Positions 1 through 64,000 of a stretch of DNA of 64,000 nt are shown piece after piece. The stretch lies in IMG/VR virus record IMGVR_UViG_3300014806_000004; one strand, given 5' to 3'. The position numbers were made by a program, and so were the translations under genes. This DNA comes from a virus. Under the pieces are notes generated by a model, which searched no databases, was not told where the DNA came from, and saw only the letters and a list, made by a program, of their open reading frames with translations. Numbering within the stretch: position 1 is the stretch's first letter; every line of letters begins with the position of its first letter.

Positions 1-191
1 TTCCTGATTTAAAAGTTTATTTATGGACTGGATACTTGTATGAAGATTTAAAAAATTCAACAGATACAGTTATTTAGAATATATTCCAATTAGTTGATGT
101 GCTAATTGATGGGCCATATATTGAACATGAAAGAGATATTACGGAACCTCTTAGAGGAAGCCGCAATCAAAAAATAATTTATCTAAAATGA
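1..191 (+). CDS. nrdG: Anaerobic ribonucleotide reductase activating protein, C-terminal part (5' end lies outside the window)
   Basis: The reading frame enters the window and ends ...LWTGYLYEDL...IDVLIDGPYIEHERDITEPLRGSRNQKIIYLK. This matches the NrdG C-terminal signature (vDGP...RGSsNQri). It contains one in-frame TAG and ends at TGA 189-191. Confidence 0.55.
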
Positions 192-730
192 ACTTTGTAA
201 AGAGTATTTTAGGAGGATTAATGATAGCAATAGCTAGCTATATCTACTTATCTGTTGGAGGTATAGTTGGAGCTATTATGTTTTCCATTGGCCTACTGAC
301 TATATTAAATATGTAGTTTAAATTATTTACAGGTTCAGTTGGTTATATCAAGAGCAAAAATGATATAAAAGATAACTTCATTATTTTAATAGGAAATATT
401 ATTGGGGCGTGCGGGATCTTAGTCTTTCCGCACGCAGCCGCTCTATCTCTAGTCTCTGCTAAGATCGCAATCCCACTATATTTAGTTTTCTTAAAGGGGA
501 TGGTTTGTGGTATATTTATATATTCGGCAGTATCCTCGTTTAAAAGAAATAAAGATTATATGGTGCCAGTCTGCGTAACAGGTTTTATATTATTCGGCGG
601 AGAACACTGTATCGCAGATCTTTGTTACACTTTGGCCGCAGGTGTGCTTTCTATTGATATAGTATTATTTTTAATAGTAGTTACAATAGGCAATGCTATT
701 GGTGCAATTATTGTTGACAGAATAAAATAA
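188..730 (+). CDS. Small 6-TM membrane protein with formate/nitrite-transporter-like motifs (LFTG, GEHCIADL)
   Basis: ATG 188 overlaps the nrdG stop (ATGA). Six hydrophobic segments are present, with motifs FSIGLLTIL..LFTG and GEHCIADLCY reminiscent of the FNT family. It is much shorter than a canonical FNT (about 180 aa), so the call is tentative. One in-frame TAG. Confidence 0.35.
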
Positions 731-766
731 TTATGATATTATATTAAAAGAAATGGAGGACTAGAT

Positions 767-1111
767 ATGACTTTATACGAGCTAAATCAAGCGGGATATG
801 CCTCCCTTCCAAAAATGACAAAGGCTGAATTAGAGAAAGCTAAAGGAAATATTATCACATTCTTAGATTCCAATGATTCTAGATATTATATGATGCTTAA
901 TCACGATAATAAATATTTTACTTTATTTACCTATGAAAACGATATAAATAAAAATAAAATGGCAAGCGAGATTATTTCTGTTTCTAAGACACTTGGAGAA
1001 ATCAAGGCAATAGAGATAAATGGAAATATTGTAGAAATTTGGATTTTACATGGAGAAAAATGTGATATGTATGCGTTCTTTGATTATACAAAAGGGGTGA
1101 TATAGGTATGA
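767..1111 (+). CDS. Hypothetical protein
   Basis: ORF with an upstream RBS. The apparent TAG stop at 1103 is followed two codons later by TGA, which overlaps the next ATG (gtATGAc) in typical translational-coupling geometry if TAG is read through. Confidence 0.4.
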
Positions 1112-1374
1112 CAAATGCTATTATTGTAAATTATGATCCATTTGCTATGGAATCTGCTGTATATGTTGTTGATGATGGACTACAAAAACAAATGAAAGTA
1201 TGCTCTGATATTAATGGATTAGCTGAAGCCCTTGTAGGAATTGCTTATGGAAATGGAATATATAGTATACAAGTTCATGCTCCTTTTGCAATAACAGGAG
1301 AAATCAATAAACTTGTAAATGATTTGGAAAAAAATATGTATTCAAATAGTAAAATTACAGTTGAGGGAATTTAA
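1108..1374 (+). CDS. Hypothetical protein
   Basis: Intact 88-aa ORF with a start overlapping the upstream stop and a TAA stop. Confidence 0.4.
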   Translation: MTNAIIVNYDPFAMESAVYVVDDGLQKQMKVCSDINGLAEALVGIAYGNGIYSIQVHAPFAITGEINKLVNDLEKNMYSNSKITVEGI

Positions 1375-1375
1375 T

Positions 1376-1618
1376 ATGTTTTATAATTTAAAGTCTACAA
1401 ATACTTATAGGGTGCCTACTGTAGAAGATGCTCTTAGATTGCGCAAATGGTTAGAAAAAACCTCGGTAGGAGAATTAACTTCATTTAAATACACTACTAA
1501 ATATATTAAGCAAAAAGGTGAAATAGTTGAAGAGTATCAACTCGTCACCGCTACTATTACTATTGACAACGAGAAAGAACCAGAAGGCATTATGCCAATT
1601 ACCATTACGGAGGAATAA
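1376..1618 (+). CDS. Hypothetical protein
   Basis: ATG at 1376 preceded by GAGGGAA. The longer ORF-track call 1319..1618 is an upstream extension. Confidence 0.4.
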   Translation: MFYNLKSTNTYRVPTVEDALRLRKWLEKTSVGELTSFKYTTKYIKQKGEIVEEYQLVTATITIDNEKEPEGIMPITITEE

Positions 1619-1619
1619 T

Positions 1620-2186
1620 ATGAGTGTATATTTTGAGAAAGTAAGTCGCTTTAGTGACATTGATCTACCTATTCCAACCCGCGCGACCGCCAATTCCGCA
1701 GGTTATGATTTCGTAGTCGCAGAGGATACAGTTCTACCTCCAATGAATTTTTTAACTTCTAAAATTCAAGACCATATTTTTGAAAAAGATAGTGACAAGG
1801 ATTTTTATGGATTTGTGAGCCCTTTTACTCTTGATGATATGGCTAATCTTACTAAAGAATTAAAGTCTAAGATTACTCTTGTATCAACAGGAATGAAATG
1901 TCATTTAAATCCTGGTCAATATCTTGAATTAAGTGTTCGTAGTTCCACTCCTCTTAAACATTGGATTATTTGCGGAAATAGCGTTGGTATTATTGATGCC
2001 GATTATTGTGATAATCCAGATAATGAAGGAGAGATCTTTTTCCAGCTTGTTAATTTATCTCCTTTTGCTATTCAGTTAAAGCGTGGAGATAAAATTGGAC
2101 AAGGAATTATTAAGAGTTATCAAATTACTGATGACGATAATGCAACTGGAGAAAGACTTGGTGGATTCGGAAGCACATCTAAATGA
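1620..2186 (+). CDS. dut: dUTP diphosphatase (dUTPase)
   Basis: The five dUTPase motifs are recognisable: SAGYDFV, GNSVGIIDADYCDN, GDKIGQGII and ERLGGFGSTSK at the C-terminus. RBS GGAGG lies upstream of ATG 1620. The ORF-track 1527 start is a spurious 5' extension. TGA stop. Confidence 0.75.
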   Translation: MSVYFEKVSRFSDIDLPIPTRATANSAGYDFVVAEDTVLPPMNFLTSKIQDHIFEKDSDKDFYGFVSPFTLDDMANLTKELKSKITLVSTGMKCHLNPGQYLELSVRSSTPLKHWIICGNSVGIIDADYCDNPDNEGEIFFQLVNLSPFAIQLKRGDKIGQGIIKSYQITDDDNATGERLGGFGSTSK

Positions 2187-2662
2187 GTAATCTATTATCA
2201 CTCGATTAGAGTTCGAAGATTACCGGGTATGCGGTCTTTGAAGATAATAGGTTAAAAACTTTTGGTAAATTTGCTGTTGAAGATAATAATATAGATACTA
2301 GATTAGTAAAAATAAGATAGAAGATTAAAGATCTTATTGAATAGTATCATATAGATGAAGTAGTTTTTGAAGATATATAGTAGTAGAATAATATTTCTAA
2401 TAATGTTTAGACTTTTAAGATTTTAGCAGAAGTATATGGGGTAGTTTCTGAATTACTAGAACAAGAAAAAATTCCCCATTCTTCTATTTTAGCAGTAACA
2501 TGGAAATCTTTATTGGGTATAAAAGGAAAAACTCGACCAGAGTAGAAAAAAAATGCTCAGAATTATGTTTTTTATAATTATGGGGAAAAACCCACACAGG
2601 ATGAAAGTGACGCTGTTTGTATCGGCCTTGCGCATATTAAATAGCATCAATGTGCTTGGTAA
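2183..2662 (+). CDS. RuvC-like Holliday junction resolvase with about 10 in-frame TAG codons
   Basis: ATG 2183 overlaps the dut stop (ATGA). Read through TAG, the protein has N-terminal LLSLDqSSKITGYAVFE (catalytic Asp) and C-terminal GEKPTQDESDAVCIGLAHIK (RuvC DExDA motif). About 6% of its codons are TAG. Confidence 0.6.
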
Positions 2663-2681
2663 TATTGGTCTAAATAAAAAA

Positions 2682-2734
2682 ATCCTCCTTTCTTAACTTT
2701 AAAATAATTTGAGAAGTTAAGAAAGGAGGATTTT
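2682..2734 (+). promoter_or_regulatory. 18-bp perfect stem-loop whose 3' arm contains the RBS of the downstream gene
   Basis: aaatcctcctttcttaact(14-nt loop)agttaagaaaggaggattt lies immediately before ATG 2735. It sequesters GAAAGGAGG and may also terminate the ruvC-like transcript. Confidence 0.5.
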
Positions 2735-3166
2735 ATGTTTGCTTTTATTACAGAACATATAGTAGAAATTCTTTTTGGTCTAATTTCCGCTGGAGCGTTG
2801 GCTTTTTGTAGATACTTATATAAATAGTTAATGGCATATAAAAAAATGTTATAGGAAAAAGAAAATAATGATATAGTAGAACTTATTGACGAAAAATTAA
2901 AACCAATAGTAGAAGATATTGAAGAATTAAGAACATATATACGGAAAATAGAAGATAAAGAAAGACAAGATTTAACATTAATTATAGCTTCATATAGATT
3001 CAGACTTGTTTAGCTATGTAAAATATATATAAAGCAAGGATATATGACTCAAGATTAGTATGATCAACTAACAGAATTTTACAAACTATATCATTCTTTA
3101 GGTGGTAATGGACAAGCTAAAGAATATTATGAGAAAACCATGGAGTTAGAAATTAGATCAGAATAA
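2735..3166 (+). CDS. Hypothetical membrane-anchored coiled-coil protein
   Basis: An N-terminal TM helix (ILFGLISAGALAF) is followed by a charged helical region. Four in-frame TAGs; TAA stop. Confidence 0.4.
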
Positions 3167-3172
3167 AAAAAA

Positions 3173-3196
3173 TGGGGAACTCACTTGAGTTCCCCA
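3173..3196. terminator. Bidirectional rho-independent terminator between convergent genes
   Basis: The hairpin ggggaactcacttgagttcccc is flanked by an A-run and a T-run. Confidence 0.6.
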
Positions 3197-3507
3197 TCCT
3201 TCTTTAAGCGATTAAAAATAGAATTAGTCATATTTATTATTTCCTAGCCATATGTAGCAATTAAATCAGCTAGTAATTCTTCTTGTTCGATAGACAATTC
3301 TATTCCATAACTAAACATTGCAGCGTGCGTTAACTCATGACATAAAACTTTTTTCATCATTAATGGAGATAATTCTCCATTAATATAAATACCTTTAGTT
3401 TCATTATCACAAGCTCCTATCGTTAACTATCCATCGCTTCTAATTAACATAGGATGAATTGGAGAAGTTAAAAATAATTTCCATCCTTCTCCATTAATAT
3501 TAAACAT
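3181..3507 (-). CDS. Small HExxH-motif protein (putative zinc metallopeptidase-like)
   Basis: The 108-aa ORF overlaps the upstream gene end and contains VLCHELTHAAM. Two in-frame TAGs. It is the last gene of the minus-strand late operon. Confidence 0.35.
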
Positions 3508-4114
3508 GGTTTAAAGAAGATATTTTTGTAGCAAGAGCAGAAATTTTCTTTTCTAATAATTGTCTTTCTTCTGGGCTTGCGTCATCAATCATTTCAACTA
3601 AATCTTCGCTTAATTCTTTCATGTATTTATCTAATTCTTTCATCTTTATTTCTTTATCTTTATGAAGCTCTTTTGATTCCATATACATCCGACGCATCAT
3701 AGGACTACGACCTTCGCGAGAATCTCTTAAATCCATTGGAAATTCTTTCTCGTTATAATATATTGGTCTATCTCCATAGTTTCTGCGGCTATCCTACATA
3801 TCTCCTCTATCTGATTCAGTATATCTCCCTTGAGAATCTCTTGAACGAGGATAGTACATTCTACCCCATTCATTTCTGTCCATATCTCTATCGGGTAAAT
3901 AATATGGAGGAGTGATTGGAATGTAATACTTTCTATGTTCTTCATCTTTCTCTTCCATTGCTTTTACAATAGAACAGTAGTACATTGCCTGCTCTAAATC
4001 TTTTATCATATCAATAGCTTCGCCTAATTCATGAGTGTCTACATTATGAATATCACTTAGCTATGATTGAACACACCCAATAAGAGTTTCTTTCATATGT
4101 TTAAGTCTTTCCAT
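3500..4114 (-). CDS. Hypothetical protein with a charged, Arg/Tyr/Pro-rich middle
   Basis: RBS AAGGGTGG precedes ATG 4114. The ORF fragments 3794..4009 and 3500..3736 are in the same frame and joined by TAG. Confidence 0.4.
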
Positions 4115-4116
4115 AA

Positions 4117-4539
4117 TTAAGCCACCCTTTCAATAATTAAATTTGCATTTTGGACGTCAATAGTCTGAGTAGAAACATTTTTTACTGCAATTTCAAAGCA
4201 ACATCCTCTTGGCACATCAATAAATATAGAACTTGCTACATTATTATAATCTCCTACCGCCGCCGGAGTAGAAATCATAGTAGTAGAAGCTACCCCTTCT
4301 CCATTGATAGCAATAGCTAAAGAAATTGGGCCTGCTGTTCCACCTGCGGCGATTGCAATATTACCGCTAAAATGAGCTTTATATCTAGCTCTGCATTGAG
4401 TAGATGTATTACCTTTTAGTGTTACTAGTCCACTTCCAACGCGATGTAGTAGGCTGTTGGAACAGCCTACTACCGCATCGGTAAAAAGGACATTTTGATT
4501 AGCTTGTACTGTTTGTACGGCATTCGCAATAATTTCCAT
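4117..4539 (-). CDS. Protein with a BclA C-terminal / C1q-like domain (fibre or receptor-binding module?)
   Basis: The 140-aa TAG-free ORF has a Gly/Ala-rich beta-sandwich-like sequence (IAIAAGGTAGPISLAIAINGEG...FIDVPRGCCFEIAVKN) resembling the BclA_C/C1q fold. Confidence 0.35.
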   Translation of the reverse strand: MEIIANAVQTVQANQNVLFTDAVVGCSNSLLHRVGSGLVTLKGNTSTQCRARYKAHFSGNIAIAAGGTAGPISLAIAINGEGVASTTMISTPAAVGDYNNVASSIFIDVPRGCCFEIAVKNVSTQTIDVQNANLIIERVA

Positions 4540-4567
4540 TGAACCAAATCTCTCCTTTTAATTTAAA

Positions 4568-5473
4568 TCAGCATCCGCAACTATTCATGCTATAGCAACA
4601 GTTGGGGTTTGGTACTACGTAAGCGGGAATTGGATTATCACGTCCTAATCTACGGATAAGCTCCGCAGTTTGAGCTTCTTGGTTAGCTGTAATAAAGTTA
4701 TTTTGAGCCTGTTGAGAAGCAGCGAGACGAAGAGCTTGATTCTCGTTTTGCAAATCAGAGATTTTCTCCTGGCAGAGATAATCAAGAATTGCACGAGTTC
4801 CAGCATTTTGGCTATCAATAATATCACGAGTATTATTGGCCATAGAAGTCTGAAGCGCATTAGTATTAGTCGCTAGATTGTAGTTAACGTCGGCAAAACC
4901 TCTCTCAATCTGATGACCAGTCTCGCAGCAGCAATCTGCAATTTGGCGAGAAATAGCATTTTGATTTGTGAGATTATCAAAACTTGCTTGCTGAATTGCA
5001 GATTTTGTATCACAGCAACAGTTAGAAAGCTGTGTAGCTAAAGCATTTTGACCCTGCATTAAAGCTACATTAGTACTATTGAAACCTTGCTGTGTCTGAT
5101 ATCCAAGATTGCATACTGCGTTGTCTACTCCATGGAAACCATTTGTTAAAGCATTATTTAAAGTATATGTGCTATCGCAGATTCCCTACTGGATAGAATT
5201 AATTCCAGACTGTAGATTTTGAAAAGCAAAACCTTCATTAATGTCCGCGCGGGTTGCCCAACCTTGACCAGAAGGAGAACCCAAACCATTACTGTTGGTT
5301 CCATATCCACCAAAACCGCCAAATCCATTTCCCCATCCAGAGAAGCAGAATAAGAATAGAATTATAATCCACCAAGCTCCTCCATCGTTCCAAATTCCGC
5401 CATTGTTACGATCATTGCCACCTGTAGCAGCAGCAATATCAGCTAAAGAGTATCCATTGTTAGAATTGAACAT
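4568..5473 (-). CDS. Hypothetical membrane protein with a Gly-rich N-terminus and CCC/CCxxC motifs
   Basis: Two ORF fragments are joined by TAG. It has a TM helix (WWIIILFLFCFSGW) and repeated CCC motifs. RBS AAAGGAGGAA. Confidence 0.35.
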
Positions 5474-5498
5474 TTAAGTTCCTCCTTTAAGAAAATTA

Positions 5499-6170
5499 TT
5501 AAAGGCCGAGCATTTTCTTAAAGTCAGCAAACTCCTTGTCATAATTTAATCCTCTTTGGGATAAAAGATTTCTAGCTATTTGTTCAATCTCTTCGGTTTT
5601 ATTCTATTTGGCAAGATCTAACAAATTAGCTCCAAACGGATTATTCCCCATCTAACTTTCTAATATATTTAGAGTTAGCTATTGAGGATTCTATCCATTC
5701 CTAATCATTTGAATTAACTACATTGGATTCATTTCATCGGCTCCTTAAAAATCTAATTTTGGCTTTGATTCCTGCTATTGCGCTGTAGGCTATTTATTTG
5801 CCTATGGCGCAATTTTTTCTTTTAATTGAGCAAGTACGGTTTCAAATTCTTCTCTAGTAACAAACTAAGAAGGATTGACAACTGTTTCAATCGGAATATT
5901 TTTTAATTCATAAACATTAAGTGTTGAAGTTCCATCTAAATTTATCTATTTTGTATATATTTTTTTATTAGCTAAATCAGGAAAGAAAAATACAGAACCA
6001 TCAAAGTCAATGCTAGTCGCCTTTACTTCTTCTATTGAAGAAACTGGGCGACCTTTAATTCCAATCTAGGGCTATTCCACATAAGGCATTCTTTGTTGCG
6101 GAGCATAAGGGATTGCCGCATACTAAGGCTGCTATTGTTGTGGTATATAGTATGGATAATTAACTGCCAT
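5499..6170 (-). CDS. Hypothetical protein with a Gln/Pro-rich N-terminus (about 14 TAG codons)
   Basis: RBS AAAGGAGG precedes ATG 6170. The N-terminus reads YIPQQ-TAG-QP-TAG-YAAIPYAPQQ, so TAG codons are embedded in a poly-Gln context. Confidence 0.35.
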
Positions 6171-6306
6171 AGTTTTACCTCCTTTAAAATATTCCCTTGG
6201 CCTTTCATTATTATATAAAATCTTGGCAAAGATAATTTTACTATTTTGCCAAAATTTTTGCCAATTTTAGTATAAAAATATAATGGGGCATAGTAACCCC
6301 ATTATA

Positions 6307-6696
6307 TCATGATGCTCTATTTTCATTAACCGCGGCTTCAATGAGATTAGTTAGGTAAGTATTTAAGTCGCCAGTTGTCTCAATAATATATTGTTTTGCA
6401 TCAGATGATAAGATCTCTAATACAGATTCCATAGTCTTATCAAATGCAATTTTTTGAGCCTCAGCATCAAAAGCACCTTGTTCTTTTAAGCTATTAACAT
6501 AAGTCTGATTTGTAGCTATTACACATTTAGTAATAGTATCAAATATCATAGTGGTGTATTTCTAAGCTGTTTCATTCTCTGTCTTAGAATTTAACTCATC
6601 TCGTTTAGCAGAGAGGAAATCTACGAGATATTTTGTTAAAATACCAAGCAGAGGAAGAATACAAAGCTAGAATATTTGAATAACAATTTCAGGCAT
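6307..6696 (-). CDS. Holin, LL-H family (Phage_holin_6_1-like)
   Basis: An N-terminal TM helix (ILPLLGILTKYLVDFL) is followed by a soluble domain ending LTNLIEAAVNE, which is the typical LL-H holin layout. RBS AAGGAGGAAT. Two in-frame TAGs. Confidence 0.5.
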
Positions 6697-6751
6697 ATTA
6701 ATTCCTCCTTTATACTATATATAAAACAATAGGAAGATAATTTAACTTTAT

Positions 6752-7467
<716 letters not shown>

Positions 7468-7483
7468 TTATTATATAATATAT

Positions 7484-7888
7484 TTATACTCTGTTAATAA
7501 CAACATCTGCCGCAGGCATAATAAAATATAAAGTATCTTCTGATCCAGCTCTAGTCATTTTGTTATTTTTGTCATCTGGATCAATATTTATTCCTAAATC
7601 ACTCTCCGCCGGTATAATAGAGCCATTAACAGTTTTAAATGTATAATTAGGCAACCTACCTACGCCGCCAGAAATTACAAACTCTCCTGGTTTAGCGGTT
7701 GACTAAAAATTTAAGTCGGTATTATCTGTAATTTTATATTCTTTTTGAGAAAAAACTTCACTTACTTTTTCTGCCATTTGCCGAAAAGTTGTTCCATCTG
7801 GAATATCAATTTCTTTATTTATAAGATTTGTCTTTAAAATATTTTTTGTTTCACTTAAATAATCTAATTTATCCGCGATAGTGCCCAT
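7484..7888 (-). CDS. Hypothetical tail-fibre-associated protein
   Basis: The ORF 7703..7888 is extended through a TAG. ATG 7888 overlaps the upstream stop (TAATG). Confidence 0.35.
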
Positions 7889-8070
7889 TAAATCACTTCC
7901 CCATTTATGCTATCTAATACAGCGCCAATGTCACCAATAGAAGCTAAAATTTTATTAAACTCTTGTTCCGTTCCAGAATATCCACCATCTTTAGCTGCGT
8001 CATAAGCGGATTTTCCATTTAATCCAGGCTATCCTATTCCAGCAACCTTTTTTCCATTTACTTTAATCAT
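7888..8070 (-). CDS. Small protein with the GKSAYD..GY.GTEQEF motif found at phage tail-fibre N-termini
   Basis: The 60-aa sequence is MIKVNGKKVAGIG-TAG-PGLNGKSAYDAAKDGGYSGTEQEFNKIL... Confidence 0.35.
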
Positions 8071-8175
8071 TTTATTTCAACTCCAATTCATTATATATTA
8101 CATAAATAAATACATAATCTCCATATAAGAAAGACTAATTATCTCGTCCAACCCTAAATGTTACCTAATTTTCAT

Positions 8176-8772
8176 TTATAGAAATATTGTCAATAATAAA
8201 TGACAGATCGGGAGCGTTAATAGCTGCTTTAGAAATGACCCCCACTAATTCTTAAATTTTGCTAAAATGCTACCATGTATCATTTGAACCCCATCTGAGG
8301 TTTCAGGATTAGGCTATGTTACTAATACAATTACAGCAGGTTCTTTTTCTACTGCAAAAGAAACAGTTCCATATGATGAAATTCCTCCTCCAGCCCTGAC
8401 TGAAGAATTAAATGCCTTTATTTTTAACCAACTCCCTGTTTCAATTTGGCTTATATTTTCTGCAATAGTTGAAAAACTATCGGTTGCCGCAGTTTCTACT
8501 CCCTTGTCAGTGACTGCGGTCGCTATTAGGGCTTTGCCCTCACTGACATCGGTAAAAAGCTCATCAATAGCAGATTGAACATTAGTGGCTTTCATGCTTG
8601 AAGTTTCATTATTATATTCTATTGATGATGCAGTAAGATTTTCATTATCTTCTTCATCAAATTCAATAGTATAAGGCCCTGATCCTAATGTTTCTCCCAT
8701 TTCCGCGCTACCGCCTCCTGGCACGGTAATAGCATTTTGGTTTTTAACCTATCCAGTTAAAATACATTCCAT
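8176..8772 (-). CDS. Tail-fibre-like protein (ATNVQSAIDEL motif)
   Basis: RBS GAAAGGAG. The motif MKATNVQSAIDELFTDV is a common N-terminal signature of phage tail-fibre and tailspike proteins. Three in-frame TAGs. Confidence 0.45.
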
Positions 8773-8892
8773 AGATATTTTCTCCTTTCATCTAAAACCT
8801 TTAAAAAAGTACACTTTACTGAACTTGGTCAACTATATATAATTTATCTACTCTTTCTTTCATATATATTTGAAAAGAGTAAGATACTCACT

Positions 8893-8924
8893 TTTGGGAA
8901 AAGGGTTTCTTACCCTTTTCCCAA
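8893..8924. terminator. Bidirectional rho-independent terminator
   Basis: The hairpin gggaaaagggtttcttacccttttccc has T-tracts on both sides. Confidence 0.55.
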
Positions 8925-9097
8925 TTTTTTGTTATCTAGACAGAAGAAGTATTTTTCCTGTTAAAAAGTGTACTTTTTCTCGGAAATTGTTAATGACTTT
9001 CTAAAAGACTGGAGCGAAGATCGCTTCCATCCTCGACCTTCTATCTAGTAATTTAGATTTGTTTATAGCAATAGCTAGATAGAAGGAGGTAAACAAT

Positions 9098-10855
9098 TTG
9101 CCTAAATGTATTTTAGCTGAGTAGGGTGAAAAAGGTGGAGGCTCTCTTTTTCTTGTAAAAATTGAAGTAACCACTCCCCCTAATAAAACAAGCTATCTTG
9201 CTGGTGACACATTTAATCCTGCTGGAATGGTAGTTACCGCATCTTACGGCATGGATGGTGTTATTGTAACAACAGCAGAAGTAACTGGATATCAAGTTAC
9301 TCCAAATCCTTTAACAGATGGGGTTACTGAAGTAACTATTACTTATTCAGAACTCGGTGAAACTTATCAAACTACCTAGAAGGTAACTGTTATTCATAAA
9401 CTTCTTAGTATTCAGGTTACTACTAACCCAACTAAGATGACCTATGAATATGGTGACACCCTTCAAACAACAGGAATGGTAGTTACAGCGAGTTACTCTG
9501 ATAGTAAAAGCGCGGCTGTTACAGGTTATACGTGCTCACCAACATCCTTAACTACAGTTGGCAGCTAGCAAATTACTGTTTCTTATACAGAGAATGAAGT
9601 AACTCAATCTGCGAAATTTACGGTAACTGTTGAGCGTAAATCTGTCGCTAAACCAACCTGGAAAAGTAATCTTACCTATACAGGTAATAGTCAATCAGTA
9701 AGTGGAACTTCTTATTGGAATAATTTCAATACCACTTATATGACGATTGGCGGAACTACTTCCGCTACTAATGCAGGAACTTATACAGCTACATTTACTC
9801 TAAAGAGCAATTATAGATGGGCTGATAAGACAACCGATAACCTTGATGTAAACTGGATTATTAATAAAGTCGCGGGTAGTTTAACTGTAAATCCAACTTC
9901 TGTTGCTCTTGATGGAGATAATTATAGTACTGGCGTTAAAGTTACTATTACTCGTGCGGGAGATGGAGCTATTAGCTATACTCCAACTAGCGTTACCGGT
10001 CTTACCCTCTCTTTAAGTGGTAATATTCTTACTATTAAAGGTGATGGCAGTACGGCTATTTCTTCTACTACGATTACTATTAAAGTCGCGGCCGGAACTA
10101 ACCATACTGCTCCAGGTAACAAGACTGTTACAGTAACAGCAAGCTATTGGGAGTGGGGTTCTGAAACTGCTACTGGTGATGCTAAGTGGTGGGCTGGATT
10201 AAAGACCTGGGCAGCTAAGGCCTCTTCCAGCGAAAGAAAGAAATGCGTAGGTAAAAAGAAACTCGTAAGTCTTTCTAGTGCGGTACTTGGCGCTAACGCC
10301 GCTACAATGATTTGTATTGGCGCTGATTAGGACGGAACTGGAACATTAACTTTCCAGACTGCGGGAACTTTACCTAATACTACAACATTTGGTAGTAACG
10401 CGTTATGGAATGGTTCAACCGCTCAATCCTTGTGCAATGACTTTGGTAATAGATGTAGCGCAACCGCTTCTATTAAATCTGTTACTAAGAAGACAAGCTC
10501 TGCTAGTAATGGTAATTAGAATAATACTGCGGATGTTCAAACAACTGCAAAATGTTGGCTACCTTCTGAATGTGAGATGGGATTTACTAGCTCTAACGGC
10601 TATGCTAGTTCTTATTAGGAGTGGACTGTTGGAGGAAGTTAGACAGCCTATAGTTACTATACAAGCAACTCTACTAGAGTTAAATACCAGATGAACGCCA
10701 ATGGTTCGTTGACGAATTCAACGATGCGGTATTGGGAACGGTCCCGTTACTACAACTACTCGACCTACGTTTGCCTTGTCGGCAACGATGGATCTGCGAA
10801 CCACTACTACTACTACAACAGCTACGGGCTGGCGCCGGCTTTCGTCATTGGATAA
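9098..10855 (+). CDS. DGR variable (target) protein: Ig-like (BIG-type) repeats plus a C-terminal lectin-like variable domain
   Basis: TTG start 7 nt after AGGAGGT. It has repeated Ig-like modules (TYEYGDTLQTTGMVVTASYSDS...VTGYT...VSYTE). About 7 in-frame TAGs. The last 35 codons form the variable repeat (VR) and end at TAA 10853. Confidence 0.75.
10739..10842 (+). repeat. DGR variable repeat (VR), in-frame at the 3' end of the target gene
   Basis: It is 104 bp long. It matches the TR at every position except 15, and at all 15 the TR base is A (VR has T, C or G). The GC-rich 3' end GGGCTGGCGCCGG is IMH-like. Confidence 0.85.
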
Positions 10856-10936
10856 TACAGCAAAATAACAATTCGGGACAGTTAAGATTAAATTATCCAA
10901 TAAAAAAATTATATATTCAAGTGAGGGAAATTTTAA

Positions 10937-11275
10937 ATGTCTGTAAAAGTAAAGGATAGACACCTATCAAAACAAGACTGTCTTTATAAAGCCCGTGAAT
11001 TGGTTGGCTACATTTTAGTCTTAACTCGTCCCAGAGAATTTGATAAGGATGGAAAACAAATCTGCAAACCTGGACTGCTTGGAGAGGGTCAACCTCTTCA
11101 AGCGTTCGGGTACGATATAATTAAATGCGGAAAGGGTATACACGCTTGCTGCTATGAGGCGTGTAAGATAAACTTAAAAGATAAAGAAACCCTTACAAAG
11201 AGAAATGAATATCACAATAAAGCGATTGAATATTGTGATAGTATATTTCGACAAATCGACCTATGTATTTATTAG
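10937..11275 (+). CDS. Accessory variability determinant (Avd)-like small protein
   Basis: The 112-aa basic ORF lies between the VR and TR, which is the canonical Avd position. There is no direct sequence match, so the call rests on context. Confidence 0.45.
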   Translation: MSVKVKDRHLSKQDCLYKARELVGYILVLTRPREFDKDGKQICKPGLLGEGQPLQAFGYDIIKCGKGIHACCYEACKINLKDKETLTKRNEYHNKAIEYCDSIFRQIDLCIY

Positions 11276-11461
11276 TATGCTCAAAACAGCAAAAAGAAAA
11301 GAAGATCTTTTGAACATCTAGCTAGATTGACTAAGAAAGTAAAAGAATCAATCCAAGATAGAAAAAATAGAGATAAACTTATAGTCGAGCATAGATATTC
11401 GGCTCCTAAAACTCATAGGAGAGGTCGATAATATTTTTCTGCGGTTAAGTTCTGTATCTTT

Positions 11462-11565
11462 CGGTCCCGTAACTACAACAACTCGAACAACGTTTGCAAT
11501 GTCAACAACGATGGATCTGCGAACAACAACAACTACAACAACAGCAACGGGCTGGCGCCGGATTA
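11462..11565 (+). repeat. DGR template repeat (TR)
   Basis: Non-coding and rich in AAC codons (cgtAACtacAACAACtcgAACAAC...). It is the adenine-containing partner of the VR and lies directly upstream of the RT gene. Confidence 0.85.
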
Positions 11566-11870
11566 GATGGAGCTATCATGTTGCGAGTTAAGCTGCGGAG
11601 CAGCGCAAACGAGCAACGCCTAAATAGTACCCCGGAGTATATTATTATCCATCTAATTAAGGTTTACTCTGGATTGCACCCACTATGTGGGGAAGAGATT
11701 GAGAGACCGTTAAAGAGCTTTGCTCTACAACTATCGAATAATATACTATAGGTAGATCTGCCTTTTCATCTAAGGAGAACTTAACCATTTCACTGAAAAA
11801 GTGGATAAAGTAAGACTGTAGACGTGGAGCTCGAGTAGCTACCACTATAGCTACATGATAAGGAGAAAGT

Positions 11871-13087
11871 ATGTCTGAAATAAACCAAGATACTGCTTTC
11901 GAGCGTTTTTGTAGTTTTGACGCTATGTATGATGCGTCTTATAAGGTATGTCGAAACATTCGATGGAAAGATAGTACAATTAATTTTGAAGAGAATAGGA
12001 TAGAAACAATTTTAAAAACAGAAGCTGATCTGCGAGCGTGTGAATACGAATAGCTTGTGTTTAGTTGTTTTTCGATAATCGAACGAGGCAAACCAAGAGA
12101 TATAAGAGCGTGTCATATCAACGACAGACTGGTACAAAATGCGTTATGTGAACAAGTTTTATTACCAGAATTAACTCCTAGATTTATCTACGATAATTGT
12201 GCGACTTTAAGAGGAAAAGGAATAGACTTTGCTTTAAAAAGAGTAAAGAAACACCTTCAACAAGCTCATAGGGAATATGGATTAGGAAAAGATTTTTATG
12301 GATTAAGAATTGATATTCAAAAATATTTTGATTCTATTGACCATAAATCTTTAAAGAAAGCAGCTAAACGTTTGATAAAAGATAAAAGAATTTATCAACT
12401 ATGCTGTTATTTAATAGATACATTTTCTTTTAAGCTAACAAAAGATTCCTCTCCCATACCAGGAAAAGATTATTATATTAGTAAACGGCACAAATACACG
12501 AGAATTAGTACCACTAATTTTAAGCCTGGCCGCAAATACTATGAATATGATAATAAAAGTCTTGGATTAGGAAGTCAAACATCACAATTATTCGCATTGC
12601 TAGCATTGAACGAAATTGACCACTTCATCAAAGAAGAGTTACATATTAAGTATTATGGTCGTTATATGGATGATTTATATTTATTCCACAATGACAGTCA
12701 ATACTTAGCCGAATGTGAAAAGAGAATAGAAGTTCGCTTAAATAAGCAAGGATTAAAGATGAATAAGAAAAAGACTACTATTACTAGAATCTCTCCTATT
12801 CACGCGGACGGCAAACGTCACGCTCCATTAAAATACTTAAAGTGGAACTTTTATCTCACAGACACTAATCATATAATACAAATTCCTTTTAAAAAGAAAG
12901 TGGCTCATTAGCGCAGAAAGTTAAAGAAAATGCAAGCGCTATGGCTAGAGGGTAAAATTTCAACAGATGAAATTTAGAAATCCTATCAAGGTTGGAGGGC
13001 ACATATTTCTAAAGGAACTTGTTTTTATATAATTCAAGATATGGACAATTATTTTCGTTCATTATTTAAAGGAGTTGAAATAAAGTA
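11871..13087 (+). CDS. DGR reverse transcriptase
   Basis: RBS AAGGAGAAAG. The N-terminus (SYKVCRNIRWKDSTINFEENRIETIL...ERGKPRDIRACHINDRLVQNAL) is typical of DGR RTs. It has LGLGSQTSQLFALLALNEID (DGR-type motif 4 with SQ) and YGRYMDDLYLF (YxDD). Three in-frame TAGs. TAA stop overlaps the next ATG. Confidence 0.85.
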
Positions 13088-13750
13088 ATGTATATTCTAT
13101 TAAATAGAGAGAATGTAGTAGTTGATATTCTTTCAGAAGCACGTTACATTAAACTGCAATCCTCAAATGGTATTGTCGTTGCCTGCGAGGAAGAAGAGGG
13201 AACTGGGGTTATCGGCTCAAATGGAGATACACATTATACTCTAATTAAAGCCGATGTATTAAATCAATCTAATGCTGTAAAAGTATTAGAGATAGAAACA
13301 ATTCCATCAGATGTTACTCCTAATTATTCAATATATAATCAAGAAGATGGAACATTCACTTCTGATTTAGATTAGGCAAAGTATGACAAACAAGAGGAAA
13401 ACAAGAAACTATTCGCAGAGTATCTTGCTACCCACCCACTAACTTGGGTTGATGGAAAAGAATATGGAATTACGTAGGAGGACCAATCTGAGATTAGCTT
13501 AAATCTCAATCAATATCAAGTCGCTCTCGCGGCTGAAGTAGAAAATCCTACGCTTGAGTGGCACGCTCGACACGAAGAATGTGTGCCATGGAATTTAGAG
13601 CAATTATCCGCTCTAAGTTTAGCTATTTCAAATGCGGTATATCCTAAATATCATTTAATGCAAGAATATAAAACTTAGATATTCGAAGCTGATTCAATAG
13701 ATAAATTAAAAGCTATTGAATTAAACTATGAAGATACCGACAGTGAGTAA
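13088..13750 (+). CDS. XkdW/DUF4376-like protein (family usually encoded beside tail-fibre genes)
   Basis: The sequence LATHPLTWVDGKEYGIT-TAG-EDQSEISLNLNQYQVAL...LEWHARHEECVPWNLEQL resembles PBSX XkdW-type proteins. Three in-frame TAGs. Confidence 0.4.
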
Positions 13751-14186
13751 AAATATAATTCTATTTGCAGTTGGAGGAACTCTATATTACGGTATAGAGT
13801 TCCTCTATAAAACTTTTATCAGCTTTGGAACTTGTCATTGGTCTATGTTCTTATTGGGCGGCTTATGCTTTTTATTAATAGGACTAATGAATGAGAACGC
13901 TCTTTGGGAAGAATCTATTCTTACTCAAGGAGTAAAAGGCTCTTTAATCATAACTGCTTTAGAATTAATCTTTGGTCTAGTATTAAATGTAAAACTAGGC
14001 TTAGGTATTTGGGATTATTCTCACGTTCCATTGAATTTTATGGGGTAGATTTGTTTACCATTCTCTATCGCCTGGTTCTTTTTAAGCCTTTTGGCAATAG
14101 TATTAGACGACTACCTAAGATGGAAATGGTTTGGAGAAGAAAAACCGCATTATCATTTATATAGTAAACCTCCTTGCGAGAAATAA
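13728..14186 (+). CDS. Membrane protein with a WDYSH motif (DUF1113 / putative-ABC-transporter-type-IV-like)
   Basis: Multi-TM protein with LGIWDYSHVPLNFMG. One in-frame TAG. It overlaps the upstream gene. Confidence 0.4.
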
Positions 14187-14189
14187 AAA

Positions 14190-14228
14190 ATGGGGAGAAC
14201 CTTTGAAATTAAGGTTCTCCCCATTTTT
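14190..14228. terminator. Bidirectional rho-independent terminator between convergent operons
   Basis: The hairpin ggggagaaccTTTGAAATTAAggttctcccc is flanked by an A-run and a T-run. Confidence 0.6.
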
Positions 14229-15011
14229 TTATTTTACATCAATGATAATAATAGCAATATCATTTGTTGGTTTTTCTTTTGTATAAAAGGTAATTCCAAC
14301 CCCAACTGATGCATCAGCGTGATCAATTTTACTATACTCTTTAAGATTAGAAGTATAACTAATAATAGGTGGCACATTACCTGCTTTTCCGCAAGTTAAA
14401 GAAGTATTGGAATAAGTATATGTATACATATCTTCATTTAATACCCAACCTGATGCAGAAAGAGTTGCTGGATAAGCTGCCGTAGTACTTCCACTAATCT
14501 AGTTATCTGTTTCCAATTTGCTATACACATCTAAATTAGTTCTCGCCCCTGCTGCATTAATTGCCCCGGTTCCACCAACTGAAATTGGAAGCGTTCCAAA
14601 TTGCGGAGCGCCCGCTGTAGCAGCAAATAAAGCGCCAGTTCCTTGCAATCCTGTTACACCATTCTCACTATTTCCGATAACAACCTAACCGGCCGCAATT
14701 TCAACCATCTTTACCGCATTAGTTCCATTACCAATTAATAAAGCATTTACAGTTAGACTATTATGTCCAGTTCCGCCCTGAGCTACAGTGGCAGTCATAT
14801 TTTTAAGAAAAATATCATCAATATCAATCTCAGTAATATCATTCTTTAGAACTTGAGCAGCATAGGCATTTACCTGCAAACGCCCACCTTCTTCATTACT
14901 AATATCAATAAAGAGATTTCCTTTATCTTCTGTGAAATAAGCGTATCCTTCATGAAGAGGTACACTATTCAAATTATCTTCTGGTCCTCGAAAAATCTTA
15001 AATAAAGCCAT
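14229..15011 (-). CDS. Tail fibre protein (XkdV-like N-terminus MALFKIFRG...)
   Basis: RBS AAAGGAGGG. The N-terminal MALFKIFRGPEDNLNSVPLHEGYAYFTEDKGNLFIDIS is the characteristic start of Firmicute phage tail-fibre proteins. Two in-frame TAGs. TAA stop. Confidence 0.55.
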
Positions 15012-15044
15012 TTTAGGCCCTCCTTTATACTCTCTAAATATAAA

Positions 15045-16955
15045 TTAAGGTATTAAATCACTAAAACTTCCCCAAGATAACAACTCTTTTATCTATTCGG
15101 CAGAATATGTCTATCTATCTTTATTTGTAATAGCTCCACCGATTAAAGTGTTGATATAATGAACGCTATAAGTTTTATTTGTTACCTCTCCACCATCTTC
15201 ATTATTATAATCATTATCAATAAGGTTAGCAATACCTCCGGTTAGTTGAACTCTTCCCCATACTCCATCGGCTGCTTTATAATACCAATAAGAAGTTTCC
15301 TAATTAGTCTCATATTCAACCCAAGTAATAGAGAAAATATCCTCTGCGCTGATTTCTCCATCGTAATTTTCTTCGATGTAATTTACGCCATTCTATAAAG
15401 AATCCTTAATTGTTTCAGTTTCGTTAATAGTGTAACTTTTAACTATTTTAAGAGCTTCTCCAACAGGACCTTTTAAGTTTCCTTTATTCTTAACCCATGT
15501 TCCATTAGAGCTTAATGAATAAATATCTCCTGTATCAGTATTTAAATACAAATCTCCTGTTTTAGCTCCATCAACAGTAACATTTAAAGATGTATCAGAA
15601 ACAGCTAATCCAGCAAATAATTTAGATCCTCTTGGAATCTAGAAATCAAGATTTACTGTATCAGAAGAAATAATCTTACTAGAGACAGATCCCTCTTCAT
15701 CAATTCCTATAAAATCAAAAGAAACTCCATATTTAACCGCGGATGGAAGCCCAAAGACAAGTTTCCAAGCGGTTTCTTCCGTATTAGTAAATTCTCTTAC
15801 TACAGTAGGTGCAGTTGGTTCATACCCGCTACCGCCATTTGTGTAAGGATCTAATTTTGTTACTTCTATTTCAGGCAATGGAGACTAAATACAAGCAACA
15901 TATTGGAAAGTGCAAGTTGTACCCGACTTCTTTGTTACCTTGTAAATAAAACCGGTCGGTGCATTAATATAATAATCACCAATATTATAATCTGCAAAAG
16001 TCTCATTCGTTTCTTCATAAATTCCAACAGTTCTTTCTCCTAATAGTTCACCATAATAAAACTTAATAGATTCTGGTAAACTAAATTTTAATACCGGAGA
16101 ATTAATATTAGTATTATCTATCTAAACTGATGGGTTTTCCTCTGGACCTACAATAATAGTCTCTGGATTTCCCATTACCTAGCTTTGAGGTAAAAAGAAA
16201 TTAATAACTGGATTATTTATATCATCAAAATTTATCTCAAAATATGGTGTTTCATTAGAATCAAGAACTGTTGTAGTTCCTTCCTATAATGATTGAGATA
16301 CAGGTAATTGGAATTTAATTGCCGGTCTATTTATAGAATAAGAACCAGACGTTTCTAAGGATACTGTAGGTTCCTCTCCAACATTTAATAATTCAACTAG
16401 CGCCGTTTCAATAACTTGTGATTGTGGCAAAGATAATTTTAAACTTGGATTATTTATATCTGTTGTATCTAATTTCACACTAGGATTTTTATTGCAATCT
16501 AGAACGGTTGTTTCACCTAATTGAATATTTTGACTCTAAGGTAACTAAAAAGTTAGCCACAATCTATCTAAATCTGTATTATCCCAAACTACATTTGGAT
16601 CTTTATCGGCATCAAGAACTTCCGTATCATGTAGGCTAATTCTTGGTGTATTTCCTGTCATGGAAGCCTGCATCTCATAGCTTAGGCCGCCCGCAGACCC
16701 ACTTCCATCTTTATCATTAAAAACTTTTTTCCAAAGGGTAGAGTTATAACTTTTACCATAATTCTATAAATCTTCATTCTTATAAATATCGTAATTTGCA
16801 TCACTTGGCAAACCATACGATACAATAACGAAATCTCCGGGGAAAATAGAAGATGTCCAACTCTTTGTTAAATCTCTATCCATCTAATATTTACTAGTAA
16901 AGATTTGCTTAATTTCAAAATCTATACCTTTAGGTCCTCCATAGAAACTCTCCAT
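15045..16955 (-). CDS. Structural (baseplate/fibre) protein with four tandem ~45-aa modules
   Basis: RBS AAGGAGGTG. It is 636 aa and contains repeated NNPSLKLSLPQSQVIE / NNPVINFFLPQS-TAG-VMG / NSPVLKFSLPESIKF modules. About 12 in-frame TAGs. Confidence 0.45.
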
Positions 16956-16969
16956 AGTTTGACACCTCC

Positions 16970-17560
16970 TTATACATAAATAAAGTCAATAATGACATTA
17001 TATAAATCCTAATAATTTTCTGGAGCATCAACATTATCAGGATTTGGTAATACATAAATGCCATTTACCCCCTGATTATATAAGCTTAATGCTGTCTAAT
17101 AAGCTTCTATATAAGCAGTCTAAATATTATTATATGCGTCCCAATAAGCCTTATATCCTTCTGGATCGGTATCTTGATCTGGCATATCTGGATTTTCTTT
17201 ATAAAATCTCTCCAAATCTTCACTTCTTTTTTTGTCTGCGGCTTGCATTCCCGCAGTTCCTTGTTCAATAGCCTACTGAGATGCTTCTTCGTCTTTTTCA
17301 TACTTTCTAGGTCTAATAAAATACATATTAGTAATAGCTATGTCATCATCTAGTTCATATATTCCAGTTCTACCAACCATAATAGTTTTTGATTCATTCA
17401 TAACTATCTTGGTCCCAGCAGGAGCCTATACTCCAACTTTATTAAATTGAGAGGCCCCCACTTGGACAACAATATCACTGAATATATTCTACCCACTAGA
17501 AACATAACTACCACTGTTGTTATCTATTACATTATAATATATTTGACCAACAGTTGGCAT
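16970..17560 (-). CDS. Hypothetical structural protein
   Basis: RBS AAGGAGGAGTAGGAG. 196 aa with 8 in-frame TAGs. Confidence 0.4.
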
Positions 17561-17576
17561 TATCTCCTACTCCTCC

Positions 17577-19481
17577 TTATACTCTTGTTAATACTTCCGT
17601 GGCTGTAATACTCATAGTTCCATTATATGAAAGAGGTAAAGTGAATTGAGTTATCTAATAATTTCCACTAAGTCCACTGTCTTTATCTTCAACATAAAGA
17701 ATATTATTTGGTTCCATATAATATTTTGGTAAACAAGTAATGGATATAGTTGTATTATAATTTAAATTCTAATACAACATTTCTCTAATTTTATCAAAAC
17801 AACTCGCATTTGTGGAGCTTATTGAAAATAAATTATAATACTCAGAAGTAAGAACAAAAAATCTCTAACCAATTCCTCTATATTCTGCTATCAAATCCTG
17901 GTCTAATCCTTCAATAAATATAATATCAGGAGCTTCTATATTATATACGGAAGTTATATCAGAACTATTAATTACTTTAGTCCTTCTACCTATCTCATTT
18001 ATTGAATATTTTCCAATTTCTGAACCGGTATCTATAAAATCTAGCCAATAGTTTAGATTTCCTGGATTATTAAATACATCTGGATTCCAATGATTATATT
18101 CATCCCATTTCCCATTTAGTGGATTATATAAATTGCGCCATTCGGCGATTAATTCAGAGTCATAATAATTATCATATACACTATTTGTTACTTGTGCGTT
18201 TAATGCTTTACGATATAATTCCTCTCTCCACTCATTGCACGGAGATCCAACTAATTCTACTTCATATCCTGATATTGAATAATCAGAAGATATATTATTA
18301 AAATCATATCTTATAATTAATCCCGTCTCTTTATCACTCACAGCCCACATATAATATCCTGCTAAGTCAATTATTGGTTTAGTATCAATAGCAAGATGAT
18401 ACCTAATATCAACTTCTATTCCAGATGTAGTGGTTCTCTTTCCCCAAACATAAAAATCATTTTTTATATTATCAAACTTTGGACTGCGGGTTATGGCTGT
18501 AGTAGTATCAAGATCGGTTAAAGAGTATAAAAACTTAGCATTATTATAGCTCTTTACATAATTTTCTGGAGATAACTCTGTTAAAGGACTTCCAGTATTA
18601 AGATAATTCTTTATCTCCTAAAAGATAAAGCGACCATCTATATCATAAAAATACTCAAAATTTCCAAGAACTTCAACTATTTTATCTAATAGAGTAGTTA
18701 CAGTATCTCCAGCATCTAAAATTAATTCTCCCGGATAAGTAAATTCAGTTTCTCTATATCCAGCATCCTATCCATAACTTATCATATGAGGAAAATCAGC
18801 GCTTGGAGAAAAGTCCATACTTTCATAATTATTGCTAAAATATATGGGTTTATCTCCTATATATTTAACTAACATCTTACAAGTTTCTTCTATGTCAGCA
18901 ATAATAATATTTGTTATAGCTTCTCCGCCCCAATGGTTGACTGCTTCATATATAATTTGAAAGATAGTTGGATATACAATTTCTATATCTCCATCTTTTT
19001 TCTATATATAACTTTCATGAAAGGTTATAGAGCCTGGAAACGTCCCTCCTGCGGTTCCATCAAGTAAACACATTTTATCTTTTCCACTTATAGAGATTGT
19101 CCATCCAGAAGTGGATCTTGCTACCGATGCGTTAGATAAAACAAATAATCCACAAGGAAACCAAATTATATCTCCATATCTTGCATAAGACTTTAACGGA
19201 TTATTATATCCAACAAAAACTTTAACCTTCTTGTTTATTGAAATCTCATTATCTATATTTTCAATATCGCTATTATTCTCATTAGCCAACATAGTTAGGT
19301 TAATTGTTCTACGAACAGAGGACGATCCATTAACACTTAAACTACCAGCAGTTATGTTGCCCTATATTTCTCTAATAGGTTTTTCATCAAAAGAAAGTAA
19401 AATAATTTTTGCGTAATGAGTTTTAATATTTAATTTATCAAGAGCTATAAGGAAATCCATATCATTTAAATAATCAAACAT
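17577..19481 (-). CDS. Tail/baseplate protein
   Basis: ATG 19481 overlaps the upstream TGA (ATGTTTGA). 634 aa with N-terminal LTMLANENN...KVKVFVGYNNPLKSYARYGDIIWFPCGLFVLSNASVARSTSGWTISISGKDKMCLLDG. About 9 in-frame TAGs. Confidence 0.45.
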
Positions 19482-22263
19482 AATACTATTCCACCTTCAT
19501 GCGCATTTGATTTGTTAAACATTTATAATTTATTACACAAAACTAAGCACTTTCTAAAGCTATATATTTAACCATATTATCTAATGGATTAAGAGTATAC
19601 CTTCCAGTTGAGCCAATCTTTATAATAGACGGATTACTTCCATCTGGACTAGAACTAATTAAAAGGGTAGTTCCTTCATCTGCCTCAATGTCAAGTAAAA
19701 CAATATCACTAAAAGTATAATAAATCTTGCCATCTGTCAACTATCCATCATCATTTAATTCAAAATGAGTATTGTATATAAGCTCAACTTGTTTCTATGT
19801 CTCTTCTTTTATTATCTCGTAAATATTAATGGTTTTATATAGATTAAAGGTTGTATTATCAACAATAGTATCTCCCTATTTATCCTTAACTAAAAACTTT
19901 TCCATATTTGGTGGAACATTACTAAATATACGATAAGTTTCACTGTTTCTATAATCGTAATCATAGAATTTTAAAACTCCATCTGTACCAGTAAAAATTC
20001 CAGAAATCTATCCCCAAATGCGAGAAGCATCAATAGCAGAAACGACTCCAACAGAAACGTCCTCAACCTAATTCAACTAGCAAACATAATTTACAATAAT
20101 AGGAACGCTAGATGCGGACAAAGATAAAGAATTTACATTTTCATTTAAATGATAAACTCTATTTGGAGCAACTAAAATTCTTGAACCATTAACATTAATT
20201 TCGATAGTCGCGGATTCAGGGCCATCAAGAGCGAGAATCAAATCTTTACATTCCTAAATCTGTCTATCATATTCAGAAGTATCCTCGTCATCTCCTGCGG
20301 CTTCAGATTTAAGAGCTTCTAATTCTAGTAATCGTGCAGTCAAATCTATTTTTGGATATTGCTCAATCTAAATATCTGTAACTTGAATTAAATTAAGTTT
20401 ATATCCTCCGCCTATACTAACTTCTTCCTGCTCTCTTATCTTCGCATATAAATCTATATTTCTACCATAAATTCCACTTAACTATCCGAAAGAATTTATT
20501 CTATCTTCACTAGCCAAACTTTCAAATTTACCAATATTTATTATATTAACTTCATTTAAATTTTCTATGGTATTCTCTAAAACTTCATACGCAGTAGCAG
20601 AAAAAGAGTAAATCATGCGGCCGACCGTATTATTCGGAGTCAAAGATACATTCAGCAAGCCTATAATTATATTTCCTTCGGTAGAAGATTTAAAGAGCTT
20701 ATAATTAAAATCATTTAAAAATTCTTCCACTTTTTCTCTAAATATTCTTTCAATAAAAATATTATCATTTGTTAAACTAGTTGAGATAGATAATTTATTT
20801 TCATCTGTAGAAACTTCAGAATAAGTTTCCTACTTCTCTTGACATTTCCCTCTGGTTACATTGTTTTTAATAAATTTGTCTTTGGGAATTACTAATTCAT
20901 TATTGTAATAAAGTCCATCATCTTTTAAAGAGAAAAATGTCTAATCTTCATCCATCTAAAAACTTATTAATCCAGAAATTGGAAACTCTGCATAATAAGC
21001 CTTACCATTCTAAACCAAATGAGGATATTTACTTCCTAAGGTATCTTGTTTACTTCTTAAAGTAGTATGTTTAAAGCTGGATAATGTCTAATTAAGAGAT
21101 AACTTTAACTATATATTATCCCTATAAATATAGCTATATTGGAAATCAACACTTCTACCTTGGTTACTTATATCATATACCTAAGAAGTCCGCAACCCTA
21201 CTGAATTTTCCTATTGTATGGCATATTTATATCTTATACCACTTTCAATAGCAAAATCAACATGAATAACTGAATCATTTAATACTTGATTAGAAAATTT
21301 AAGATATTTTAAATCTTCCCATATCTAATAATTACTTTTTTCAGAACTTCTTGTTATTACATAACTACCACTAAGTCCATTTTTAGCGGTACAAAATATT
21401 TTTATACAACCATTTTCTCGACAATATACATCATTATCCTCAACTCTAATAGACACTCCCTCTAAATCTCCCAAATAGGTCCTATTAACTGAAAAATTAT
21501 AAGGCTCTGATTCTCCTTCATATTCATTGATAGTAATAATAGAGTAGACTACTGTATAGCTTTTATTATTAGTTAATACGGTTTTAAATCTATAAGTATC
21601 GGTATTATTAATAGAACCATTGTGCTATAACCATCCAGATGTTTCAAGTAAATAATTAGGATCTTTAGAGGCTCCTTCATACAAATCAAATTTATATCTA
21701 TCTAATAATTCATTACTAGCAGAGCTAATATTAAAGCTTCCTATAAATAAAGGAGTAAGAGTTGCCTCTATTCTTTCAGTAGATATAACATCTTCTCGTT
21801 TAGCTTCATCGTTTTCTATTTTAATAATTGGTGTATCTATAGCCTTAATTATCATTACTGTAGACCATTCAGAAAAGGCTCCCGCATCTATCTGCTATTG
21901 TTTCCAAGTGGCAAATTCTGATAACGAAGTATACATTGGATTTATACCAAAACGCATTTGTACTTTGTATAAATAGCCTGGCTACCAAGATTCAGCCAAT
22001 TCGCTTCTATTAATTGATACAAAATATTGATTTCCTAAAGACCCTATCGCAGAAGGAGCTTTATAAATAGTTCCATCTGGATATTGGTCTGTATTTACAA
22101 TACTTTTATTATTAGACTAACGAACTAACCGCACTTGTACATGACCTATGTTATTAAAAGACGTAATTGACTATAGCGTAAAATTTATCTGATATACGTT
22201 CACGCTAGAAAGAAATGCTGGCTATGTACTCTACAAAGTAGGCGGATAAATACTAATTGGCAC
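19474..22263 (-). CDS. Large tail tip/baseplate protein (929 aa)
   Basis: GTG start 8 nt after AGGAGG. One frame runs continuously from 22263 to TGA 19474 and links the ORF-track fragments 21625..21855, 20482..20730 and 19543..19740, with about 25 TAGs. Confidence 0.45.
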
Positions 22264-22348
22264 AATTAACGCCTCCTTTTTCTCATCTAAAATATTTAAA
22301 AAATCTTATATCTTTTATAAATATAATTGGCCAAGAGGCTGACGAGTT

Positions 22349-22720
22349 TTACTCCTCATCAGCCTCCACCATAAAATATAGAGTATTCATAACTTTTAAA
22401 GGAATATCATACCCCTATAAAATATCAATAGAAAAAGTCGCTAATGGAACGCTAGTATTAACCGCCAATAAAGCATTTAATTCTTGATTAGCCGCTTCCC
22501 TTTTCTCCTCTGAAATCTAATAGGTTATATCATCAACTTTTTCTCCATATCTTTCAATAATCTTTTTTCGTTCGTTATAAATATCCTCAGCAATAGGAGA
22601 AAGAATTTTAAAATTTCTTATTACTGCATATGATACACTCGCGGGAAGAAGTGAGCAATCTTGTATTGTAGAATTTAAATTCTCAACTGCTTCCAAAATA
22701 TCCTTGTTTAACATTTTCAT
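22349..22720 (-). CDS. Hypothetical protein
   Basis: RBS AAAAGGAG. 123 aa with 2 in-frame TAGs. Confidence 0.35.
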
Positions 22721-22740
22721 AATTAAGACTCCTTTTTCTC

Positions 22741-23481
22741 TTATGGTGAAACCGCATCTGCTAAAGCTTCAAATAAAGCTGCACTAATCAAAGTTTTATC
22801 TGCGGTAACTCTTGAAGTCCCGCAAGCAGATGCCATAGAATTATAAACACTCGCAGTTATCCAATCACCACGAGAAACTTTTAAATTATTGTATGAAGAA
22901 TACTGATTTGACTAGTTTCTCCAACTTTTATATTTACCAACCTAGTCAGCTAACTAATTCCATTTGCTGGCTGTAGCATAATCTGCTATATAATCTCCAG
23001 GACTGCATCCAAAAGAAAAGCTAGTTGGTTGCGTATATACAGTTACACTATCAGATGCAGATCCTAAACTAACTGTTGTCCTAGACGTAGTTGGCCCAGT
23101 AGTTGTTGTTACATCTTCATATATTGGATTCCCATTTTCGTCTTTTCCTACTTCTTCTCTATGGGTAGACCATCGAGTTACAGTAGTAGTTTTCGTACAT
23201 CTAGCACTTAATGTACCTCTAACTGTGTTTGCCCTTCCCGCGGTTAAGCCAGTAAAATTATGAGTTGGTTCTTTTGAACTAGAGCTGCCTCCATCGCTAA
23301 AGCTCCAACTCCATACTGTATTGCTATAAGAAATAGTAGTTCTAGAACCATTTTTACTATCTCCAGTAGTGGTCGTTCCGGAATCACTTGGATACACCCA
23401 TCCTACCGCAGTACAACTTATTGAAGCATATCTCTATCCAACACTAGAGTAAGAAGGAGAATGTAAAGTTACAGAACCCAT
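22741..23481 (-). CDS. Hypothetical Ser/Thr-rich structural protein
   Basis: ATG 23481 after GGAGTTGATAGT. 246 aa with 4 in-frame TAGs. Confidence 0.4.
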
Positions 23482-23495
23482 ATACTATCAACTCC

Positions 23496-26400
23496 TTACG
23501 CAAATTGGGCATAGATACCGTGCTAATTTTCTTTAGAAACATTTACATTTAGACTTCCTCCAGTTATCCATATTCCGCCACCTTCTGTTCGTAGAGCTAT
23601 GTTTCTAGAAGATTTTAAAATAATACTATGATCTCCTCGTTCAGTAAGAATACCAATATTCTCAGTAGGACCATAATCATCTTCTCCTTCAACATATCCT
23701 AAAGTTCCCAGCTTATTTCTCCAACGATTATCTAAAAATATATCTACTTGATTCGTCTAAACTAAACCATTATATAGTCTTGTGGCACCATTTTCCAATC
23801 CGCTTTCACTGATGATCCAGCCACCAATCTCACCATTATCACAAGTCAAAGTAGTTGCATTAATATCTCCGCTAATATCTACATTGTCTGATTCAAAATC
23901 ATCACACACAATTCTACCATTTGAATATAGTGTAGTTCTTCCTCCAGAAATTCTATTTGAACTGATGATCCAGCCACCAATCTCACCATTATCTGCATAA
24001 ATTGAACCATTAATCGTTGCATTTTTACACTACATTTCTCCAGAGCTAGTAACATAAAAGTAAGAAGATCCAGAGAAAACTGGTCTATCTGCCGTACTGC
24101 TAGAACTAGCTCCTGCCCAAAAACGATAAGTACCAGAGCTCGCTATTCCAGTTCTATAATTATCACTAGTTAACTTATTAGAAGAAAGAATCCAACCTCC
24201 AATATTTCCCTATTTAGCAGTAATTAATCCGCCTTTAGAAACAGAAAATTTAGCACTTGATGCTGTAGCACTTCCTGCCCAAATAGCAAAATCATTATTA
24301 TTAGTAGGAGTAGAAGTATTGGTTGGAGATTGGCTATTTAATTCAACTCTCGTTGAGCCAGAGCCGCTATATAGTCTATTGGTTTCAATAGTCCAACCAT
24401 TAGATCCTGTTTTCGTTCCTCCAATTTTACCAGAAGAGGCGTAAATAGTCCCTGAAACTTCTGCATTGGTTGCTTTTACAGTTCCATTATATTTTACTGT
24501 AAAAGCTCCTCCGCCAATCTTTATAGCTTCGGTAGATCCATCTGCTTTAAGATCAGCAAGAGTAATAGTCATTCCATTAGAGGCATCCCCACCTTCTTCT
24601 GAAGAATTCCCTCCACCATAAATCTTCGCTGAAGTTCCATCAATAATAATCTATCCTCCACCACTTTTAGCTCCAAAAAACGCTGTTCCATTTTCCATTA
24701 AACCAAAAGTATTAACTCCAGCTTTATAACCATATAAACCTATTTTATCTTGAACACTATCTTTTCCCATAACTACACCAGTAAAACGATTAAAACTATC
24801 TTTCTCTCCTGCTCCAATCTATGGAGCTAAGATATACTAGCCATTTTCTTCATCAATTTGTAGCTATGTGCCATCCCATCCATTTATTAGCTCATTGCCA
24901 TATGTATCAAGATATAAAATAACGGGATGGTAGATATATTTTCCTTCATATTCACATTTTAATAAAGCAATACTATTATCTTCAAAAATAAAACTAGATG
25001 CAGGTTCAAGATAATAAAGATTATCTTTTTCTTCAACTGTTAAAATTTCTTTTACAAGAGAAGAAATATTGCGACTATAATCCTAATTATCAACAATAAA
25101 TTCAATGTTATTGCTATAAAAGGATGGATTAACACCAGACGCAGTATATTTAATATAAGAAGGAATGGAACTAATATCAATATTATTTAATTCATCATCA
25201 CTAAAATTAACAGCAACATCAATAGGATAATTACAGTAAATTTCATAGGCTCTATTATTCTTATTGTCATTTATAGTTACCTAAACTTTTACATATCCAC
25301 CTGTTGGATTTGAAATTAATTGTGTTGTACCACTTGCTATTTTGCGGTCATCATTTTCACCTTCCCGCAATTCAATATTAACACCAGTCCATTTATAAGA
25401 TAAGATGTAATTACCATTATTATTAATTAATTCTCCATCTTTATATACATAGCATCTTATAGGTAATTCATTTACCCAAGATTCATCTCTATAAACTAAT
25501 GGAGTTAATCCAGATAGTTTCAATCCAGTGTCAGGATCAAATGGTCTAATAGCACTTACATACGTAGTACCGTTCGTACCCTAATCACCATCTTTTAAGA
25601 ATAGAATTTCTTTTCGGAAAGAATATTCCTGCTCATCCATAGTGATTATACGAACTAAGATAGTATTATTGTTAAAATTAACTTTATATTTCTACTTAAT
25701 AGTATAATGTAAAATATTACTATTGTCAACCCAGAGATTTTCAATCATAGACTCACTAGGATTATATCTTGAATTAGTAATATCTTTTCCATCTGGACCA
25801 ATCCATTCTACTTTATAAGAAGTTCCTACTCCATCTTTCCAAGTTAAAACAACTTGAAGAGTGCGCTCTTTTTCAGCGTCTTCAATAGCTATATCTCCAT
25901 TTGCATCATATCTGAATGTATCTTCTCCATTATAGGTAATTGTTACATCTTCTTCAGAAGAGCTGTTTGTAACAAGATGTTCTAATACAGAGATAATCTC
26001 GATATGTTCTTTATTATAAACTCCACAAATAAAAGTGACAGAAGAGTACAATAACAAATTAGTAACTGTGATGGAATTTTGCTATAATCCAACTGCTGTA
26101 TAGCTTCCATCTGGATAAAGCATATACCAATCTCCAATAAGAACGGTGTTATCCGCATTGTTCTAAATTTGAATGATAATATCTTCTCCTACTGTTGTTT
26201 GTTTAAGCTAAAAATCATAGTTACTTGTTAAATTATATATTATTACTTCCGCACTCAATGTTACGCTATCATTATATATAACCACTAATTTATACTACTT
26301 CTAATGTTTCACTTGCTCAGCCTTAAGTGTCATCGTATTGCTCTCGGACGCTGTGACGGGAGCCCATCCTACACCACCATTTTTATCGTAAGAATCGCTA

Positions 26401-27410
26401 CCTAACAAAACACTTACATCTCGCTCAAACCACTTACATTTACAAGTTTGTTCATCTATTATATTATCACCCTAATAAATTAATCGACCAACTAAATCAA
26501 GAGAAGAGATCTCGTTGGTAAATGAATTTCCTTGCGGGGTCGAAATATCTAAATAATATAAATTATCTGTTAAATCTTTCTGTTCAACAAACTAAATCTC
26601 TATATCCTTTACAAAAATGTTAGGTACAGTTCTATTCTCTTTATCTGTAACTACACCAGATTCCACATAACGATCATAGACAAAATTTTCTTCAAATAAC
26701 TTAATCTATTTAAGTCCAGTTAAATAATTTTTTTGAGCCTTAATAACCACAGATTGCGGGCTGTAGACCTAAAAGCGATAGGGGTCTCCATTAAAAGAAC
26801 TTAAATCAAGCTTATAAGAAACTATATCTCCACTTTTTGTAAAGAACTATATATCTAAACCATAATTTCCTTTGGTGTGTTCACAATGGAAAGTAGTTAA
26901 GAAAGAGGCTTTTATTCTAATAAACTCATTGTTATTTGCATACTATTGGAATAGTCCATGATATCCTTCTTCATTACCACTATAAATAATCTACTAACTT
27001 AAATCACTATCTGCTGGTGCGCCTGCTACGACGCCCCTTTCCGCATCTTTGTCATAATCATACATTGTATCAAATGTTGGGCTTTTTTCTATTATTGAAT
27101 TAGAAAGTGACAGCATCTCTCCATATGATAATGATTGTTCATTTATCTTACAAACAATTCTTTTTCTTGCAGATAAATCATCCTGGGGAATAGTAACATA
27201 TACAGTATCCCCTACTTTATACTGCTTTTTTACATCATCCGCAAAAGCAGAAACTATATTTCCAGAATATTTAACTTTATACTCTCCGCTATCAAGATTA
27301 ACAATACTACTAATCTCTGCTGAAATAGTCTTATCATAAGTTAATTTTGATAGTGCTTTATCAACTAGAATATCTATCGTCTAAAAGATAGATTCAGAAG
27401 CAGTATTCAT
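23496..27410 (-). CDS. Large fibre-like tail protein (1304 aa) with GGW repeats
   Basis: RBS AAGGAGGA. The continuous frame links the ORF fragments 25692..26057, 25281..25523 and 24210..24572. Repeated motifs NGEIGGWIIS(S/E) / GNIGGWILSSN / GWTIETNRLYSG are typical of phage fibres. About 25 in-frame TAGs. It sits where Dit/Tal normally follow the tape measure gene. Confidence 0.5.
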
Positions 27411-27432
27411 TATTTATCCTCCTTTTTCTCAT

Positions 27433-27469
27433 AGGGATAATAGGGGAGGAAATCTCCCCTATTATCCCT
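27433..27469. terminator. Perfect palindromic hairpin overlapping the tape-measure stop
   Basis: agggataataggggaGGAAATctcccctattatccct. Confidence 0.5.
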
Positions 27470-30400
27470 TTCTTCTATTTGCCCATTGAGTAGCATCATC
27501 AGCCAAACTACGAATAGCATCTTGAATTTCATCAGAAGATGTCGCATTTGGGAACTCAACTCGCTCAATATTTATATACGGTTCAACTGTGTTATCTGCT
27601 GGAGTAATCTAAGTATTAGATCCTAATCTTGATGCCATAAGATTAGAAATAGATAGTGCATTTCCATCAAGCGCTTTCTCTATAGAAGCTATAAAACTAG
27701 GTTCAAAAGCTCTTATAGCAGAAACCGCCGCGAGAATATTTTTCGTATCTTCTTGATTTAAAACTAACTCTTTTTCGTGCAAGAAAGCTAATTTAGCATT
27801 ATCAAATTCTCCAGTATAACCTCCTGTATCAAATCCGCTTATTTGACTTTCTTTTAACCAGCCATATGCAGAATTATTAGACTATACATGAATCGGATAT
27901 GGTCTGCCTTTAGCTATATTAGTTATTTTAACTTTCTTGCCGGGCCCACGTCTACCTGCTGGATCTGTGCCATAAGAATCATGATAATAAGTTCCACCAG
28001 TATAAATGACTTCGTCTCCTACTTCTGGGATTCCATTGCCACTTCCAGCTCCTCCACTGGAAGATCCGCTATTACTATTGCTAGAGTTATTATCAGAAGA
28101 TTGATCTGAATTAGCGGGAGGTAAATCATCTTTATCTATTCCTCCAGCGCTTTCTATTGTATTTCCAGCTGCTCTAGCAGCCTCCTCAAGAGCCCTTATA
28201 TATTCTCTAACTGATTCAGCCATGTCTAAATATTCTTGACTTAAATCTTGAATAGTGCTTATCTATTCTAACATCTAAGTGACAGCTTTCGATCCTGCAT
28301 CAGAACATAAATCAGTAGAAGTTGAAACATCGTCAATATAATCTTTTAAATCATCAAGGCTTGTTCCAGTCTAATCAGCCACTCCAGAGACAGTAGTTTG
28401 ATAATCTTCCATTGCTTCACTTGCTTCGTCCATGGCTTTAGATAGAAAATCTTCAAAATTTCCAGCATTAGAAGTCATATTAGCAAGATCTTTTGCAAAA
28501 ACATTATCAAATAAATCAATAAGTTTTGTATTACTTCCAACTATATCTTGAATCTATTCATTATCGGATAATAACAAATCAATAATACTAGAGCCAGAGT
28601 TAGCTATAATATCCTGAATTTCTTGACTTGTAATTCCAGTTAGATCACTTACCTTATCTCCCGCAACAATAGCCATATCAATTAAGGCTTTATTACCGGC
28701 TTCGGTCATATCCTAAATAGCGATCTGTTTTTCGTTCTCTAGATCCTTAACCTTCTGCGTATAATAAGAATAGATTTCTTGCGCGCGGGCAGATCTTTCC
28801 TCATCAGTCAAGGTCATATCAGAATAAATCTCTTTTATTTTATTCTGACATTCCTGCCAAGTAGAAATAATTTCTCTAGTAACATCTTCAACCTATTGTT
28901 TAGCTATATTATACCATTCATTCTCTGCATCAAGTAAATTCTATTCCGCATCTGCTATCTAGCTCGCATCTGCGGTGTATTGATAATTCCAGTTACCTTG
29001 ACTATCTCTTACTAATCTAAGCTGATTCTTTGCATTTTGAGCATCTTCAAGAGCCATCTGGGCCTAAAGAACATTATACTTGGCTTCAAGAATTTCTAGA
29101 TCATATTCAGATAGAGTATTATTCTCTCTACGAATGTCAATTTCTTCTTGTAACTATTTCAACTAATCTTTCATTTTAGAATTAGTGGCTTTATCAATAT
29201 CCTATTGAAGTTTATTATACCAAGAAGATACTTCATATGCTTCATTTACTTTATCTAAATATCTATCTTCTTGCTCAATGTAATGATCGAACTTGTCTTG
29301 TAGCAAATCTAAGCCAACTCCGCCAGAAACCGCCTATCCAAATTCATATACGGCTCTTTCAATAGCCTAAGTATACATTTCTTGTGCAGTTTCCATAGCG
29401 GCTTGCGCGGAACTTAACATCGCCTATTGAGCTTCATTATATTCTTCTAATAATGCATCTCGATTAGCTTTTAAACCATCATATGCTGGATCTGTTTCAT
29501 CACCATCTAATGCATCTAACGCACTCTAGGCTTCTAAAAGTTCCTATTTAATGCCGTCGTACCACTATTTATTTAACTGCGCATTTGCTATTTGAGCTTT
29601 CATTGTTTCTTCGCTTACTTTTTGGAGCTATTCAAATCCTTCTTCGGTTTTATATGTAACCCCCTAAAGTGTATACAATTCTTTTATAAGTCCAAGAACT
29701 GATTCATTATGATCAAGTTGATCAGTAAATTCAGCGAATCTTTCAGATGCAGCGTCTAATGCATTTGGCAACATTTCTTCAAGACCCTCTACCCAATCAA
29801 GTAGAGCTTCTGCGGTAGAAATTATTTTACCCTATAAATCAGATATTTTACTTATAATTCCATCAATACTAGTCGCATCCGTTGCGTTAGCCAATTCTTC
29901 TTGATAACTTTTAAGTGTTTCTTCATAATCCTTGATTATTTTTATATTTTCGTTCACACTATTTTCATCAATACGAGCGACTTCAATACCATGAGTTAAT
30001 TCATCACCAAATGATTCTGCAATCTTTTTAGTTAATTCACGAACAGCATCTTTAGCATCTTTTATTTCTATTACAACTTCAAGTTTATATTCAATCTAAC
30101 TCAATCTATTGTCTGCGATGCTTCTCTCTAGTTCTTCCTATTCGTCCTTTACTTCTTGAATTTTGTCAAGAGTTTCTTCATATTGGGCGAGAGCATCCTA
30201 ACGAGCTTGAAATAATTCATCAGCAGCTTCCTTTTGTAACTGCCAACTATCATATTCTGCCTATCTAGCTTCCTATTCATCTTTAGTAAGATTACTAAAG
30301 GTAACTAAAAAAGCATTATAATCTGCCAAGAAATTATTATTATAATCATCTATTATAGATTGAAGAACACTTTGATAACCTTCAATTTCTCCATTTTCAT

Positions 30401-33400
30401 CAAAAATAAGAGAATTATTAAACAACCCTTGAAGATCTGCCTAGTCTTTTGTAAGATAAGTTTCAGCTTCATTAAGTAGTTTGTTATAATTAGCTTGCTA
30501 TTTCTCTAATTCTTGAAGTTCTCTCTAGTATGCTTGAAGTTTATTGGCGCCATAGGCTCTATCTATATTATTTCCAATATCATCTAATAAATCGTTCTAA
30601 TTCTCAATTTCGCGAGTTATTTCATGGTATCTATCTTCAATATCCTTTAGAGTCTTTTCATCTTCTTCGTCATACTTAGTGCCTTCATTATCTCCGCCAC
30701 TTGAACTTCCCTTTACTCCTTCTATAGCTCCATCAATAGAATCTAATAATTTGCTCTAGGCTATTTTTGCTGCTGCTATAGCCTCATTATACCCATCAAT
30801 ACTCCCCTAATAAATGGCCCTTAGCGCTTCTCCAACTGCCTAAGATTGCTTAGCTTCAAGTGCCTCACTAGCATCACCATAAATATTTAAATCGTCTGCG
30901 GTTACAGGTTCTACATCTAAATTTGCAGTTAAAGAATTTAAGAAATCATCAGCGTTACTCGTATCTATTGTTGTTGCAGCCGAACTATCAAAAGAAACAG
31001 CAGAAGTATCAAAATCTTGCTTAGTAACATTATCAGTTCCTATTTGAGATACTTGAATTCCAGTAGCATATGCCGCATCTCTAATTTTTTCAAGATTAGC
31101 AAGAACATTTTGAGTATTTAACTATACATTAGTACTCATGTTCTGCGCGCCCTAAGCAGAATACTCGCTAACATTAGTCCATAAAGTCTACTAATTTGTA
31201 TCTTGTGCGGTTAAACTATTGACCTAATCATCTAACATTTCTCCATTAGCAAGATTCTAAGCATTTACATATCCCGCTAATAAAGTTCTCTTCTGCTCAT
31301 CTGATAATTCGTTTATAGTTAATTCTCCAGAAGCTAGCTGATTAGCGATCTTAAGCGAAGCTTCAGCCTCTCCTCGTTTAGCCTCTAAAAGAGAAATAAG
31401 ATTTTGAAGCATATTAGATTTGGTATCAGCATCAACAGCTAATTGCCCCTAAGAACTATTATAAAATGCTTGATACATCTCATCTGTTAAAGCAAATGTA
31501 CCATCCCTTAATAGTTCCGCGTTAGCTATAAAACCTGGATAGATAGATTCAATAGCCTTAGCTGCTTCTCTACTAAAACTCCAAACTTGTTCTCCAGCTT
31601 CATTGGTAGTCTAGCTTACTCCATCAGAAATAGCATCGAATACACTTACAATTCCATCAACGGAATTTTCAATCTAATCTAATTGATTCTAAAAATTTAA
31701 TTCTGCATTTATTTGTAACTAAGCTGTGCTAGAATCTATATCATCCTATAAACTACTAATTAGCTACTCTGCTAAAGTTACAGTATCAATTTTATCTTGA
31801 GCTTCTTTTGTCCCATACTCAAATGCACTAGCTACGTTATCCGCAGTTTCGGTTTTAAAAGATTCCCAATCAAAATTTTCACCTAACAAATCCCAATCAA
31901 TCGTATAATTATCAAGATTAAATTCTTCTCCGCCATTTAAGCTACCTTGATAATCATTATACGCTTCTCGAACTTGTTCCCAAGCATAAACAACTTTTTC
32001 TGCACGTTCTAATTCAGAATCGCTATATTGATTTAAAATATCCTATTGCTCAGTTATTCTCTTTTTTGCTTCACTAATCTAATCTATTAATCCATTATTG
32101 ACAGCCTAATAGGACTCATTTATAATCCTCTATAAATAACTCTATTGTTCAACTAAAGTCATAGCAAGGAACTAATTAAAATCAATAATTCCTTTTTCTT
32201 GATTTCCCCAATCAACAGTTTTAGAAAGTGATTCTAATCCTTCTCGATCTAAATCTCTATCTCCAAGAGTTTCTAAGGCAGATTGTGCAGTAGTTAAAGA
32301 TTCTGTTGCGTTTTCAACTTCGGAAATAGCATCAGTATATTTTTTAGCACTGTCATAGGCATCCTAAAAAGTCTCCTATGTTAAAGCACCCCAATTTAAT
32401 AAATTTAATACAGAAGTATCATAATTTTCATCTGTAAAAATAGATTCAAGATTACTTTTTAATTCTTCATCATTGACTAATTCTTCAACCTCTAAAATTG
32501 CGTCATAAATATCTTTAAAGCCACTAATATCAGGATTCAGAGAAGTAGATACTAAATCATTGATTATATCGTTTAATTCTTCGCCTTCATACCCAGCAGA
32601 AGTGAGCGCCTCTGTAACTTCGTTAACCCAAATTTTATACTACGCTAAACTTGATACTTGATCATCGGTAATAGTCTAATTATTAAACTCTCCAAGCTAT
32701 ACCCGAATAGTATTTATACTCTCTTTAGTTTCTTTATATTGAGTGACAACCTCTTCCATTTTATCTCGCCACTCAACAGCAGCATTGTAAAGTCCAGATG
32801 CTCCTCTTTCCGAAACAGTCATGCTATTATTCATCAAATTAATAGCATTATTTAATTGATCATAAAAATTAATTAATTCTTCTGTATTATTTGGGTCTAT
32901 AGAAAAAGCTAAGTTTCTTCTTCCGCCAATTACATTGTCATTCCAACTACTATATAAAGCGTCCACATTATTGAGAAGAATATTAGATGCAGTATCTTCT
33001 TCGGTGCCATTCCAAAAATCATTAAAACCAGTAAAAGACCCCTCATAATTTCCACCAAAATATACGTGGCCCACGCCTTCTCTCGCGGTTTCAAGAATGA
33101 GAGTTTCATTCGCACGTAACGCTTCTTCTTGGGACTACAAAGTTTCCTAAAGTTCTCTTCTTTGAGCTTCTTGAGCAGCTTTTAAAACACTATTATAATC
33201 TTCATACTATCCACTTAGTCTAGCTAATGCACTGCCTTCTAAATCATACGCTTCAGCCAACTAACGAGTTAAATCATCTAACTCTTCTTTTCCATCCCCA
33301 GTTTCTTGATAAGTAGATAAGGCATTTTGAGTAGATTGAATTAACTCTCTATTCGCTTGTGCTTCTTCTTTTTTTGCATTTGCCGCATCAATAGAGGCCT

Positions 33401-36188
33401 AAGCAGCAGCCAAGGTTGCTTCATGCTATGCTTTTATAGCACTTGTTATTGCAGTAATCGCTATTATTGCTACCATAATTGCAGCAGTTAAGATGCCGGA
33501 AGCCATAGCGGCTTTCTGCTTCGCCATAGCAAGCTATTCTGTCGCTAAAGCCTCTACTGATGTTGCCGCGGCGTCCGCCGCTGCTGCAACAGCATGAGCA
33601 GTAGTTAACATATTTAAAGTTTTATAAACAGAAATAATAGAGGGTAGTAACATACCAAGAGAAGTAAACAAAGCTACAATTCTTTCAGTTGAAGTCATAT
33701 CTTCATCAGAAAAAATTCTTCCAATGCTCTAAAAAGCATTCATAATCATAGTTAAACTAGAAAGAGAACTTCCAACCTAAACCAATATTGTAGCCCAATC
33801 TCTCGTTGGTATTAATGCTTTTGTAATTACACTAGGGAACTTCGCTAACAATTCCTAATATCGAGCCTCTTGTTCAGTTGTTCTTGCAGTAACAGACTCC
33901 AATTTTGTTAATTCATTAATATAAGAAGTAACTACTCTTGGATCGGCTCCCATAGTCTATAAAATAGTCCCAAGTTCACGAATTTGCAATTTTGCATTTT
34001 GAGACTAATTTTTTAACCCCTCTAATTGCTAAGTCAGCCATTCAATCTAAGCATAATTATGTTCTTTGCCCGTAACACTAGATAATAAATTACGAAGGCT
34101 GTCTCTAGTCGCAGTTCCAGCGCTTTCAAGTTTTTTAAATTCTTGATACACTGTATCAAGTTTTGTAGATTGCTAAATTAAACTAGTTAACTAAGTAGTA
34201 ACATCATTATAAATTTTATCAAGGTTACTATTAGCTCTTATATTTAACTAAATTTGATTACTTTTATTTCTACTATTAAATTTATTTATTTCTGCTTTAA
34301 CTTCTTCTTGCCAGCCATCTTTTATTCCTATATTAAAATAAATAGTATCTCTAAGATTTAATACATTTTCCCTAGACTAAATCTACTACTAAGAATATGT
34401 CTTTAACTAATCTTGCAAAATACTTAATTTTAACTGTTCTGTCTAAATTAATCTACGACCATTAGCATCCATCGCGTCGTAGTTACTATTTATTTGGCCC
34501 TATATATTAGCCTAGTCAACCATAATATTAAAAAGATTTTTTTCAGCCTAAGACATAGAGTTTGTTAAGCCTAATTGAGTTGCTATCTCAGCCGCTGATG
34601 CCTACAAATTTCTCGCTCTATTCTACTCTAATCCAGATAGAACTTTTATATTAGCCACCATAGAACGCATTGATTCAGCAATCTTATTTCCATAAATCCC
34701 ATTAATCAACAAAGCGGTACTAGCTAAAATACCATTTAACCCTCCCATTGCATCAATGGCGTCTGCAATACCAGATAAAAATGGAGTTAAGACATTATCT
34801 GCATTTATATACAAATCTGGATTTATGACACTATCATAAATATCCTCAGCAGATGCTTTTACTCTATCTCTAGCAGCTTCCCAAGATTCAGCATAAATAT
34901 CTGCCTGTTCCTAAAGAGATCCCTCTGCTCCATAAGCACTAGCTAAATTCTCCTAAAAGAAATCCCAATTATCCATAAGTGTAATAAGACGAGTATATTG
35001 GCGAACTCCGGCTACGGTCTAAGCCAAAGCAATCTACTAGTCATTAGATAAGGTCTCCCATTTTGAACCCATTTCATCAAGTAAGGTATCCATAGTTTTA
35101 ATCTCACCATTAACATCAAAAATATCAATACCCACTTTTTCAAGAGCTTTAGAATATTTATTTAATGTAGTGCCATCATCGAGAGTTTCTCCAAGATTTA
35201 AGCCTTGGATACGAGCAAATAAAGTTCTAAATGCTGTACCTACTGTATTAGCAGACTCACGTGTCGTAGCAGTGACAGTAGCAAGAGCAGAAGCAGCATA
35301 TTCGTAACTTAATCCAACTGTATCTGCTACAGAGGCAAATTGTTGGATACCTTCTGAAATTTCATCAGAGCTAGACGCTGTATCGGCGCCTAAACGCACC
35401 ATTACATCAGCATAATATTCAAGACTCTTACTTCCATCATAGAAGTTGTTCCAAACTGCGGTCAGCTGATCCGAAGCGGTCTATGCACTAATTCCTGCGG
35501 CATTAGCCATTTTAATAGTAGTTTCAGTTCTATCTAAAACTTCCTATTCAGTAAGACCCTATTGATAATAAATCAAAGCAGCATCACTATATTCAACAGT
35601 AGTTGTACTTAATGCTTTTGCTGCTTCATTTGCCTATTGAGCAAATTTAGCCATGTCTTCCGCAGAATTTTCAGTAACTATACGAATATTTGTTAATGAT
35701 TCATTTAGATCTTGTGCATACCCATAAGCTGATTCTATGGTTCCCACAAAACTATTTAACGCGGTGGAGGTAATCTGCCATCTCATAGTATTTTTCATAG
35801 TAATCCATAACTAATCAAATATTTTGCCAGTGCGCAATGCTGGAAGCTCCGCTTTTTGAATCGCTGTTGCTACATTTAAAAAAGCCTTTTGCCCCTCGGT
35901 ACCAATCGAAATTAACGAGTTGGCATAATCTTTAAGAGTTCTTCCGCTAGATTTTAAACTATTTTCAAAAGCTACTAAATCTAACTTTCCAGTCCCTTGA
36001 TTAAATGCCTAATGCATATAAGTAGATAACTCTAGCGCAGACTAAGAAGCTTGTCGCAATTCTGCTGTAACTTTAGAACCGGCACTGATTTTATTTAAAG
36101 ATTGAACTGCCTCGTTTACTGCTCTGTAAAGTTCAGCAGTATCAACATCAAACCCAATCTAATAATTTAATCTTCTATTATTAGCCAC
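27462..36188 (-). CDS. Tail tape measure protein (2908 aa)
   Basis: GTG start 9 nt after AAGGAGG. One frame (top coordinate congruent to 2 mod 3) links the ORF fragments 35037..35402, 34623..34814, 32697..33074 and 27882..28223. The N-terminal region has the TP901/phage TMP signature (DTVGLSYEYAASALATVTATTRESANTVGTAFRTLFARIQG...) followed by long coiled-coil sequence. Every internal stop I checked is TAG. Confidence 0.85.
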
Positions 36189-36223
36189 AATCCTTTTCCT
36201 CCTTTATCACCCATAAAACAAAT

Positions 36224-36256
36224 AAGGCTCTTGAGAATTATATCTCAAGAGCCTTT
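36224..36256. terminator. Hairpin between the chaperone gene and the tape-measure gene
   Basis: aaggctcttgagaATTATATctcaagagcctt. Confidence 0.4.
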
Positions 36257-36293
36257 TAATTCTCTATCTAATTTGTAAATTATATTAGATTTA

Positions 36294-36833
36294 TTAATCT
36301 TTTCCAACCACATCTTTAATTACTGATAAAGTTTCAAGATTCTCACCATTTTTAATTTTTTCCATTATATCAGTAATATATGTATCTAATCCAGAAGCAT
36401 TTTTATTCATCATTTGGATAATGCCTGCGGCAGAGTTATTATATCTTGCTATATCGCTTAAAGTATCTCTAACTAAGTCTTCAATAAAAGACAATTCATC
36501 TACTGGAATAGCACTTCTAACTGCATCAATAACACCATTAGTCTCTAGTGTATCATAAGTTTTGGCAATATTTTCATGCACATCTTCTTGCTCAAAAACA
36601 ATTCCACCATACCATCTGCAAATAGCAATAGCAAAATAAGTTTCTACTCTTACCGGACTAAAACACCCAGTCATCTCATCTATCGCTAAATCTGCGACAA
36701 AAGTAATAAGATTTGTTTTATCTGCAATCGGAAGATAATTAACCACAGATAAAATCTTATCTTCTCCAATTTTTACTTCTGTATATTTAATTTTAGGCTC
36801 CAAACCCAAATCTTTAAAAGTAATTTCACTCAT
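36294..36833 (-). CDS. Putative tail assembly chaperone (position immediately upstream of the tape-measure gene)
   Basis: 179-aa acidic TAG-free ORF with no direct homology call. The assignment rests on the conserved chaperone-then-TMP gene order. Confidence 0.45.
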   Translation of the reverse strand: MSEITFKDLGLEPKIKYTEVKIGEDKILSVVNYLPIADKTNLITFVADLAIDEMTGCFSPVRVETYFAIAICRWYGGIVFEQEDVHENIAKTYDTLETNGVIDAVRSAIPVDELSFIEDLVRDTLSDIARYNNSAAGIIQMMNKNASGLDTYITDIMEKIKNGENLETLSVIKDVVGKD

Positions 36834-36898
36834 TGTAAAAACTCCTTTATCTCATTTATATTTTTATTATACTAGAAAAATTAACTATTGTCAAGTTT

Positions 36899-38341
36899 TT
36901 AATATGCGTATTTAGACAATATATTATTGTTTAATGTAGCAGAAATTATTATTTTACTTATAACTTCATTAACTATATTACTACGAGTTAAAGCGTCTAA
37001 TACATTTGGACCAGTATTTCCATACCACTTATTACCAGTAGAATTTTCTCCCCCAATAGAAACTATTTCATGACCGCTATTGCGAACTATGTCATCACAA
37101 ATATTATTTATAATACGCTAAATAGAAAAAACTTTACCATTAACAATAAGTAACTGACCAAGATGTCCTTTAGAAGAAGCTAGACCGCCAGAAGAAACCC
37201 ATTCATTAAAAAATGAGGCGGCTACCGATGCACGAATATTATTAAAAGATTCTTCAAAATCTGATCCAGTGAATCTATGAGCAATCATATTATAAGCAAG
37301 ATATTTTTCTGGCTAACCAGAAAAATAATCCCCTACATTCATATTTGAAAAAACCTAAATTCTATTTGCAGATTTCTTTTTATTCTACCACTTTGCATTA
37401 ACATTAGCACTAATTTCTATATTAAATACTTGATTACCCTTAGTTACTGACAAATTAAAAACATCATTATTAAAAACTTTAACAGCACCTCTACTTCCAT
37501 TGTCAGAAGTAGTATTCTATCCTCTATCAACCCACTTTAATTTTCCACCAGACTACTTAATAGCAGTATCTAATATACTATCCGCAGTATTAATTCCAAT
37601 AGATATACCTTCTGCGACTATAGCTTGACTAATCTAATTTCCAATAACTTTTCTAAAAATATATGATATTGTATTAGCAAAAGATCTAGAGTTTACACTT
37701 CCACCTTCATTTAATCTTGAAACCGCTCTACTCAACGAATCTATTACTTCTTTCGCTACATTGATATCCCCATCTTCAATGGACATAACATAGTGCTACT
37801 AAGAATTATCTATCTAAAAACTAGTACCAATTAGCGATCTTCCTATCTAGGTTAAAGCATCAAGAACACTGACATTTATCATATTGGCTTTCATAAGAGC
37901 CTATATCAATAATCTAAAAAAATCATTAACTCTTTTTATATCAGGTGCCCCATTAGCCAACAAATTATTAAAATTGCCAGCCTATTGTAATATAGTATTA
38001 TAATTCTCAAAATTTACCTATCCACCGGCTAATTCAATTCCTTCATTGATACCTGCCGCGATCTAATCAAGAGTAGAATCCAATAAGGTACCAATCTATA
38101 AATCACTCAAAACTCTTAACCCACTCGCGGCAACTGGACCTTTAGACCGCATCTATTCTTGAATTGATACAATCTAAGTCTCAATTCCCGCAGTCTTCAT
38201 TTTACTCATTGCCTCTTGATACTATCCACTAAAGAGAATATTTGCGGATTCTACATCTCCATATTCTCTTAAATGACTACTATGATAAACAATATAATTT
38301 AAAGACCAACGCTATACATAATCATAAATATTAACATCCAT
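36899..38341 (-). CDS. Hypothetical structural protein (480 aa)
   Basis: RBS AAGGAGATATAGGAG then ATG 38341. The frame was verified against TAA 36899. About 25 in-frame TAGs. Confidence 0.35.
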
Positions 38342-38400
38342 ACTCCTATATCTCCTTATAAAAAGAAAAAGGGAGGACTTTATTAAGTCCTCCCTTAAAA

Positions 38401-39792
38401 TTAAATGGTGTCATCGCTAACAGAGACTAACTTATTGCGCATTTTTGCGCCAGAATAAGTGCTTGTGCTTTCTGCAAAACTGAGCTTATTATTAATAGTA
38501 TAACTCTTCTCAAAGTCTCCGTTAATCTTAGTAATCTTAGCTGTAATAGGAGTTGTATTACTCTCCTTAGTAAGAATTACTAATAGGCCATCTGCCAATT
38601 CTGCGCCATCTACGGTTTGAGTCTTTGTATTGCCCTCAATACTGTCATCAGTAGAGAAGTATTTCTCATATGCTGGGTTAGTTGTTACTACAGTATACTT
38701 GGTACTATCGCTCTCTACTGGAATTTGGAGGCTAATTTGTGCGGCTTCTGGAATTGTATCTCCATAAGCCTCAGTATCATAAGCCTTTCCTGTTACAATA
38801 CCAGTTACATCAAGTTCCGCCTCTGTGGCACTGTTAGAAACAAAATTTACAGTTACATCAGCAGCTTCACTCTCATAAGTACCAACATTCTCAGAGCATG
38901 GCTCACGAGAGCCTTCGGTTTCCCCAGTTTCATCAGTAATTACCTGAATAGCGGCAAGAACTTTATGAGTTTGATCAAACTTAGTGTAGTCTGGGAAAGC
39001 GTCCATTGTGAATGTAAAGGTAGATGGATCACCGTTAGCAGCCATGCTGAATGTGAAGTTACTCTGAACCTTACAGTTAGGAATAATAAATTCAGCAGGC
39101 ATATCTACGCCATCGCTCTCACGGCGGAATAGAGTAGAAGCTTCAAGATAATAGTTTCCACCAAACTTATCAGCGGTAATCTCAATCATCTGGGCGCCAC
39201 CAGTGCGCTTTACATAATAGTCAACTAAAACGATAGTACCAGATGGGAGCACTCCCGCATGAGAATAACAAGTTAAAGTTGATTTTCCGTCCTCTGTATA
39301 AGAAACAGAAACAGGAATGCATGGTTCAGCATTAACTTGACCATCATCTCCTAATACCATTACAAAAATGTCAGCAGAACGATGATACATTTCATTTTCA
39401 TGATCTGCAAATCCATTCCAGCAAGCTTTATCAGGAATTACGATAGTGTTAGCTGTTTCAACTTCTACCTGAGAAGTTTGATGAACGTAAATTGGAGCTT
39501 CTTTTGTTGCATCAAGCAGACCTGCACCAGAAAGAATAGAGAAGCTCTCTGGAGAAAGTAAAGCATCTTCCATTGTAAATGTTAGAGTACGCTCACCTTC
39601 CCAAGCAATCAATCTAGTATATCCACGTCCGCCCTGTGCGTATACAGTTGTTGCAGCACCTTCAAGAGTAGAGGTTCTTAAAGTGTCAAAGTACAAAACT
39701 GGTTCATTTTTATAGAACTTACGATTACCTAAAGTCTGATAGCTTTTGGCACGAAGTACTACATCGCAAATCTCACGAATACCAAAACGCAT
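38401..39792 (-). CDS. Major tail (tube) protein candidate with a C-terminal Ig-like extension
   Basis: 463-aa TAG-free ORF with RBS AAGGAGGAAT. It sits between the neck genes and the chaperone/TMP. The N-terminal MRFGIREICDVVL resembles siphovirus major tail proteins, and the C-terminal Thr-rich beta region looks Ig-like. Confidence 0.5.
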   Translation of the reverse strand: MRFGIREICDVVLRAKSYQTLGNRKFYKNEPVLYFDTLRTSTLEGAATTVYAQGGRGYTRLIAWEGERTLTFTMEDALLSPESFSILSGAGLLDATKEAPIYVHQTSQVEVETANTIVIPDKACWNGFADHENEMYHRSADIFVMVLGDDGQVNAEPCIPVSVSYTEDGKSTLTCYSHAGVLPSGTIVLVDYYVKRTGGAQMIEITADKFGGNYYLEASTLFRRESDGVDMPAEFIIPNCKVQSNFTFSMAANGDPSTFTFTMDAFPDYTKFDQTHKVLAAIQVITDETGETEGSREPCSENVGTYESEAADVTVNFVSNSATEAELDVTGIVTGKAYDTEAYGDTIPEAAQISLQIPVESDSTKYTVVTTNPAYEKYFSTDDSIEGNTKTQTVDGAELADGLLVILTKESNTTPITAKITKINGDFEKSYTINNKLSFAESTSTYSGAKMRNKLVSVSDDTI

Positions 39793-39806
39793 GAGCTAAT
39801 TCCTCC

Positions 39807-40532
39807 TTAATTTTTAGGATGTATATCTCGCATCCATGATTCAACTGGTTTATCTGGTTTGCCGCCCGCAAGACGAACCCGCAAGTCAACATCCCATTCA
39901 ATAAACGCATTATATCTTTCCATCAAATCAAATATCTAAAACATATTTAGATTTAAGCAATCCTCTAAACTCATTGTATTAGATCCGATTGTCAAGATAG
40001 ATATATAGCGTGTTAGAACACTCTCATTATTTCCTTTGCTTTTGATTTCTGCTACTTTTCGTCTACCGCGCATTAACTTTTCAGCAATTTCTTTAGCTCG
40101 GTCATTAGCTGGATTATAGATAACATTATTTCCCTAAAATAGACTGTTTACACACAAAATCTCTTTTAGTACGCTTTGAAAAATATCAAAGTTATTATCA
40201 TCTATTAACAAAGGCTAATTTTCTCCTTGCTTAGTTAAAATTATTGAATTTCTAGTTATTACTGGTATATAACCAGGAAATAATAATGTAAGTAGCATAA
40301 TAACAGCATTTTTTTTATCTTTATCCTGTGACTATTCTAACACCTTCATCAATACTTGAAAATTAGTTAATGATGATAAAAGAGTTTCGTCCTATATTAA
40401 TGATTCTTTATCTAAACATAAATATTGAACTGCCATAAAAAATTTTGTCTCTCCCATAAGAGCTATCTCTTTAATGACGGGAACGTGAATAGTAAGTTGT
40501 AATTCAGGAATGGGAATATCAATCCCGGCCAT
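39807..40532 (-). CDS. Hypothetical neck/tail-completion protein
   Basis: 241 aa with a verified frame and 6 in-frame TAGs. Its stop overlaps the RBS of the major tail protein gene. Confidence 0.35.
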
Positions 40533-40548
40533 TAAAGCTAGTCTATAA

Positions 40549-41085
40549 TCAAGCAAGCGGATTTACCTTATCTTCATTTCCGCGAATAGCAAGATATGTT
40601 AGAGACAAACCAGCAAATTCTTCATCATATATATATGGCGTAGCTGATACAAATTCTAGCTCTCCTATACCCGTTAAATGAGTTCCATCAAGCATTGAAT
40701 CTATCTCTCCCGCGATTCGATAAGGCCGTAAATCATAATCTCCCAAATCCCAATTATCATAATGACAAATAATATCAATACCAAATGTATTATCTCTATA
40801 TTCAGGATTTGTAGAATTTCTAACCATAGTGCCATAGATCAATCTTAAATAAGATTTTTCTGGTCTATCAACCTTTATCTTAGGAACAGCAGAAATCTAC
40901 TTAGTATCAATCATTTCCTTTATCATATCTCCTGTAACGGTCGGTTTACTTTTCCAATCTCTAGTATTATAAGTTAATAATTTCAAAACATTCTAATTAG
41001 AAAGTATTCTTTCCATAATCAGAGAAGCATCTTTCTACATACCTAACAAACTAGATTTAGGATACTCATAAGTATTTTTTTTCAT
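40549..41085 (-). CDS. Hypothetical neck protein
   Basis: ATG 41085. The ORF fragment 40549..40842 is extended 5' through 3 TAGs. TGA stop. Confidence 0.35.
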
Positions 41086-41100
41086 TTCAATTCACTCTCC

Positions 41101-42075
41101 TTAAAATAAAGATTCTACTACAATAACTTTTTCCAGTACAGTATTATCCTTCTTCCATACTAGAGTGAATTGACCATGAGTAGTTTTATTCCACACCAAC
41201 TAAACAGATTTATTTCCATTTGGACATAAAGTTACAGGAACATTCTTTTCCAATATTGACCAAGCTCCATTAGCTTCTTCTACAGAATAAGATTCTTCTA
41301 TCATTGGTTTAATAAAAGTCTCTCCCATAATCCCGCTATTTGGAGTAGGATCTTCTGGTTCGAATATTAAACCATCTTTCATACTATTTTCTATATCATC
41401 AGTATCTCTATTTATATAATCTTCTTCTGCACTCACTTCAATTACATTCTTCATACTTATATCATCTGGAGCCTAAACTTTCCAACATCTTCCAGCGAAC
41501 AAAAATTCACTATATCTATCAAAAGCATGAATAGTTTTTTCATTTCTTGGCATAAGTATGTTTAAGCTAAGATTAGGTTTATCCAATCTTTCTTGATTCT
41601 TCTAAATAGACTCGATTTGGGTTTCAACTGGACCTCGAATCGCAGCCCAAGTCTAACACCAATTCCCTTCCTAATCTTTAAACTTAATTCTATATCTACA
41701 ACGTCTTATTTCCCCTCTAAAATAAGCGTCCTCAGTTATTTCTTCAAGATAAATTATCCAATGAGTGCCAGTTTTTTTCCACTCAAAGACATCTCCAGGC
41801 GCATATTGATTAATATGATCTATGGAGATTATCTTATCATCATAGTCCTGTTTCACTTTATCTGGATTAATAAGCGCACGACACATAGGATAAATATTCA
41901 TATCTGGATCAACAGCATCTAACGTTGCATCTAAAACCTAGGTTGACTTCTAGACTAATTGAACAGTACAGGCTTGATAAGAATATAATAATGCTTTCTA
42001 AAGAGTTCTCCATTTATCTTTGATCATTCTATCTTCCTAGTGAATACCACCCTACCATTCAAATCTTTTTCGCAT
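41101..42075 (-). CDS. Hypothetical head-tail joining module protein (324 aa)
   Basis: It joins the ORF fragments 41671..41901 and 41200..41454 in the same frame. About 10 in-frame TAGs. Confidence 0.35.
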
Positions 42076-42079
42076 TAAT

Positions 42080-42388
42080 TCAAGATTCGTCATCTCTAAT
42101 CACCTACGCCAACAAATCAATACATCTAAAGACTGTTTTTCGATAAATCATAAAATCATTACAGACATTTGAAGATAACCCTTCCAGTTTAGACAATAAA
42201 ATAAGTCCCTCAACTCTATCTTTATACATTTTAACTAATCCACTAATTTCTTCTGTTATTACATTCAAATGATTTACCCAGTCTTCATTATTCTCTCTCA
42301 TTGGAATTAACTTCCATAACTAATTAATCAATCTCTTTAAATCCTACTCTTTTGTTTCTAATGGGAAATTAATATCATATTTATCCAT
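42080..42388 (-). CDS. Hypothetical protein
   Basis: ATG overlaps the connector stop (ATGGATAAATATG). 102 aa with 3 TAGs, ending at TGA. Confidence 0.3.
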
Positions 42389-42923
42389 CAAAAACACTCA
42401 TCTCTCTTAATGTTGACCAGTTTGATTTATAAGAGCCTTGATTATCAATTAGTTTTCTTCTTTTATAGAGACGCTGCATATGATGACTTTGACGTTCTGC
42501 TTCCTTTTTCAACTCTATTAATTTGGCTAAATGATTGGCCTAGGAAGTCATTTTAAAATCTGTTCCAGAATATTTCATTCTCGTCTATTCTATTGAAGCC
42601 ACCTGGCGTTGTAACCAAGTATTATACATTAGAATAGCAAGAATATTTATTTCTTCTGTCGTTAAATGTGCAGAAAAGGCTGGAATAATAGTTGCTATTC
42701 CAGTCTCTTCATCATTATTTTCTATATTGGTAAAACTGTATAATGGAAAACGAGGGAACTCAAAACCAGGAAGTGCATCCATTAGGATGTTATACAAATC
42801 TTTTTCAGTATCTTCCTATGTCCATTCCATATACATATCATCAGTAATCTTACCAAAAAATCTATCATAAATTTCTTCAAAGGGGGTCGGATCGCCCTAA
42901 ATTGGATATTTCTTATTATCCAT
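42381..42923 (-). CDS. Head-tail connector (gp6-like) candidate
   Basis: 180 aa that includes the ORF fragment 42585..42797. The C-terminal region reads ...EAERQSHHMQRLYKRRKLIDN. Four in-frame TAGs. Confidence 0.4.
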
Positions 42924-42942
42924 GGCTATAACCTCCCTTATA

Positions 42943-43476
42943 TCAATCAGAAATAGCTACTCTGCGTTTTGGAGCATCCTCACTTGTAGTTGACACTCTT
43001 CTTACAGGTTTCTCTTCCTTAGGATTCTTTTTATCATCTGCTGTTAATTCTAATGCTTTAGTAACATTAAATCCTAATTGTTTTTCCAAAGCATCTCTTT
43101 TAGACATATCATTTAAGGGAAGAGAAATAGCATGGGATTTAATCAGATCTTTGGTGCCTTCTGGAGCAAAATCAAGAGCATCCTTAAATTCATCTAAAGA
43201 ACACGTATTCATCCAAGAATCAATCTCTTCTTCTTTCATCCAATACTCTGGTTCAACCCTACCATTAATAAGATATTCAACAATCTCTCTATCATCCACA
43301 AGCAAGTAATTATAAATTAATTTGCGGCCTCCAGGTGTTTGTACTAGCTTTTCTAGTTCAGATACTTCAAGTTCCTTGTGTTCTCCAGGGTAAAACATAC
43401 GGCGCACGCCCAATTCAGGCAATCTATATACAACACGACCTGCGCTCTTATTATAAACAGTGCAACTATTTTTCAT
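42943..43476 (-). CDS. Hypothetical head protein (TAG-free)
   Basis: Intact 177-aa ORF ending at TGA, with an RBS upstream. Confidence 0.4.
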   Translation of the reverse strand: MKNSCTVYNKSAGRVVYRLPELGVRRMFYPGEHKELEVSELEKLVQTPGGRKLIYNYLLVDDREIVEYLINGRVEPEYWMKEEEIDSWMNTCSLDEFKDALDFAPEGTKDLIKSHAISLPLNDMSKRDALEKQLGFNVTKALELTADDKKNPKEEKPVRRVSTTSEDAPKRRVAISD

Positions 43477-43540
43477 AATTTTTATCTCCTTTTTCTCAAT
43501 AAATAAAAGGGGATAGGGATATTTCCCTATCCCCTGTCAA

Positions 43541-44593
43541 TTAACCATTATTTGGATTTGGGTTAGTATTATCAAGCTCGCCTTGAAGTTCAGTATCAAC
43601 ATAAGAAAAGATGTTATTCGCCATCATTACACCGACACCAACCTTACGGTAAACCTGAATATCACGAGACCAGTCGTCATTATCATCGCGTTCGCGCACG
43701 TGGGTAGTACCTTCAAAAGCAACTTTTACAGGACGGCTCTCAGCTCCACCAGGAATAATCCAAGCATAACCTGGATCAATCATCTTTTTGGAGTTAGTCT
43801 CATCCTCAAGAGTTTGAGGTAGAATTACCACTCTAGTTCCCTTGTAATTTGCAAGATAACCAGTTCCCCAATACTGATCTCTCATATTGTCAGAAATCCA
43901 AGCATCATTGTCTGGAATCATTTTTACTGCAAACTCACGAGTGCAATAAATAGTTGGTTGACCATAAGCAGTAGCAGTATTTACAAGATAATCCATAGTT
44001 GGTTCGTCAAAACCAGCAACAGCACAACGGTTTGCTGCGGGAAGCTGATTGATAGAACCCATAAGAGCTTGAGCAATCTCTCTATAAATAAGCTCTTGCA
44101 TACCCTCTGTTACAATTTGAGTAAGTTCTGCAAAGTTTACTCTTCCATCAAGGAACTCCTCAAATCCGATACGAGCAGCTCCACCAATGGCGCTTGTTCC
44201 AACTTCGAAGCTCTCAGAACCAAGCTTAAAGGTCTCATACACACCAGCAAGCCCCACACGAGTAATGAATTGCTTAGCGCGAGTAAGTCCAGTTCTACGA
44301 GTAAATACAGGCTTGTCGCCTTGTGCGAAAGTTCTAATCTCAGCAAAATTGCCATAAGAATTGAGTAAACGATTAGGAACAACTTCATCCATAGTCTGCT
44401 CAATTAAAGAGAATAGAGTATTTTTATTTTCTCTATAAAGTTCATCTGTGCCAACAAATTCATTTAGCTCATTACGCAAAGTAGTATTTAAAGCGTCATA
44501 GCTAAAAGACTCTCCTTGATAGCTATAGGTACCAGAAGGATTTGCATTAGCGACAGTTTTCATTAAACTAAGTAAATTAGCTTTATCTAACAT
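43541..44593 (-). CDS. Major capsid protein candidate
   Basis: Intact 350-aa TAG-free ORF with RBS GGAGTGAAGAAG. It lies directly downstream of the scaffold-like gene. Its composition and size fit an HK97-fold capsid protein. No family-level match was made by eye. Confidence 0.5.
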   Translation of the reverse strand: MLDKANLLSLMKTVANANPSGTYSYQGESFSYDALNTTLRNELNEFVGTDELYRENKNTLFSLIEQTMDEVVPNRLLNSYGNFAEIRTFAQGDKPVFTRRTGLTRAKQFITRVGLAGVYETFKLGSESFEVGTSAIGGAARIGFEEFLDGRVNFAELTQIVTEGMQELIYREIAQALMGSINQLPAANRCAVAGFDEPTMDYLVNTATAYGQPTIYCTREFAVKMIPDNDAWISDNMRDQYWGTGYLANYKGTRVVILPQTLEDETNSKKMIDPGYAWIIPGGAESRPVKVAFEGTTHVRERDDNDDWSRDIQVYRKVGVGVMMANNIFSYVDTELQGELDNTNPNPNNG

Positions 44594-44612
44594 TCTTCTT
44601 CACTCCTTCCAA

Positions 44613-45302
44613 TTAACCTACACGCTGTACTTTTACACCAGGTTGAAGATCTGGCATAGTATACACTTTTACTACTGCAAAGATAGGATCTAAATCTCCA
44701 CCTTTAGCAGAAGTTTCAGTATCTTTAGTTAAATATCCATCAGTATCAATCTTTAGACGATCGCCTACTGCAAGCTCTCCGGCATTAGCTTTAATGGTAT
44801 TAGTAGTCCAAATATCACCAATACTAATCTTAATTACGCGAGGTACCATTTTAGTTCCTTCTGGCATCAATGCAGGATAAGTAAATGTCTCCATATTTTT
44901 CTTATATGCTACATCACTACCTTCGCGTACAGCTTCTCCGGTATAATCACTTATTGTAGCAAGTGTAGAAACTGTTTGTCCAATTGGACTATATACACGA
45001 GCATTATAATTATCCTTAATCATAGCAAAATCAGCATCAGTTTCGCGATCTCTATAAATCTTTACTTCATTAAATACCATCATCCAGGCGCCAGAAGTAG
45101 CTTCCGTACTAAAATCGCATACGCCTTTTGCATAATCATACTTTACAAATTGACCGTTCTCAAGAATCTCAATAGCGCTAGCTGCGGGAAGCTGAGCATA
45201 TACTTGACCATTTCTTGGAGCGGAAAGATGGTTTGGCTCCACTTGACCATATCCATACTGGACAAAAGTGGCATTACCTAATCTTTTAGAACTCTTAGCC
45301 AT
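44613..45302 (-). CDS. Capsid-associated protein (second capsid or decoration protein?)
   Basis: Intact 229-aa TAG-free ORF with RBS AAGGAGGAT. It lies between the scaffold and capsid-protein candidates. Confidence 0.4.
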   Translation of the reverse strand: MAKSSKRLGNATFVQYGYGQVEPNHLSAPRNGQVYAQLPAASAIEILENGQFVKYDYAKGVCDFSTEATSGAWMMVFNEVKIYRDRETDADFAMIKDNYNARVYSPIGQTVSTLATISDYTGEAVREGSDVAYKKNMETFTYPALMPEGTKMVPRVIKISIGDIWTTNTIKANAGELAVGDRLKIDTDGYLTKDTETSAKGGDLDPIFAVVKVYTMPDLQPGVKVQRVG

Positions 45303-45315
45303 TCTTTAATCCTCC

Positions 45316-46545
45316 TTAAATACTGCTTTTAGCAGTTTCACGAATTGCTTTTACCCAATCAGGAACGTTGTCAGTTTCTGGATTATTTAAATTAAAAAGT
45401 CCCTTTGGGGTATTATCTTCTTCTTTATGCTTTTCTTCAAGATTGAAATTTACTTTATTTCTAACACAAAGAATAGATAATTTAGCTTCAATATCATCTA
45501 AAGAATAAGTATCAATATGCTCAGCGACATCTTTCTTATCCTCATCACTTAACATATAGAAACTATCAATCATTTGTTGTTTACTTTGACGTTCAGCATT
45601 AAGTTTAAATTCTCTTAGTGCTGTAACTTCATTATCTAGATTAGTTTTTTCTTGCTCAAGAGCAGAATATTTAGTCTCTAAATCGGTAAACTTTGTAAGT
45701 AACTCTGTATATTCTGTTACTTCTTCAAGATTATACTTCTTACCTTGAGGAGTATCCTTTTTCTTTTCTTTTTCTCCCTCTGGGGCTGGAGCAGGATTTT
45801 CAGAAGTCTTTTTCTTCTTATCCTCTTCGGGATTTGGAGTATTTTTCTCGAAATCAGTAGGTACTTTCTTCTCATTCTCCATAGGTTCTTGAGAGCCTCC
45901 TTTATTTAAAGTTTCTTTTAATTGATCCATCATAGAATACATCATAGTTTTAAGTTTCTAAAACTCTTGATTATTCTCTAAAGAAAATTGAGAACTAAAT
46001 TGAGCTCCCTCGAAACAAGGCTCAACATTTTCTCCGAGAACACATAATTTCTCAATCAATGCCTCATTGTAGATAAAGATTCTTTCATTTGTTTTATCAT
46101 CTTTTGTCCAAAATCCTGATTGATTTTCTTCATTCAATTCCATAGAATGGTTATTGCCATTCTCCAGGATTCTTTTAGATTCTGGATAAACGCTAGTCCA
46201 AATGTATACATCTGTCACAAGATATTCTCTTTCTACGCCTTCATCATTGAACTTCTAAAACCATACATTTGCATTTGTAGGAACAAATCCATATGGTCTT
46301 GTGGTATCAACAATAGCAAACTTACCATCTCGAACAATAATTTCTCTGTTGTGGCCTTCAAAATCATTTATTTCATGATTAAAATATCCAACAATAGGAC
46401 TTCCTGGTAGTTTACGTCCCATTTCCGCGGCCACTTCTTTGGTAATTACAGTATGGTTGCGGTTAGGTTGCTACCCAACATAGCAAACTTTGCAGACACC
46501 TTTACTAACTAGAGGAGAAATCTAAGTGTTCTAAATATATTCCAT
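45316..46545 (-). CDS. Scaffolding protein candidate: N-terminal globular domain plus acidic coiled-coil C-terminus
   Basis: ATG 46545 is in frame with the ORF fragments 45958..46218 and 45316..45945. Six in-frame TAGs. The C-terminal 200 aa are charged and helical (KEKKKDTPQGKKYNLEEVTEYTELLTKFTDLETKYSALEQEK...). Confidence 0.5.
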
Positions 46546-46589
46546 CGTATTTAAAATGGGAACACTAATATGCAAGTTCAATCCCTCCT

Positions 46590-48215
46590 TTATGACGAAC
46601 TTTCTTGATTAGCTATTGTCTTATCTGACTTTTCGCCATCTTCTTTTTTGGGCCTGCCGGCTCCATTAGTATTAGTTGAACTTGTCTACTTATTCTAAGA
46701 ATTAGTTTTAGATGACTAATTATTATTACCCAAATCTTTTCCGCTTCTGGTATTAGAACTCATAGGTGGAATCATAATTTCTGCCAAATTCAATACTTCG
46801 TTCTCAAATGTTAATGTAGCTAATATGCTCGATTGAGAGTGACCTAAAGCAATCTGTGGCAACATCTTAGAATAACCCAGTTGAGCGTGCTCTTTATATA
46901 ATTTAGATAACTCTTTATAATTAAACTAGGTAGTTTCTAACATTTCCGCTCTAAACTCATAATGATTTTTGCGATTAAATTTCTCTACTACTCGATTTAA
47001 TAAATCTGTAAACATAAGAGGAATATCTCTTACGCTAGATTCATCTGTCAAAATAGAATTTGTAACTGCAATATTGCCATCTGCATTAAACAAATTATGA
47101 GTTACACCTGAGTTATTATAAACTGTACGTTCAACTTTTTCTAAATCGTCTGTCGTTGTATTAGAATTATTATCTTTTGTATCAATTTTTTCAATATCTG
47201 CAAAAGTTGTTAATACATCTACACCAATAGCTCGTTTTAACATAGTTACAGCATTATTATGAATATCCCTTGCTTCATCAACATCAAAAATCAAATCTCC
47301 ATTTTTATCAAGAGGCAACTTCTAAATAATAATTTTTAATAATTGTTGCATTGTCTTTTGACGATCTAATTCTTGCGCTTGATCCAAATCAATAATAGAA
47401 GGAATAACCCCAGATAGAAAAGGAAATTCATTATCATTTAGACTAAACTTTACAGAAATACTAGGATCTAGTGGATACCATACAGTAGTATCACCTGGAT
47501 AATCCCCTTTTAATTTTCCCTGTTTATAAAGAATATATGCCTTTTGAATATCCTGTGGAAAAATCTTTAATATCTAGATTTTATATTGCGGATTGGCAAA
47601 ATAAGTGTCAAAAAACTAAAGATTTAATTCTACTATTGGATTAGGGCCCTAGAAATATCTACTTCTGCAATATGAAGCTGGTAATTTCTAAATTGCAAAT
47701 CTATCTCCAAAATCAACAATTACACCATAATAAGCTCCTTCTTTAATAATATCTAATGATATATTTCCAAGCATTCTCTTCACACTAGATTTATCAAGGT
47801 AAAGCAAGACCTTTGAAAAATCTTTTAATAACTTATCTTTATCTTTCTACGCATCTACTGTGTATGGAGTAATATACCAATCAAATCTATATAAGAAGGC
47901 TAAATATTTACATAATCTATAATAAATACCGCTACTTTCATAAAAGTAATTAGAAATCTCTCTTAAAGTCTTGTAATCATGTTTATAAATAGCATTTAAT
48001 ACAAACTTTTTATCTCCATAATTTCTATTTATCTTTTTATATGTACCTAGATTAATAAGCGCATCATCCACAGACCGTAATCCAACTCGCATTTTTGCAT
48101 AATCAACAGTATCATAATTCAAAAAATCTTCTTCCTATTGATAACGAGTAATAATACCTCGATCTAATAGATCAAAACCTTTAGCTCTTATTTCTTCCTA
48201 TCGACGTTTTAACAA
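46590..48215 (-). CDS. Portal protein
   Basis: TTG start after GGAGGTG. 541 aa including the ORF fragments 47847..48122 and 46926..47318. The size, the position after terL and the acidic C-terminus fit a portal. About 16 in-frame TAGs. Confidence 0.75.
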
Positions 48216-48232
48216 AATATCACCTCCAGGTG

Positions 48233-48589
48233 TTAATATCCAGCTTTACTCATTAAATAATCATAAGAGATGATATTTTCCTCCGTATAGGGAACTTCAA
48301 TGAGGGTAATACCTTTTAATGCACAAAATCTACGCTTTTGATTATCATTATATTTCTATTGGTATAATCCTCTATTTCCACCAAATTTACTAACAGCCTA
48401 ATAATGCTATTTACCCTGATACTCAATTAAAAAATCAAGATTTCCATCATCATCAAAAACAGCAAAATCAAAACGAAGTGGCCTGCCACTTGGTGCTTTC
48501 AGCCCAGGAAACTCATACTCTTCTTTAAAGTTCATGCCATTTTGCTCTAATATCTCATGAATTTTAATTTCTCCACGACTAGCCTTCAT
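48233..48589 (-). CDS. Small PD-(D/E)xK endonuclease-like protein (DUF559/Vsr-like); candidate homing endonuclease
   Basis: It reads LRFDFAVFDDDGNLDFLIEYQGK-TAG-HY...DNQKRRFCALKGITLIEVPY. It is inserted between terL and the portal gene. Three in-frame TAGs. Confidence 0.45.
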
Positions 48590-48592
48590 ATC

Positions 48593-50338
48593 TTACACCT
48601 CACTCATAAACATAAAATCTGAAAATCTTCTACTTTTACGCTTGCGTTTACTATCTTCTTCCTATTTAATATAATATAATCCATATTCAAGCGCAGAGAA
48701 TTTATCTTTGGGCACAGACTTATTTGCCTGTTTTAAAATAATATTTACACCCTCATTTTCTTCTCGCAAATTTAGCATTTCTTCTCTTAATATAGAAGTT
48801 AAAGTGAATGGTTTTAAATATTCTGCCCGCTCTTCTGGTTTCATGGCTTGACCTTTCTTGGTACCAAGTAATTTATTTCTAGCAACTTTTTCGTCGATTA
48901 AAAATCTTAACTTTCCAGCCCGCAACTATGTCTAAACATTGCTATGGGCTTCGGTATTAATTGGCGCATTTGCCTTAATTTCATAAATAGCATCATATTC
49001 TGTATTATCTGTTCTAAATCGTTTATATTCTCCATCTTCATCATTAGCTACACCAAAATCAGGAAAAACTTCATTGGTATCTGGCACTATTTGTGGTTTA
49101 ACCATATAATCCATCAATCCAGCACCAAGTCCATTACCGTCAATAACAATAATTTTAGCTTTATAATCATAATATAATCTTTTTAGCTTAATTGCCTAAT
49201 CTTCAAAATGTTCATCATCCATAGTATATATATTAACAAGAGACTTAATCGCTGGTCCTTGAGACTGAGGGGTTACTTTAAATACACATACAACAGATTG
49301 ACATTTCTTTCTTCCTACATCAACAGAAAGAACATAATATGCTTGAGCAGAAGAGCGCCCAGAAGATTCATATTCAGGCTAAAGCAATTTTCTACTTCTA
49401 TCAAAAGCATCACCATTAAAGAAGGCATCTTCTACGGTGCCACTCCATTTAGATTCATACTCTCTATCAAATGATGCTTCATTAAATGTACCATCTTGTT
49501 TTAACTCCTATACAAAGTTGCGGGATTGCAATCCCACTAGCACAGGAATTCTCCATGTTCCGCCCATTACAATACTCTTTTCGGGTTCTAGTATCATGCG
49601 CACTAGCAAAGTAATCAACTTATTATATGGGAATGTGTTTTTCCACCCCGCAGTAGTTACATAAATCTAAGATTTATTAAGTGTTTCTTCTTCATGAACA
49701 GATCCGTCTAAACATCTTCTATCAACGTTCATTAGAGGGATTAAAACTTCATTTAAAATATCTCCATCTACACCAACGCACTCCTCAATTAATCCTCCAT
49801 GTCTACGCTTACCACGAGAAGATTCTCTAGCCGCGACGTTGTCAAAATAAGATCCATTTTTGAAGATATACTTACAATAATCTTTTCCTTCCTAAGTCTT
49901 ACCTCTTCGCCAATCAATCTCTCTCTAAAGTGCGGGAATCGCATTACAAATTTCCTAGACTTTTTCTTTTGCAATACCTGCTGCCTATTCTTTTCCGCCA
50001 GAAGTAATGAATAGCTTACATCCAGGATATAATATACATCTACACATAAGTACCATTACTGATAAGAATGACTTAGAATAAGCACGGGGAAATACCATGT
50101 ATACATACTTATATCTCATGGCCGCCCGCAAGAAAATTCTCTAATAAAAATAGAAATTAATTTCTTTTTTTCTTGTTTCATCTCCACCGGTCTACAAAAA
50201 GTCAATAAACATATCTGGATATTCTCTCCAAAAAGCTATATACTATCTTGCTGCTGGAATTATCGCACGAACTCTTTCTTCGGAAAGGCCAATTTTCTTA
50301 TTATTATTTGAAAGGTTTAATAAATCTTTTAATGCCAT
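48593..50338 (-). CDS. terL: Terminase large subunit
   Basis: 581 aa. It has the ATPase motif (...KSqIYVTTAGWKNTF) and a nuclease domain (IIVIDGNGLGAGLMDY...). It joins the ORF fragments 48932..49117 and 48662..48925. About 13 in-frame TAGs. TAA stop. Confidence 0.85.
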
Positions 50339-50341
50339 ATA

Positions 50342-51511
50342 TTAAACCTCCTTTAATATATTATTTAACATTTCCTCATCTTTATCTCTTTCCGACTCTT
50401 TCATATCTTCATACTCTTGATAATCTTCTTCTGTTAATTCTGAATGCTCGTAATTAAATAAATCTTCATCCTCATCGCTATCTTCAACATCAATATTTGC
50501 CTCGCGTTCTCTGTCTTTAACTATTTCTCTTAACGAAGCTTCGATCATATTACCAAGATTCATTTCCTCTGTAACTAGAGTATGAGTATATTGCTGTAAA
50601 TCCTAAAGAGTTCTATCTACTTTATCTTGGGGCCCTTCCGTATAATATCTAGGAATAAAACCCTCTCTTTCGCAAAGGGCTACTAATTCACCTATTGAAT
50701 CTACAAATTCACCGGATTCGCCTTTGTTCTAAGCAGCCGTAAATTTGCCGCTTTTCATTAAACTATCATAGGCTTTTTGCATCTTCTAAAAGCCATCAAT
50801 ATCTCCAGCATCAATTAACTAATTTGCTTTTAAACTAGCTTTACATACCATAATAAGAGTATCTTTATGACCTGCTCCTTGAATATCATAAGAACTCATC
50901 ATATCATTGTAAAGCTGCTCCATTCTTACTCTTTCTTCCCAAGAATATCCGCGGCCCCATTTAAGACGTAATACTAATTTATCTTCTTCGGTTAGCTAAT
51001 CACCAAAATCATCATCTTCCTCTGGATCTTCATATTCTGGAGTTCCTACAGGGGCCTAAACATCCTCTAATTCTTTTGGTTTTGGAGGAGTTCTATCAAT
51101 AGACAACTGCTCTTGAATTTCATCTTCTGTAAATCCTTGAGCCTTCATATTAAGAACTTTTTTATCAATGGAATCTTTCTCTAGCGTTTCTGTATCTGCC
51201 CAAGTGTATTTATTCCATTGCTTTAATTTCATTTTAGATAAATAGCGTCCAATAATAGTTAATCCAGTAACTTTCTTTGGATCTTTTCCATATTTTCCCA
51301 ATAAACCATTCCATTCTTCTTTAATATATGGAACGTCAATCTCCTATAAAATCCATTTATAAGTTTCTGGATCCCAGTTATCTACGTGCATAGTAAGACA
51401 CTTTTTACAAATATCCATCTTTCCATCTGGAGGATACTTCTCTAAATTTTTTGATGTATAAAACTATGTATCATCCATAGTTTTACCACATTTTTTACAA
51501 TAATGGCTCAT
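50342..51511 (-). CDS. Putative small terminase / DNA-packaging protein with an N-terminal zinc ribbon and acidic C-terminus
   Basis: 389 aa immediately upstream of terL. It has CKKCG...DICKKC and the ORF fragments 51056..51301 and 50342..50563 in one frame. Seven in-frame TAGs. Confidence 0.35.
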
Positions 51512-51517
51512 TTATAA

Positions 51518-52564
51518 TCAACCTCTTTTCTTATTGCGACAGCGCTTACAGATACTATACAAATTATCCTTACTTGTCTTATTCTTTGAAAAGAATTGAT
51601 TATGGGCTGGCTTTAATTGCCCACACTTAGAACATTTTTTCATTGGGTATCCTTTTTGTTTATACTACCAACGTAAAAAATCTTCTAAAGCCTCTTCCGC
51701 AATGAGTTTAGGAATCTTATTTCTCCATAGGCTAGAAATATATTCAACGCTATATGTTTTACCAAACTCATTTTTTAATATTTCCTATATTTCGTTATTC
51801 TACTTTTTATCAATTTTGAGTTCAACAATTCGTAAATAGATTGGAAAGTCTTTGAGAGCTTTATCACATATTTCTTCAAATGATTGAATTAAATACCATG
51901 TATCTCCCTCAAACTAATCATAACTATCCTCTTTTAATTTTGAATAATTGCATAAAATAGCAGAAACAACATTGGCGTCCATTAGCGAAATACCCTTTAC
52001 CACTACCTCCTGTCCATTAAGATAACTCTAATCATCAAGAGGAATATGAGTTCTTACGGATCTCGTTAATTTACATGGTATAATAGGTTTCTAATATGCT
52101 TGCTTAATGATATACTAATCTTTTCGCATCTCTATTAATGCTTTTTTCATCATATATGCCTATTTTGTCCCAGCAGCGCGTTTTAAAGCGCCCTCCCAGA
52201 CATTAATGGTTTCTCTCAACTATTTTAAACATGGTATAGTATCTAAATCTTTCTGTGTAATAGAAATCTTTGGCTAAAATATAACATTTTTATTTTCTGA
52301 CATTAAACCATAAATGCCATCCTCGCCATTTTCCATCTATGACACAAGCCCTTCGAAAGAACATTCTCTTTTATTAACAGTAGCCATTCTATTATCTGTT
52401 AATATATTCTTTTCTTTCTTCTCTTGCTTTTCCATACATAGAACTAAATAATCTGCTAATATTTCTAAATAACTCGGAGTAAGATCCGGATTTTCTTCGA
52501 TTATTTTTTCGACAAGCGCTTTTCGCTCTTCTGGAGACTCAATAGTATAATCTAATTTTATCAT
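51518..52564 (-). CDS. Hypothetical first gene of the late operon (C-terminal zinc ribbon)
   Basis: ATG 52564 after AAAGGAGATGACAG. 348 aa with about 14 TAGs. The C-terminus reads CSKCGQLKPAHNQFF...YSICKRCRNKKRG. TGA stop. Confidence 0.35.
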
Positions 52565-52686
52565 ACTGTCATCTCCTTTTATACTCATATAATAACAAAA
52601 AAATACTAGATTGTCAAATCTTATTTGATTAATTAAAATTATAATGCTATAATATAAATAGAAAATAGTAGGAGGAATATAAAGAA

Positions 52687-53028
52687 ATGTTCTTCGATGA
52701 ACCTTACAATGCACTACCAAAAAACGCATAGTATTATTTTAATATTTTAATTGTATGTATCGCTGTATCTCCATAGTATGCCCAAGAGACATTTCAATAG
52801 AACATTATTAATATGTGGGATATATAGGGAATTACAGACGGGAGACCTTATGCTGTCCATATTTATACAACACATCATATAAATAAAGATTTTTAGTACG
52901 AATTATAGTGCTTACCTCATTAGGTGTTAGAAGTAGACAGCGAATAGGGTATATCTTTTTATGATATGATAGATTATTATACTGATGATCCATGGAGGCT
53001 AGAACCAGAGAATGACGAAATAGATTAA
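52687..53028 (+). CDS. TAG-dense small ORF (113 codons, 9 of them TAG) overlapping the folD start
   Basis: A strong RBS TAGGAGGAA lies 7 nt before ATG 52687. The frame stays open to TAA 53026 only if TAG is sense. Whether it is a real gene is uncertain. Confidence 0.3.
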
Positions 53029-53800
53029 TATAAAAGAGTATTTTAAACAAGAGATAGAGAAATTGCTGGTTGATAGATCTGCAATTCCTTCTCTCATGAT
53101 TATCGACGCGACGGCCTAGGATCCCGCAAATCAAATTTATATTCGTAATAAAATAAAAGACTTTAATGCTCTTGGTTGGAAAGCAGAAGTATTTAGAGCT
53201 AATAGTTCAGTAGAATTAAAGTTATTTTTAGACCATGCGAAAGATTGGGATGCTGTAATAGTCCAAATGCCAATAGCAGACGGGATTGATTTCAATTATA
53301 ATCAAATACCTGTTTCTAAAGATGCAGATGGATTAAATCCAATGAGTAATATTACTCCAGCAACAGTAAGAGGAATTATAGATTATTTGGATAAATGTGG
53401 CTTTAACTACGAAGGTAAATCTGCTGTTGTTTTGGGAAGAAGCGATATTGTAGGAAAGCCAATGGCTAAAGCTCTTCTAGATAGAAATATGACCGTATCA
53501 ATGTGTCACAGTAAAACAGATATAAACACAAAACTCTATTTAACAAGACAAGCGGATTTAATTATCTCTGCGGTAGGAAAATTTAGCTTAACAAGAGAAG
53601 CCTGTCCTAATGCTATTGTTATAGATGTTGGTATTCGTAGAAATGAAGCAGGAATTATTCTTGGAGACTTTGTAGAAATTGATGAAATTGCAAGTAAAAA
53701 TAAGGTATGGTCAACTCCTGTCCCCGGAGGAGTAGGTCTATTAACAAGATTGGGGTTGATGAAAAATTGTTTATAGTTAGCGAAACAGGCACAAAGATAA
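53012..53800 (+). CDS. folD: Bifunctional methylene-THF dehydrogenase/cyclohydrolase
   Basis: It has DATA-TAG-DPANQIYIRNK (compare E. coli VGSNPASQIYVASK), DAVIVQMPIADG, KDADGLNP, GRSDIVGKPMAKALL and TPVPGGVGLLT. Two internal TAGs, plus an apparent TAG stop at 53774 followed 8 codons later by a TAATG overlap with the next gene. Confidence 0.75.
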
Positions 53801-54147
53801 TGAAATTTTCGGAAGATTTTGACAAATATGCTAAAGATATATTGCATATTCAAAACCCCTTTAAAAAATGGTTTAGAAGGTTGGATGAGGCCATCTCTAT
53901 TAGTGATGGAACTATAACTGTGGATGTAGACACCTCAAATCAAATAGATAGAGAAACAAAAGTAAACAGAGAAGAATGGATTAAGTTAAGAGATAGGTAT
54001 GTCGCAGAGAGAATACTGCGGGAACTTGGGTATGAAGTTCTATTAACCTCGTCTTATTTCGAATACTATCCTGATGCTATTCCTTGTGAAGGGGCTTCAG
54101 GGCAATGTACAATAGACTGTAGAATGAATGGATGTAAATATGAGTAA
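53800..54147 (+). CDS. Hypothetical protein with a Cys-rich C-terminus
   Basis: The ATG overlaps the TAA of the read-through folD. Confidence 0.4.
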   Translation: MKFSEDFDKYAKDILHIQNPFKKWFRRLDEAISISDGTITVDVDTSNQIDRETKVNREEWIKLRDRYVAERILRELGYEVLLTSSYFEYYPDAIPCEGASGQCTIDCRMNGCKYE

Positions 54148-54148
54148 A

Positions 54149-54328
54149 ATGTGTCCTTGCATTGATTATTGTTATAATAGATTCGGTCGGTAGTACACAC
54201 CAGACTGCGACAATACTTGCGATTATGCAATTAAAGTTAAAGAAAATAAAATGCTTAAAGAATATTTAAAGAGATTAGCGGCGGAAACAAATAGTTTACA
54301 CACTTTATTTGAAGATTGGGATAATTAA
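54149..54328 (+). CDS. Small Cys-rich protein (one TAG)
   Basis: MCPCIDYCYNRFGR-TAG-YTPDCDNTCDYAIK... Confidence 0.3.
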
Positions 54329-54372
54329 ATTATCCACTTCTGCCCAACCGCACGGAAGAAAGGAAACTGCAA

Positions 54373-55230
54373 ATGAAACGAGAAGAGCTCAAACAACACG
54401 CGCAATCGCATTACGCAGACATTAAAGTGAGACTCAAGGAAGATACAGATCGCGCAATTATAAACTCTGAAATTTTTGGCCCCAATCTTCCTTTTCCGCT
54501 AAAACCGCAAGAAACCTACCATAATACCTTTTATCTTAAAGACCAAGATAGCGTATCCTGTCTATTTGGTTTAACCGATCGGAGCAAGACCGCAATCTTA
54601 AATTATGCAAGCTATAAACATCCAGGTGGTTACTTCCTTGGAGGCAGCTCTGCACAAGAAGAGGCATTGTGTCACGAAAGCAACCTTTATCCTATTCTTC
54701 TTGCTTTTGATGATACTTATTACGCATGGAATAGACAGAGACTAAATCGAGCCCTATATCTTGATAGAGCTATCTATACTCCTGATGTAGTATTTGAAAA
54801 AGACAATGGTAGAAAATTAGCTGATGTAATTACTTGTGCTTCTCCTAATTATAGAACAGCACATACTTATCAGCAAGTTCCTCTTTCTCTAAACAATAGG
54901 ATAATGGAAGAGAGAATTAATTTTATGTATCGGATTGCCGAGGCTAAGGGAGTGGAAAATTTAATCGCGGGAGCCTGGGGCTGTGGTGTTTTTATGCAAG
55001 ATCCATCAACGGTCGCCACCTTGCTCGTAAGCGCAGCCCGCAATTATAATATTCCAAATATTTATTTTGCAATTCCCGCAATTTTAGAATTTTCTTGGAG
55101 GTTTTGGAAAAATGTTCAAGCAATTAATTATCGCAAGACGAGATTTAAATATGTCTCCAGGGAAACTTGCCGCACAAGTTTCCCATGCTTCTATTGCTTT
55201 TCTTTTGGAAAAGTTATATTGGGGAAGTAA
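54373..55230 (+). CDS. Macrodomain protein of the bacterial PARG-like (DUF2263/TIGR02452) type
   Basis: NYASYKHPGGYFLGGSSAQEEALCHESNLY fits the PARG signature GGG-x6-8-QEE. GAWGCGVFMQDPSTVA is also present. The 3' 119 nt overlap the next gene in another frame. Confidence 0.5.
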   Translation: MKREELKQHAQSHYADIKVRLKEDTDRAIINSEIFGPNLPFPLKPQETYHNTFYLKDQDSVSCLFGLTDRSKTAILNYASYKHPGGYFLGGSSAQEEALCHESNLYPILLAFDDTYYAWNRQRLNRALYLDRAIYTPDVVFEKDNGRKLADVITCASPNYRTAHTYQQVPLSLNNRIMEERINFMYRIAEAKGVENLIAGAWGCGVFMQDPSTVATLLVSAARNYNIPNIYFAIPAILEFSWRFWKNVQAINYRKTRFKYVSRETCRTSFPCFYCFSFGKVILGK

Positions 55231-55549
55231 AGAAGTTGTTAAAGAAAGAGACGGTCTTATGTATCATATAGGAATAAGCCTCGATAGAGACTTATTCCAT
55301 AACTGGATAGCGGAAGCGGAGACCAAAGTAGTTTGTAGAGCGAAGAATAAGAATGATTTGCTAAAAGCTGTTGCAATGGCTAAAGAATTAGGATGGGAAG
55401 AGAATAAAGACTACTGGCTTATTTATGATGCTTGTAGGACGGAGTTAGAGCGTGAAGGCCCGGAAGGGACTTTGACGTGTATTGGATTTAGGCCAATGGA
55501 GGCGGAAGAAATTGATAAAATTGGGAAGAAGTATCAGCTTTATAATTAA
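55112..55549 (+). CDS. pth2: Peptidyl-tRNA hydrolase, PTH2 family
   Basis: It has LIIARRDLNMSPGKLAAQVSHASIAF (Pth2 catalytic region), ...KVVCRAKN..LL.AVAMAKELG and LIYDACRTELE..GTLTCIGFRP. Confidence 0.6.
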   Translation: MFKQLIIARRDLNMSPGKLAAQVSHASIAFLLEKLYWGSKEVVKERDGLMYHIGISLDRDLFHNWIAEAETKVVCRAKNKNDLLKAVAMAKELGWEENKDYWLIYDACRTELEREGPEGTLTCIGFRPMEAEEIDKIGKKYQLYN

Positions 55550-55712
55550 CATAATATTAATCGTATTGTTGTTAACTGCTTGCGGAAAGGAGAACGATCG
55601 TTATCCAAGGCTAGAGTATATTCCTACAATGTGGAGATCTGATGCGACTAATATTAAACTAGAGGATGGATATAATTTGATTTTTAATTTTGAAGCAACC
55701 GACGATGGATAA
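55512..55712 (+). CDS. Putative small lipoprotein
   Basis: Signal peptide with lipobox LLLTAC|GK. The start codon is uncertain (in-frame TTG candidates at 55482, 55512 and 55521). It overlaps the pth2 3' end. Confidence 0.3.
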   Translation: MIKLGRSISFIINIILIVLLLTACGKENDRYPRLEYIPTMWRSDATNIKLEDGYNLIFNFEATDDG

Positions 55713-55727
55713 GATGCGGAGAGAAGA

Positions 55728-55752
55728 AGTGAGTTCTTCTCTCTTTTTCGTT
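55728..55752 (+). terminator. Rho-independent terminator
   Basis: ggagagaagaaGTGAGttcttctctc followed by TTTTT. Confidence 0.55.
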
Positions 55753-55955
55753 ATTGAGATTGAAAAGTCGATTTAGATTTTGAAATGGCGTGGCAGAACG
55801 ATTTTACAAAAAAATTTCCAGTTTTTCCCAAAATACACGCCCCTCTTTCACATGGTAAAGTATTGAAGTGTAGTTGGCCTCTTTCACTCGTTAAAGTACG
55901 AAAGCAAGAAAGCACGCCCCTAAAGGAATACGCGCGCGTAAAGGGTTTATGCAAA

Positions 55956-55986
55956 CTGCACAACAAGATGTTATTTATTTTGTGCA
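55956..55986. promoter_or_regulatory. Palindromic operator pair TGCACAA-N16-TTGTGCAA
   Basis: The same inverted pair recurs at 59088-59119, 62216-62247, 63827-63857 and 63863-63903, with degenerate copies at 57655-57686 and 61059-61091. Confidence 0.5.
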
Positions 55987-56113
55987 AAAGAGAGAGAAAG
56001 AAATTTCAAAAAAACTATTGACAAGTGAGCATTTTGGTGGTAAACTGGACTTGTCCAGTAGGACAGAGACAAAAGCACGGCACTTTGAAAATTAAAAAAT
56101 TTCAAAAAAGGTA

Positions 56114-56142
56114 TTGACAAACTGCTAAAGGTTTGATACAAT
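56114..56142 (+). promoter_or_regulatory. Sigma-70-type promoter (TTGACA-17-TGaTACAAT). A second similar promoter lies at 56019, each preceded by an A-tract
   Basis: aaatttcaaaaaaggtaTTGACAaactgctaaaggtttgaTACAAT. The upstream copy is aaatttcaaaaaaactaTTGACAagtg. Confidence 0.5.
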
Positions 56143-56195
56143 ACAGACAGAACAAAAGAGAACCACATCACAAAAAGAAAGGGAGTCAAAAGAGT

Positions 56196-56570
56196 ATGAA
56201 AAAGATTGATTTTACCAATGAAGATCGAGCCATTATTATGGAGTATATGGCGGCTAAGATGGCTAAGTCTGCGGCGGAGGCGGCGGAGAAAGCAGCTAAG
56301 GCTAAGGCTAAAAAGCTATTCTCCAGATTAGGTAAGGCTTTTAAGGCTACGGACAAAACAAGTTATCTATATGGCACGGTACAAATGCAGGGTAAGGCGA
56401 AAGCGGTGGTATATAAAGAAACTACCGCAAAAGGAACGGTTGACTGGAAAGCCTATGCTATGGCATTAGGCGGGACAAAGGCCGAAGCAGAGCAATTCCG
56501 CAGACCTTCCGATGTTCGTACCTCTTTTGATTGGGCGACAAAGACCCAAGAAGAAGAAATTAGAGGATAA
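56196..56570 (+). CDS. Hypothetical basic Ala/Lys-rich protein
   Basis: RBS AAGGGAG, ATG 56196. It lies downstream of the tandem promoters. Confidence 0.4.
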   Translation: MKKIDFTNEDRAIIMEYMAAKMAKSAAEAAEKAAKAKAKKLFSRLGKAFKATDKTSYLYGTVQMQGKAKAVVYKETTAKGTVDWKAYAMALGGTKAEAEQFRRPSDVRTSFDWATKTQEEEIRG

Positions 56571-56574
56571 CAGT

Positions 56575-56610
56575 TTATAAACCCTGCCTTGCAAAACACA
56601 AGGCAAGGCA
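56575..56610 (+). terminator. Rho-independent terminator
   Basis: aaccctgccttgcAAAACACAAggcaaggcagggtt. Confidence 0.6.
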
Positions 56611-56644
56611 GGGTTATAATAATTAAAAGAAAGGGGCATACTAT

Positions 56645-56791
56645 ATGTATCAGTTACAAGTTTTAGCCAATGAGAAAATGCGCTATTATGAACCATTCAC
56701 CCTTTCAATGGCAAGATGGAAAGCCAGTCACGAGATAGTCAATCCTAATCATTGGATTGTGGATTTATCCAGTGGAGAAATCGTAGATTAA
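56645..56791 (+). CDS. Hypothetical small protein (48 aa)
   Basis: RBS AAAGGGG precedes ATG 56645. Confidence 0.3.
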   Translation: MYQLQVLANEKMRYYEPFTLSMARWKASHEIVNPNHWIVDLSSGEIVD

Positions 56792-56837
56792 AAAGAAGCT
56801 GACCTAACGGCTATACGGGGAGAAAGGATAAAAGACT

Positions 56838-57140
56838 ATGAACAATTATATTAAGTGGTTCGTTGGGCCTACTTTTAGAAAGCGTGAATTTATTAAACTT
56901 TTGCGGTATAAGATGAATGTGCGTTCCGCAGAGGTAGAGGACGGCATCATCTTAGACCTGGATGCTTTTAATGCCATGCGAGTGGCCTATATGCCACACT
57001 GGGCTTATATCAATAGAAAGTTTATCAATAGTAATCTGCATACCAGAATTGCAAGCGAAGACGAATATAAGGTTGCTATGATCGGAGATACAATCGGCAC
57101 TGAATGGGTTAAAGAACAGGAGGCAAAGAAATGGAAATGA
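56838..57140 (+). CDS. Hypothetical protein
   Basis: Intact ORF with RBS AAAGGATAAAAG. Confidence 0.4.
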   Translation: MNNYIKWFVGPTFRKREFIKLLRYKMNVRSAEVEDGIILDLDAFNAMRVAYMPHWAYINRKFINSNLHTRIASEDEYKVAMIGDTIGTEWVKEQEAKKWK

Positions 57141-57283
57141 GAATTATTAAGCGGATAGGAGGCGGCATTTGTGCCGCTCTCCTACTCTGGACAGTTCTTA
57201 GTTGGGCTGATATAGTGGCGGATAACTGTGAGCCAAACCCACAGCACAGCGAATATAATATGTTCGTTCTCATGACTAAATAA
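57137..57283 (+). CDS. Small membrane protein (48 aa)
   Basis: ATGA overlap with the upstream stop, plus a hydrophobic helix GGGICAALLLWTVLSW. Confidence 0.3.
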   Translation: MRIIKRIGGGICAALLLWTVLSWADIVADNCEPNPQHSEYNMFVLMTK

Positions 57284-57296
57284 TAGGAGAAAAAAA

Positions 57297-57530
57297 ATGT
57301 ATAGAGGGACTTATATCGACGCCATGGGCCGCAAGCGCAGAGAGATGGGATATTTCAGTCTTAATAAGCCCACTCTGAATAAACTCCATATACCAGTAAT
57401 TGTCCAAGCGAGAGATAAGACAAGTGCGGCGAATAAAATCAATAGGAAATATAAGTTGCGTATAAGTCCCAGCAATCTGCGGGAGGTGCCGATGGGCACG
57501 GGCTATCTCATGGAAACCATGGAGCTGTAA
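57297..57530 (+). CDS. Hypothetical protein
   Basis: RBS GGAG precedes the ORF, which is followed by the terminator at 57545-57576. Confidence 0.4.
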   Translation: MYRGTYIDAMGRKRREMGYFSLNKPTLNKLHIPVIVQARDKTSAANKINRKYKLRISPSNLREVPMGTGYLMETMEL

Positions 57531-57544
57531 AGGAATAATACTTG

Positions 57545-57576
57545 ACTGGCAATCTGCACAAAGATTGCCAGTCATT
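57545..57576 (+). terminator. Rho-independent terminator
   Basis: tgactggcaatcTGCACAAAGgattgccagtca followed by TTTTT. Confidence 0.55.
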
Positions 57577-57798
57577 TTTATGCACTTTTCCATATTGACT
57601 TTTCGCCGGGCCGCCAGCGTGCGCCGCGGCCCGAATTTTTATTTATTCGGCAATTTCAACAATTATATGACCGAAAGTCTGTGCAATTCGACGAAAGTTT
57701 TTCTCCCGAAATTACTTGACATTCCTCTTGTCATGTGTTATTATATACTTGTCCAGAGGGGCAAGGTCACAAAAAGAATTTGAAAGGAAGTAAAAGAA

Positions 57799-58038
57799 AT
57801 GACTTTGAAAATGATTGCAGGTCTGCTTTCTCCGCTCGCAGAAGATACCATGTTCTTTGACGGGAAAGGGGTCGAAATTATCAATGAGAATACCCAAGCT
57901 CATTACCATGAGCTACCTGATCACAAGATAACCCTGGGAGGAGACGTCATTGAGGCGTCTAAGGAATGGGTGCTGGGACTTCCGGTAACTGGTATTCAAG
58001 CAAGAGGCAACAATCTAATCATTTATGTAGATGGTTAA
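57799..58038 (+). CDS. Hypothetical protein
   Basis: Promoter TTGACA(57715)-17-TATTAT lies upstream. The ORF is followed by the hairpin gggagtggaggCCACAAAcctccactccc (58047-58078). Confidence 0.4.
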   Translation: MTLKMIAGLLSPLAEDTMFFDGKGVEIINENTQAHYHELPDHKITLGGDVIEASKEWVLGLPVTGIQARGNNLIIYVDG

Positions 58039-58100
58039 GAAAACTTGCGGGAGTGGAGGCCACAAACCTCCACTCCCCATGATAAAAAGGAGGAATAAAT

Positions 58101-58316
58101 ATGATTGCTGTTATTAAATTTGAAAGTGTAGAAAAATCTGCGGAGTTTGGAGACACAATTTGTAATATGGCTGGTTGGTGTTTGAATCATCCTCTTAATT
58201 CCAATGTTACCGGCTGTGTTCGTACTCTTGATTTTAATACCGGCGATAAACAAGATAGAGCCTTATATAATTATCTGCTAAAAATTGGAGCTTTCGAGGA
58301 GGTGGAACTAAAGTGA
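58101..58316 (+). CDS. Hypothetical protein
   Basis: RBS AAAGGAGG precedes ATG 58101. Confidence 0.4.
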   Translation: MIAVIKFESVEKSAEFGDTICNMAGWCLNHPLNSNVTGCVRTLDFNTGDKQDRALYNYLLKIGAFEEVELK

Positions 58317-58724
58317 GTATTGAGCGTTTACCGCATACATATCCTATCGGTTCCACTGTTTGGACAAATAAGGGATATGGCACAGTTCTACTTCACATTG
58401 GTAAATACCATCTGGTTTGGTTACAGAGATTAGGGCTGGCGTAATGCCGGCCCTATTGATTTTTTCAAAAAAATATATTATAATAATTATAGAAAAATAA
58501 AGAAAGGAGTTTTTCTAATGACCTTAGAAGTGCTGTGAAAGCACTCGCGGTTATTTTGGAGTTCTGTTTGAACTAGGATTCTTGTAAAAATTGTCCTATG
58601 TCTCAGTTCTGCCAGAAAATGCCTTGCGAGTGGTAAATGTTCCTTCCGATTGTTCTAAATCGGCGATTCCCGTGATGGAGTCGTTTTTCGCACGAGCCTA
58701 GGTCACTAGAATTTATTTATCAAA

Positions 58725-58958
58725 ATGCAAGAAACTACTTTCTCTCGCAAATTGGATTCAAGTGGTAGAATTATGATTCCGATTCGTTTGCGTGAACAAA
58801 TGGGACTTACTTCCGGTTAGGAATACTATTTCACTACTATGGTAAAAGATGGCAGAAAATACATCTGCATTGACTGCGGGTCGGTTAATTCTTCGCTTGA
58901 AGAAGCTATGAAAATTATCCAAGCAAACGGATTAAAGATTGTTGAAAATGCCGATTAA
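58725..58958 (+). CDS. AbrB/MazE-type (SpoVT_AbrB domain) small DNA-binding protein with one in-frame TAG
   Basis: KLDSSGRIMIPIRLREQMGLTSG-TAG-EYYF is the swapped-hairpin AbrB N-domain. It is preceded by a ~170-nt hairpin-rich leader. Confidence 0.45.
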
Positions 58959-59230
58959 CTTCTCAAAAGAAAGGGAGTTGTTGGTATGCAGAAATTAATG
59001 ACCTCCTGAAATTCAGGAGGTTCTTTTTTTATTCGTTCGCCCGGCCGTGCACCACAGGCGCGGCCGGATTTTTTATCAAGAGGCAATTTGCACAATTTTA
59101 GGCTCGAATTGTTGTGCAATCTGACGGAAGATTTTTTCCCAAAATTGCTTGACTTTCTATCTGTTATCTGTTATACTTGTATCATCAAGAGGGGAGAACA
59201 AAAGCCCTCGAAACAAAAGGAGAATGAGTT

Positions 59231-59464
59231 ATGTATCTGGTAATGGCTGACAGTAGAGAAAAGATTATCGGCGTTTCTGATACTGAAACTGGCGCACGCC
59301 ATGCGGGATGGGACTGGCTCAAGGCCCAGTATTCCGAAAGCGAGTGGAGCCAAATTCTGGAAGATATGGACTATGAGAATGAAGGGGACTTGCGGCATGA
59401 CCTTCTCATGGGCGCATATTGGGAAGATTTCGATATGGAGATTATCGAGGTTAAGAGGGTATAA
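59231..59464 (+). CDS. Hypothetical acidic protein
   Basis: Promoter TTGACT(59149)-17-TATACT lies upstream, with RBS AAAGGAG. Confidence 0.4.
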   Translation: MYLVMADSREKIIGVSDTETGARHAGWDWLKAQYSESEWSQILEDMDYENEGDLRHDLLMGAYWEDFDMEIIEVKRV

Positions 59465-59493
59465 ACCCTCTTAACCAGAAAAGGAGTATATAT

Positions 59494-59646
59494 ATGACTA
59501 CCTTCACAATGATTGTTTTGATTGCGTTTGTGGCCTGCCTTGCATGGCAGTTAATGGCGGCTGCTCAAAAAGGCTGTATTCGGCTTGAAATCATGTTTGC
59601 CGCAGAAATTCTAATGTTCGCATATTTGGCAAAAAATTTGATGTAA
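59494..59646 (+). CDS. Small membrane protein (50 aa)
   Basis: RBS AAGGAG and a single TM helix. Confidence 0.3.
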   Translation: MTTFTMIVLIAFVACLAWQLMAAAQKGCIRLEIMFAAEILMFAYLAKNLM

Positions 59647-59730
59647 AGGGTTGACAAACCGCTTAAACAGTGGTATAATCAATAATGTAAAGAGAAGGAA
59701 AACTCATTAAACCAGAAAGGAAATATTGCT

Positions 59731-59961
59731 ATGTATAGAATGACTGAGCAGGATAGACAGGGGATTATTCTTCTGCATAAGACCATGGAGGAGTTCTGCC
59801 CAGGAGAAGCAGCACAGGCAATGCTCCAGTCTTTGGGGAAATTCCTGCGGATCGGCATGTGTACTCCCGATGACGCGGCCGATATTATCAAGGGTATTTT
59901 CGATGAGGAAGCCGATAAGGCGGTTGATGAAATGACTATGATGGATTTACTTTCCTTGTAA
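59731..59961 (+). CDS. Hypothetical protein
   Basis: Promoter TTGACA-17-TGgTATAAT (59655-59685) lies upstream, with RBS GAAAGGAAA. Confidence 0.4.
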   Translation: MYRMTEQDRQGIILLHKTMEEFCPGEAAQAMLQSLGKFLRIGMCTPDDAADIIKGIFDEEADKAVDEMTMMDLLSL

Positions 59962-60055
59962 AAAGGGGTTGACAAATTGCCCCTTCTGTGGTACAATAAG
60001 ACTATGGAAGGGGCAGCCCCAAAAATAAATTAAAATAAGAAAGGGAGTTTTAGAA

Positions 60056-60454
60056 ATGCGTGTTACTAAGAGGATTGAAGCCTATATCAATGACGAGGTC
60101 AACAAGATTGCGAACGCCAAGCGAGAGGAAATCCGAGCCAAGTATGCGGGAGCTATGAAAGAGTTTGAGGATTTTATCGAGGAAGGCCGGAAAGAGATTG
60201 GGGCGCTGAATACAAAGATTATTGAGCGCGCCACGGCAAAGGGATATAAGCTCCGCCGCTATTATGACCCGGAGTGCGCCAAGTCAAATATGTGCAGTCT
60301 TTACAACCCCATCAATCAAACGATGGATGAAGAGCTGTCCACTGTGACAAAGTGGGTAGAGGAAAATGCAAGTCTGATTTGTGTCAAGCTGGAAATGGGC
60401 GGCGATATGAAAACTCTGTCTACTCTGCTGGACGAACTGCGGAAATCGCTTTAA
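60056..60454 (+). CDS. Hypothetical protein
   Basis: Promoter TTGACA-TGgTACAAT (59967-59997) lies upstream, with RBS AAGGGAG. Confidence 0.4.
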   Translation: MRVTKRIEAYINDEVNKIANAKREEIRAKYAGAMKEFEDFIEEGRKEIGALNTKIIERATAKGYKLRRYYDPECAKSNMCSLYNPINQTMDEELSTVTKWVEENASLICVKLEMGGDMKTLSTLLDELRKSL

Positions 60455-60509
60455 GGAAAGGAGGCGCGGGAGTATAGGACTTGTATTCTATGCTCCCGCG
60501 ATAAAAAAA

Positions 60510-60968
60510 ATGAGAGCTGTTGGTATTGTTCGACATATTGATGACCTAGGGCGTATTGTTATTCCTAGAGAAATTCGTAGGAGTATGCGAATTAGAGAAG
60601 GCGACCCTATGGAAATTTTTCTTGATGGCGACTGTATAGCCTTCAAGAAATATTCTCCACTATCTTTTTTCGTTGACCATGCCCACGAAATGCGAAATGC
60701 CCTTTCTGTTAATCACATTTCCGCGGCGATCTTCGATTCAGATAAACTTTTAAGCGGGCCTAGTTCTTTCAAAATTTCTATACCACCAGATGAATGGAGT
60801 AATATCAGCCAACCTGCGACAGCGTGGAAATCTATGTTTATTACTCCCATTTTTTCTGATGGGGGACAAATTGGATTCATTTGTTACAAAAATCTGCACA
60901 ATGATGAATCTATTCACGAAATGGTTAAATTAGTCGCAAGGTATTTTTCAAATATGGCTGAAAGATAA
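60510..60968 (+). CDS. SpoVT/AbrB-family transcriptional regulator (AbrB N-domain plus a C-terminal GAF-like domain)
   Basis: MRAVGIVRHIDDLGRIVIPREIRRSMRIREGDPMEIFLDGDCIAFKKY is the AbrB N-domain, and the ~100-aa C-terminus is arranged as in SpoVT. Confidence 0.6.
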   Translation: MRAVGIVRHIDDLGRIVIPREIRRSMRIREGDPMEIFLDGDCIAFKKYSPLSFFVDHAHEMRNALSVNHISAAIFDSDKLLSGPSSFKISIPPDEWSNISQPATAWKSMFITPIFSDGGQIGFICYKNLHNDESIHEMVKLVARYFSNMAER

Positions 60969-61155
60969 AAGAAGGGCTTCGGCCCTTCTTTTTTTATACA
61001 CTAAAAATTCGACGGCGCGCTGACGCACGCGGCGCGCCGAGTTTTCTTATTTGTAAGTTCTATACAATTTTTGTCTTGAAATCTTGTGCAATTTGCCATC
61101 TTGCAATTATCCTTAAATTATGGTATTATTAGTACAGAAAAAGGAGGGGTACTAA

Positions 61156-61404
61156 ATGAAACCTTCAAAGTTTATTCAGCCCAATGAATACTTAACCGTG
61201 GCTGAAATTTATCGTAGACAATTCGGGCATACTACTACCCCGGTTAATTATGAGATTTATATACGAACTGTGCTTTTACAAGACCCTCTGATCTATATAG
61301 ATTATATGTCAATGCCTTATAAGGTATATCGGCGTAAAACTTTTTTTGAAAAACTTGTTGACAAGGTGTGCAATGAGTGGTATAATAAAACAAAAGGAGA
61401 TTGA
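61156..61404 (+). CDS. Hypothetical protein
   Basis: Promoter TTGCAA-17-TGgTATTAT lies upstream, with RBS AAAGGAGGGG. Confidence 0.4.
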   Translation: MKPSKFIQPNEYLTVAEIYRRQFGHTTTPVNYEIYIRTVLLQDPLIYIDYMSMPYKVYRRKTFFEKLVDKVCNEWYNKTKGD

Positions 61405-61410
61405 TATACA

Positions 61411-61872
61411 ATGACTAAAAAAATGCTCTGCTTTGACATGGATGGAACTATCGCGGACTTGTATGCAGTCCCTAATTGGCTCGAAAAACTCCGCAATGGA
61501 GACCCTACCCCATTCCGAGACGCGGCCCCTATGTGGGACATGGAAGCCCTCCGAAATGCGCTTCTAAAAGCAATCAATAACGGATGGGAAATTAGAGTAA
61601 TTACATGGCTACCACCTGAAAGCACTCCCGAATATAAGAAAGCAGTCACAGCCGCAAAAAAGGAATGGCTTGCAAGGTATAAATTTCCGGCCCATAAATG
61701 TCATTGTGTGGCATACGGAACGACCAAAGCCAAATGTGTATTCCGTAGTTTCTATGAACCGCCGTTTATCCTTTTTGATGATAATGATAAAATTAGGCAC
61801 GGTTGGCATTTAGGAGATACAATAAATCCAGGAGAGACAGACATAATCGAATATATCAACAATCTAAACTGA
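61411..61872 (+). CDS. HAD-superfamily 5'(3')-deoxyribonucleotidase-like protein
   Basis: MLCFDMDGTIADLY is HAD motif I (DxDGT), and FILFDDNDK is a motif-IV-like segment, as in NT5C-type phage nucleotidases. Confidence 0.5.
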   Translation: MTKKMLCFDMDGTIADLYAVPNWLEKLRNGDPTPFRDAAPMWDMEALRNALLKAINNGWEIRVITWLPPESTPEYKKAVTAAKKEWLARYKFPAHKCHCVAYGTTKAKCVFRSFYEPPFILFDDNDKIRHGWHLGDTINPGETDIIEYINNLN

Positions 61873-61918
61873 GTAAGAGGGCGGGGTTAAAATCCCCGCC
61901 CCGCAAAGAAAGGGAGTT

Positions 61919-62119
61919 TTGCAAATGGAAATTCGGAAAGTTAGTAGGCTTGTTCTCGGTTCGATAGAGAAAAAAGCCTTGAGAGATGCGTCAATCCTCA
62001 TAAGCCAGATTAGCAGGAATATGGAAGATAATGAAATTGATGATAACTTTCCTGTCTCTCTTGATGATCTGGTATATGGAATAGATGAACTAATCAACAG
62101 GGAATATATTGGATATTAA
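61919..62119 (+). CDS. Hypothetical protein
   Basis: It is flanked by terminators at 61882-61905 and 62125-62155. Confidence 0.35.
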   Translation: MQMEIRKVSRLVLGSIEKKALRDASILISQISRNMEDNEIDDNFPVSLDDLVYGIDELINREYIGY

Positions 62120-62513
62120 AAATACCCCTCTCAATAATGAGAGGGGTATTTTTTTATTGTCATTTGAGCGGCCCGCGCTTGGGCGGTGCGGGCCGAATTT
62201 TTTTCTTTGTAAATGTTGCACAATTTTGGCGGCAAAAAGTTGTGCAATTTGCCATCTTGTAATTCTCCCAAAAGTATGGTATTATTATCATGTCAGGAGG
62301 GAAGGGCCAAGAAATCAAGAGGTCGCGAACTCTTAGAAAGTAAAGGAAGAAAATGGGTATTTGTGTTATAAGTCGAGCGAACGCCTTTGGAATAGGCCAT
62401 TCCATCGTCCAGTAGCTTGCAATAAATCGCAACAAAATTTCCTTTTCCTCTTGACACCAAGCCTTAAATGTGCTATAATAATACCATCAAGAGAAGAAAG
62501 GACTTGATAGATT

Positions 62514-63338
62514 ATGATTGATAAACGCAGACATTATGTGCTGGTGGTTGACACTGAAACCGCCAACACACTAACCGAAACCGTTCCCGCTGAAATCGGG
62601 GAGGATGGGGAGATTATCACTCCTGAGCGTGTCCGCATGGATATGTCAAATGTACTGGTATATGACTGCGGTTGGGCTGTAGTAGACACCAAGGGCAATA
62701 TTTACGAAACTGCAAGTTTTGTAAATCGGGACATTTTCAATGACGAGCGGGATTTAATGCGGACGGCCTATTATAATTGGAAAATCCCCCGCTATGTTGA
62801 GGAATTGCGGGCCGGCACTCGTAAGATGGCTACAACCTATGAAATCCGGCAGGCTATGCTTGATACTATCGAGCGATACGGCATTAAAGAGGTGGCTGCT
62901 TATAATGCCCGGTTTGACGATAACGCTCTGCGGGTCACTCAACGATGGGTCACTTGCTCTAAGTTTCGCTACTGGTTCCCGTTTGACAGTGTGGAAATTT
63001 GGGACATTATGAAGATGACACAAGATGTTATCTGCAATATGCCCACTTATAAGAAATTCTGTCAGGAAAACGGATATGTCCAAGCCAATGGCGTTCCTCG
63101 TAAGACTGCGGAAATCGTGTGGCGGTTTATTTCTGGCAATACCGATTTTGAAGAAAGTCATACGGGGCTTGAGGATGTTCTCATTGAGGCGGAAATCATG
63201 TGGTATTGTATGCGTCAGCATAAGCCCATGAGAAAGGCCCTGTATGAGAATAAGAGAGAGTTTCCACCTATGACAGATTTTCAGCGTCAACTTTCCGCAA
63301 GTATGCGTTCAATTCCAACTATCCGGGTAGGGGCTTAA
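62514..63338 (+). CDS. DEDDh 3'-5' exonuclease (DnaQ/KapD-like)
   Basis: VVDTETA is Exo I, YNARFDDNAL is Exo II and HTGLEDVLIEAEI is Exo III (H-x4-D). Confidence 0.65.
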   Translation: MIDKRRHYVLVVDTETANTLTETVPAEIGEDGEIITPERVRMDMSNVLVYDCGWAVVDTKGNIYETASFVNRDIFNDERDLMRTAYYNWKIPRYVEELRAGTRKMATTYEIRQAMLDTIERYGIKEVAAYNARFDDNALRVTQRWVTCSKFRYWFPFDSVEIWDIMKMTQDVICNMPTYKKFCQENGYVQANGVPRKTAEIVWRFISGNTDFEESHTGLEDVLIEAEIMWYCMRQHKPMRKALYENKREFPPMTDFQRQLSASMRSIPTIRVGA

Positions 63339-63365
63339 AGCCCCGCCCGGCAGAAAGGAAATAAT

Positions 63366-63557
63366 ATGTCTCAAGTTCATTGTATGCGGTGGAGTTGCCC
63401 GCATTATGCCGAGGAAGGCATGGACCCAGAACAAATCTATGATACTATCTGTCCAGATTTTGACACGGAATCACTTTGTTGCTCTTTGGGTGAGCCATGG
63501 TTCGACTGTGACGAATATCAGAGACAATATGGAGTTGATGATTTCGAGGAGGAATAA
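63366..63557 (+). CDS. Hypothetical Cys-rich acidic protein
   Basis: RBS AAAGGAAATAAT precedes ATG 63366. Confidence 0.35.
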   Translation: MSQVHCMRWSCPHYAEEGMDPEQIYDTICPDFDTESLCCSLGEPWFDCDEYQRQYGVDDFEEE

Positions 63558-63558
63558 A

Positions 63559-63741
63559 ATGGTAACAAAAACTGTATATACCTCTTCTCTGTGTGCAGAT
63601 GCCGTTTACATGGCAATTCAAATTATTGAGCGTATGGGATGGTGTCATGATGATATTGACGAAGATGGAAATATGCTGGTAAATGTTCCCATTGAGGATG
63701 AACACCTGTTTGATTTTCTGGATAACTGTATTTTCTGTTAA
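63559..63741 (+). CDS. Hypothetical protein (60 aa)
   Basis: It is coupled to the upstream gene and followed by the terminator gaagggcttcggcccttc. Confidence 0.35.
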   Translation: MVTKTVYTSSLCADAVYMAIQIIERMGWCHDDIDEDGNMLVNVPIEDEHLFDFLDNCIFC

Positions 63742-63760
63742 GAAGGGCTTCGGCCCTTCT
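63742..63760 (+). terminator. Rho-independent terminator; an identical copy is at 60971-60989
   Basis: gaagggcttcggcccttc followed by TTTTTTTATAC in both copies. Confidence 0.6.
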
Positions 63761-64000
63761 TTTTTTATACAAAATTTGAGCGGGTCGCGCAGGAACGGCG
63801 CGACCCGAGTTTTTCTTTGTAAATTCTGCACAAAAATTTCAGCCCCGTTTTGTGCAAAATTCTGCACAAAAACTTTCTCCCAAAATTCTGATTTCTTGTG
63901 CAATTTGACGCTTGCAATCTGCTTTTGCTTGTGGTAAAATACATTCAGAAAGTGAGAGAGACGAACGGCAGACAGCGACAGCGAATTTCTTAAAAATCTT

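Follow-up and report, generated by a model that had tools for sequence, protein, structure and literature searches.

A deletion allele of an eroding PARG-PTH2 gene pair in a large TAG-recoded phage of the human gut

Background

Bacterial PARGs, for example those of T. curvata (3SIG), D. radiodurans (DRB0099, 5ZDA-G) and S. coelicolor (SCO0909), show exo- and endo-hydrolysis of PAR, and they remove ADP-ribose from the 2'-OH of RNA. The reported activity of the PARG type covers ribose-ribose and 2'-OH RNA linkages; the 2'-OH ADP-ribosylation of RNA by RhsP2 is reversed only by PARG-type hydrolases, and bacterial PARGs shielded E. coli from RhsP2 (PMC11833690). A related concept, that of a phage hydrolase which removes ADP-ribose added by the host, is known from orphan phage ADP-ribosylhydrolases that neutralise DarTG (PMC11825919) and from the DarG and NADAR antitoxins. 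These act on DNA bases and are NADARs or macrodomains of the TARG1/DarG type, whereas the PARG type is a different macrodomain clade.

Peptidyl-tRNA hydrolases of the Pth2 type are known from archaea and eukaryotes (1RLK, 3ERJ, 1XTY, human Bit1/PTRH2). Jumbo phages carry a copy of this non-bacterial type as well, which has been proposed to recycle peptidyl-tRNA as an RNA-repair or ribosome-rescue gene (Iyer et al. 2021, PMC7824862). The action of the GNAT toxins TacT and AtaT can be reversed by a peptidyl-tRNA hydrolase that cleaves N-acetyl-aminoacyl-tRNA, a route that is well established (bioRxiv 10.1101/2021.12.20.473312). PARG and PTH2 are both families that are already known in phages. 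The enzyme that detoxifies the products of GNAT toxins is the bacterial Pth1, to which PTH2 is unrelated in fold, and the phage PTH2 described here is seen without a GNAT toxin context.

Here we analyse a locus in which a PARG gene is followed by a PTH2 gene. It lies in a 64,000-nt stretch of the viral record IMGVR_UViG_3300014806_000004, which we call the window. The phage PARG belongs to the same HMM family as the bacterial PARGs, an intact relative of it has the same fold (TM 0.79-0.82), and the QEE catalytic loop and the GAxGCGVF loop are common to both. In contrast to the bacterial enzymes, the window PARG is phage-encoded, has a Tyr in place of the third Gly of the signature, and has lost its cap loop and C-terminal helix to a frameshift; its function is predicted by way of the activities of the bacterial PARGs. 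In D. radiodurans the PARG gene is part of a putative repair operon (DRB0100-DRB0099-DRB0098; RNA/DNA ligase, PARG and HD-Pnk), and in locus L030 (related loci are given L numbers) a kinase-phosphatase-RNA ligase gene is directly followed by a PARG homologue with 43% identity to ours. The window, on the other hand, has neither the ligase nor the Pnk, and the partner of PARG is PTH2. The phage PTH2 shares with archaeal and eukaryotic Pth2 a full-length HMM match, the fold and the conserved motifs GK...Q and D..(T/C)..TE. It differs from them by scoring below the equivalog cut-offs, by an insertion of 20-75 residues and by its position beside FolD in a TAG-recoded phage.

Results

The phage and the locus

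The source is a large, TAG-recoded, siphovirus-like phage of the human gut, and the locus belongs to its accessory region. If TAG is read through, ORFs of at least 100 aa span 79 kb, compared with 30 kb under the standard code, and a single ORF of 2914 aa holds 100 TAGs in frame. The initial annotation had taken the phage to be TAG-suppressing, which these numbers bear out. The TAG-recoded phage has a size of about 140 kb. A tRNA scan of the 64-kb window found none, so the suppressor tRNA would be encoded elsewhere. A blastn search of the INPHARED phages with positions 53000-56000 gave no match, hence the phage has no close cultured relative; in a tblastn search with the portal protein, the best matches reach 36% (Phass-1) and 29.5% (Enterococcus phages).

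The order of the genes is FolD, a small Cys-rich protein, PARG, PTH2, a small lipoprotein and a terminator:

53012..53800, + strand: FolD (methylene-THF dehydrogenase/cyclohydrolase) with 3 in-frame TAG codons; PF02882 2.6e-38 and PF00763 6.9e-09 in the TAG-read-through translation
53800..54147, + strand: small Cys-rich ORF, about 115 aa from MKFSEDF...; ORF lists of the window, L001, L005 and L040
54373-55230, + strand: PARG macrodomain ORF, 285 aa, frame 1, TAA stop
54373..55077, + strand: conserved part of PARG, residues 1-235, ending in ...IYFAIP; PF10021, TIGR02452 and alignment
55097..55101, + strand: Shine-Dalgarno GGAGG of PTH2, 10 nt upstream of its ATG; sequence
55112..55549, + strand: PTH2 peptidyl-tRNA hydrolase, 145 aa, frame 2, apparently intact; PF01981, fold and alignment
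55482..55712, + strand: small putative lipoprotein ORF with signal peptide and lipobox (LLTAC); ORF lists of the window, L001 and L040
55718..55744, + strand: terminator-like hairpin, 11-bp stem and T run; consensus scan

FolD is a conserved upstream anchor, found near PTH2 in L012, L027, L040 and Enterococcus phage VRE9_2, and its TAG positions are common to the relatives. Between FolD and the slot of PARG and PTH2 the relatives keep the Cys-rich ORF, which has no Pfam, PHROG or PADLOC match. The lipoprotein ORF, for which no family match was found, is kept beside PTH2 in a region that is prone to deletions. Its 5' part lies within the 3' end of PTH2 in a different frame; translation probably begins with the TTG at 55512, which gives an overlap of 38 nt. 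Judging from the sequence, the hairpin would close a unit of PARG, PTH2 and the lipoprotein.

A profile scan of 10 further ORFs of the window identified FolD, dUTPase, RuvC, a resolvase, a reverse transcriptase, a formate/nitrite-transporter-like protein and an AbrB/MazE-like protein; there was no ADP-ribosyltransferase, Tpt1/KptA or RNA ligase among the ORFs scanned. A PADLOC scan of PARG, PTH2 and their neighbours returned nothing relevant, the library being one of defence proteins and not of anti-defence proteins. Rfam gave no match in 52000-60500 (E <= 0.1), hence this region holds no known frameshift or regulatory RNA.

Identity of the two hydrolases

The ORF at 54373-55230 is a PARG macrodomain of the bacterial type, with predicted glycohydrolase activity. 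It matches PF10021 (microbial PARG; E = 8.6e-26, 91.5 bits, cut-off 23.5) and scores 166.3 bits with TIGR02452, close to the 170.8 bits of the intact PARG of L001 (cut-off 50). The match covers profile positions 21-252 of 266 and stops at residue 235, compared with positions 21-264 in the intact protein. We find the motif PGGYFLGGSSAQEE at residues 84-97; this is the signature loop P84-G85-G86-Y-FLGGSSA-Q95-E96-E97, which includes the catalytic Glu. The third Gly of the general signature GGG-X6-8-QEE is a Tyr here and varies across the phage clade, and G85, Q95, E96 and E97 are invariant in 33 PARG homologues. The catalytic loop GGYFLGGSSAQEE, which lies in the conserved part of the protein, aligns with GGGFLGGAQAQEE of DrPARG, an enzyme whose activity is abolished by E112A (PMC6445106). 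The diphosphate-binding loop GAxGCGVF is present as GAWGCGVF, and G200, A201, G203, G205 and F207 are invariant. Over its conserved part the window PARG is 97% identical to the intact relatives L001-L004. The AF2 model (pLDDT 92.8) is that of P0121, an intact 256-aa relative with 90% identity to the intact PARG of L001, and not that of the window allele; in Foldseek it matches the T. curvata PARG 3sig (E = 2.6e-17, TM 0.82) and 5zdb (TM 0.79). PHROGs has no family for PARG, and the single paper that names both TIGR02452 and phage appears to be irrelevant.

The second ORF is a peptidyl-tRNA hydrolase of the PTH2 family, again with the activity predicted. PF01981 is matched over its full length (positions 1-115 of 115; E = 1.2e-22, 80.8 bits, cut-off 23), and phrog_1866, which PHROGs labels 'unknown function', at 2.9e-21. 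Both NCBIfam Pth2 equivalogs stay below their cut-offs (NF003314, 82.2 vs 126 bits; TIGR00283, 66.2 vs 82 bits); the protein is a divergent phage subfamily, phrog_1866, and not an orthologue of archaeal Pth2. The AF2 model (pLDDT 87.8) matches 1rlk in Foldseek with E = 3e-9 and a target-normalised TM of 0.81, the target-normalised TM for the archaeal Pth2 structures 1rlk and 3erj is 0.80-0.81, and 1wn2, 1q7s and 1xty give similar matches. Among 25 homologues the residues G17, D100, D106 and T110 never vary, and conservation of K18 is at least 90%. In the alignment with Ta0108, K18 and D106 correspond to its GK and its D; in the S. solfataricus Pth2 the catalytic residues are presumably K18 and D86. 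An insertion after helix 1 comprises about 25 residues in the window PTH2 and varies between 20 and 75 residues among the homologues. PTH2 is a separate gene in every relative; its GGAGG is identical in L001-L004, and at this position the L005/L006 clade shows AGGT, a weaker site. The exact PTH2 sequence occurs on 80 contigs, and dN/dS relative to L001 is 0.05, so that PTH2 is under strong constraint. In genomes with the PARG deletion allele described below, gene callers shorten PTH2 to 92-114 aa.

The assignment of the two ORFs to the PARG-type macrodomains and to PTH2, made in the initial annotation without database searches, is thus supported by profiles (PF10021 and TIGR02452; PF01981), by the signature loop of PARG and by Foldseek, for PARG through the P0121 model.

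A 13-nt deletion in PARG

PARG (frame 1) and PTH2 (frame 2) overlap out of frame by 119 nt (55112-55230), so the start of PTH2 indeed lies 119 nt inside the macrodomain ORF in another frame, as had been noted earlier. We compared the overlap with six intact IMG/VR relatives, L001-L006, whose PARG is 66-97% identical to ours. Their PARG has 254-255 aa and shares 16 nt with PTH2; over all intact relatives the length is 254-256 aa and the overlap with PTH2 is 16 nt or none. In L001, for example, PARG is at 4938/5001..5768 and PTH2 at 5753..6190, and in L005 they are at 5001..5765 and 5750..6187. The intact proteins end in ...FAIP(N/D)RNS(R/Q)NFR.F... before the stop. The DNA alignment with the relatives shows that 13 nt (GCGATTCCAAACC) are missing from the window between 8-nt direct repeats, which leaves the following features:

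55069..55076, + strand: deletion junction with one surviving copy of the 8-nt direct repeat GCAATTCC; DNA alignment
55077..55127, + strand: remnant of the ancestral PARG C-terminus in frame 3 (RNFRIFLEVLEKCSSN; TAA at 55125-55127); sequence, compared with L001 and L005
55078..55230, + strand: out-of-frame PARG tail, 50 codons (AILEFSWRFWKNVQ...VILGK) and TAA; protein alignment and end of the TIGR02452 match

At the junction the relatives read GC(G/A)ATTCC-AAACC/TGACC-GCAATTCC. The GC(G/A)ATTCC repeats match perfectly (8/8) in L006; L001 has one mismatch in the repeat and just 2 nt of exact microhomology at the 13-nt site. The indel census lists the loss ('del 697, 13, GCGATTCCAAACC') in the window and in L017-L022, and the same 13 nt were lost independently in L007, a member of the L005/L006 clade.

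The ancestor would have had a PARG of 255 aa with its TAA 16 nt inside PTH2, where the remnant of the ancestral stop is still seen, in a compact and translationally coupled pair. The lineage of the window then lost 13 nt between two copies of GCAATTCC, for which replication slippage is the simplest mechanism. This shifted the frame directly after the last beta-strand (FAIP), and 50 unrelated codons are now read until 55228. This tail, residues 236-285, exists because frame 1 has no earlier stop (the first is at 55228), and the deletion together with the missing stop accounts for the 119-nt overlap. The overlap is a by-product of a lineage-specific deletion and not a designed feature.

In the protein alignment the tail is unrelated to the ...NRNSRNFRIFLEVLEKCSSN of the relatives. 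Two residues kept in at least 90% of the family are lost, the near-invariant N241 and the invariant F245; N241 of the intact PARG aligns with Thr267 of DrPARG, the ribose-cap position. In the intact P0121 model, residues 240-253 form a helix predicted with confidence. The ribose-cap loop and this C-terminal helix, present in L001-L006 and L013-L016, are absent from the window allele, so the window PARG is most likely inactive or badly impaired; this copy is probably crippled.

The deletion allele in the phage population

The deletion allele is real and circulates. We find the identical 285-aa protein on 13 contigs examined, from at least 6 samples and from JGI, ENA and Logan assemblies, and its carriers form a clade, since they share 40 substitutions relative to L001. 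A scan of metagenome contigs for the junction found 6 intact sites and 1 deleted one; the window allele is a minority allele (1/7 junctions). The deleted junction belongs to L197, an ENA human-gut contig in which large parts of both PARG and PTH2 are gone. Between the window PARG and L001, dN/dS is 0.17, calculated from as few as 7 non-synonymous and 11 synonymous changes. This value is unlike that of a drifting pseudogene, hence either the deletion is recent or the truncated PARG keeps a function. We rejected dN/dS as proof of selection on the truncated PARG, since 7 + 11 substitutions are too few, and we also rejected as evidence the purely synonymous variation among the carriers, which had been retrieved by exact protein identity.

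The 13-nt deletion is one of many. According to the indel census, the population shows a cluster of deletions of 6-39 nt at positions 4980-6500 of L001, a segment with PARG, PTH2 and the small ORF that follows them; the flanks are rarely hit. PARG is broken in L007, L023, L025 and L026, PTH2 is frameshifted in L023-L025, and a 109-aa PTH2 with an internal deletion of 36 residues is found on 19 contigs. As short deletions recur in PARG, PTH2 and the next ORF, the module is evidently dispensable and is eroding repeatedly in the phage population.

Co-localisation of PARG and PTH2

PARG and PTH2 occur within 4 kb of each other in three gene orders in divergent phages. PARG is followed by PTH2 in the family of the window and in L027; PTH2, Lpp and PARG follow each other in L040 and L043-L045; and in L105, in a GC-rich and unrelated context, PARG is followed by a gene X and by a fusion of an N-domain with PTH2, 1.2 kb apart. 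On the other hand, PARG is missing within 4 kb of PTH2 in 69 of the 80 best viral PTH2 loci, and PTH2 is missing within this distance of PARG in 71 of the 80 best viral PARG loci; the two best-80 lists have 10 contigs in common, 8 of them with adjacent genes. PTH2 is found alone in L012 and in Enterococcus phages, PARG alone in L028. The link between the genes is facultative. While the recurrent neighbourhoods give moderate support to a shared role in the reversal of RNA or tRNA damage, two of the three neighbourhood types sit in the FolD-anchored variable region, and a shared insertion hot spot could therefore mimic functional linkage.

Discussion

We propose that the intact PARG and PTH2 would form a facultative module for the reversal of RNA and tRNA damage, of which the window carries a deletion allele, and that this module is eroding. 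PARG would strip ADP-ribose from 2'-OH or phosphate ends of RNA, or from PAR chains, where it had been placed by ADP-ribosyltransferase toxins or defence effectors; PTH2 would free tRNA from the peptidyl-tRNA or N-blocked aminoacyl-tRNA that piles up when translation is attacked; together they would sustain phage translation. Such a role in RNA or translation repair is plausible; what speaks against it, besides the facultative link, is that the scan of the window ORFs gave no ADP-ribosyltransferase, Tpt1/KptA or RNA ligase. To the account as a whole we assign a probability of roughly 0.55, slightly better than even. The idea in the initial annotation of an anti-defence pair remains plausible and gains some support from the three gene orders, but it is weakened by the facultative link and the frequent decay of the genes. 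DarT, which had been suggested as a target, is a poor candidate, since the enzymes reported to reverse ADP-ribosylation of DNA are NADARs and macrodomains of the DarG/TARG1 type. We consider it doubtful that the pair is a dedicated counter-measure against ADP-ribosylated tRNA or translation RNAs and the resulting peptidyl-tRNAs, recruited side by side repeatedly against ADP-ribosyltransferases of the RhsP2/CmdT kind; in a sub-variant of this idea, the cap-less PARG of the window may have altered specificity.

Perhaps the two genes are just unrelated neighbours in an accessory hot spot downstream of FolD, without a joint mechanism: PTH2 as general support of translation, and PARG as separately acquired cargo, for example for the turnover of PAR or protein ADP-ribose or for NAD/ADP-ribose metabolism. 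We regard this as a serious possibility, though not a probable one. Most loci have a single one of the genes, PTH2 without PARG being seen in L012, in an integrase-bearing element and in Enterococcus phages, where its neighbours are DHFR, thymidylate synthase and FolD; PARG without PTH2 is seen in L030 and in L028, here adjacent to a NadR-like AAA_28 gene. Moreover, the region downstream of FolD is rich in indels, and the position of PARG relative to PTH2 differs between two lineages within it, as expected for a variable slot. It is harder to explain in this way why PARG lies near a PTH2 fusion protein in the unrelated context of L105 as well, why the genes are adjacent on most contigs common to the two lists, and why intact genomes have a 16-nt coupled overlap, which suggests co-expression. 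Another explanation, put forward in the initial annotation, is that PTH2 serves TAG recoding by recycling peptidyl-tRNA from ribosomes that stall or drop off at unsuppressed TAG. The phage is TAG-recoded, the biochemistry would be plausible, and the Lak megaphages, which we take to be TAG-recoded, carry a PARG-like gene. An unsuppressed TAG, however, is normally resolved by RF1 and not by drop-off, and several recoded relatives have a frameshifted or internally deleted PTH2. PTH2 homologues also occur in the FolD/folate neighbourhood of Enterococcus phages whose annotation uses the standard code; one of these, EF1, is absent from the recoded genomes of PMC10607447. A PTH2 with 42% identity is found in the integrase-bearing element, where TAG read-through leaves the longest ORF unchanged, although this ORF-length test is weakly informative on 8-kb loci. 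A literature search for phage peptidyl-tRNA hydrolase combined with stop codon recoding found no paper. With PTH2 present both in standard-code phages and in an element without TAG-dependent lengthening of ORFs, we find service to TAG recoding very unlikely.

As to the origin of the overlap, the initial annotation had offered a +1 frameshift fusion or a sequencing indel; the indel was confirmed, as a circulating 13-nt deletion allele, and fusion and sequencing error were not. A tRNA-Phe slipping by +1 on UUU_U (55102-55105), after the SD-like GGAGG, would join residues 1-244 of PARG to the full-length PTH2, frame 2 being open from 55088. The overlap that such a programmed frameshift would use is nevertheless lineage-specific, fusions of PARG with PTH2 are absent from the 240 homologues listed (the best 120 of each search), Rfam gave nothing in 52000-60500, and PTH2 has its own GGAGG and ATG; the A site also has neither a rare nor a stop codon, and the spacing of the SD appears wrong for a prfB-like shift. 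We consider a fusion protein highly improbable. Even less credible is an assembly error in one contig, even if short indels are common errors and the site is repetitive, given that the same ORF was assembled by JGI, ENA and Logan from different samples, that the junction was recovered again in the ENA human-gut contig, and that the carriers form a clade. There is somewhat more to say for the truncated, cap-less PARG being a working enzyme kept by selection, maybe one of endo-type or broader specificity, but this too seems to us quite improbable. The truncated protein keeps every beta-strand as well as the catalytic and diphosphate loops, dN/dS is 0.17, and the allele is found in at least 6 samples with the carriers examined differing only synonymously; furthermore, TcPARG is confined to exo-activity by its ribose cap, and endo-activity is seen in DrPARG, whose cap residue is smaller (PMC6445106). 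Yet the lack of non-synonymous variation is an artefact of ascertainment, and L197, the only carrier found without this bias, has lost most of both genes. In addition, an invariant Phe and a confident terminal helix have been exchanged for unselected out-of-frame sequence, and the allele is in the minority.

Conclusion

The 119-nt overlap is a frameshift allele, and its annotation as a fusion or as a recoding site is unwarranted. The module offers a useful case from nature of how accessory genes erode, in a lineage of TAG-recoded gut phages that is abundant and uncultured. Reversal of RNA ADP-ribosylation has so far been shown only for bacterial and human PARGs. If the proposed role is true, PARG-type hydrolases of phages would be a portable immunity to RNA ADP-ribosylation, with PTH2 as the partner that keeps tRNA pools usable, and PARG-PTH2 offers a concrete candidate pair for the study of defences that target translation.

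Identity of the two genes

Both overlapping ORFs and the 119 nt that they share were found where the initial annotation had placed them:

54373-55230, + strand, PARG ORF, 285 aa
55112-55549, + strand, PTH2 ORF, 145 aa, one frame ahead of PARG

HMM searches bear out the proposed families. The first ORF matches PF10021 at 8.6e-26 and TIGR02452 with 166 bits (cut-off 50), which identifies it by profile as a bacterial-type poly(ADP-ribose) glycohydrolase macrodomain; its closest solved relatives are the PARGs of D. radiodurans and T. curvata. The second ORF is a full-length PTH2 by its PF01981 match (1.2e-22), which spans the whole profile (positions 1-115 of 115); archaeal Pth2 proteins are its closest solved relatives.

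Origin of the overlap

The initial annotation had suggested that the overlap could stem from a sequencing indel or a +1 frameshift fusion. A query of IMG/VR with the PARG protein returned 7 related loci. The intact PARG of L001-L004 (97% identity) and of L005 and L006 (66%) is 254-255 aa long, ends in ...IYFAIP(N/D)RNS(R/Q)NFR.F....* and has its TAA just 16 nt into PTH2 (ATGTTCAAGCAATTAA). A nucleotide alignment revealed that 13 nt of the relatives, GCGATTCCAAACC, are absent from the window. They are flanked by two copies of GC(G/A)ATTCC, which form a perfect 8-nt repeat in L006. Because of this loss the PARG frame shifts directly after FAIP and runs on through 50 unrelated codons until frame 1 meets its first stop, at 55228. 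In frame 3, 55077-55127 still spells out the ancestral C-terminus (RNFRIFLEVLEKCSSN*). According to the alignment, then, the cause of the 119-nt overlap is a 13-nt deletion, and the long overlap is a mutation.

There is thus an indel relative to the relatives, but it is not a sequencing error, as the identical 285-aa protein occurs on at least 13 contigs, which come from separate samples and from JGI, ENA and Logan assemblies. Since these carriers have 40 substitutions in common relative to L001, they form one lineage. The deletion is a minority allele. Among the 40 members listed of the 474-member 90% cluster, 15 have a PARG of 255-256 aa, and a scan of metagenome contigs for the junction pattern found 6 intact sites and 1 deleted. 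This single deleted contig (L197, 143 kb, human gut) has since lost large parts of PARG and PTH2. The same 13 nt were lost in L007, a member of the L005/L006 clade, independently of the window lineage, which marks the repeat as a deletion hot spot.

A programmed frameshift or fusion finds no support in these data. PTH2 is preceded by a GGAGG of its own, 10 nt 5' of its ATG, and is a separate gene in all relatives; no PARG-PTH2 fusion was found among the best 120 matches listed for each protein, and no Rfam element in a scan of 52000-60500 (E <= 0.1). In the window allele, PARG could formally be joined to PTH2 by a +1 slip on UUU_U (55102-55105), but this configuration is no older than the 13-nt deletion and has nothing in its favour. 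PTH2 is under strong constraint (dN/dS 0.05), and its exact sequence is present on 80 contigs. Automatic gene callers avoid a long overlap, so that in the public gene calls of the deletion carriers L017-L022 (around 3833-4177) PTH2 is shortened to 92-114 aa or left out. Database entries for the PTH2 of deletion carriers are therefore often N-terminally truncated, which is an annotation artefact.

Effect of the deletion on PARG

Across 33 aligned family members, the segment that follows FAIP has one Asn that is near-invariant (N241) and one Phe that never changes (F245). In the AlphaFold model of an intact relative (pLDDT 92.8; TM 0.82 to the T. curvata and 0.79 to the D. radiodurans PARG), a helix at 240-253 lies beyond the last beta-strand, 229-233. 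A profile-to-PDB alignment pairs N241 with Thr267 of the D. radiodurans enzyme, the 'ribose cap' position in a loop near the C-terminus; this loop touches the bound ADP-ribose and controls exo- versus endo-activity (PMC6445106). In the window PARG the catalytic loop (GGYFLGGSSAQEE) is retained, as is the diphosphate loop (GAWGCGVF), whereas cap loop and terminal helix are missing; the TIGR02452 profile is matched up to position 252, compared with 264 in the intact form. From sequence and model we infer that this copy is probably inactive or severely impaired. Its dN/dS against L001 is 0.17, a value resting on 18 substitutions only.

Erosion of the module

Indels in 13 related loci and in the window were compared with L001 as reference. 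Deletions, of 6-39 nt and in some cases of 80-320 nt, cluster at L001 4980-6500, that is in PARG, PTH2 and a small downstream ORF, and do so across independent assemblies (L017-L026, L197 and L007). FolD, the folate gene upstream, and the genes past L001 position 6500 have almost no indels. For example, L023-L025 have a 17-nt frameshift in PTH2 in common, a 26-nt deletion in L023 takes out GGSSAQEE, L026 has four deletions of 9-10 nt, and L020-L022 carry in-frame PTH2 deletions of 9-12 nt. A 109-aa PTH2 allele without 36 core residues (W65...D100) is present on at least 19 contigs, one of them an NCBI metagenome assembly, and adjoins an intact 254-aa PARG in L013-L016 (e.g. L013 4001-4330). 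This allele appears to be widespread and is probably non-functional. The PARG-PTH2 module is dispensable and eroding.

A third of the deletion events have exact microhomology of at least 5 nt, compared with 2% of random placements. In the remainder it is short or absent. Why deletions are so concentrated is explained only in part. Relaxed selection, CRISPR-escape deletions or selection for loss could each contribute.

The small downstream ORF has a signal peptide and a lipobox (LLTAC/LTGC):

55482-55712, + strand, putative lipoprotein ORF (L001 6123-6395; L040 4386-4625)

It is highly deletion-prone, has no family match and overlaps the PTH2 3' end, in another frame, by about 32-68 nt. That the gene is kept beside PTH2 even in lineages with a PTH2 of just 60% identity hints at a second overlapping-gene junction, and a genuine one.

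The phage and its genetic code

The window encodes portal, virion and tail proteins and is a phage. TAG is a sense codon in the late genes, as the initial annotation had assumed: coverage by ORFs of 100 aa or more rises from 30 kb under the standard code to 79 kb when TAG is read through. The strongest single evidence is the following ORF, probably that of the tape-measure protein to judge from Phass-1, whose tape-measure protein has 3149 aa (PMC10607447):

27462-36203, - strand, 2914-aa ORF, 100 in-frame TAG codons

PARG, PTH2 and nearly every other plus-strand gene at 53.7-63.3 kb have no in-frame TAG. FolD, just 5' of this block, has three, at positions common to the relatives. A tRNA scan found no tRNA genes in the window. 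The portal is 36% identical to that of Phass-1 and 29.5% to those of the Enterococcus phages EF1 and VRE9 (~140 kb), which points to a distant relationship; on account of this kinship a Bacillota host is likely (compare PMC10607447).

Several further genes were seen in the window:

131-730, + strand, formate/nitrite-transporter-like membrane protein (PF01226, 2.6e-15)
9005-10855, + strand, 617-aa ORF, 8 in-frame TAG, Ig-like repeats, Cys/Tyr/Trp-rich C-terminus, 5' of the reverse transcriptase
11862-13088, + strand, reverse transcriptase (PF00078, 1.3e-16)
53012-53800, + strand, FolD
6748-7467 (-), 60411-60968 (+) and 1479-2662 (+), ORFs of a group comprising a serine recombinase/resolvase (PF00239, 1.2e-30), an AbrB/MazE-type DNA-binding protein (PF04014), a dUTPase and a RuvC-like resolvase (9 TAGs in its stop-to-stop ORF)

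The transporter and FolD suggest a phage-encoded one-carbon/formate metabolism. The stretch 9005-13088 (+) is a candidate diversity-generating retroelement, whose variable target could be the C-terminus of the 617-aa ORF.

Distribution of PTH2 and PARG

These Enterococcus phages, which are annotated with the standard code, lack PARG and carry a PTH2 homologue (phrog_1866) amid DHFR, thymidylate synthase and FolD; EF1 is absent from the list of recoded genomes in PMC10607447. FolD, a small protein and PTH2 without PARG are found in L012. An integrase-bearing element has a 42%-identical PTH2, and TAG read-through does not extend its longest ORF. By this distribution, PTH2 is an old accessory gene of the phage group that is not tied to TAG recoding, and the suggestion that it could rescue ribosomes stalled at TAG is not supported.

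PARG homologues occur in Lak megaphages, Bacillus phage G and huge uncultured phages. Elsewhere, homologues (43-44% identical) lie in the following contexts:

L030 772-3777, PARG homologue directly 3' of a 722-aa kinase (AAA_33) - metallophosphatase - T4-type RNA ligase protein
L028 2483-4195, PARG homologue between a NadR-like AAA_28 gene and DUF5662

The order in L030 recalls the ligase-PARG-Pnk operon of D. radiodurans. Such gene contexts connect PARGs, in phages and bacteria alike, with RNA repair and with NAD metabolism.

PARG lies within 4 kb in 11 of the 80 best PTH2-bearing viral loci, and PTH2 in 9 of the 80 best PARG loci. Ten contigs are in both lists; the genes are adjacent in 8 and ~22 kb apart in 2. 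Three arrangements were seen:

PARG>PTH2, window family and L027 (PARG 52% identical; PTH2 of a 198-aa type, 43% identical)
PTH2>lipoprotein>PARG, L040 and L043-L045
PARG>unknown gene>N-domain-PTH2 fusion, L105, GC-rich and unrelated to the window

The last (L105 1928-4456) has a 280-aa PARG, a 275-aa unknown ORF, a 343-aa protein with an N-terminal domain of no known type and PTH2 as its C-terminal half, and a metallophosphatase-like ORF; it looks like an independent PARG-PTH2 neighbourhood. These data make a moderate case for co-selection, weakened because one FolD-anchored variable region hosts two of the arrangements and because the majority of loci have just one of the genes.

Proposed function

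ADP-ribosylation of RNA 2'-OH groups by RhsP2 is reversed only by PARG-type hydrolases, and bacterial PARGs protect E. coli against RhsP2 (PMC11833690). Jumbo phages carry PTH2 genes, which have been proposed to release tRNA from peptidyl-tRNA in RNA repair and ribosome rescue (PMC7824862). Our preferred reading, to which we give a probability of about 45-50%, is a facultative pair for the reversal of RNA or tRNA damage: PARG would strip ADP-ribose off RNA (or PAR), PTH2 would recycle blocked or peptidyl-tRNAs, and jointly they may sustain translation under attack. The main rival, that an insertion hot spot has gathered two cargo genes with no relation to each other, is less likely. A dedicated counter-defence system against RNA-targeting ADP-ribosyltransferases is more doubtful still. 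DarT, originally named as the target, is an improbable one: the enzymes reported to reverse ADP-ribosylation of DNA bases are NADARs and macrodomains of the DarG/TARG1 type, and PARGs are not among them.

The two families were known before, in phages too. The new elements are modest ones: a clade of PARG-type hydrolases in phages, a recurrent yet facultative placement of PARG beside PTH2, and a well-documented erosion of accessory genes by micro-deletions in an abundant TAG-recoded gut phage.

Follow-up and report, generated by a model that had tools for sequence, protein, structure and literature searches.

The early region of a TAG-recoded gut phage, in which this stop codon is translated as an amino acid, carries a palindrome that recurs, within the 64,000-nucleotide stretch of DNA analysed here (hereafter the window), at the head of successive transcription units, which raises the question of what the repeat does and which protein, if any, recognizes it. 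The structural genes of this phage match those of phAss-1. Here we describe a composite cassette that contains a putative protein-binding palindrome, and we propose, with about even confidence, that its most likely binder is a host-encoded regulator borrowed by the phage.

A search of the window for TGCACAA-N16-TTGTGCA with up to two mismatches gave six matches, spanning 55,957–63,856, as compared with 0.24 expected from dinucleotide shuffles, and 0 of 100 shuffles gave six. Four matches are exact (starting at 55957, 59089, 62217 and 63827), and those at 57555 and 61061 have one and two mismatches, respectively. One additional exact copy has an N26 spacer (63862–63903) and corresponds to the second pair that a preliminary description of this DNA, made from the sequence alone, had placed at 63863–63903. 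Among spacer lengths from 0 to 60, independent matches were obtained for N16 and N26 only, and the matches at other lengths are overlaps within unit 6 or chance occurrences. Furthermore, the 64-kb window holds nine copies of the octamer TTGTGCAA, against 2.06 expected window-wide, and all but one of them fall within 55,980–63,903. The degenerate site at 57655–57686 (TTCAACAA...CTGTGCAA), also listed in that description, can be made out in the sequence itself and among the repeats of family D4. The half-site, TTG-YR-CAA, is itself a mini-palindrome, and the centres of the two halves are 24 bp apart. The claim of a recurrent palindrome was thus borne out: the motif is far commoner than the shuffled expectation, and all of its sites lie in terminator-to-promoter gaps, in non-coding DNA beside predicted promoters, as befits the shared site of a regulon. 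Our literature search on the motif found no mention of the palindrome.

The six cassettes lie within 8 kb and share one order: first an ordinary terminator, next a GC-rich terminator hairpin, then the palindrome and finally a sigma-70-type promoter. Every site precedes a promoter of the form TTGnnn-N17-TAnnnT, in agreement with the earlier claim of a terminator upstream and a promoter downstream; these promoters and the distances to them are predictions. The terminators are on the plus strand, and the operators are given without a strand. Operator 1 (55956–55987; cTGCACAA-N16-TTGTGCAA) lies 30 nt upstream of its predicted promoter (56018–56046), and a second predicted promoter nearby (56114–56142) is operator-less; the orthologous sites in L121, L123, L125, L127, L129 and L141 have differing spacers. 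In unit 2, a GC-rich hairpin followed by a T-run (57607–57633; dG −20 kcal/mol) is the second of two terminators and precedes the degenerate operator 2 (57655–57686; TTCAACAA-N16-cTGTGCAA), a TYTCCCRAAA box (57702–57711) and the predicted promoter (57716–57744). The first terminator hairpin of this region (57543–57574; whole feature 57543–57584) carries in its loop and tail an additional site, TGCACAA-N16-TTATGCA (57555–57584), which was absent from the earlier list and is conserved, in a perfect version, in the relative L122 (L122:5748).

Units 3 to 6 each open with tandem terminators. In unit 3 (59000–59067), an ordinary hairpin (59000–59022) and a GC-rich hairpin (59041–59067) are followed by operator 3 (59088–59119; TTGCACAA-N16-TTGTGCAA), a TYTCCCRAAA box (59135–59144) and a promoter predicted at 59149–59177, leaving a gap of 29 nt. 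The terminators of unit 4 (60969–61039) comprise a hairpin at 60969–60990, whose 32-nt sequence recurs identically at 63740–63771, and a GC-rich hairpin at 61013–61039. Operator 4 (61060–61091; cTATACAA-N16-TTGTGCAA) has the degenerate left half noted earlier, with two mismatches; the left half is perfect in its ortholog (L121:8301), and the predicted promoter (61101–61129; TTGCAA-N17-TGgTATTAT) follows after 9 nt. Unit 5 has terminators at 62118–62195 (62118–62153 and the GC-rich hairpin 62169–62195), operator 5 at 62216–62247 (TTGCACAA-N16-TTGTGCAA) and, after a 9-nt gap, a predicted promoter (62257–62285) with the box (62264–62273) within its spacer. In unit 6, terminators at 63740–63807 (63740–63761 and the GC-rich hairpin 63781–63807) precede a double operator (63826–63903) composed of cTGCACAA-N16-TTGTGCAA (63826–63857) and cTGCACAA-N26-TTGTGCAA (63862–63903); the box (63876–63885) lies inside the N26 operator, and the promoter is predicted 8 nt downstream, at 63912–63940. 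In close relatives, this unit drives the gene for a 133-amino-acid winged-helix protein, located just past the end of the window.

We scanned 40 non-redundant phage sites and found a strong predicted promoter downstream of 28. The gaps between the palindrome and the predicted −35 element in these 28 are 8–9 nt (n = 12), 18–19 nt (n = 5) and 29–30 nt (n = 7), with four exceptions, so that in 24 of the 28 the distance to the predicted core promoter is helically phased. Since the gaps cluster at about 8.5, 18.5 and 29.5 nt, with predicted dyad centres near −60, −70 and −81, the palindrome would lie on the same helical face. The class I activator sites of CRP, at −61.5, −71.5 and −82.5, similarly keep one helical face, and the NikR operator has half-sites 16 bp apart; as in NikR, short half-sites with 16 bp between them imply that DNA is contacted by two heads set apart from each other. 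However, there is no sequence similarity to CRP or NikR sites, the positions here derive from predicted promoters, and no CRP-like or NikR-like protein was identified.

Of 27 related loci (exonuclease 74–97% identical), 25 contain the motif, at 2–7 copies per 20 kb. In these loci the half-sites are conserved and the 16-nt spacer is free to vary, with a spacer information of 0–0.5 bit; the conserved half-sites are common to all 25 spacer classes. The orthologs of operator 5, 5′ of the exonuclease gene, keep their half-sites with six different spacers in six orthologs. Moreover, distant phages with an exonuclease only 25–47% identical, including phAss-1 and L023, retain the motif, and in the complete phAss-1 genome the sites are restricted to the early end. 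This conservation with variable spacers, together with the helical phase, supports the proposal that the palindrome is a cis-regulatory site common to at least six early transcription units, at the head of each.

The cassettes are also sites of recombination. Gene content between them varies among relatives, and two independent deletion joints fall inside cassettes: a comparison of L123 and L124 with L125 places the crossover within a shared TGCACAATTTT, and in L126 it lies in the T-run after the hairpin. A similar architecture is known from the promoter-early stem-loop (PeSL) cassettes of T4-like phages, repeated terminator/early-promoter units that flank small variable early ORFs (PMC2839356, PMC4122927). 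Both systems have composite terminator and early-promoter repeats around small variable ORFs, and in both the indel joints between close relatives fall inside cassettes. Unlike PeSL, the present cassettes belong to a large TAG-recoded, phAss-1-related phage of Clostridia with a different host promoter type, and they contain two tandem terminators and a palindromic operator that is also present in host chromosomes. Membership of the T4-like myoviruses was rejected because of the match to phAss-1, whose authors infer a siphovirus morphology (PMC10607447). The joints and the PeSL parallel could suggest that the repeat has no binder and persists merely as the homology patch of a mobile terminator–promoter cassette, serving its spread and module shuffling, or is a side effect of the duplication of intergenic DNA. 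We regard this as very improbable: homology-driven persistence predicts contiguous conservation rather than two 7–8-mers flanking a free 16-nt spacer, and it leaves unexplained the helical phasing relative to the −35 element, the retention of the motif at 25–47% exonuclease identity and the intergenic sites in Oscillospirales chromosomes described below.

If a protein does bind the palindrome, the phage itself encodes candidates. The preliminary description named two AbrB/SpoVT-type proteins of the same region as obvious binders, and among the early-region proteins of the window, scanned against Pfam and PHROGs, they are the sole recognizable DNA-binding proteins. The SpoVT-like gene (60510–60968, plus strand) encodes an AbrB N-terminal domain (PF04014, E = 4 × 10−8) and a C-terminal domain. 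The product of the small AbrB-like gene (58725–58958, plus strand) is under the Pfam cut-off; it matches phrog_4681 at 9 × 10−8 and joins the jackhmmer family of its larger neighbour. One or both proteins would bind as tetramers, with a swapped-hairpin dimer on each half-site; the SpoVT tetramer has two separated DNA-binding heads, an architecture that would fit two mini-palindromic half-sites 24 bp apart. The small gene, found in 25 of 27 family loci, has an in-frame TAG (58818–58820) whose position differs among relatives and always aligns with Gln; no other early-region gene was seen to contain a TAG. As a possible refinement, its full-length product would appear only after TAG suppression starts and would then be able to switch the early units off.

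Several observations weaken the case for these proteins. Neither gene lies under an operator-bearing promoter: the SpoVT-like gene belongs to an operator-less unit, and the small gene has no operator in front. Use of the operator is not always accompanied by an AbrB-type gene. In the complete phAss-1 genome there are sites and no AbrB/SpoVT ORF (best hmmsearch --max E-value 0.54), and in the DNA examined for L023, L013, L017 and L117 the sites are numerous and AbrB genes are lacking. Eleven of the 27 family loci lack the SpoVT-like gene; in L123, L124 and L126, cassette recombination deleted it and five sites each were retained. The same palindrome, moreover, occurs in Oscillospirales chromosomal promoters. 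The SpoVT DNA-binding domain is nearly invariant, the N-terminal domain of the phage protein being near-identical to those of host SpoVT (L162) and Bacillus subtilis SpoVT, yet the motif is concentrated, among the matches listed, in one clostridial order, which argues against a generic SpoVT/AbrB site. The AbrB motif is a paired TGGNA, and resemblance to it was rejected, since the half-site TTGTGCAA is unrelated. Thus, control by AbrB/SpoVT-type proteins appears improbable, with a small probability left to the divergent small AbrB-like protein.

The main rival to a host regulator is the conserved phage winged-helix protein of 133 amino acids (L122:11713–12114), whose gene lies behind the double operator. 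It could be made early and then act as a shut-off repressor, or as an activator, of all cassette promoters including its own. In that case, the host sites would be those of a host factor unrelated to it, or else the phage protein would have evolved to compete for them. Its family is far more widespread than AbrB, occurring in all 27 related loci, phAss-1, L023, L013, L017, L117, L004, L036, L038, L057, L093, L103 and L118, and its gene directly follows the densest operator cluster in both the window family and L023. In an AlphaFold model (pLDDT 90), the C-terminal part folds into a winged helix like the DNA-binding domains of PerR/Fur, ArsR and SSV1 F-93; the fold is generic, however, and the best Foldseek E-value is only 3 × 10−3. 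In L147, an altered recognition helix accompanies the palindrome TTAACAA-N16-TTGTTAA, with the same spacing, although this covariation is confined to a single lineage. The co-occurrence is confounded by synteny, as exonuclease and HAD genes co-occur equally, and an operator lies within 900 nt upstream in under half of the winged-helix genes that were sampled, that of phAss-1 not being among them. Furthermore, except in the phage-like L234, there is no winged-helix homolog among the 120 bacterial loci listed, so this protein cannot explain the host promoter sites. We consider it an unlikely binder.

Those host sites argue for a host-encoded regulator. Judged from sequence matches, the 32-bp palindrome is strongly over-represented in Clostridia among the matches listed and is mostly intergenic, beside ordinary chromosomal genes. 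Among the bacterial matches listed, 92 of 120 are in Clostridia, mainly Oscillospirales, the order that includes Faecalibacterium and Ruminococcus, and markers of this phage family are present at only 2 of the 120 loci. The basis of the taxonomic enrichment is a comparison of intergenic and coding positions within the matches listed (at least 120), in host loci that are 8-kb snippets, mainly MAG-derived: 63 of 94 clostridial sites are intergenic, as compared with 3 of 29 in other taxa. The adjoining genes encode transporters, ECF sigma factors and TetR and LacI regulators. The flank signature TnGnCA is common to hosts and phages and absent from chance matches, and seven orthologous host promoters retain the half-sites with unrelated spacers. 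The host site-to-promoter gaps (6, ~24, ~34 and ~44) have a phase unlike that of the phage gaps. As the identical site with the same flank signature occurs in Oscillospirales chromosomal promoters, the binder is most likely host-encoded, although a phage protein with the specificity of a host factor would give an equal picture on the phage side.

There are precedents for such borrowing: the lytic Bacillus phages phi29 and Nf have host Spo0A sites on their early promoters, and the host state decides whether their early programme runs (PMC2731898). The arrangement proposed here likewise has host global regulator sites at several early promoters of a virulent phage. Unlike Spo0A boxes, which are single or tandem and overlap promoters, the present sites are inverted pairs with a strict N16 spacing and lie upstream of the −35 element. 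The 0A box consensus is TGNCGAA, and it was rejected as the half-site, as TGTGCAA differs from it at both core positions; the linker after the right half-site is often TGnCGA-like, and it may form an adjacent 0A box. At the late A3 promoter of phi29, protein p4 binds inverted repeats centred near −82, with ~15 bp between them. The two systems share short inverted repeats about 1.5 helical turns apart with non-conserved DNA between them, a class-I-like position upstream of a sigma-A promoter and one protein for several promoters (here proposed), whereas the site sequences are unrelated and p4 acts in the early/late switch region rather than at the heads of early units. Scanning the early-region proteins against Pfam and PHROGs yielded no recognizable p4 homolog, AbrB-type being the only family detected. 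The Rex operator, an inverted TTGTGAA-N4-TTCACAA or TTGTTAA-N4-TTAACAA, was rejected because the everted N16/N26 arrangement is the sole one in the window; boxes resembling that of Rex appeared in EF1 and L147 only.

In the mechanism that we favour, one cassette with a sigma-A-type promoter would open each insulated early transcription unit. Because the half-sites are mini-palindromes 24 bp apart, we infer that the binder is a dimer of dimers, in which two dimeric DNA-binding heads are held apart. Bound upstream of the promoter, on the same helical face and with its dyad centre near −60, −70 or −81, this host protein would help or hinder the recruitment of RNA polymerase, by activation or repression, at all cassette promoters together. 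Early expression would thereby depend on the physiological state of the host, as in phi29 with its host Spo0A sites. In a second role, the cassettes supply the homology at which recombination removes or exchanges early gene modules.

More tentatively, and somewhat short of an even chance, TTGCACAA-N16-TTGTGCAA may be recognized by a global regulator, as yet undescribed, that operates throughout the Oscillospirales, and to which a large clade of TAG-recoded gut phages would have wired essentially all of its insulated early units. If so, the physiological state of the host would determine whether infection starts or stalls; the motif would mark out a host regulon that is new, in gut bacteria that are largely uncultured, would allow the hosts of these phages to be predicted and would offer a way into how recoded phages time their programme.

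A pattern search of the window for TGCACAA-N16-TTGTGCA, allowing up to two mismatches, revealed six sites, all located within 55,957–63,856, whereas shuffled sequence contained a mean of 0.24 sites and none of 100 shuffles reached six. Exact N16 sites start at 55957, 59089, 62217 and 63827, and an exact N26 version occupies 63863–63903. At 61061 the left half is degenerate, and the site at 57655–57686 is more degenerate but visible in the sequence as a member of the same repeat family. Eight of the nine TTGTGCAA octamers in the 64-kb window fall within this 8-kb stretch. An additional site at 57555, which overlaps a terminator hairpin, is probably real, because its copy in a close relative is perfect (L122:5748). 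The N26/N36 periodicity within the window is an overlap artefact, save for the one true N26 site. Thus, the motif search proposed in the preliminary description bears out, through enrichment over shuffles, its claim of a shared palindrome ahead of the early promoters.

The sites lie in a region that differs from the rest of the window. Positions 1–52,000 contain almost no long open reading frames (ORFs) under the standard code, which yields only 14 ORFs of at least 150 residues in the first 56 kb, and reading TAG as sense restores coding density; the late, structural part of the phage is TAG-recoded. The structural genes match those of phAss-1, a TAG-recoded human-gut phage of 136 kb (PMC10607447). 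No tRNA genes, and hence no suppressor tRNA, were found in the window. By contrast, the early region (52–64 kb) has a G+C content of ~41% versus ~32%, uses the standard code and contains many small ORFs; a megablast search of the region against deposited phages returned no match. Its recognizable products are a microbial-type poly(ADP-ribose) glycohydrolase (PARG), a PTH2 peptidyl-tRNA hydrolase, a homologue of a protein annotated as an exonuclease in Enterococcus phage H1, and two AbrB/SpoVT-type proteins, and an otherwise unassigned 153-residue protein is termed HAD-like from its N-terminal sequence. Upstream of the operators, 53267–55549 encodes a FolD-like NAD(P)-binding domain protein together with the PARG and PTH2 proteins, and the ORFs of the latter two overlap by ~118 nt.

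The palindromes are embedded in cassettes with a common order, in which an ordinary intrinsic terminator is followed by a GC-rich hairpin with a T-run, a spacer, the palindrome and a predicted sigma-70-type promoter, with an extended −10 element in most cases. The GC-rich hairpin spans 27 nt (dG −20 to −23 kcal/mol), and its stem varies in sequence among copies with pairing retained; 15–20 nt of spacer DNA separate the hairpin and T-run from the palindrome. Since the palindrome is located between the terminators and the promoter, it is unlikely to function as an RNA hairpin. Apart from the six promoters that bear an operator, at least five operator-less consensus promoters occur in the region (56114, 59651, 59969, 61358 and 62451), and the early region therefore has two promoter classes. 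The operator-bearing promoters of units 4–6, counting the operator-headed early transcription units in order along the window, have weak −35 hexamers (TTGCAA, TTGTAA), which is compatible with dependence on a helper protein. The terminators at 60969–61000 and 63740–63771 are identical at 32 of 32 positions (AAGAAGGGCTTCGGCCCTTCTTTTTTTATACA), yet they end unrelated genes. A search of 52–64 kb against Rfam gave only sub-threshold matches, which fell on terminators.

We examined the conservation of the palindrome in a family of 27 related viral contigs (12–164 kb, mostly >80 kb), retrieved by their exonuclease gene (74–97% identity, with one at 36%). In 12–21 kb examined per contig, 25 of the 27 contain between one and seven sites. 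When 25 spacer classes were aligned on the motif, the half-sites were invariant and the spacers essentially random (0–0.5 bit per position), and orthologous sites upstream of the exonuclease gene show six unrelated spacers. Conserved half-sites around free spacers are the signature expected of selection on two short contact patches, rather than of duplicated DNA. A scan of viral contigs for the pattern alone additionally recovered many loci with distant exonuclease and HAD-like homologues (25–47% identity), including locus L023, with ten sites in 12.9 kb. In phAss-1, a distant relative with a complete genome, N16 and N26 versions are both present, every one in the early end (126.7–133 kb). Enterococcus phage EF1, another relative, shares the early layout with multiple promoters but not the palindrome.

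The arrangement of the sites relative to the predicted promoters is likewise constrained. Each half-site, TTG-YR-CAA, is a small palindrome by itself, and the half-site centres are 24 bp apart, or 34 bp in the N26 form. Among 40 non-redundant phage sites scanned, 28 have a strong predicted promoter downstream, and the right half-site is 8–9 nt (n = 12), 18–19 nt (n = 5) or 29–30 nt (n = 7) from the best predicted −35 hexamer, with four exceptions; these gaps therefore differ by whole helical turns. Reckoned from the predicted promoters, the dyad centre lies near −60, −70 or −81, where upstream activators in contact with RNA polymerase typically bind. Repression, by masking of upstream contacts or by DNA looping, is also conceivable. 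Conserved half-sites with free spacers, held in helical phase with the predicted −35, support the regulon-type architecture suggested previously, and the palindrome is a genuine, conserved regulatory site.

A second motif accompanies the operators. TYTCCCRAAA has exactly six copies in the window, five of which are in the cassette region on the + strand (55824, 57702, 59135, 62264 and 63876). Four copies lie 15–18 nt downstream of the right half-site wherever the sigma-70 promoter sits, and thus fall within the promoter spacer in unit 5 and upstream of the −35 in units 2 and 3. A similar TCTCCCRRAA occurs inside the operator spacer in phAss-1 and L023. Ahead of operator 1, 55810–55950 contains short repeats (ctctttcac-N-gtaaagt) and a conserved acgcgcgcgtaaag, which are kept in relatives. 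Two long stretches lack a convincing ORF and match no Rfam family: 62290–62450, a stretch of 165 nt between the operator-bearing promoter at 62257 and the promoter at 62451, and 58490–58724, a ~235-nt leader before the small AbrB-like gene that is interrupted by stops and conserved in relatives.

The AbrB/SpoVT-type genes, regarded in the preliminary description as encoding the obvious binders, are not well supported in that role; both genes (small AbrB-like, 58725–58958, +; SpoVT-like, 60510–60968, +) are real but track the motif poorly, and we consider it improbable that their products bind the palindrome. In phAss-1, which has the sites, jackhmmer searches from the window proteins and Bacillus AbrB and SpoVT detected no AbrB-type match in a six-frame translation with TAG read through (best E value 0.54 with hmmsearch --max). 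In four further loci (L023, L013, L017 and L117), the sequence examined contains many sites but no AbrB gene. The SpoVT-like gene is absent from 11 of the 27 family loci, including through deletion in L123/L124 and L126, each of which retains five sites, and an operator-bearing promoter precedes neither AbrB-type gene. The small AbrB-like gene, with orthologues in L122, L129, L074, L133 and others, is more suggestive, as the only early gene seen with an in-frame TAG (58818–58820), a single codon whose position varies among relatives and which always aligns with Gln in the others. Because of this TAG, the full-length protein may appear only once suppression begins, and could serve as a timer. 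That a regulator gene of the early region has a TAG suggests that recoding may be linked to the transcriptional programme.

A phage-encoded winged-helix protein is a more plausible, though still tentative, binder. In close relatives, the gene for this 133-residue protein immediately follows the unit 6 double operator and is located just beyond the end of the window. By iterative search, members of its family were detected in every one of the 27 family loci, as well as in phAss-1 and a dozen distant loci with the motif. The family is very large (2,481 clusters at E ≤ 1e-3) and unannotated. The AlphaFold model (pLDDT 90) comprises two N-terminal helices and a C-terminal winged helix, which as modelled matches the DNA-binding domains of PerR/Fur, ArsR and SSV1 F-93. 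In L023, the 420 nt upstream of the winged-helix gene contain three sites, and in L147, a distant relative, a different recognition helix accompanies a local palindrome of TTAACAA-N16-TTGTTAA. However, synteny confounds the co-occurrence with the motif, a site precedes fewer than half of the sampled winged-helix genes, and the winged-helix fold is generic. A search for further covariation between recognition helix and palindrome in L004, L093, L118, L036, L038 and L057 yielded no new palindrome families. Neither Pfam nor a PDB sequence search assigned the protein to a family, and tblastn against deposited phages gave one weak, unannotated match. After the double operator, the relative L122 encodes the winged-helix protein (11713–12114) and a 105-residue protein (12253–12570), both of them products of conserved early genes. 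The L147 arrays of TTAACAA-N16-TTGTTAA (8690–12950), with ACCGGGCGC in the spacer, flank one of two winged-helix genes; in the other register they read TTGTTAA-N4-TTAACAA, the clostridial Rex-box consensus.

The palindrome also occurs in bacterial chromosomes. A scan of one genome per species for the full 16-base palindrome matched at least 120 loci, taken as 8-kb snippets, mostly from MAGs. Among the matches listed, 92 are in Clostridia, overwhelmingly Oscillospirales, with families including Acutalibacteraceae, Oscillospiraceae and Ruminococcaceae and the isolates Ruminococcus bromii ATCC 27255, Pseudoruminococcus massiliensis and Faecalibacterium intestinale; only two of all the listed loci have any marker of this phage family. 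In the same set, 63 of 94 clostridial sites are intergenic versus 3 of 29 in other taxa, the latter being the chance level for gene-dense genomes, and clostridial sites share the TnGnCA flank signature of the phage sites, whereas non-clostridial matches are flat. Seven loci (L157, L211, L237, L239, L241, L242 and L254) have an orthologous strong promoter with unrelated spacers, TTGCACAA-N16-TTGTGCAA-N6-TTGACA-N17-TATAAT, the palindrome being 6 nt upstream of the −35 of this near-consensus promoter, ahead of a conserved 40-residue ORF. This ORF, resolved in five of the seven, represents a real but unnamed family by Pfam, NCBIfam and homologue searches, and one copy sits between a tryptophan-synthase-like gene and a glycosidase. 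Host site-to-promoter distances differ in phase from those of the phage sites. The genes adjoining the bacterial sites are ordinary chromosomal ones, which encode peptide and sugar transporters, PTS components, ECF sigma factors, TetR and LacI regulators and a germination protease.

This host pattern would be hard to explain unless these bacteria encode a site-recognizing protein, and we see an even chance that the binder is a host regulator of Oscillospirales. A phage infecting these bacteria could then draw on this protein as soon as infection starts; there is a precedent in phi29 and Nf, which have host Spo0A sites in their early promoters (PMC2731898). A search for an autoregulated regulator beside the host sites found TetR (six loci), LacI, PadR and ECF sigma genes, none of which dominates, and the single host spoVT gene has its site downstream rather than upstream. 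The DNA-binding domain of host SpoVT (L162) is almost identical to that of Bacillus subtilis SpoVT, yet the motif is restricted to one clostridial order, which argues against a generic SpoVT/AbrB site. Rex, Spo0A, CodY and sigma-54 are misfits in sequence or arrangement when compared with their consensus sequences. In R. bromii ATCC 27255 (L250, 300–1700), an ORF-poor array of hairpin-plus-T-run units, adjoining a tyrosine-recombinase-like gene, has four operator-like sites within 700 nt; this array may encode small RNAs or belong to a mobile element. EF1 (L152, MF001358) has two long non-coding early stretches (11438–12155 and 17738–18253) with six Rex-box-like palindromes, TTGTGAA-N4-TTCACAA, versus 0.39 expected, together with cre-like tgtaagcgcttaca sequences. 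Judged by such motifs, related phages seem to carry sites for other host regulators.

The cassettes are also recombination points. L123/L124 correspond to L125 minus 1.65 kb, with the crossover within TGCACAATTTT, common to two cassettes, and L126 has a crossover of independent origin, in the T-run that follows the GC hairpin (L125:7168 and 8820 versus L123:8820 and L126:8820). These two independent 1.65-kb deletions took out the SpoVT-like gene and its neighbours. With joints inside them, the cassettes therefore behave like the PeSL promoter–terminator cassettes of T4-like phages, by which early genes are shuffled (PMC2839356, PMC4122927). This role complements rather than supplants the operator reading: homology for recombination would keep neither two octamers around a free spacer nor their helical phase to the −35, and that the palindrome has no binding protein at all is very improbable. 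We rank a host regulator first among the explanations, followed by the winged-helix protein, the AbrB-type proteins and the lack of any binder.

Systems of this kind are already known: early phage promoters with a common operator, lytic phages with host-factor sites, and promoter–terminator cassettes that are mobile. The half-site strings retrieved nothing relevant from the searchable literature, which describes neither the motif nor its host counterpart nor its occurrence in a TAG-recoded phage clade. What is known of gene regulation in gut phages with recoded stop codons comes almost entirely from genome sequence, and a common operator on every early unit provides a concrete control point in a recoded phage, while the cassettes explain the gain and loss of early gene modules in this clade. 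Should the site be bound by a host factor, the motif would tie these phages to Oscillospirales hosts and uncover a regulon in important, poorly tractable gut commensals.

What the first reader, a model, noticed from the sequence alone, without database searches (positions are those of the whole stretch)
57590..63960. Early region built from repeated ~180-bp intergenic cassettes that create single-gene transcription units
At least five intergenic spacers share one layout. The layout starts with a terminator hairpin, identical (gaagggcttcggcccttc) at 60971 and 63742. Next comes a distinct GC-rich hairpin (about 70% GC in a 30% GC genome) at 57605, 59039, 61009, 62169 or 63777, followed by a T-run and the TGCACAA operators. 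Last is a promoter (TTGACA/TTGCAA-17-TGgTATTAT-like) and an RBS. Most units between these cassettes contain one or two small genes. This looks like a modular, moron-like organisation. The GC-rich hairpins could be RNA processing or antitermination signals rather than simple terminators.
Basis: seen in the sequence. Interest (0 to 1): 0.55.

Follow-up and report, generated by a model that had tools for sequence, protein, structure and literature searches.

The report
Repeated terminator-operator-promoter cassettes in phage early region
A gut phage that reads the TAG stop codon as glutamine organises its standard-code early genes with at least five copies of one rigid, roughly 150-base control cassette (terminator hairpin, three evenly spaced protein-binding boxes, promoter); this is a new variant of a known kind of phage regulatory module, not a new kind of system.

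Summary
Five spacers (57.6, 59.0, 61.0, 62.2 and 63.8 kb) share one layout, and it recurs 5-7 times per genome at syntenic positions in related 140-150 kb phage contigs.

Each cassette is a rigid unit:
- An ordinary terminator (T1) lies upstream.
- A GC hairpin with a T-run (T2) follows.
- Three short palindromic boxes sit 24-26 bp apart (TTGYRCAA, TTGYRCAA, TCCCGAAA).
- A sigma-A-type promoter with an extended -10 docks at offsets differing by about 21, 35 or 44 bp.

The T2 stem covaries: 95% of cells are paired and 8 of 10 pairs show double changes. The hairpin-to-promoter segment is 86-94% conserved, against 61-80% for neighbouring genes.

I read the cassette as an insulating terminator, a cooperative operator array and an early promoter. 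It defines co-regulated operons in the TAG-free early region of a TAG-to-Gln recoded phage. The cassettes also persist as conserved islands while the genes between them are swapped, as with PeSL cassettes of T4-type phages.

The RNA-processing or antitermination idea is not supported. The box-binding protein is unknown. AbrB-like genes inside the array, one carrying an in-frame TAG, are candidates only.

The parts
55956..56142 (+). Cassette 0 (outside the finding). Box pair CTGCACAA (55956-55963) and TTGTGCAA (55980-55987) without a GC hairpin, followed by tandem promoters 56018-56046 and 56114-56142.
   Evidence: The box pair is 24 bp start to start. Its centre is about -82 from the inferred start site of the first promoter.
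57543..57581 (+). T1 of cassette C1: ordinary terminator of the upstream unit, with TGCACAA in its loop.
   Evidence: -21.8 kcal/mol, tail TTTTTA.
57607..57744 (+). Cassette C1. T2 GC hairpin 57607-57633 plus T-run; degenerate box1 57655-57662; box2 57679-57686; box3 TCCCGAAA 57704-57711; promoter TTGACA (57716) -17- TATTAT (57744).
   Evidence: (103 bits). It is 93% identical to L209 and L210.
58445..58999 (+). TAG-containing module inside the array. It has its own AT-rich promoter (58456-58484), a small Cys-rich ORF (TAG at 58574; frameshifted near 58535 relative to L209), and an AbrB-like gene 58725-58958 with an in-frame TAG at 58818.
   Evidence: Relatives carry TAG at other codons, aligned to Gln or Lys in other sequences.
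59000..59030 (+). T1 of cassette C2.
   Evidence: -14.8 kcal/mol, tail CTTTTTTT.
59041..59177 (+). Cassette C2. T2 59041-59067; box1 TTGCACAA 59088-59095; box2 TTGTGCAA 59112-59119; box3 TCCCAAAA 59137-59144; promoter TTGACT (59149) -17- TATACT (59177).
   Evidence: (109 bits). The positional orthologue in relatives is 73-82% identical.
59651..59997 (+). Two box-less internal promoters: 59651-59679 and 59969-59997. The second is a 65-nt promoter plus stem-loop module shared at 94% identity with phage phAss-1, where it precedes an unrelated gene.
60510..60968 (+). 152-aa protein with an N-terminal AbrB/MazE (SpoVT-like) DNA-binding domain. Candidate regulator, but absent from relatives L069, L029, L209 and L210.
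60969..60997 (+). T1 of cassette C3, identical to the T1 of C5.
   Evidence: (family D12).
61013..61129 (+). Cassette C3. T2 61013-61039; degenerate box1 CTATACAA 61060-61067; box2 61084-61091; promoter TTGCAA (61101) -17- TATTAT (61129), with box3 TCCTTAAA 61110-61117 inside the promoter spacer.
   Evidence: (110 bits).
62118..62160 (+). T1 of cassette C4.
   Evidence: -23.4 kcal/mol.
62169..62285 (+). Cassette C4. T2 62169-62195; box1 62216-62223; box2 62240-62247; promoter TTGTAA (62257) -17- TATTAT (62285), with box3 TCCCAAAA 62266-62273 in the spacer. A 165-nt leader and a second promoter at 62451-62479 follow.
   Evidence: (110 bits).
63740..63768 (+). T1 of cassette C5.
63781..63940 (+). 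Cassette C5 (long form). T2 63781-63807; boxes at 63826, 63850, 63862 and 63896; box3 TCCCAAAA 63878-63885; promoter TTGCAA (63912) -17- TAAAAT (63940). The 5' UTR is conserved to the window end.
   Evidence: (110 bits).

Best explanation
Each cassette is a composite transcription-control module of the phage's standard-code early region. It has four parts.

1. The GC hairpin plus T-run (T2) is an intrinsic terminator that belongs to the cassette. It backs up the upstream unit's own terminator (T1), so no read-through polymerase enters the control region.
2. Three short pseudo-palindromic boxes sit in a fixed 24-26 bp register: TTGYRCAA, TTGYRCAA, TCCCGAAA. They form a cooperative operator array for one DNA-binding protein that has not been identified.
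3. A host sigma-A-type promoter with a TG-extended -10 is docked onto this array. Box3 lies either inside the promoter spacer (proximal TTGYRCAA box centred at about -48) or about 21, 35 or 44 bp further upstream.
4. A strong ribosome-binding site follows, in some cassettes after a leader and a second promoter.

I infer that host RNA polymerase fires all cassette promoters at the start of infection. Later a phage protein occupies the box arrays and switches the whole set together, most likely off, because box3 overlaps the core promoter in most copies. T2 would keep that switch from being bypassed or displaced by upstream transcription.

As a by-product, the cassettes are conserved islands between which gene cargo is replaced during evolution.

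Shown: the anatomy, the geometry, stem covariation, conservation above the coding level, synteny and cargo turnover. Inferred: termination, protein binding, the direction of regulation and its timing.
For: Structure:
- T2 folds at -18.5 to -22 kcal/mol, independently of T1.
- Four of five are called terminator-like by the consensus scan.
- Across 49 copies (45 distinct), 95.3% of stem cells pair. Eight of 10 pairs show compensatory double changes. 0 of 500 shuffles reach this on four of five measures and 1 of 500 on the fifth; controls slid by 1-3 columns pair at 26-46%.
- Nearly every copy keeps at least 3 T within 2 nt of the stem.
- In L111 T2 directly follows the upstream stop codon with no T1.

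Operator array:
- Box positions from the model start are +55, +79 and +105 (mostly within 1-2 nt) in most of the 39 cassettes examined. These come from seven paralogue classes and several phage lineages.
- The -35 hexamer sits at +95/96, +116/117, +131 or +139/140.
- The proximal box centre falls at -48/-49 in most copies.
- TGCACAA enrichment is confined to this region.

Selection:
- Against L209 and L210, the hairpin-to-promoter segment is 86-94% identical.
- Flanking coding sequences are 61-80% identical and core-promoter spacers 59-86%.

Promoters and early status:
- Promoters match 9-11 of 12 consensus positions, with TG.
- The region is TAG-free: 0 of 2,205 codons, against 2.3% in late genes. 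No gene ends in TAG.

Modularity:
- Homology between relatives breaks at the 3' edges of cassettes: window positions 57802, 59227 and 62302 against L209, and the -35 of class A and the start codon after class C in L046 against L059 and L069.
- L169 has an extra cassette in front of the 60056 homologue.
- L069 and L029 lack one cassette.
Against: - There are no transcript or binding data.
- T1 plus T2 in tandem is redundant for termination alone, yet both are kept in about 35 of 39 copies.
- The T-run after T2 is short (3-5 T) and offset by 1-2 nt in many relatives.
- Conservation covers the spacers between the boxes, not only the boxes. A plain operator model does not require that.
- The fixed hairpin-to-box distance could be inherited rather than selected.
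- One copy (L069:1950) has a consensus promoter firing straight into the hairpin.
- Cassette 0 has boxes but no hairpin.
- Three of the five cassette promoters match only 9 of 12 consensus positions, weaker than the box-less internal promoters at 11-12. Activation rather than repression therefore cannot be excluded.
Confidence: 0.6

Rival explanations
1. T2 is not mainly a terminator. It is a regulated RNA element: an attenuator that a phage antiterminator overrides to give middle-phase read-through, or a 3'-end stabiliser or processing site for the upstream message. T1 does the actual terminating.
For: - T1 is almost always present as well, which makes T2 redundant as a terminator.
- T2 has a shorter, offset T-run than T1.
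- T2 keeps a fixed distance to the boxes.
- T2 is 100% conserved in C1 and C2 against relatives whose genes are 62-78% identical.
Against: - Stems of 8-11 bp are too short for RNase III, going by what is established for the T7 early sites.
- No conserved loop or flank motif is shared beyond the CGG...CCG stem ends.
- Known processive antitermination signals act downstream of a promoter, whereas T2 lies upstream of one.
- There is no Rfam match at gathering score.
- T2 is the sole terminator-like element in the L111 cassettes.
Confidence: 0.15
2. The cassettes exist mainly as recombination linkers or mobile regulatory cassettes in the strict PeSL sense. Their conservation would then reflect frequent homologous exchange between co-infecting phages, not selection on a regulatory nucleoprotein complex.
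For: - Homology breakpoints fall at cassette edges.
- Cassette number and position vary between relatives.
- Two cassettes share an identical 32-nt T1 next to unrelated genes.
- Cassette cores are more conserved than the genes.
- A second promoter plus stem-loop module (59960-60024) is 94% identical in an otherwise unrelated phage, in front of an unrelated gene.
Against: - Paralogues within a genome are only 58-73% identical, with about 20 nt as the longest shared run apart from T1.
- Positional orthologues are recognisable, so the copies are old rather than recently spread.
- Most breakpoints among relatives are not at cassettes.
- The strict register of boxes relative to the promoter points to function.
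- This rival is compatible with the best explanation rather than exclusive of it.
Confidence: 0.12
3. The hairpin acts as DNA rather than RNA. An extruded hairpin would serve as a promoter for a phage-borne RNA polymerase (as with N4) or as an origin or iteron-like element, with the 24-bp boxes as iterons.
For: - Stem structure is conserved while stem sequence varies.
- Repeats with roughly 24-bp periodicity lie next to the hairpin.
- The hairpin-to-box spacing is fixed.
Against: - Five to seven copies spread over about 10 kb, always intergenic and co-oriented with the genes, do not fit an origin.
- A conserved T-run is unnecessary for an N4-type hairpin promoter.
- No phage RNA polymerase or initiator was identified near the array in the window, although only 64 kb of about 148 kb is visible.
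Confidence: 0.05
4. The similarity is chance or low-complexity AT-rich spacer sequence.
For: The spacers are T- and A-rich between the elements.
Against: - All ten pairwise gapless identities exceed the maximum of 20,000 random pairs.
- Model hits reach 103-110 bits.
- The cassettes are conserved in at least 20 related loci, with covariation in the stem.
Confidence: 0.01

Closest known systems
PeSL (promoter-early stem-loop) cassettes of T4-type phages (Arbiol et al. 2010, PMC2839356; Comeau et al. 2014, PMC4122927)
   Same: - Both are short composite motifs that combine a host-sigma early promoter with a GC-rich stem-loop terminator.
- Both are repeated many times in a plastic region full of small genes of unknown function.
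- Both sit immediately upstream of those genes.
- Both are associated with insertion, deletion and replacement breakpoints between relatives.
   Different: - There is no sequence homology, the hosts differ (Firmicutes-type promoters here) and the phage lineage is unrelated.
- The PeSL stem-loop usually overlaps or lies within the promoter. Here it lies 85-130 nt upstream, at a fixed distance from a three-box operator array that PeSLs lack.
- There are 5-7 copies per genome here, against about 50.
- Paralogues are old (58-73% identical).
- No mini-circle evidence is available.
Tripartite cooperative operators of lambdoid phages (OR1-OR2-OR3), and the phi29 p4 sites upstream of promoters A3 and A2c
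   Same: - Multiple short pseudo-palindromic sites lie about 23-24 bp apart next to or overlapping a promoter.
- Upstream sites are on the same helical face as the polymerase.
- Inverted repeats are separated by about 15 bp.
- These comparisons are recalled from established literature and are a lead, not a test.
   Different: - The box sequences are unrelated.
- The same array is copied at 5-7 promoters instead of one or two control regions.
- No CI-, Cro- or p4-like protein was detected.
Host-takeover or early modules with dense promoter-terminator punctuation (SPO1 terminal-redundancy genes, the terminal repeat region of Twort-like phages), and morons
   Same: - Both are arrays of very small early genes.
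- Many strong host-type promoters and terminators are packed into a few kb.
   Different: - Those regions are not described, to my knowledge, as built from one conserved hairpin plus operator cassette in rigid register.
- The units here are 3-5 gene operons, not single promoter-gene-terminator morons.
phAss-1 / proposed Phassvirus group of TAG-recoded human gut phages (Babkin et al. 2023, PMC10607447)
   Same: - Genome size is similar (135-150 kb) and so is TAG-to-Gln recoding concentrated in structural genes.
- The predicted hosts are Clostridia.
- Both carry the 65-nt promoter module found at 59960-60024.
   Different: - phAss-1 has only weak cassette-like matches (32 bits or less).
- The paper does not mention promoters, terminators or repeats.
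- Nucleotide similarity to the window is otherwise absent.

Membership tests
Intrinsic (Rho-independent) terminator, applied to the GC hairpin T2 | A stable GC-rich stem-loop whose pairing is maintained by selection. | tested here: met
   Folding energy is -18.5 to -22 kcal/mol. Across copies 95.3% of stem cells pair, and 8 of 10 pairs show compensatory changes.
Intrinsic (Rho-independent) terminator, applied to the GC hairpin T2 | A U-tract immediately 3' of the stem, on the strand of the upstream genes. | tested here: met
   In the window, 4-7 T start 1-2 nt after the stem. Relatives have 3-5 T. There is no A-tract upstream, so the element is unidirectional.
Intrinsic (Rho-independent) terminator, applied to the GC hairpin T2 | Transcripts actually end there. 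| not testable with these tools
   This needs term-seq, 3' RACE or in vitro transcription.
PeSL cassettes of T4-type phages | A composite of a host-sigma early promoter and a stem-loop terminator in one short repeated intergenic motif. | tested here: met
   The definition comes from PMC2839356.
PeSL cassettes of T4-type phages | The stem-loop is placed within or overlapping the promoter, or in the AT-rich region just upstream of -35. | tested here: not met
   In the main cassette the hairpin's 5' end is 122-166 nt upstream of the inferred start site. The separate P59969 module does have a stem enclosing the -10 element.
PeSL cassettes of T4-type phages | Indel and replacement breakpoints between close relatives coincide with the cassettes. 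| tested here: inconclusive
   Breakpoints fall at cassette edges at window positions 57802, 59227, 60973 and 62302, and at classes A and C in the L046 clade. A similar number of breakpoints lie elsewhere.
PeSL cassettes of T4-type phages | Cassette-to-cassette recombination products (mini-circles) exist. | not testable with these tools
   This needs PCR or long reads on phage DNA.
PeSL cassettes of T4-type phages | Common descent with the T4-type motifs. | tested here: not met
   The phage lineage and host type are different, and the phage database shows no similarity. The relationship is analogy only.
Repressor or activator operator array | A repeated (pseudo)palindromic motif enriched at promoters. 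| tested here: met
Repressor or activator operator array | Fixed position or helical phase relative to the core promoter. | tested here: met
   The proximal box is centred at -48/-49, -58 or -69. Box3 lies in the promoter spacer or 12, 27 or 34 nt upstream of the -35 hexamer. Start sites are inferred, not mapped.
Repressor or activator operator array | A cognate DNA-binding protein is identified. | tested here: inconclusive
   The only recognisable DNA-binding genes in the array are AbrB/MazE-like. The TAG-bearing one co-occurs with cassettes in every locus that spans its position. The 152-aa one does not.
RNase III processing sites (T7 early region type) | A long (about 20 bp or more) imperfect duplex between cistrons of one transcript. 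| tested here: not met
   Stems are 8-11 bp and are followed by a T-run and a promoter.
Processive antitermination RNA (nut, put, EAR type) | Located in the transcribed leader downstream of a promoter, with a conserved sequence or two-stem fold. | tested here: not met
   The hairpin lies upstream of the cassette promoter. There is no Rfam hit at gathering score.
MITE or mobile GC-cluster element | Near-identical copies, either orientation, insertion anywhere, with terminal repeats or target duplications. | tested here: not met
   Copies are 58-73% identical, always co-oriented and intergenic, and syntenic across relatives. No isolated GC hairpins occur elsewhere in the window.

The most novel reading that the evidence does not exclude
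The cassette array could be the cis-acting half of a switch that couples transcription timing to the genetic-code change.

The conserved AbrB-like gene embedded in the array (58725-58958) carries an in-frame TAG. It can therefore be translated in full only after the phage's suppressor tRNA is active. Its product would then bind the three-box arrays and shut off (or re-programme) every cassette promoter at once. The end of standard-code early expression would thus be tied to the onset of TAG-to-Gln decoding.

Three observations fit this reading:
- TAG sits at three different codons of this gene in different lineages (codons 25, 32 and 40), aligned to Gln or Lys in other sequences.
- The adjacent small Cys-rich gene also carries TAG, at two alternative positions.
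- The module has a distinct promoter family.

Two related loci (L069 and L047, identical in these genes) have no TAG in either gene, and no binding evidence exists.
Probability: 0.1. Interest if true: 0.8.

Novelty: new variant of a known kind. Interest (0 to 1): 0.5.

Why it matters
Stop-codon-recoded gut phages are thought to use recoding to time late gene expression, but the cis-regulatory logic of their early phase has not been described. The one paper on the nearest named group (phAss-1) does not mention promoters, terminators or repeats.

These cassettes supply three things:
- A concrete early regulon: every promoter that carries the box array.
- A defined operator geometry to test.
- Candidate regulators encoded inside the array.

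They also extend the PeSL idea, in which conserved terminator-promoter cassettes frame exchangeable small genes, from T4-type phages of Gram-negative hosts to an unrelated lineage with Firmicutes-type signals. The compact insulated promoter module could be reused as a genetic part for Clostridia-type hosts.

If the operators turn out to be ordinary and the hairpin a plain terminator, the finding is a well-documented but unsurprising example of phage early-gene organisation.

Tried and rejected
- GenBank phage records: a distant blastn search of 57000-64000 gave only two short hits, so no annotated close relative exists there.
- phAss-1: the covariance model found only weak matches in its terminal 20 kb (32 bits or less). 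The cassette is not shared with that genus.
Only L160, L169, L111 and L175 were useful.
- Rfam at a permissive E-value: only sub-threshold chance hits to terminator-containing leaders and sRNAs.
- Literature search for the box sequence: returned unrelated primer hits.
- Concerted evolution or recent mobility of cassettes: rejected. Paralogues are 58-73% identical and positional orthologues remain recognisable.
- Box1 and box2 as an RNA or DNA hairpin: rejected. The arms are conserved in sequence, degenerate copies are not compensated (C1, C3, class B), and class A has direct rather than inverted copies.
- An antisense promoter inside the box region: the minus-strand TATAAT-like sequences have only about 13-nt spacing to any -35-like hexamer (by inspection).
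- The 152-aa AbrB/SpoVT-like protein as the obligatory box binder: weakened. L069, L029, L209 and L210 keep their cassettes but lack this gene in the sequenced stretch.
- My first automated T1 detector undercounted (28 of 39). Refolding showed T1 present in about 35 of 39 copies.
- Not used: structure prediction, large protein homology searches and the metagenome scan. None would identify the box-binding protein or show where transcripts end.

Full report
OBSERVATION

Five spacers start at about 57.54, 59.00, 60.97, 62.12 and 63.74 kb. Each contains, in this order:
- An ordinary hairpin with a long T-run (T1).
- A second hairpin that is almost pure G+C, followed by A/G and 4-7 T (T2).
- TGCACAA/TTGTGCA motifs.
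- A -35/-10 pair with a TG-extended -10 element.
- A strong Shine-Dalgarno sequence.

The repeat finder groups the T2 regions, the box regions and the T-rich linker into families. It also shows that 32 nt around the T1 hairpins at 60969 and 63740 are identical.

Several statistics put this above chance:
- TGCACAA occurs 19 times in the window against 6.5 +/- 2.8 expected. Twelve of the 19 lie in the last 8 kb.
- In 54-64 kb, terminator-like sites number 22 against 7.7 +/- 2.8 expected, and promoter-like sites 40 against 25.7 +/- 4.9.
- Anchored on the first stem base, the five 114-nt cores are 46-68% identical without gaps. Random pairs of windows from the same 10 kb give 26 +/- 4% (maximum 44%).
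- A covariance model of the core scores the five copies at 103-110 bits and finds nothing comparable in the other 56 kb.
- A scan for GC-only hairpins finds them only in these five places.

Numerical corrections: the hairpins are 81-93% GC, the region is 41% GC and the window 34.6%.

CONTEXT

The window belongs to a phage that reads TAG as glutamine.
- Allowing TAG as a sense codon triples the ORF content and restores long minus-strand structural genes, for example a 2,908-codon ORF with 100 in-frame TAGs.
- The late genes hold 276 TAG in 12,023 codons.
- The plus-strand genes from 54.3 to 64 kb hold none in 2,205 codons.
- No gene anywhere ends in TAG.

The cassette array therefore lies in the part of the genome that an unmodified host can translate. 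This fits an early region as proposed for recoded phages. The nearest named group is phAss-1, described in PMC10607447, but it shares only one 65-nt element with the window.

The genes between cassettes are mostly unknown. Recognisable ones include:
- An AbrB/MazE-type protein of 152 aa (60510-60968).
- A deoxyribonucleotidase-like protein (61411-61872).
- Upstream of the array, a PARG-like macro-domain protein and a PTH2 peptidyl-tRNA hydrolase.

RELATIVES

A pattern scan of IMG/VR with the inverted box pair, followed by BLAST, recovered about 15 loci from 120-150 kb phage contigs. Their early regions are syntenic at 70-79% identity.

A protein-based scan of genome contigs found two closer relatives. 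These are single contigs of 149 and 148 kb binned with Oscillospiraceae and Eubacterium MAGs (L209 and L210).

The model finds 5-7 cassettes per locus (4 in L029) in the loci that span the array. It finds weaker copies in more distant phages (L031, L035, L111, L175). The array extends one cassette past the end of the window.

ANATOMY

Aligning copies on the -10 element or on the model start shows a rigid unit. Positions from the model start are:
- Hairpin: +9 to +36.
- Box1 (TTGYRCAA): +55.
- Box2 (TTGYRCAA, usually TTGTGCAATTTGAC): +79.

These positions hold, mostly within 1-2 nt, in most of the 39 cassettes examined.

The promoter is attached at a small number of offsets. The -35 hexamer sits at +95/96, which places box3 inside the promoter spacer. 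Otherwise it sits at +116/117, +131 or +139/140, and the longest forms carry an extra box next to the -35.

Assuming transcription starts 7 nt after the -10 element, the proximal TTGYRCAA box is centred at -48/-49 in most copies. In the others it is at -58 or -69.

A box pair without a hairpin also precedes the tandem promoters at 56018 and 56114.

T1 is present in front of T2 in about 35 of 39 cassettes. T1 and T2 fold independently, at -14 to -23 and -18.5 to -22 kcal/mol respectively.

SELECTION

Across 49 copies (45 distinct sequences):
- The T2 stem pairs in 95.3% of cells.
- Eight of 10 pairs show changes on both sides.
- No shuffle of 500 reaches the observed value on four of the five measures; one does for pair types.
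- Sliding the partner by 1-3 columns drops pairing to 26-46%.

That alignment was fitted to the model. However, the same register is visible in the ungapped alignments.

Identity between the window and L209/L210:
- T2 in C1 and C2: 96-100%.
- T2 in C4 and C5: 63%, with compensating changes in the stem (for C5).
- Segment from the hairpin to the -35 hexamer: 86-94% in C1, C2 and C5, 80% in C4.
- Neighbouring coding sequences: 61-80%.
- Core-promoter spacers: 59-86%.

The constraint therefore covers the whole box region, including the DNA between the boxes.

Within a genome the paralogues are 58-73% identical. Positional orthologues are only slightly closer. The copies are old and maintained, not recently spread.

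MODULARITY

Genes between cassettes turn over while the cassettes stay.
- Against L209, homology stops at 57802 and 59227, the start codons just after C1 and C2. It also breaks at 59983 (inside promoter 59969), at 60973 (the T1 of C3) and at 62302 (just after the -10 of C4).
- In the L046 clade, homology with L059 and L069 breaks at the -35 of the first cassette. Homology with L059 also breaks at the start codon after the third.
- L069 and L029 lack one cassette plus the 152-aa AbrB gene.
- L169 has an additional full cassette in front of the homologue of 60056. In the window that gene has only a simple promoter.
- In L031 and L210 a cassette directly precedes the nucleotidase gene. In the window an 82-codon ORF and an extra promoter intervene.
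- About as many breakpoints lie away from cassettes, so cassettes are not the only exchange points.

Separately, the promoter at 59969 is a 65-nt module with a stem enclosing the -10 element.
- It is 94% identical in phAss-1 and in L216.
- In those phages it precedes genes unrelated to 60056.
- One change in the stem is compensated.

MECHANISM

Shown:
- A structure-selected hairpin with a T-run.
- Three boxes in fixed register.
- A host-type promoter in fixed phase with the boxes.
- Conservation above the coding level.
- TAG-free cargo.

Inferred:
- T2 terminates any polymerase that passes T1.
- The boxes bind a protein cooperatively. The 24-bp centre-to-centre spacing matches what is known for the lambda tripartite operators, and the upstream position resembles the phi29 p4 sites. 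Both comparisons are from memory and are leads only.
- The host sigma-A polymerase uses the promoters early.
- A later phage protein then occupies the arrays. Because box3 lies in the promoter spacer in most copies, I favour shut-off over activation.

A dedicated terminator directly upstream makes sense in this scheme. Read-through would otherwise bypass the repression and strip the bound protein. That would explain why T2 travels with the cassette even where T1 exists.

I put 0.6 on this composite reading.

The predicted transcription units are not single genes.
- Each interval holds 3-5 ORFs, with internal box-less promoters at 58456, 59651, 59969, 61358 and 62451.
- T-run terminators occur only at the interval ends, plus one at 58431.
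- This should give nested, co-terminal messages.

RIVALS

- T2 as a regulated attenuator, 3' stabiliser or processing site (0.15). For: the T1/T2 redundancy and the fixed spacing. Against: the short stems, the position upstream of promoters, the lack of a conserved loop motif, and its role as sole terminator in L111.
- Cassettes as primarily recombination linkers (0.12). This is compatible with the main reading and partly supported. The paralogues seem too diverged to explain their own conservation.
- A DNA-level hairpin promoter or an origin (0.05). This does not fit the conserved T-run or the number and placement of copies.
- Chance: excluded.

COMPARISON WITH KNOWN SYSTEMS

The closest described system is the PeSL cassette of T4-type phages (PMC2839356 and PMC4122927).

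Shared features:
- A host-type early promoter combined with a GC-rich stem-loop terminator.
- Repetition in plastic regions, upstream of small unknown genes.
- Links to gene replacement between relatives.

Differences:
- The lineage and host type are different.
- There are far fewer copies per genome.
- The hairpin lies well upstream of the promoter instead of inside it.
- An operator array in rigid register is present here and absent from PeSLs.

This is an analogue, not a member. I rate it a new variant of a known kind.

THE TAG MODULE

Inside the array, between 58445 and 58999, lies a module with a different, AT-rich promoter family. It contains two small genes that carry in-frame TAG:
- A Cys-rich peptide.
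- A 77-aa AbrB-like protein.

In relatives the TAG sits at other codons, aligned to Gln or Lys in other sequences. Two related loci (L069 and L047, identical in these genes) have none.

The AbrB-like gene is present in every related locus that spans its position, and also in the more distant L035. That makes it a candidate for a regulator produced only once TAG suppression is active. This is speculation, at about 0.1 probability.

DEAD ENDS

- The short-motif IMG/VR scan, the motif literature search and the permissive Rfam search were uninformative.
- My first T1 detector undercounted and was corrected by refolding.

Noticed in passing
window 14000-52700 (minus strand) against 54373-64000 (plus strand): The genome uses TAG as a sense codon (Gln). 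Late genes hold 276 TAG in 12,023 codons, for example 100 in a 2,908-codon tape-measure-like ORF. The plus-strand early block holds none in 2,205 codons, and no gene ends in TAG. No tRNA gene lies in the window, so any suppressor tRNA is encoded elsewhere in the genome.
   Followed up: yes
window 58445-58999: A module inside the early block carries in-frame TAG in both of its small genes: the Cys-rich peptide (TAG at 58574) and the AbrB-like gene 58725-58958 (TAG at 58818). Relatives have TAG at different codons (25 or 40 in the AbrB-like gene, a second site in the peptide), aligned to Gln or Lys in other sequences. L069 and L047 have none.
   Followed up: yes
window 58519-58540: Relative to L209 and L210, the small Cys-rich ORF in the window has one extra base (GCTGTGAAAGCA against GCTAAAGGCA). 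This puts the ATG out of frame with the conserved part. It may be a frameshift, a sequencing error or an alternative GTG start.
   Followed up: partly
window 58637-58725: The 89-nt spacer between the two TAG-module genes is 93% identical to L209 and L210, more than the flanking coding sequences (75-86%). The AbrB-like ATG at 58725 has no obvious Shine-Dalgarno sequence. This may be a structured or regulatory RNA segment.
   Followed up: no
window 58456-58500; also L046:3514 and 6596, L038, L037, L066, L043, L051, L175, L031: This is a second repeated promoter family (TTGATTTTT...AAAAAATATRYTATAATAATTATAGAAA). It drives the TAG module and recurs in related and more distant phage contigs. It may be a middle or late promoter type.
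   Followed up: partly
window 59960-60024; L089 (phAss-1 record 133517-133582); L212, L218, L216: A 65-nt promoter module has a stem (TTGCCCCTTC...GAAGGGGCAG) enclosing the -10 element. It is 94% identical in otherwise unrelated phages, in front of genes unrelated to 60056, with one compensated stem change. It behaves like a mobile promoter plus stem-loop cassette.
   Followed up: yes
window 56580-56615, 58049-58077, 60465-60500, 61879-61901, 63319-63348: GC-rich hairpins without T-runs sit at gene junctions inside the operons. The stop codon of 62514-63338 lies in the loop of one of them. They may be mRNA-stabilising or processing structures, or weak attenuators.
   Followed up: no
window 55830-55945: Three imperfect direct repeats (CGCCCCTCTTTCACATGGTAAAGTA, GGCCTCTTTCACTCGTTAAAGTACG, CACGCCCCTAAAGGAATACGCGCGCGTAAAGGG) lie just upstream of the first box pair and the tandem promoters. 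The stretch just upstream (55746-55843), reaching into the first repeat, is conserved in relatives at about 76%.
   Followed up: no
window 54373-55549: The first plus-strand genes encode a microbial PARG-like macro-domain protein (Pfam E = 9e-26) and a PTH2 peptidyl-tRNA hydrolase (E = 1e-22). The first may counter ADP-ribosylation-based defence. The second is notable in a phage that changes decoding.
   Followed up: partly
window 57745-57770, 59178-59200, 61130-61155, 62286-62310, 63941-63970: Transcripts predicted from the cassette promoters begin with purine-rich, Shine-Dalgarno-like runs (CAGAGGGG, CAAGAGGGGAG, CAGGAGGGAAGGG, CAGAAAGTGAGAGAG) well upstream of the real ribosome-binding site. 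This resembles 5' stabiliser (STAB-SD) elements of Bacillus (recalled from the literature, not tested).
   Followed up: no
window 62286-62513: The C4 promoter is followed by a 165-nt leader and then a second consensus promoter (62451). The same tandem arrangement occurs at 56018/56114 and downstream of C5 in L209. The leader holds a 20-codon ORF (62354-62416) that ends in TAG and would extend by 13 codons under TAG read-through. This stretch does not align to L209.
   Followed up: no
L069:1950-2065 (minus strand): In one divergent cassette copy a consensus TTGACA-17-TATAAT promoter fires directly into the GC hairpin, and the TTGYRCAA boxes are lost. The main model does not explain this.
   Followed up: no
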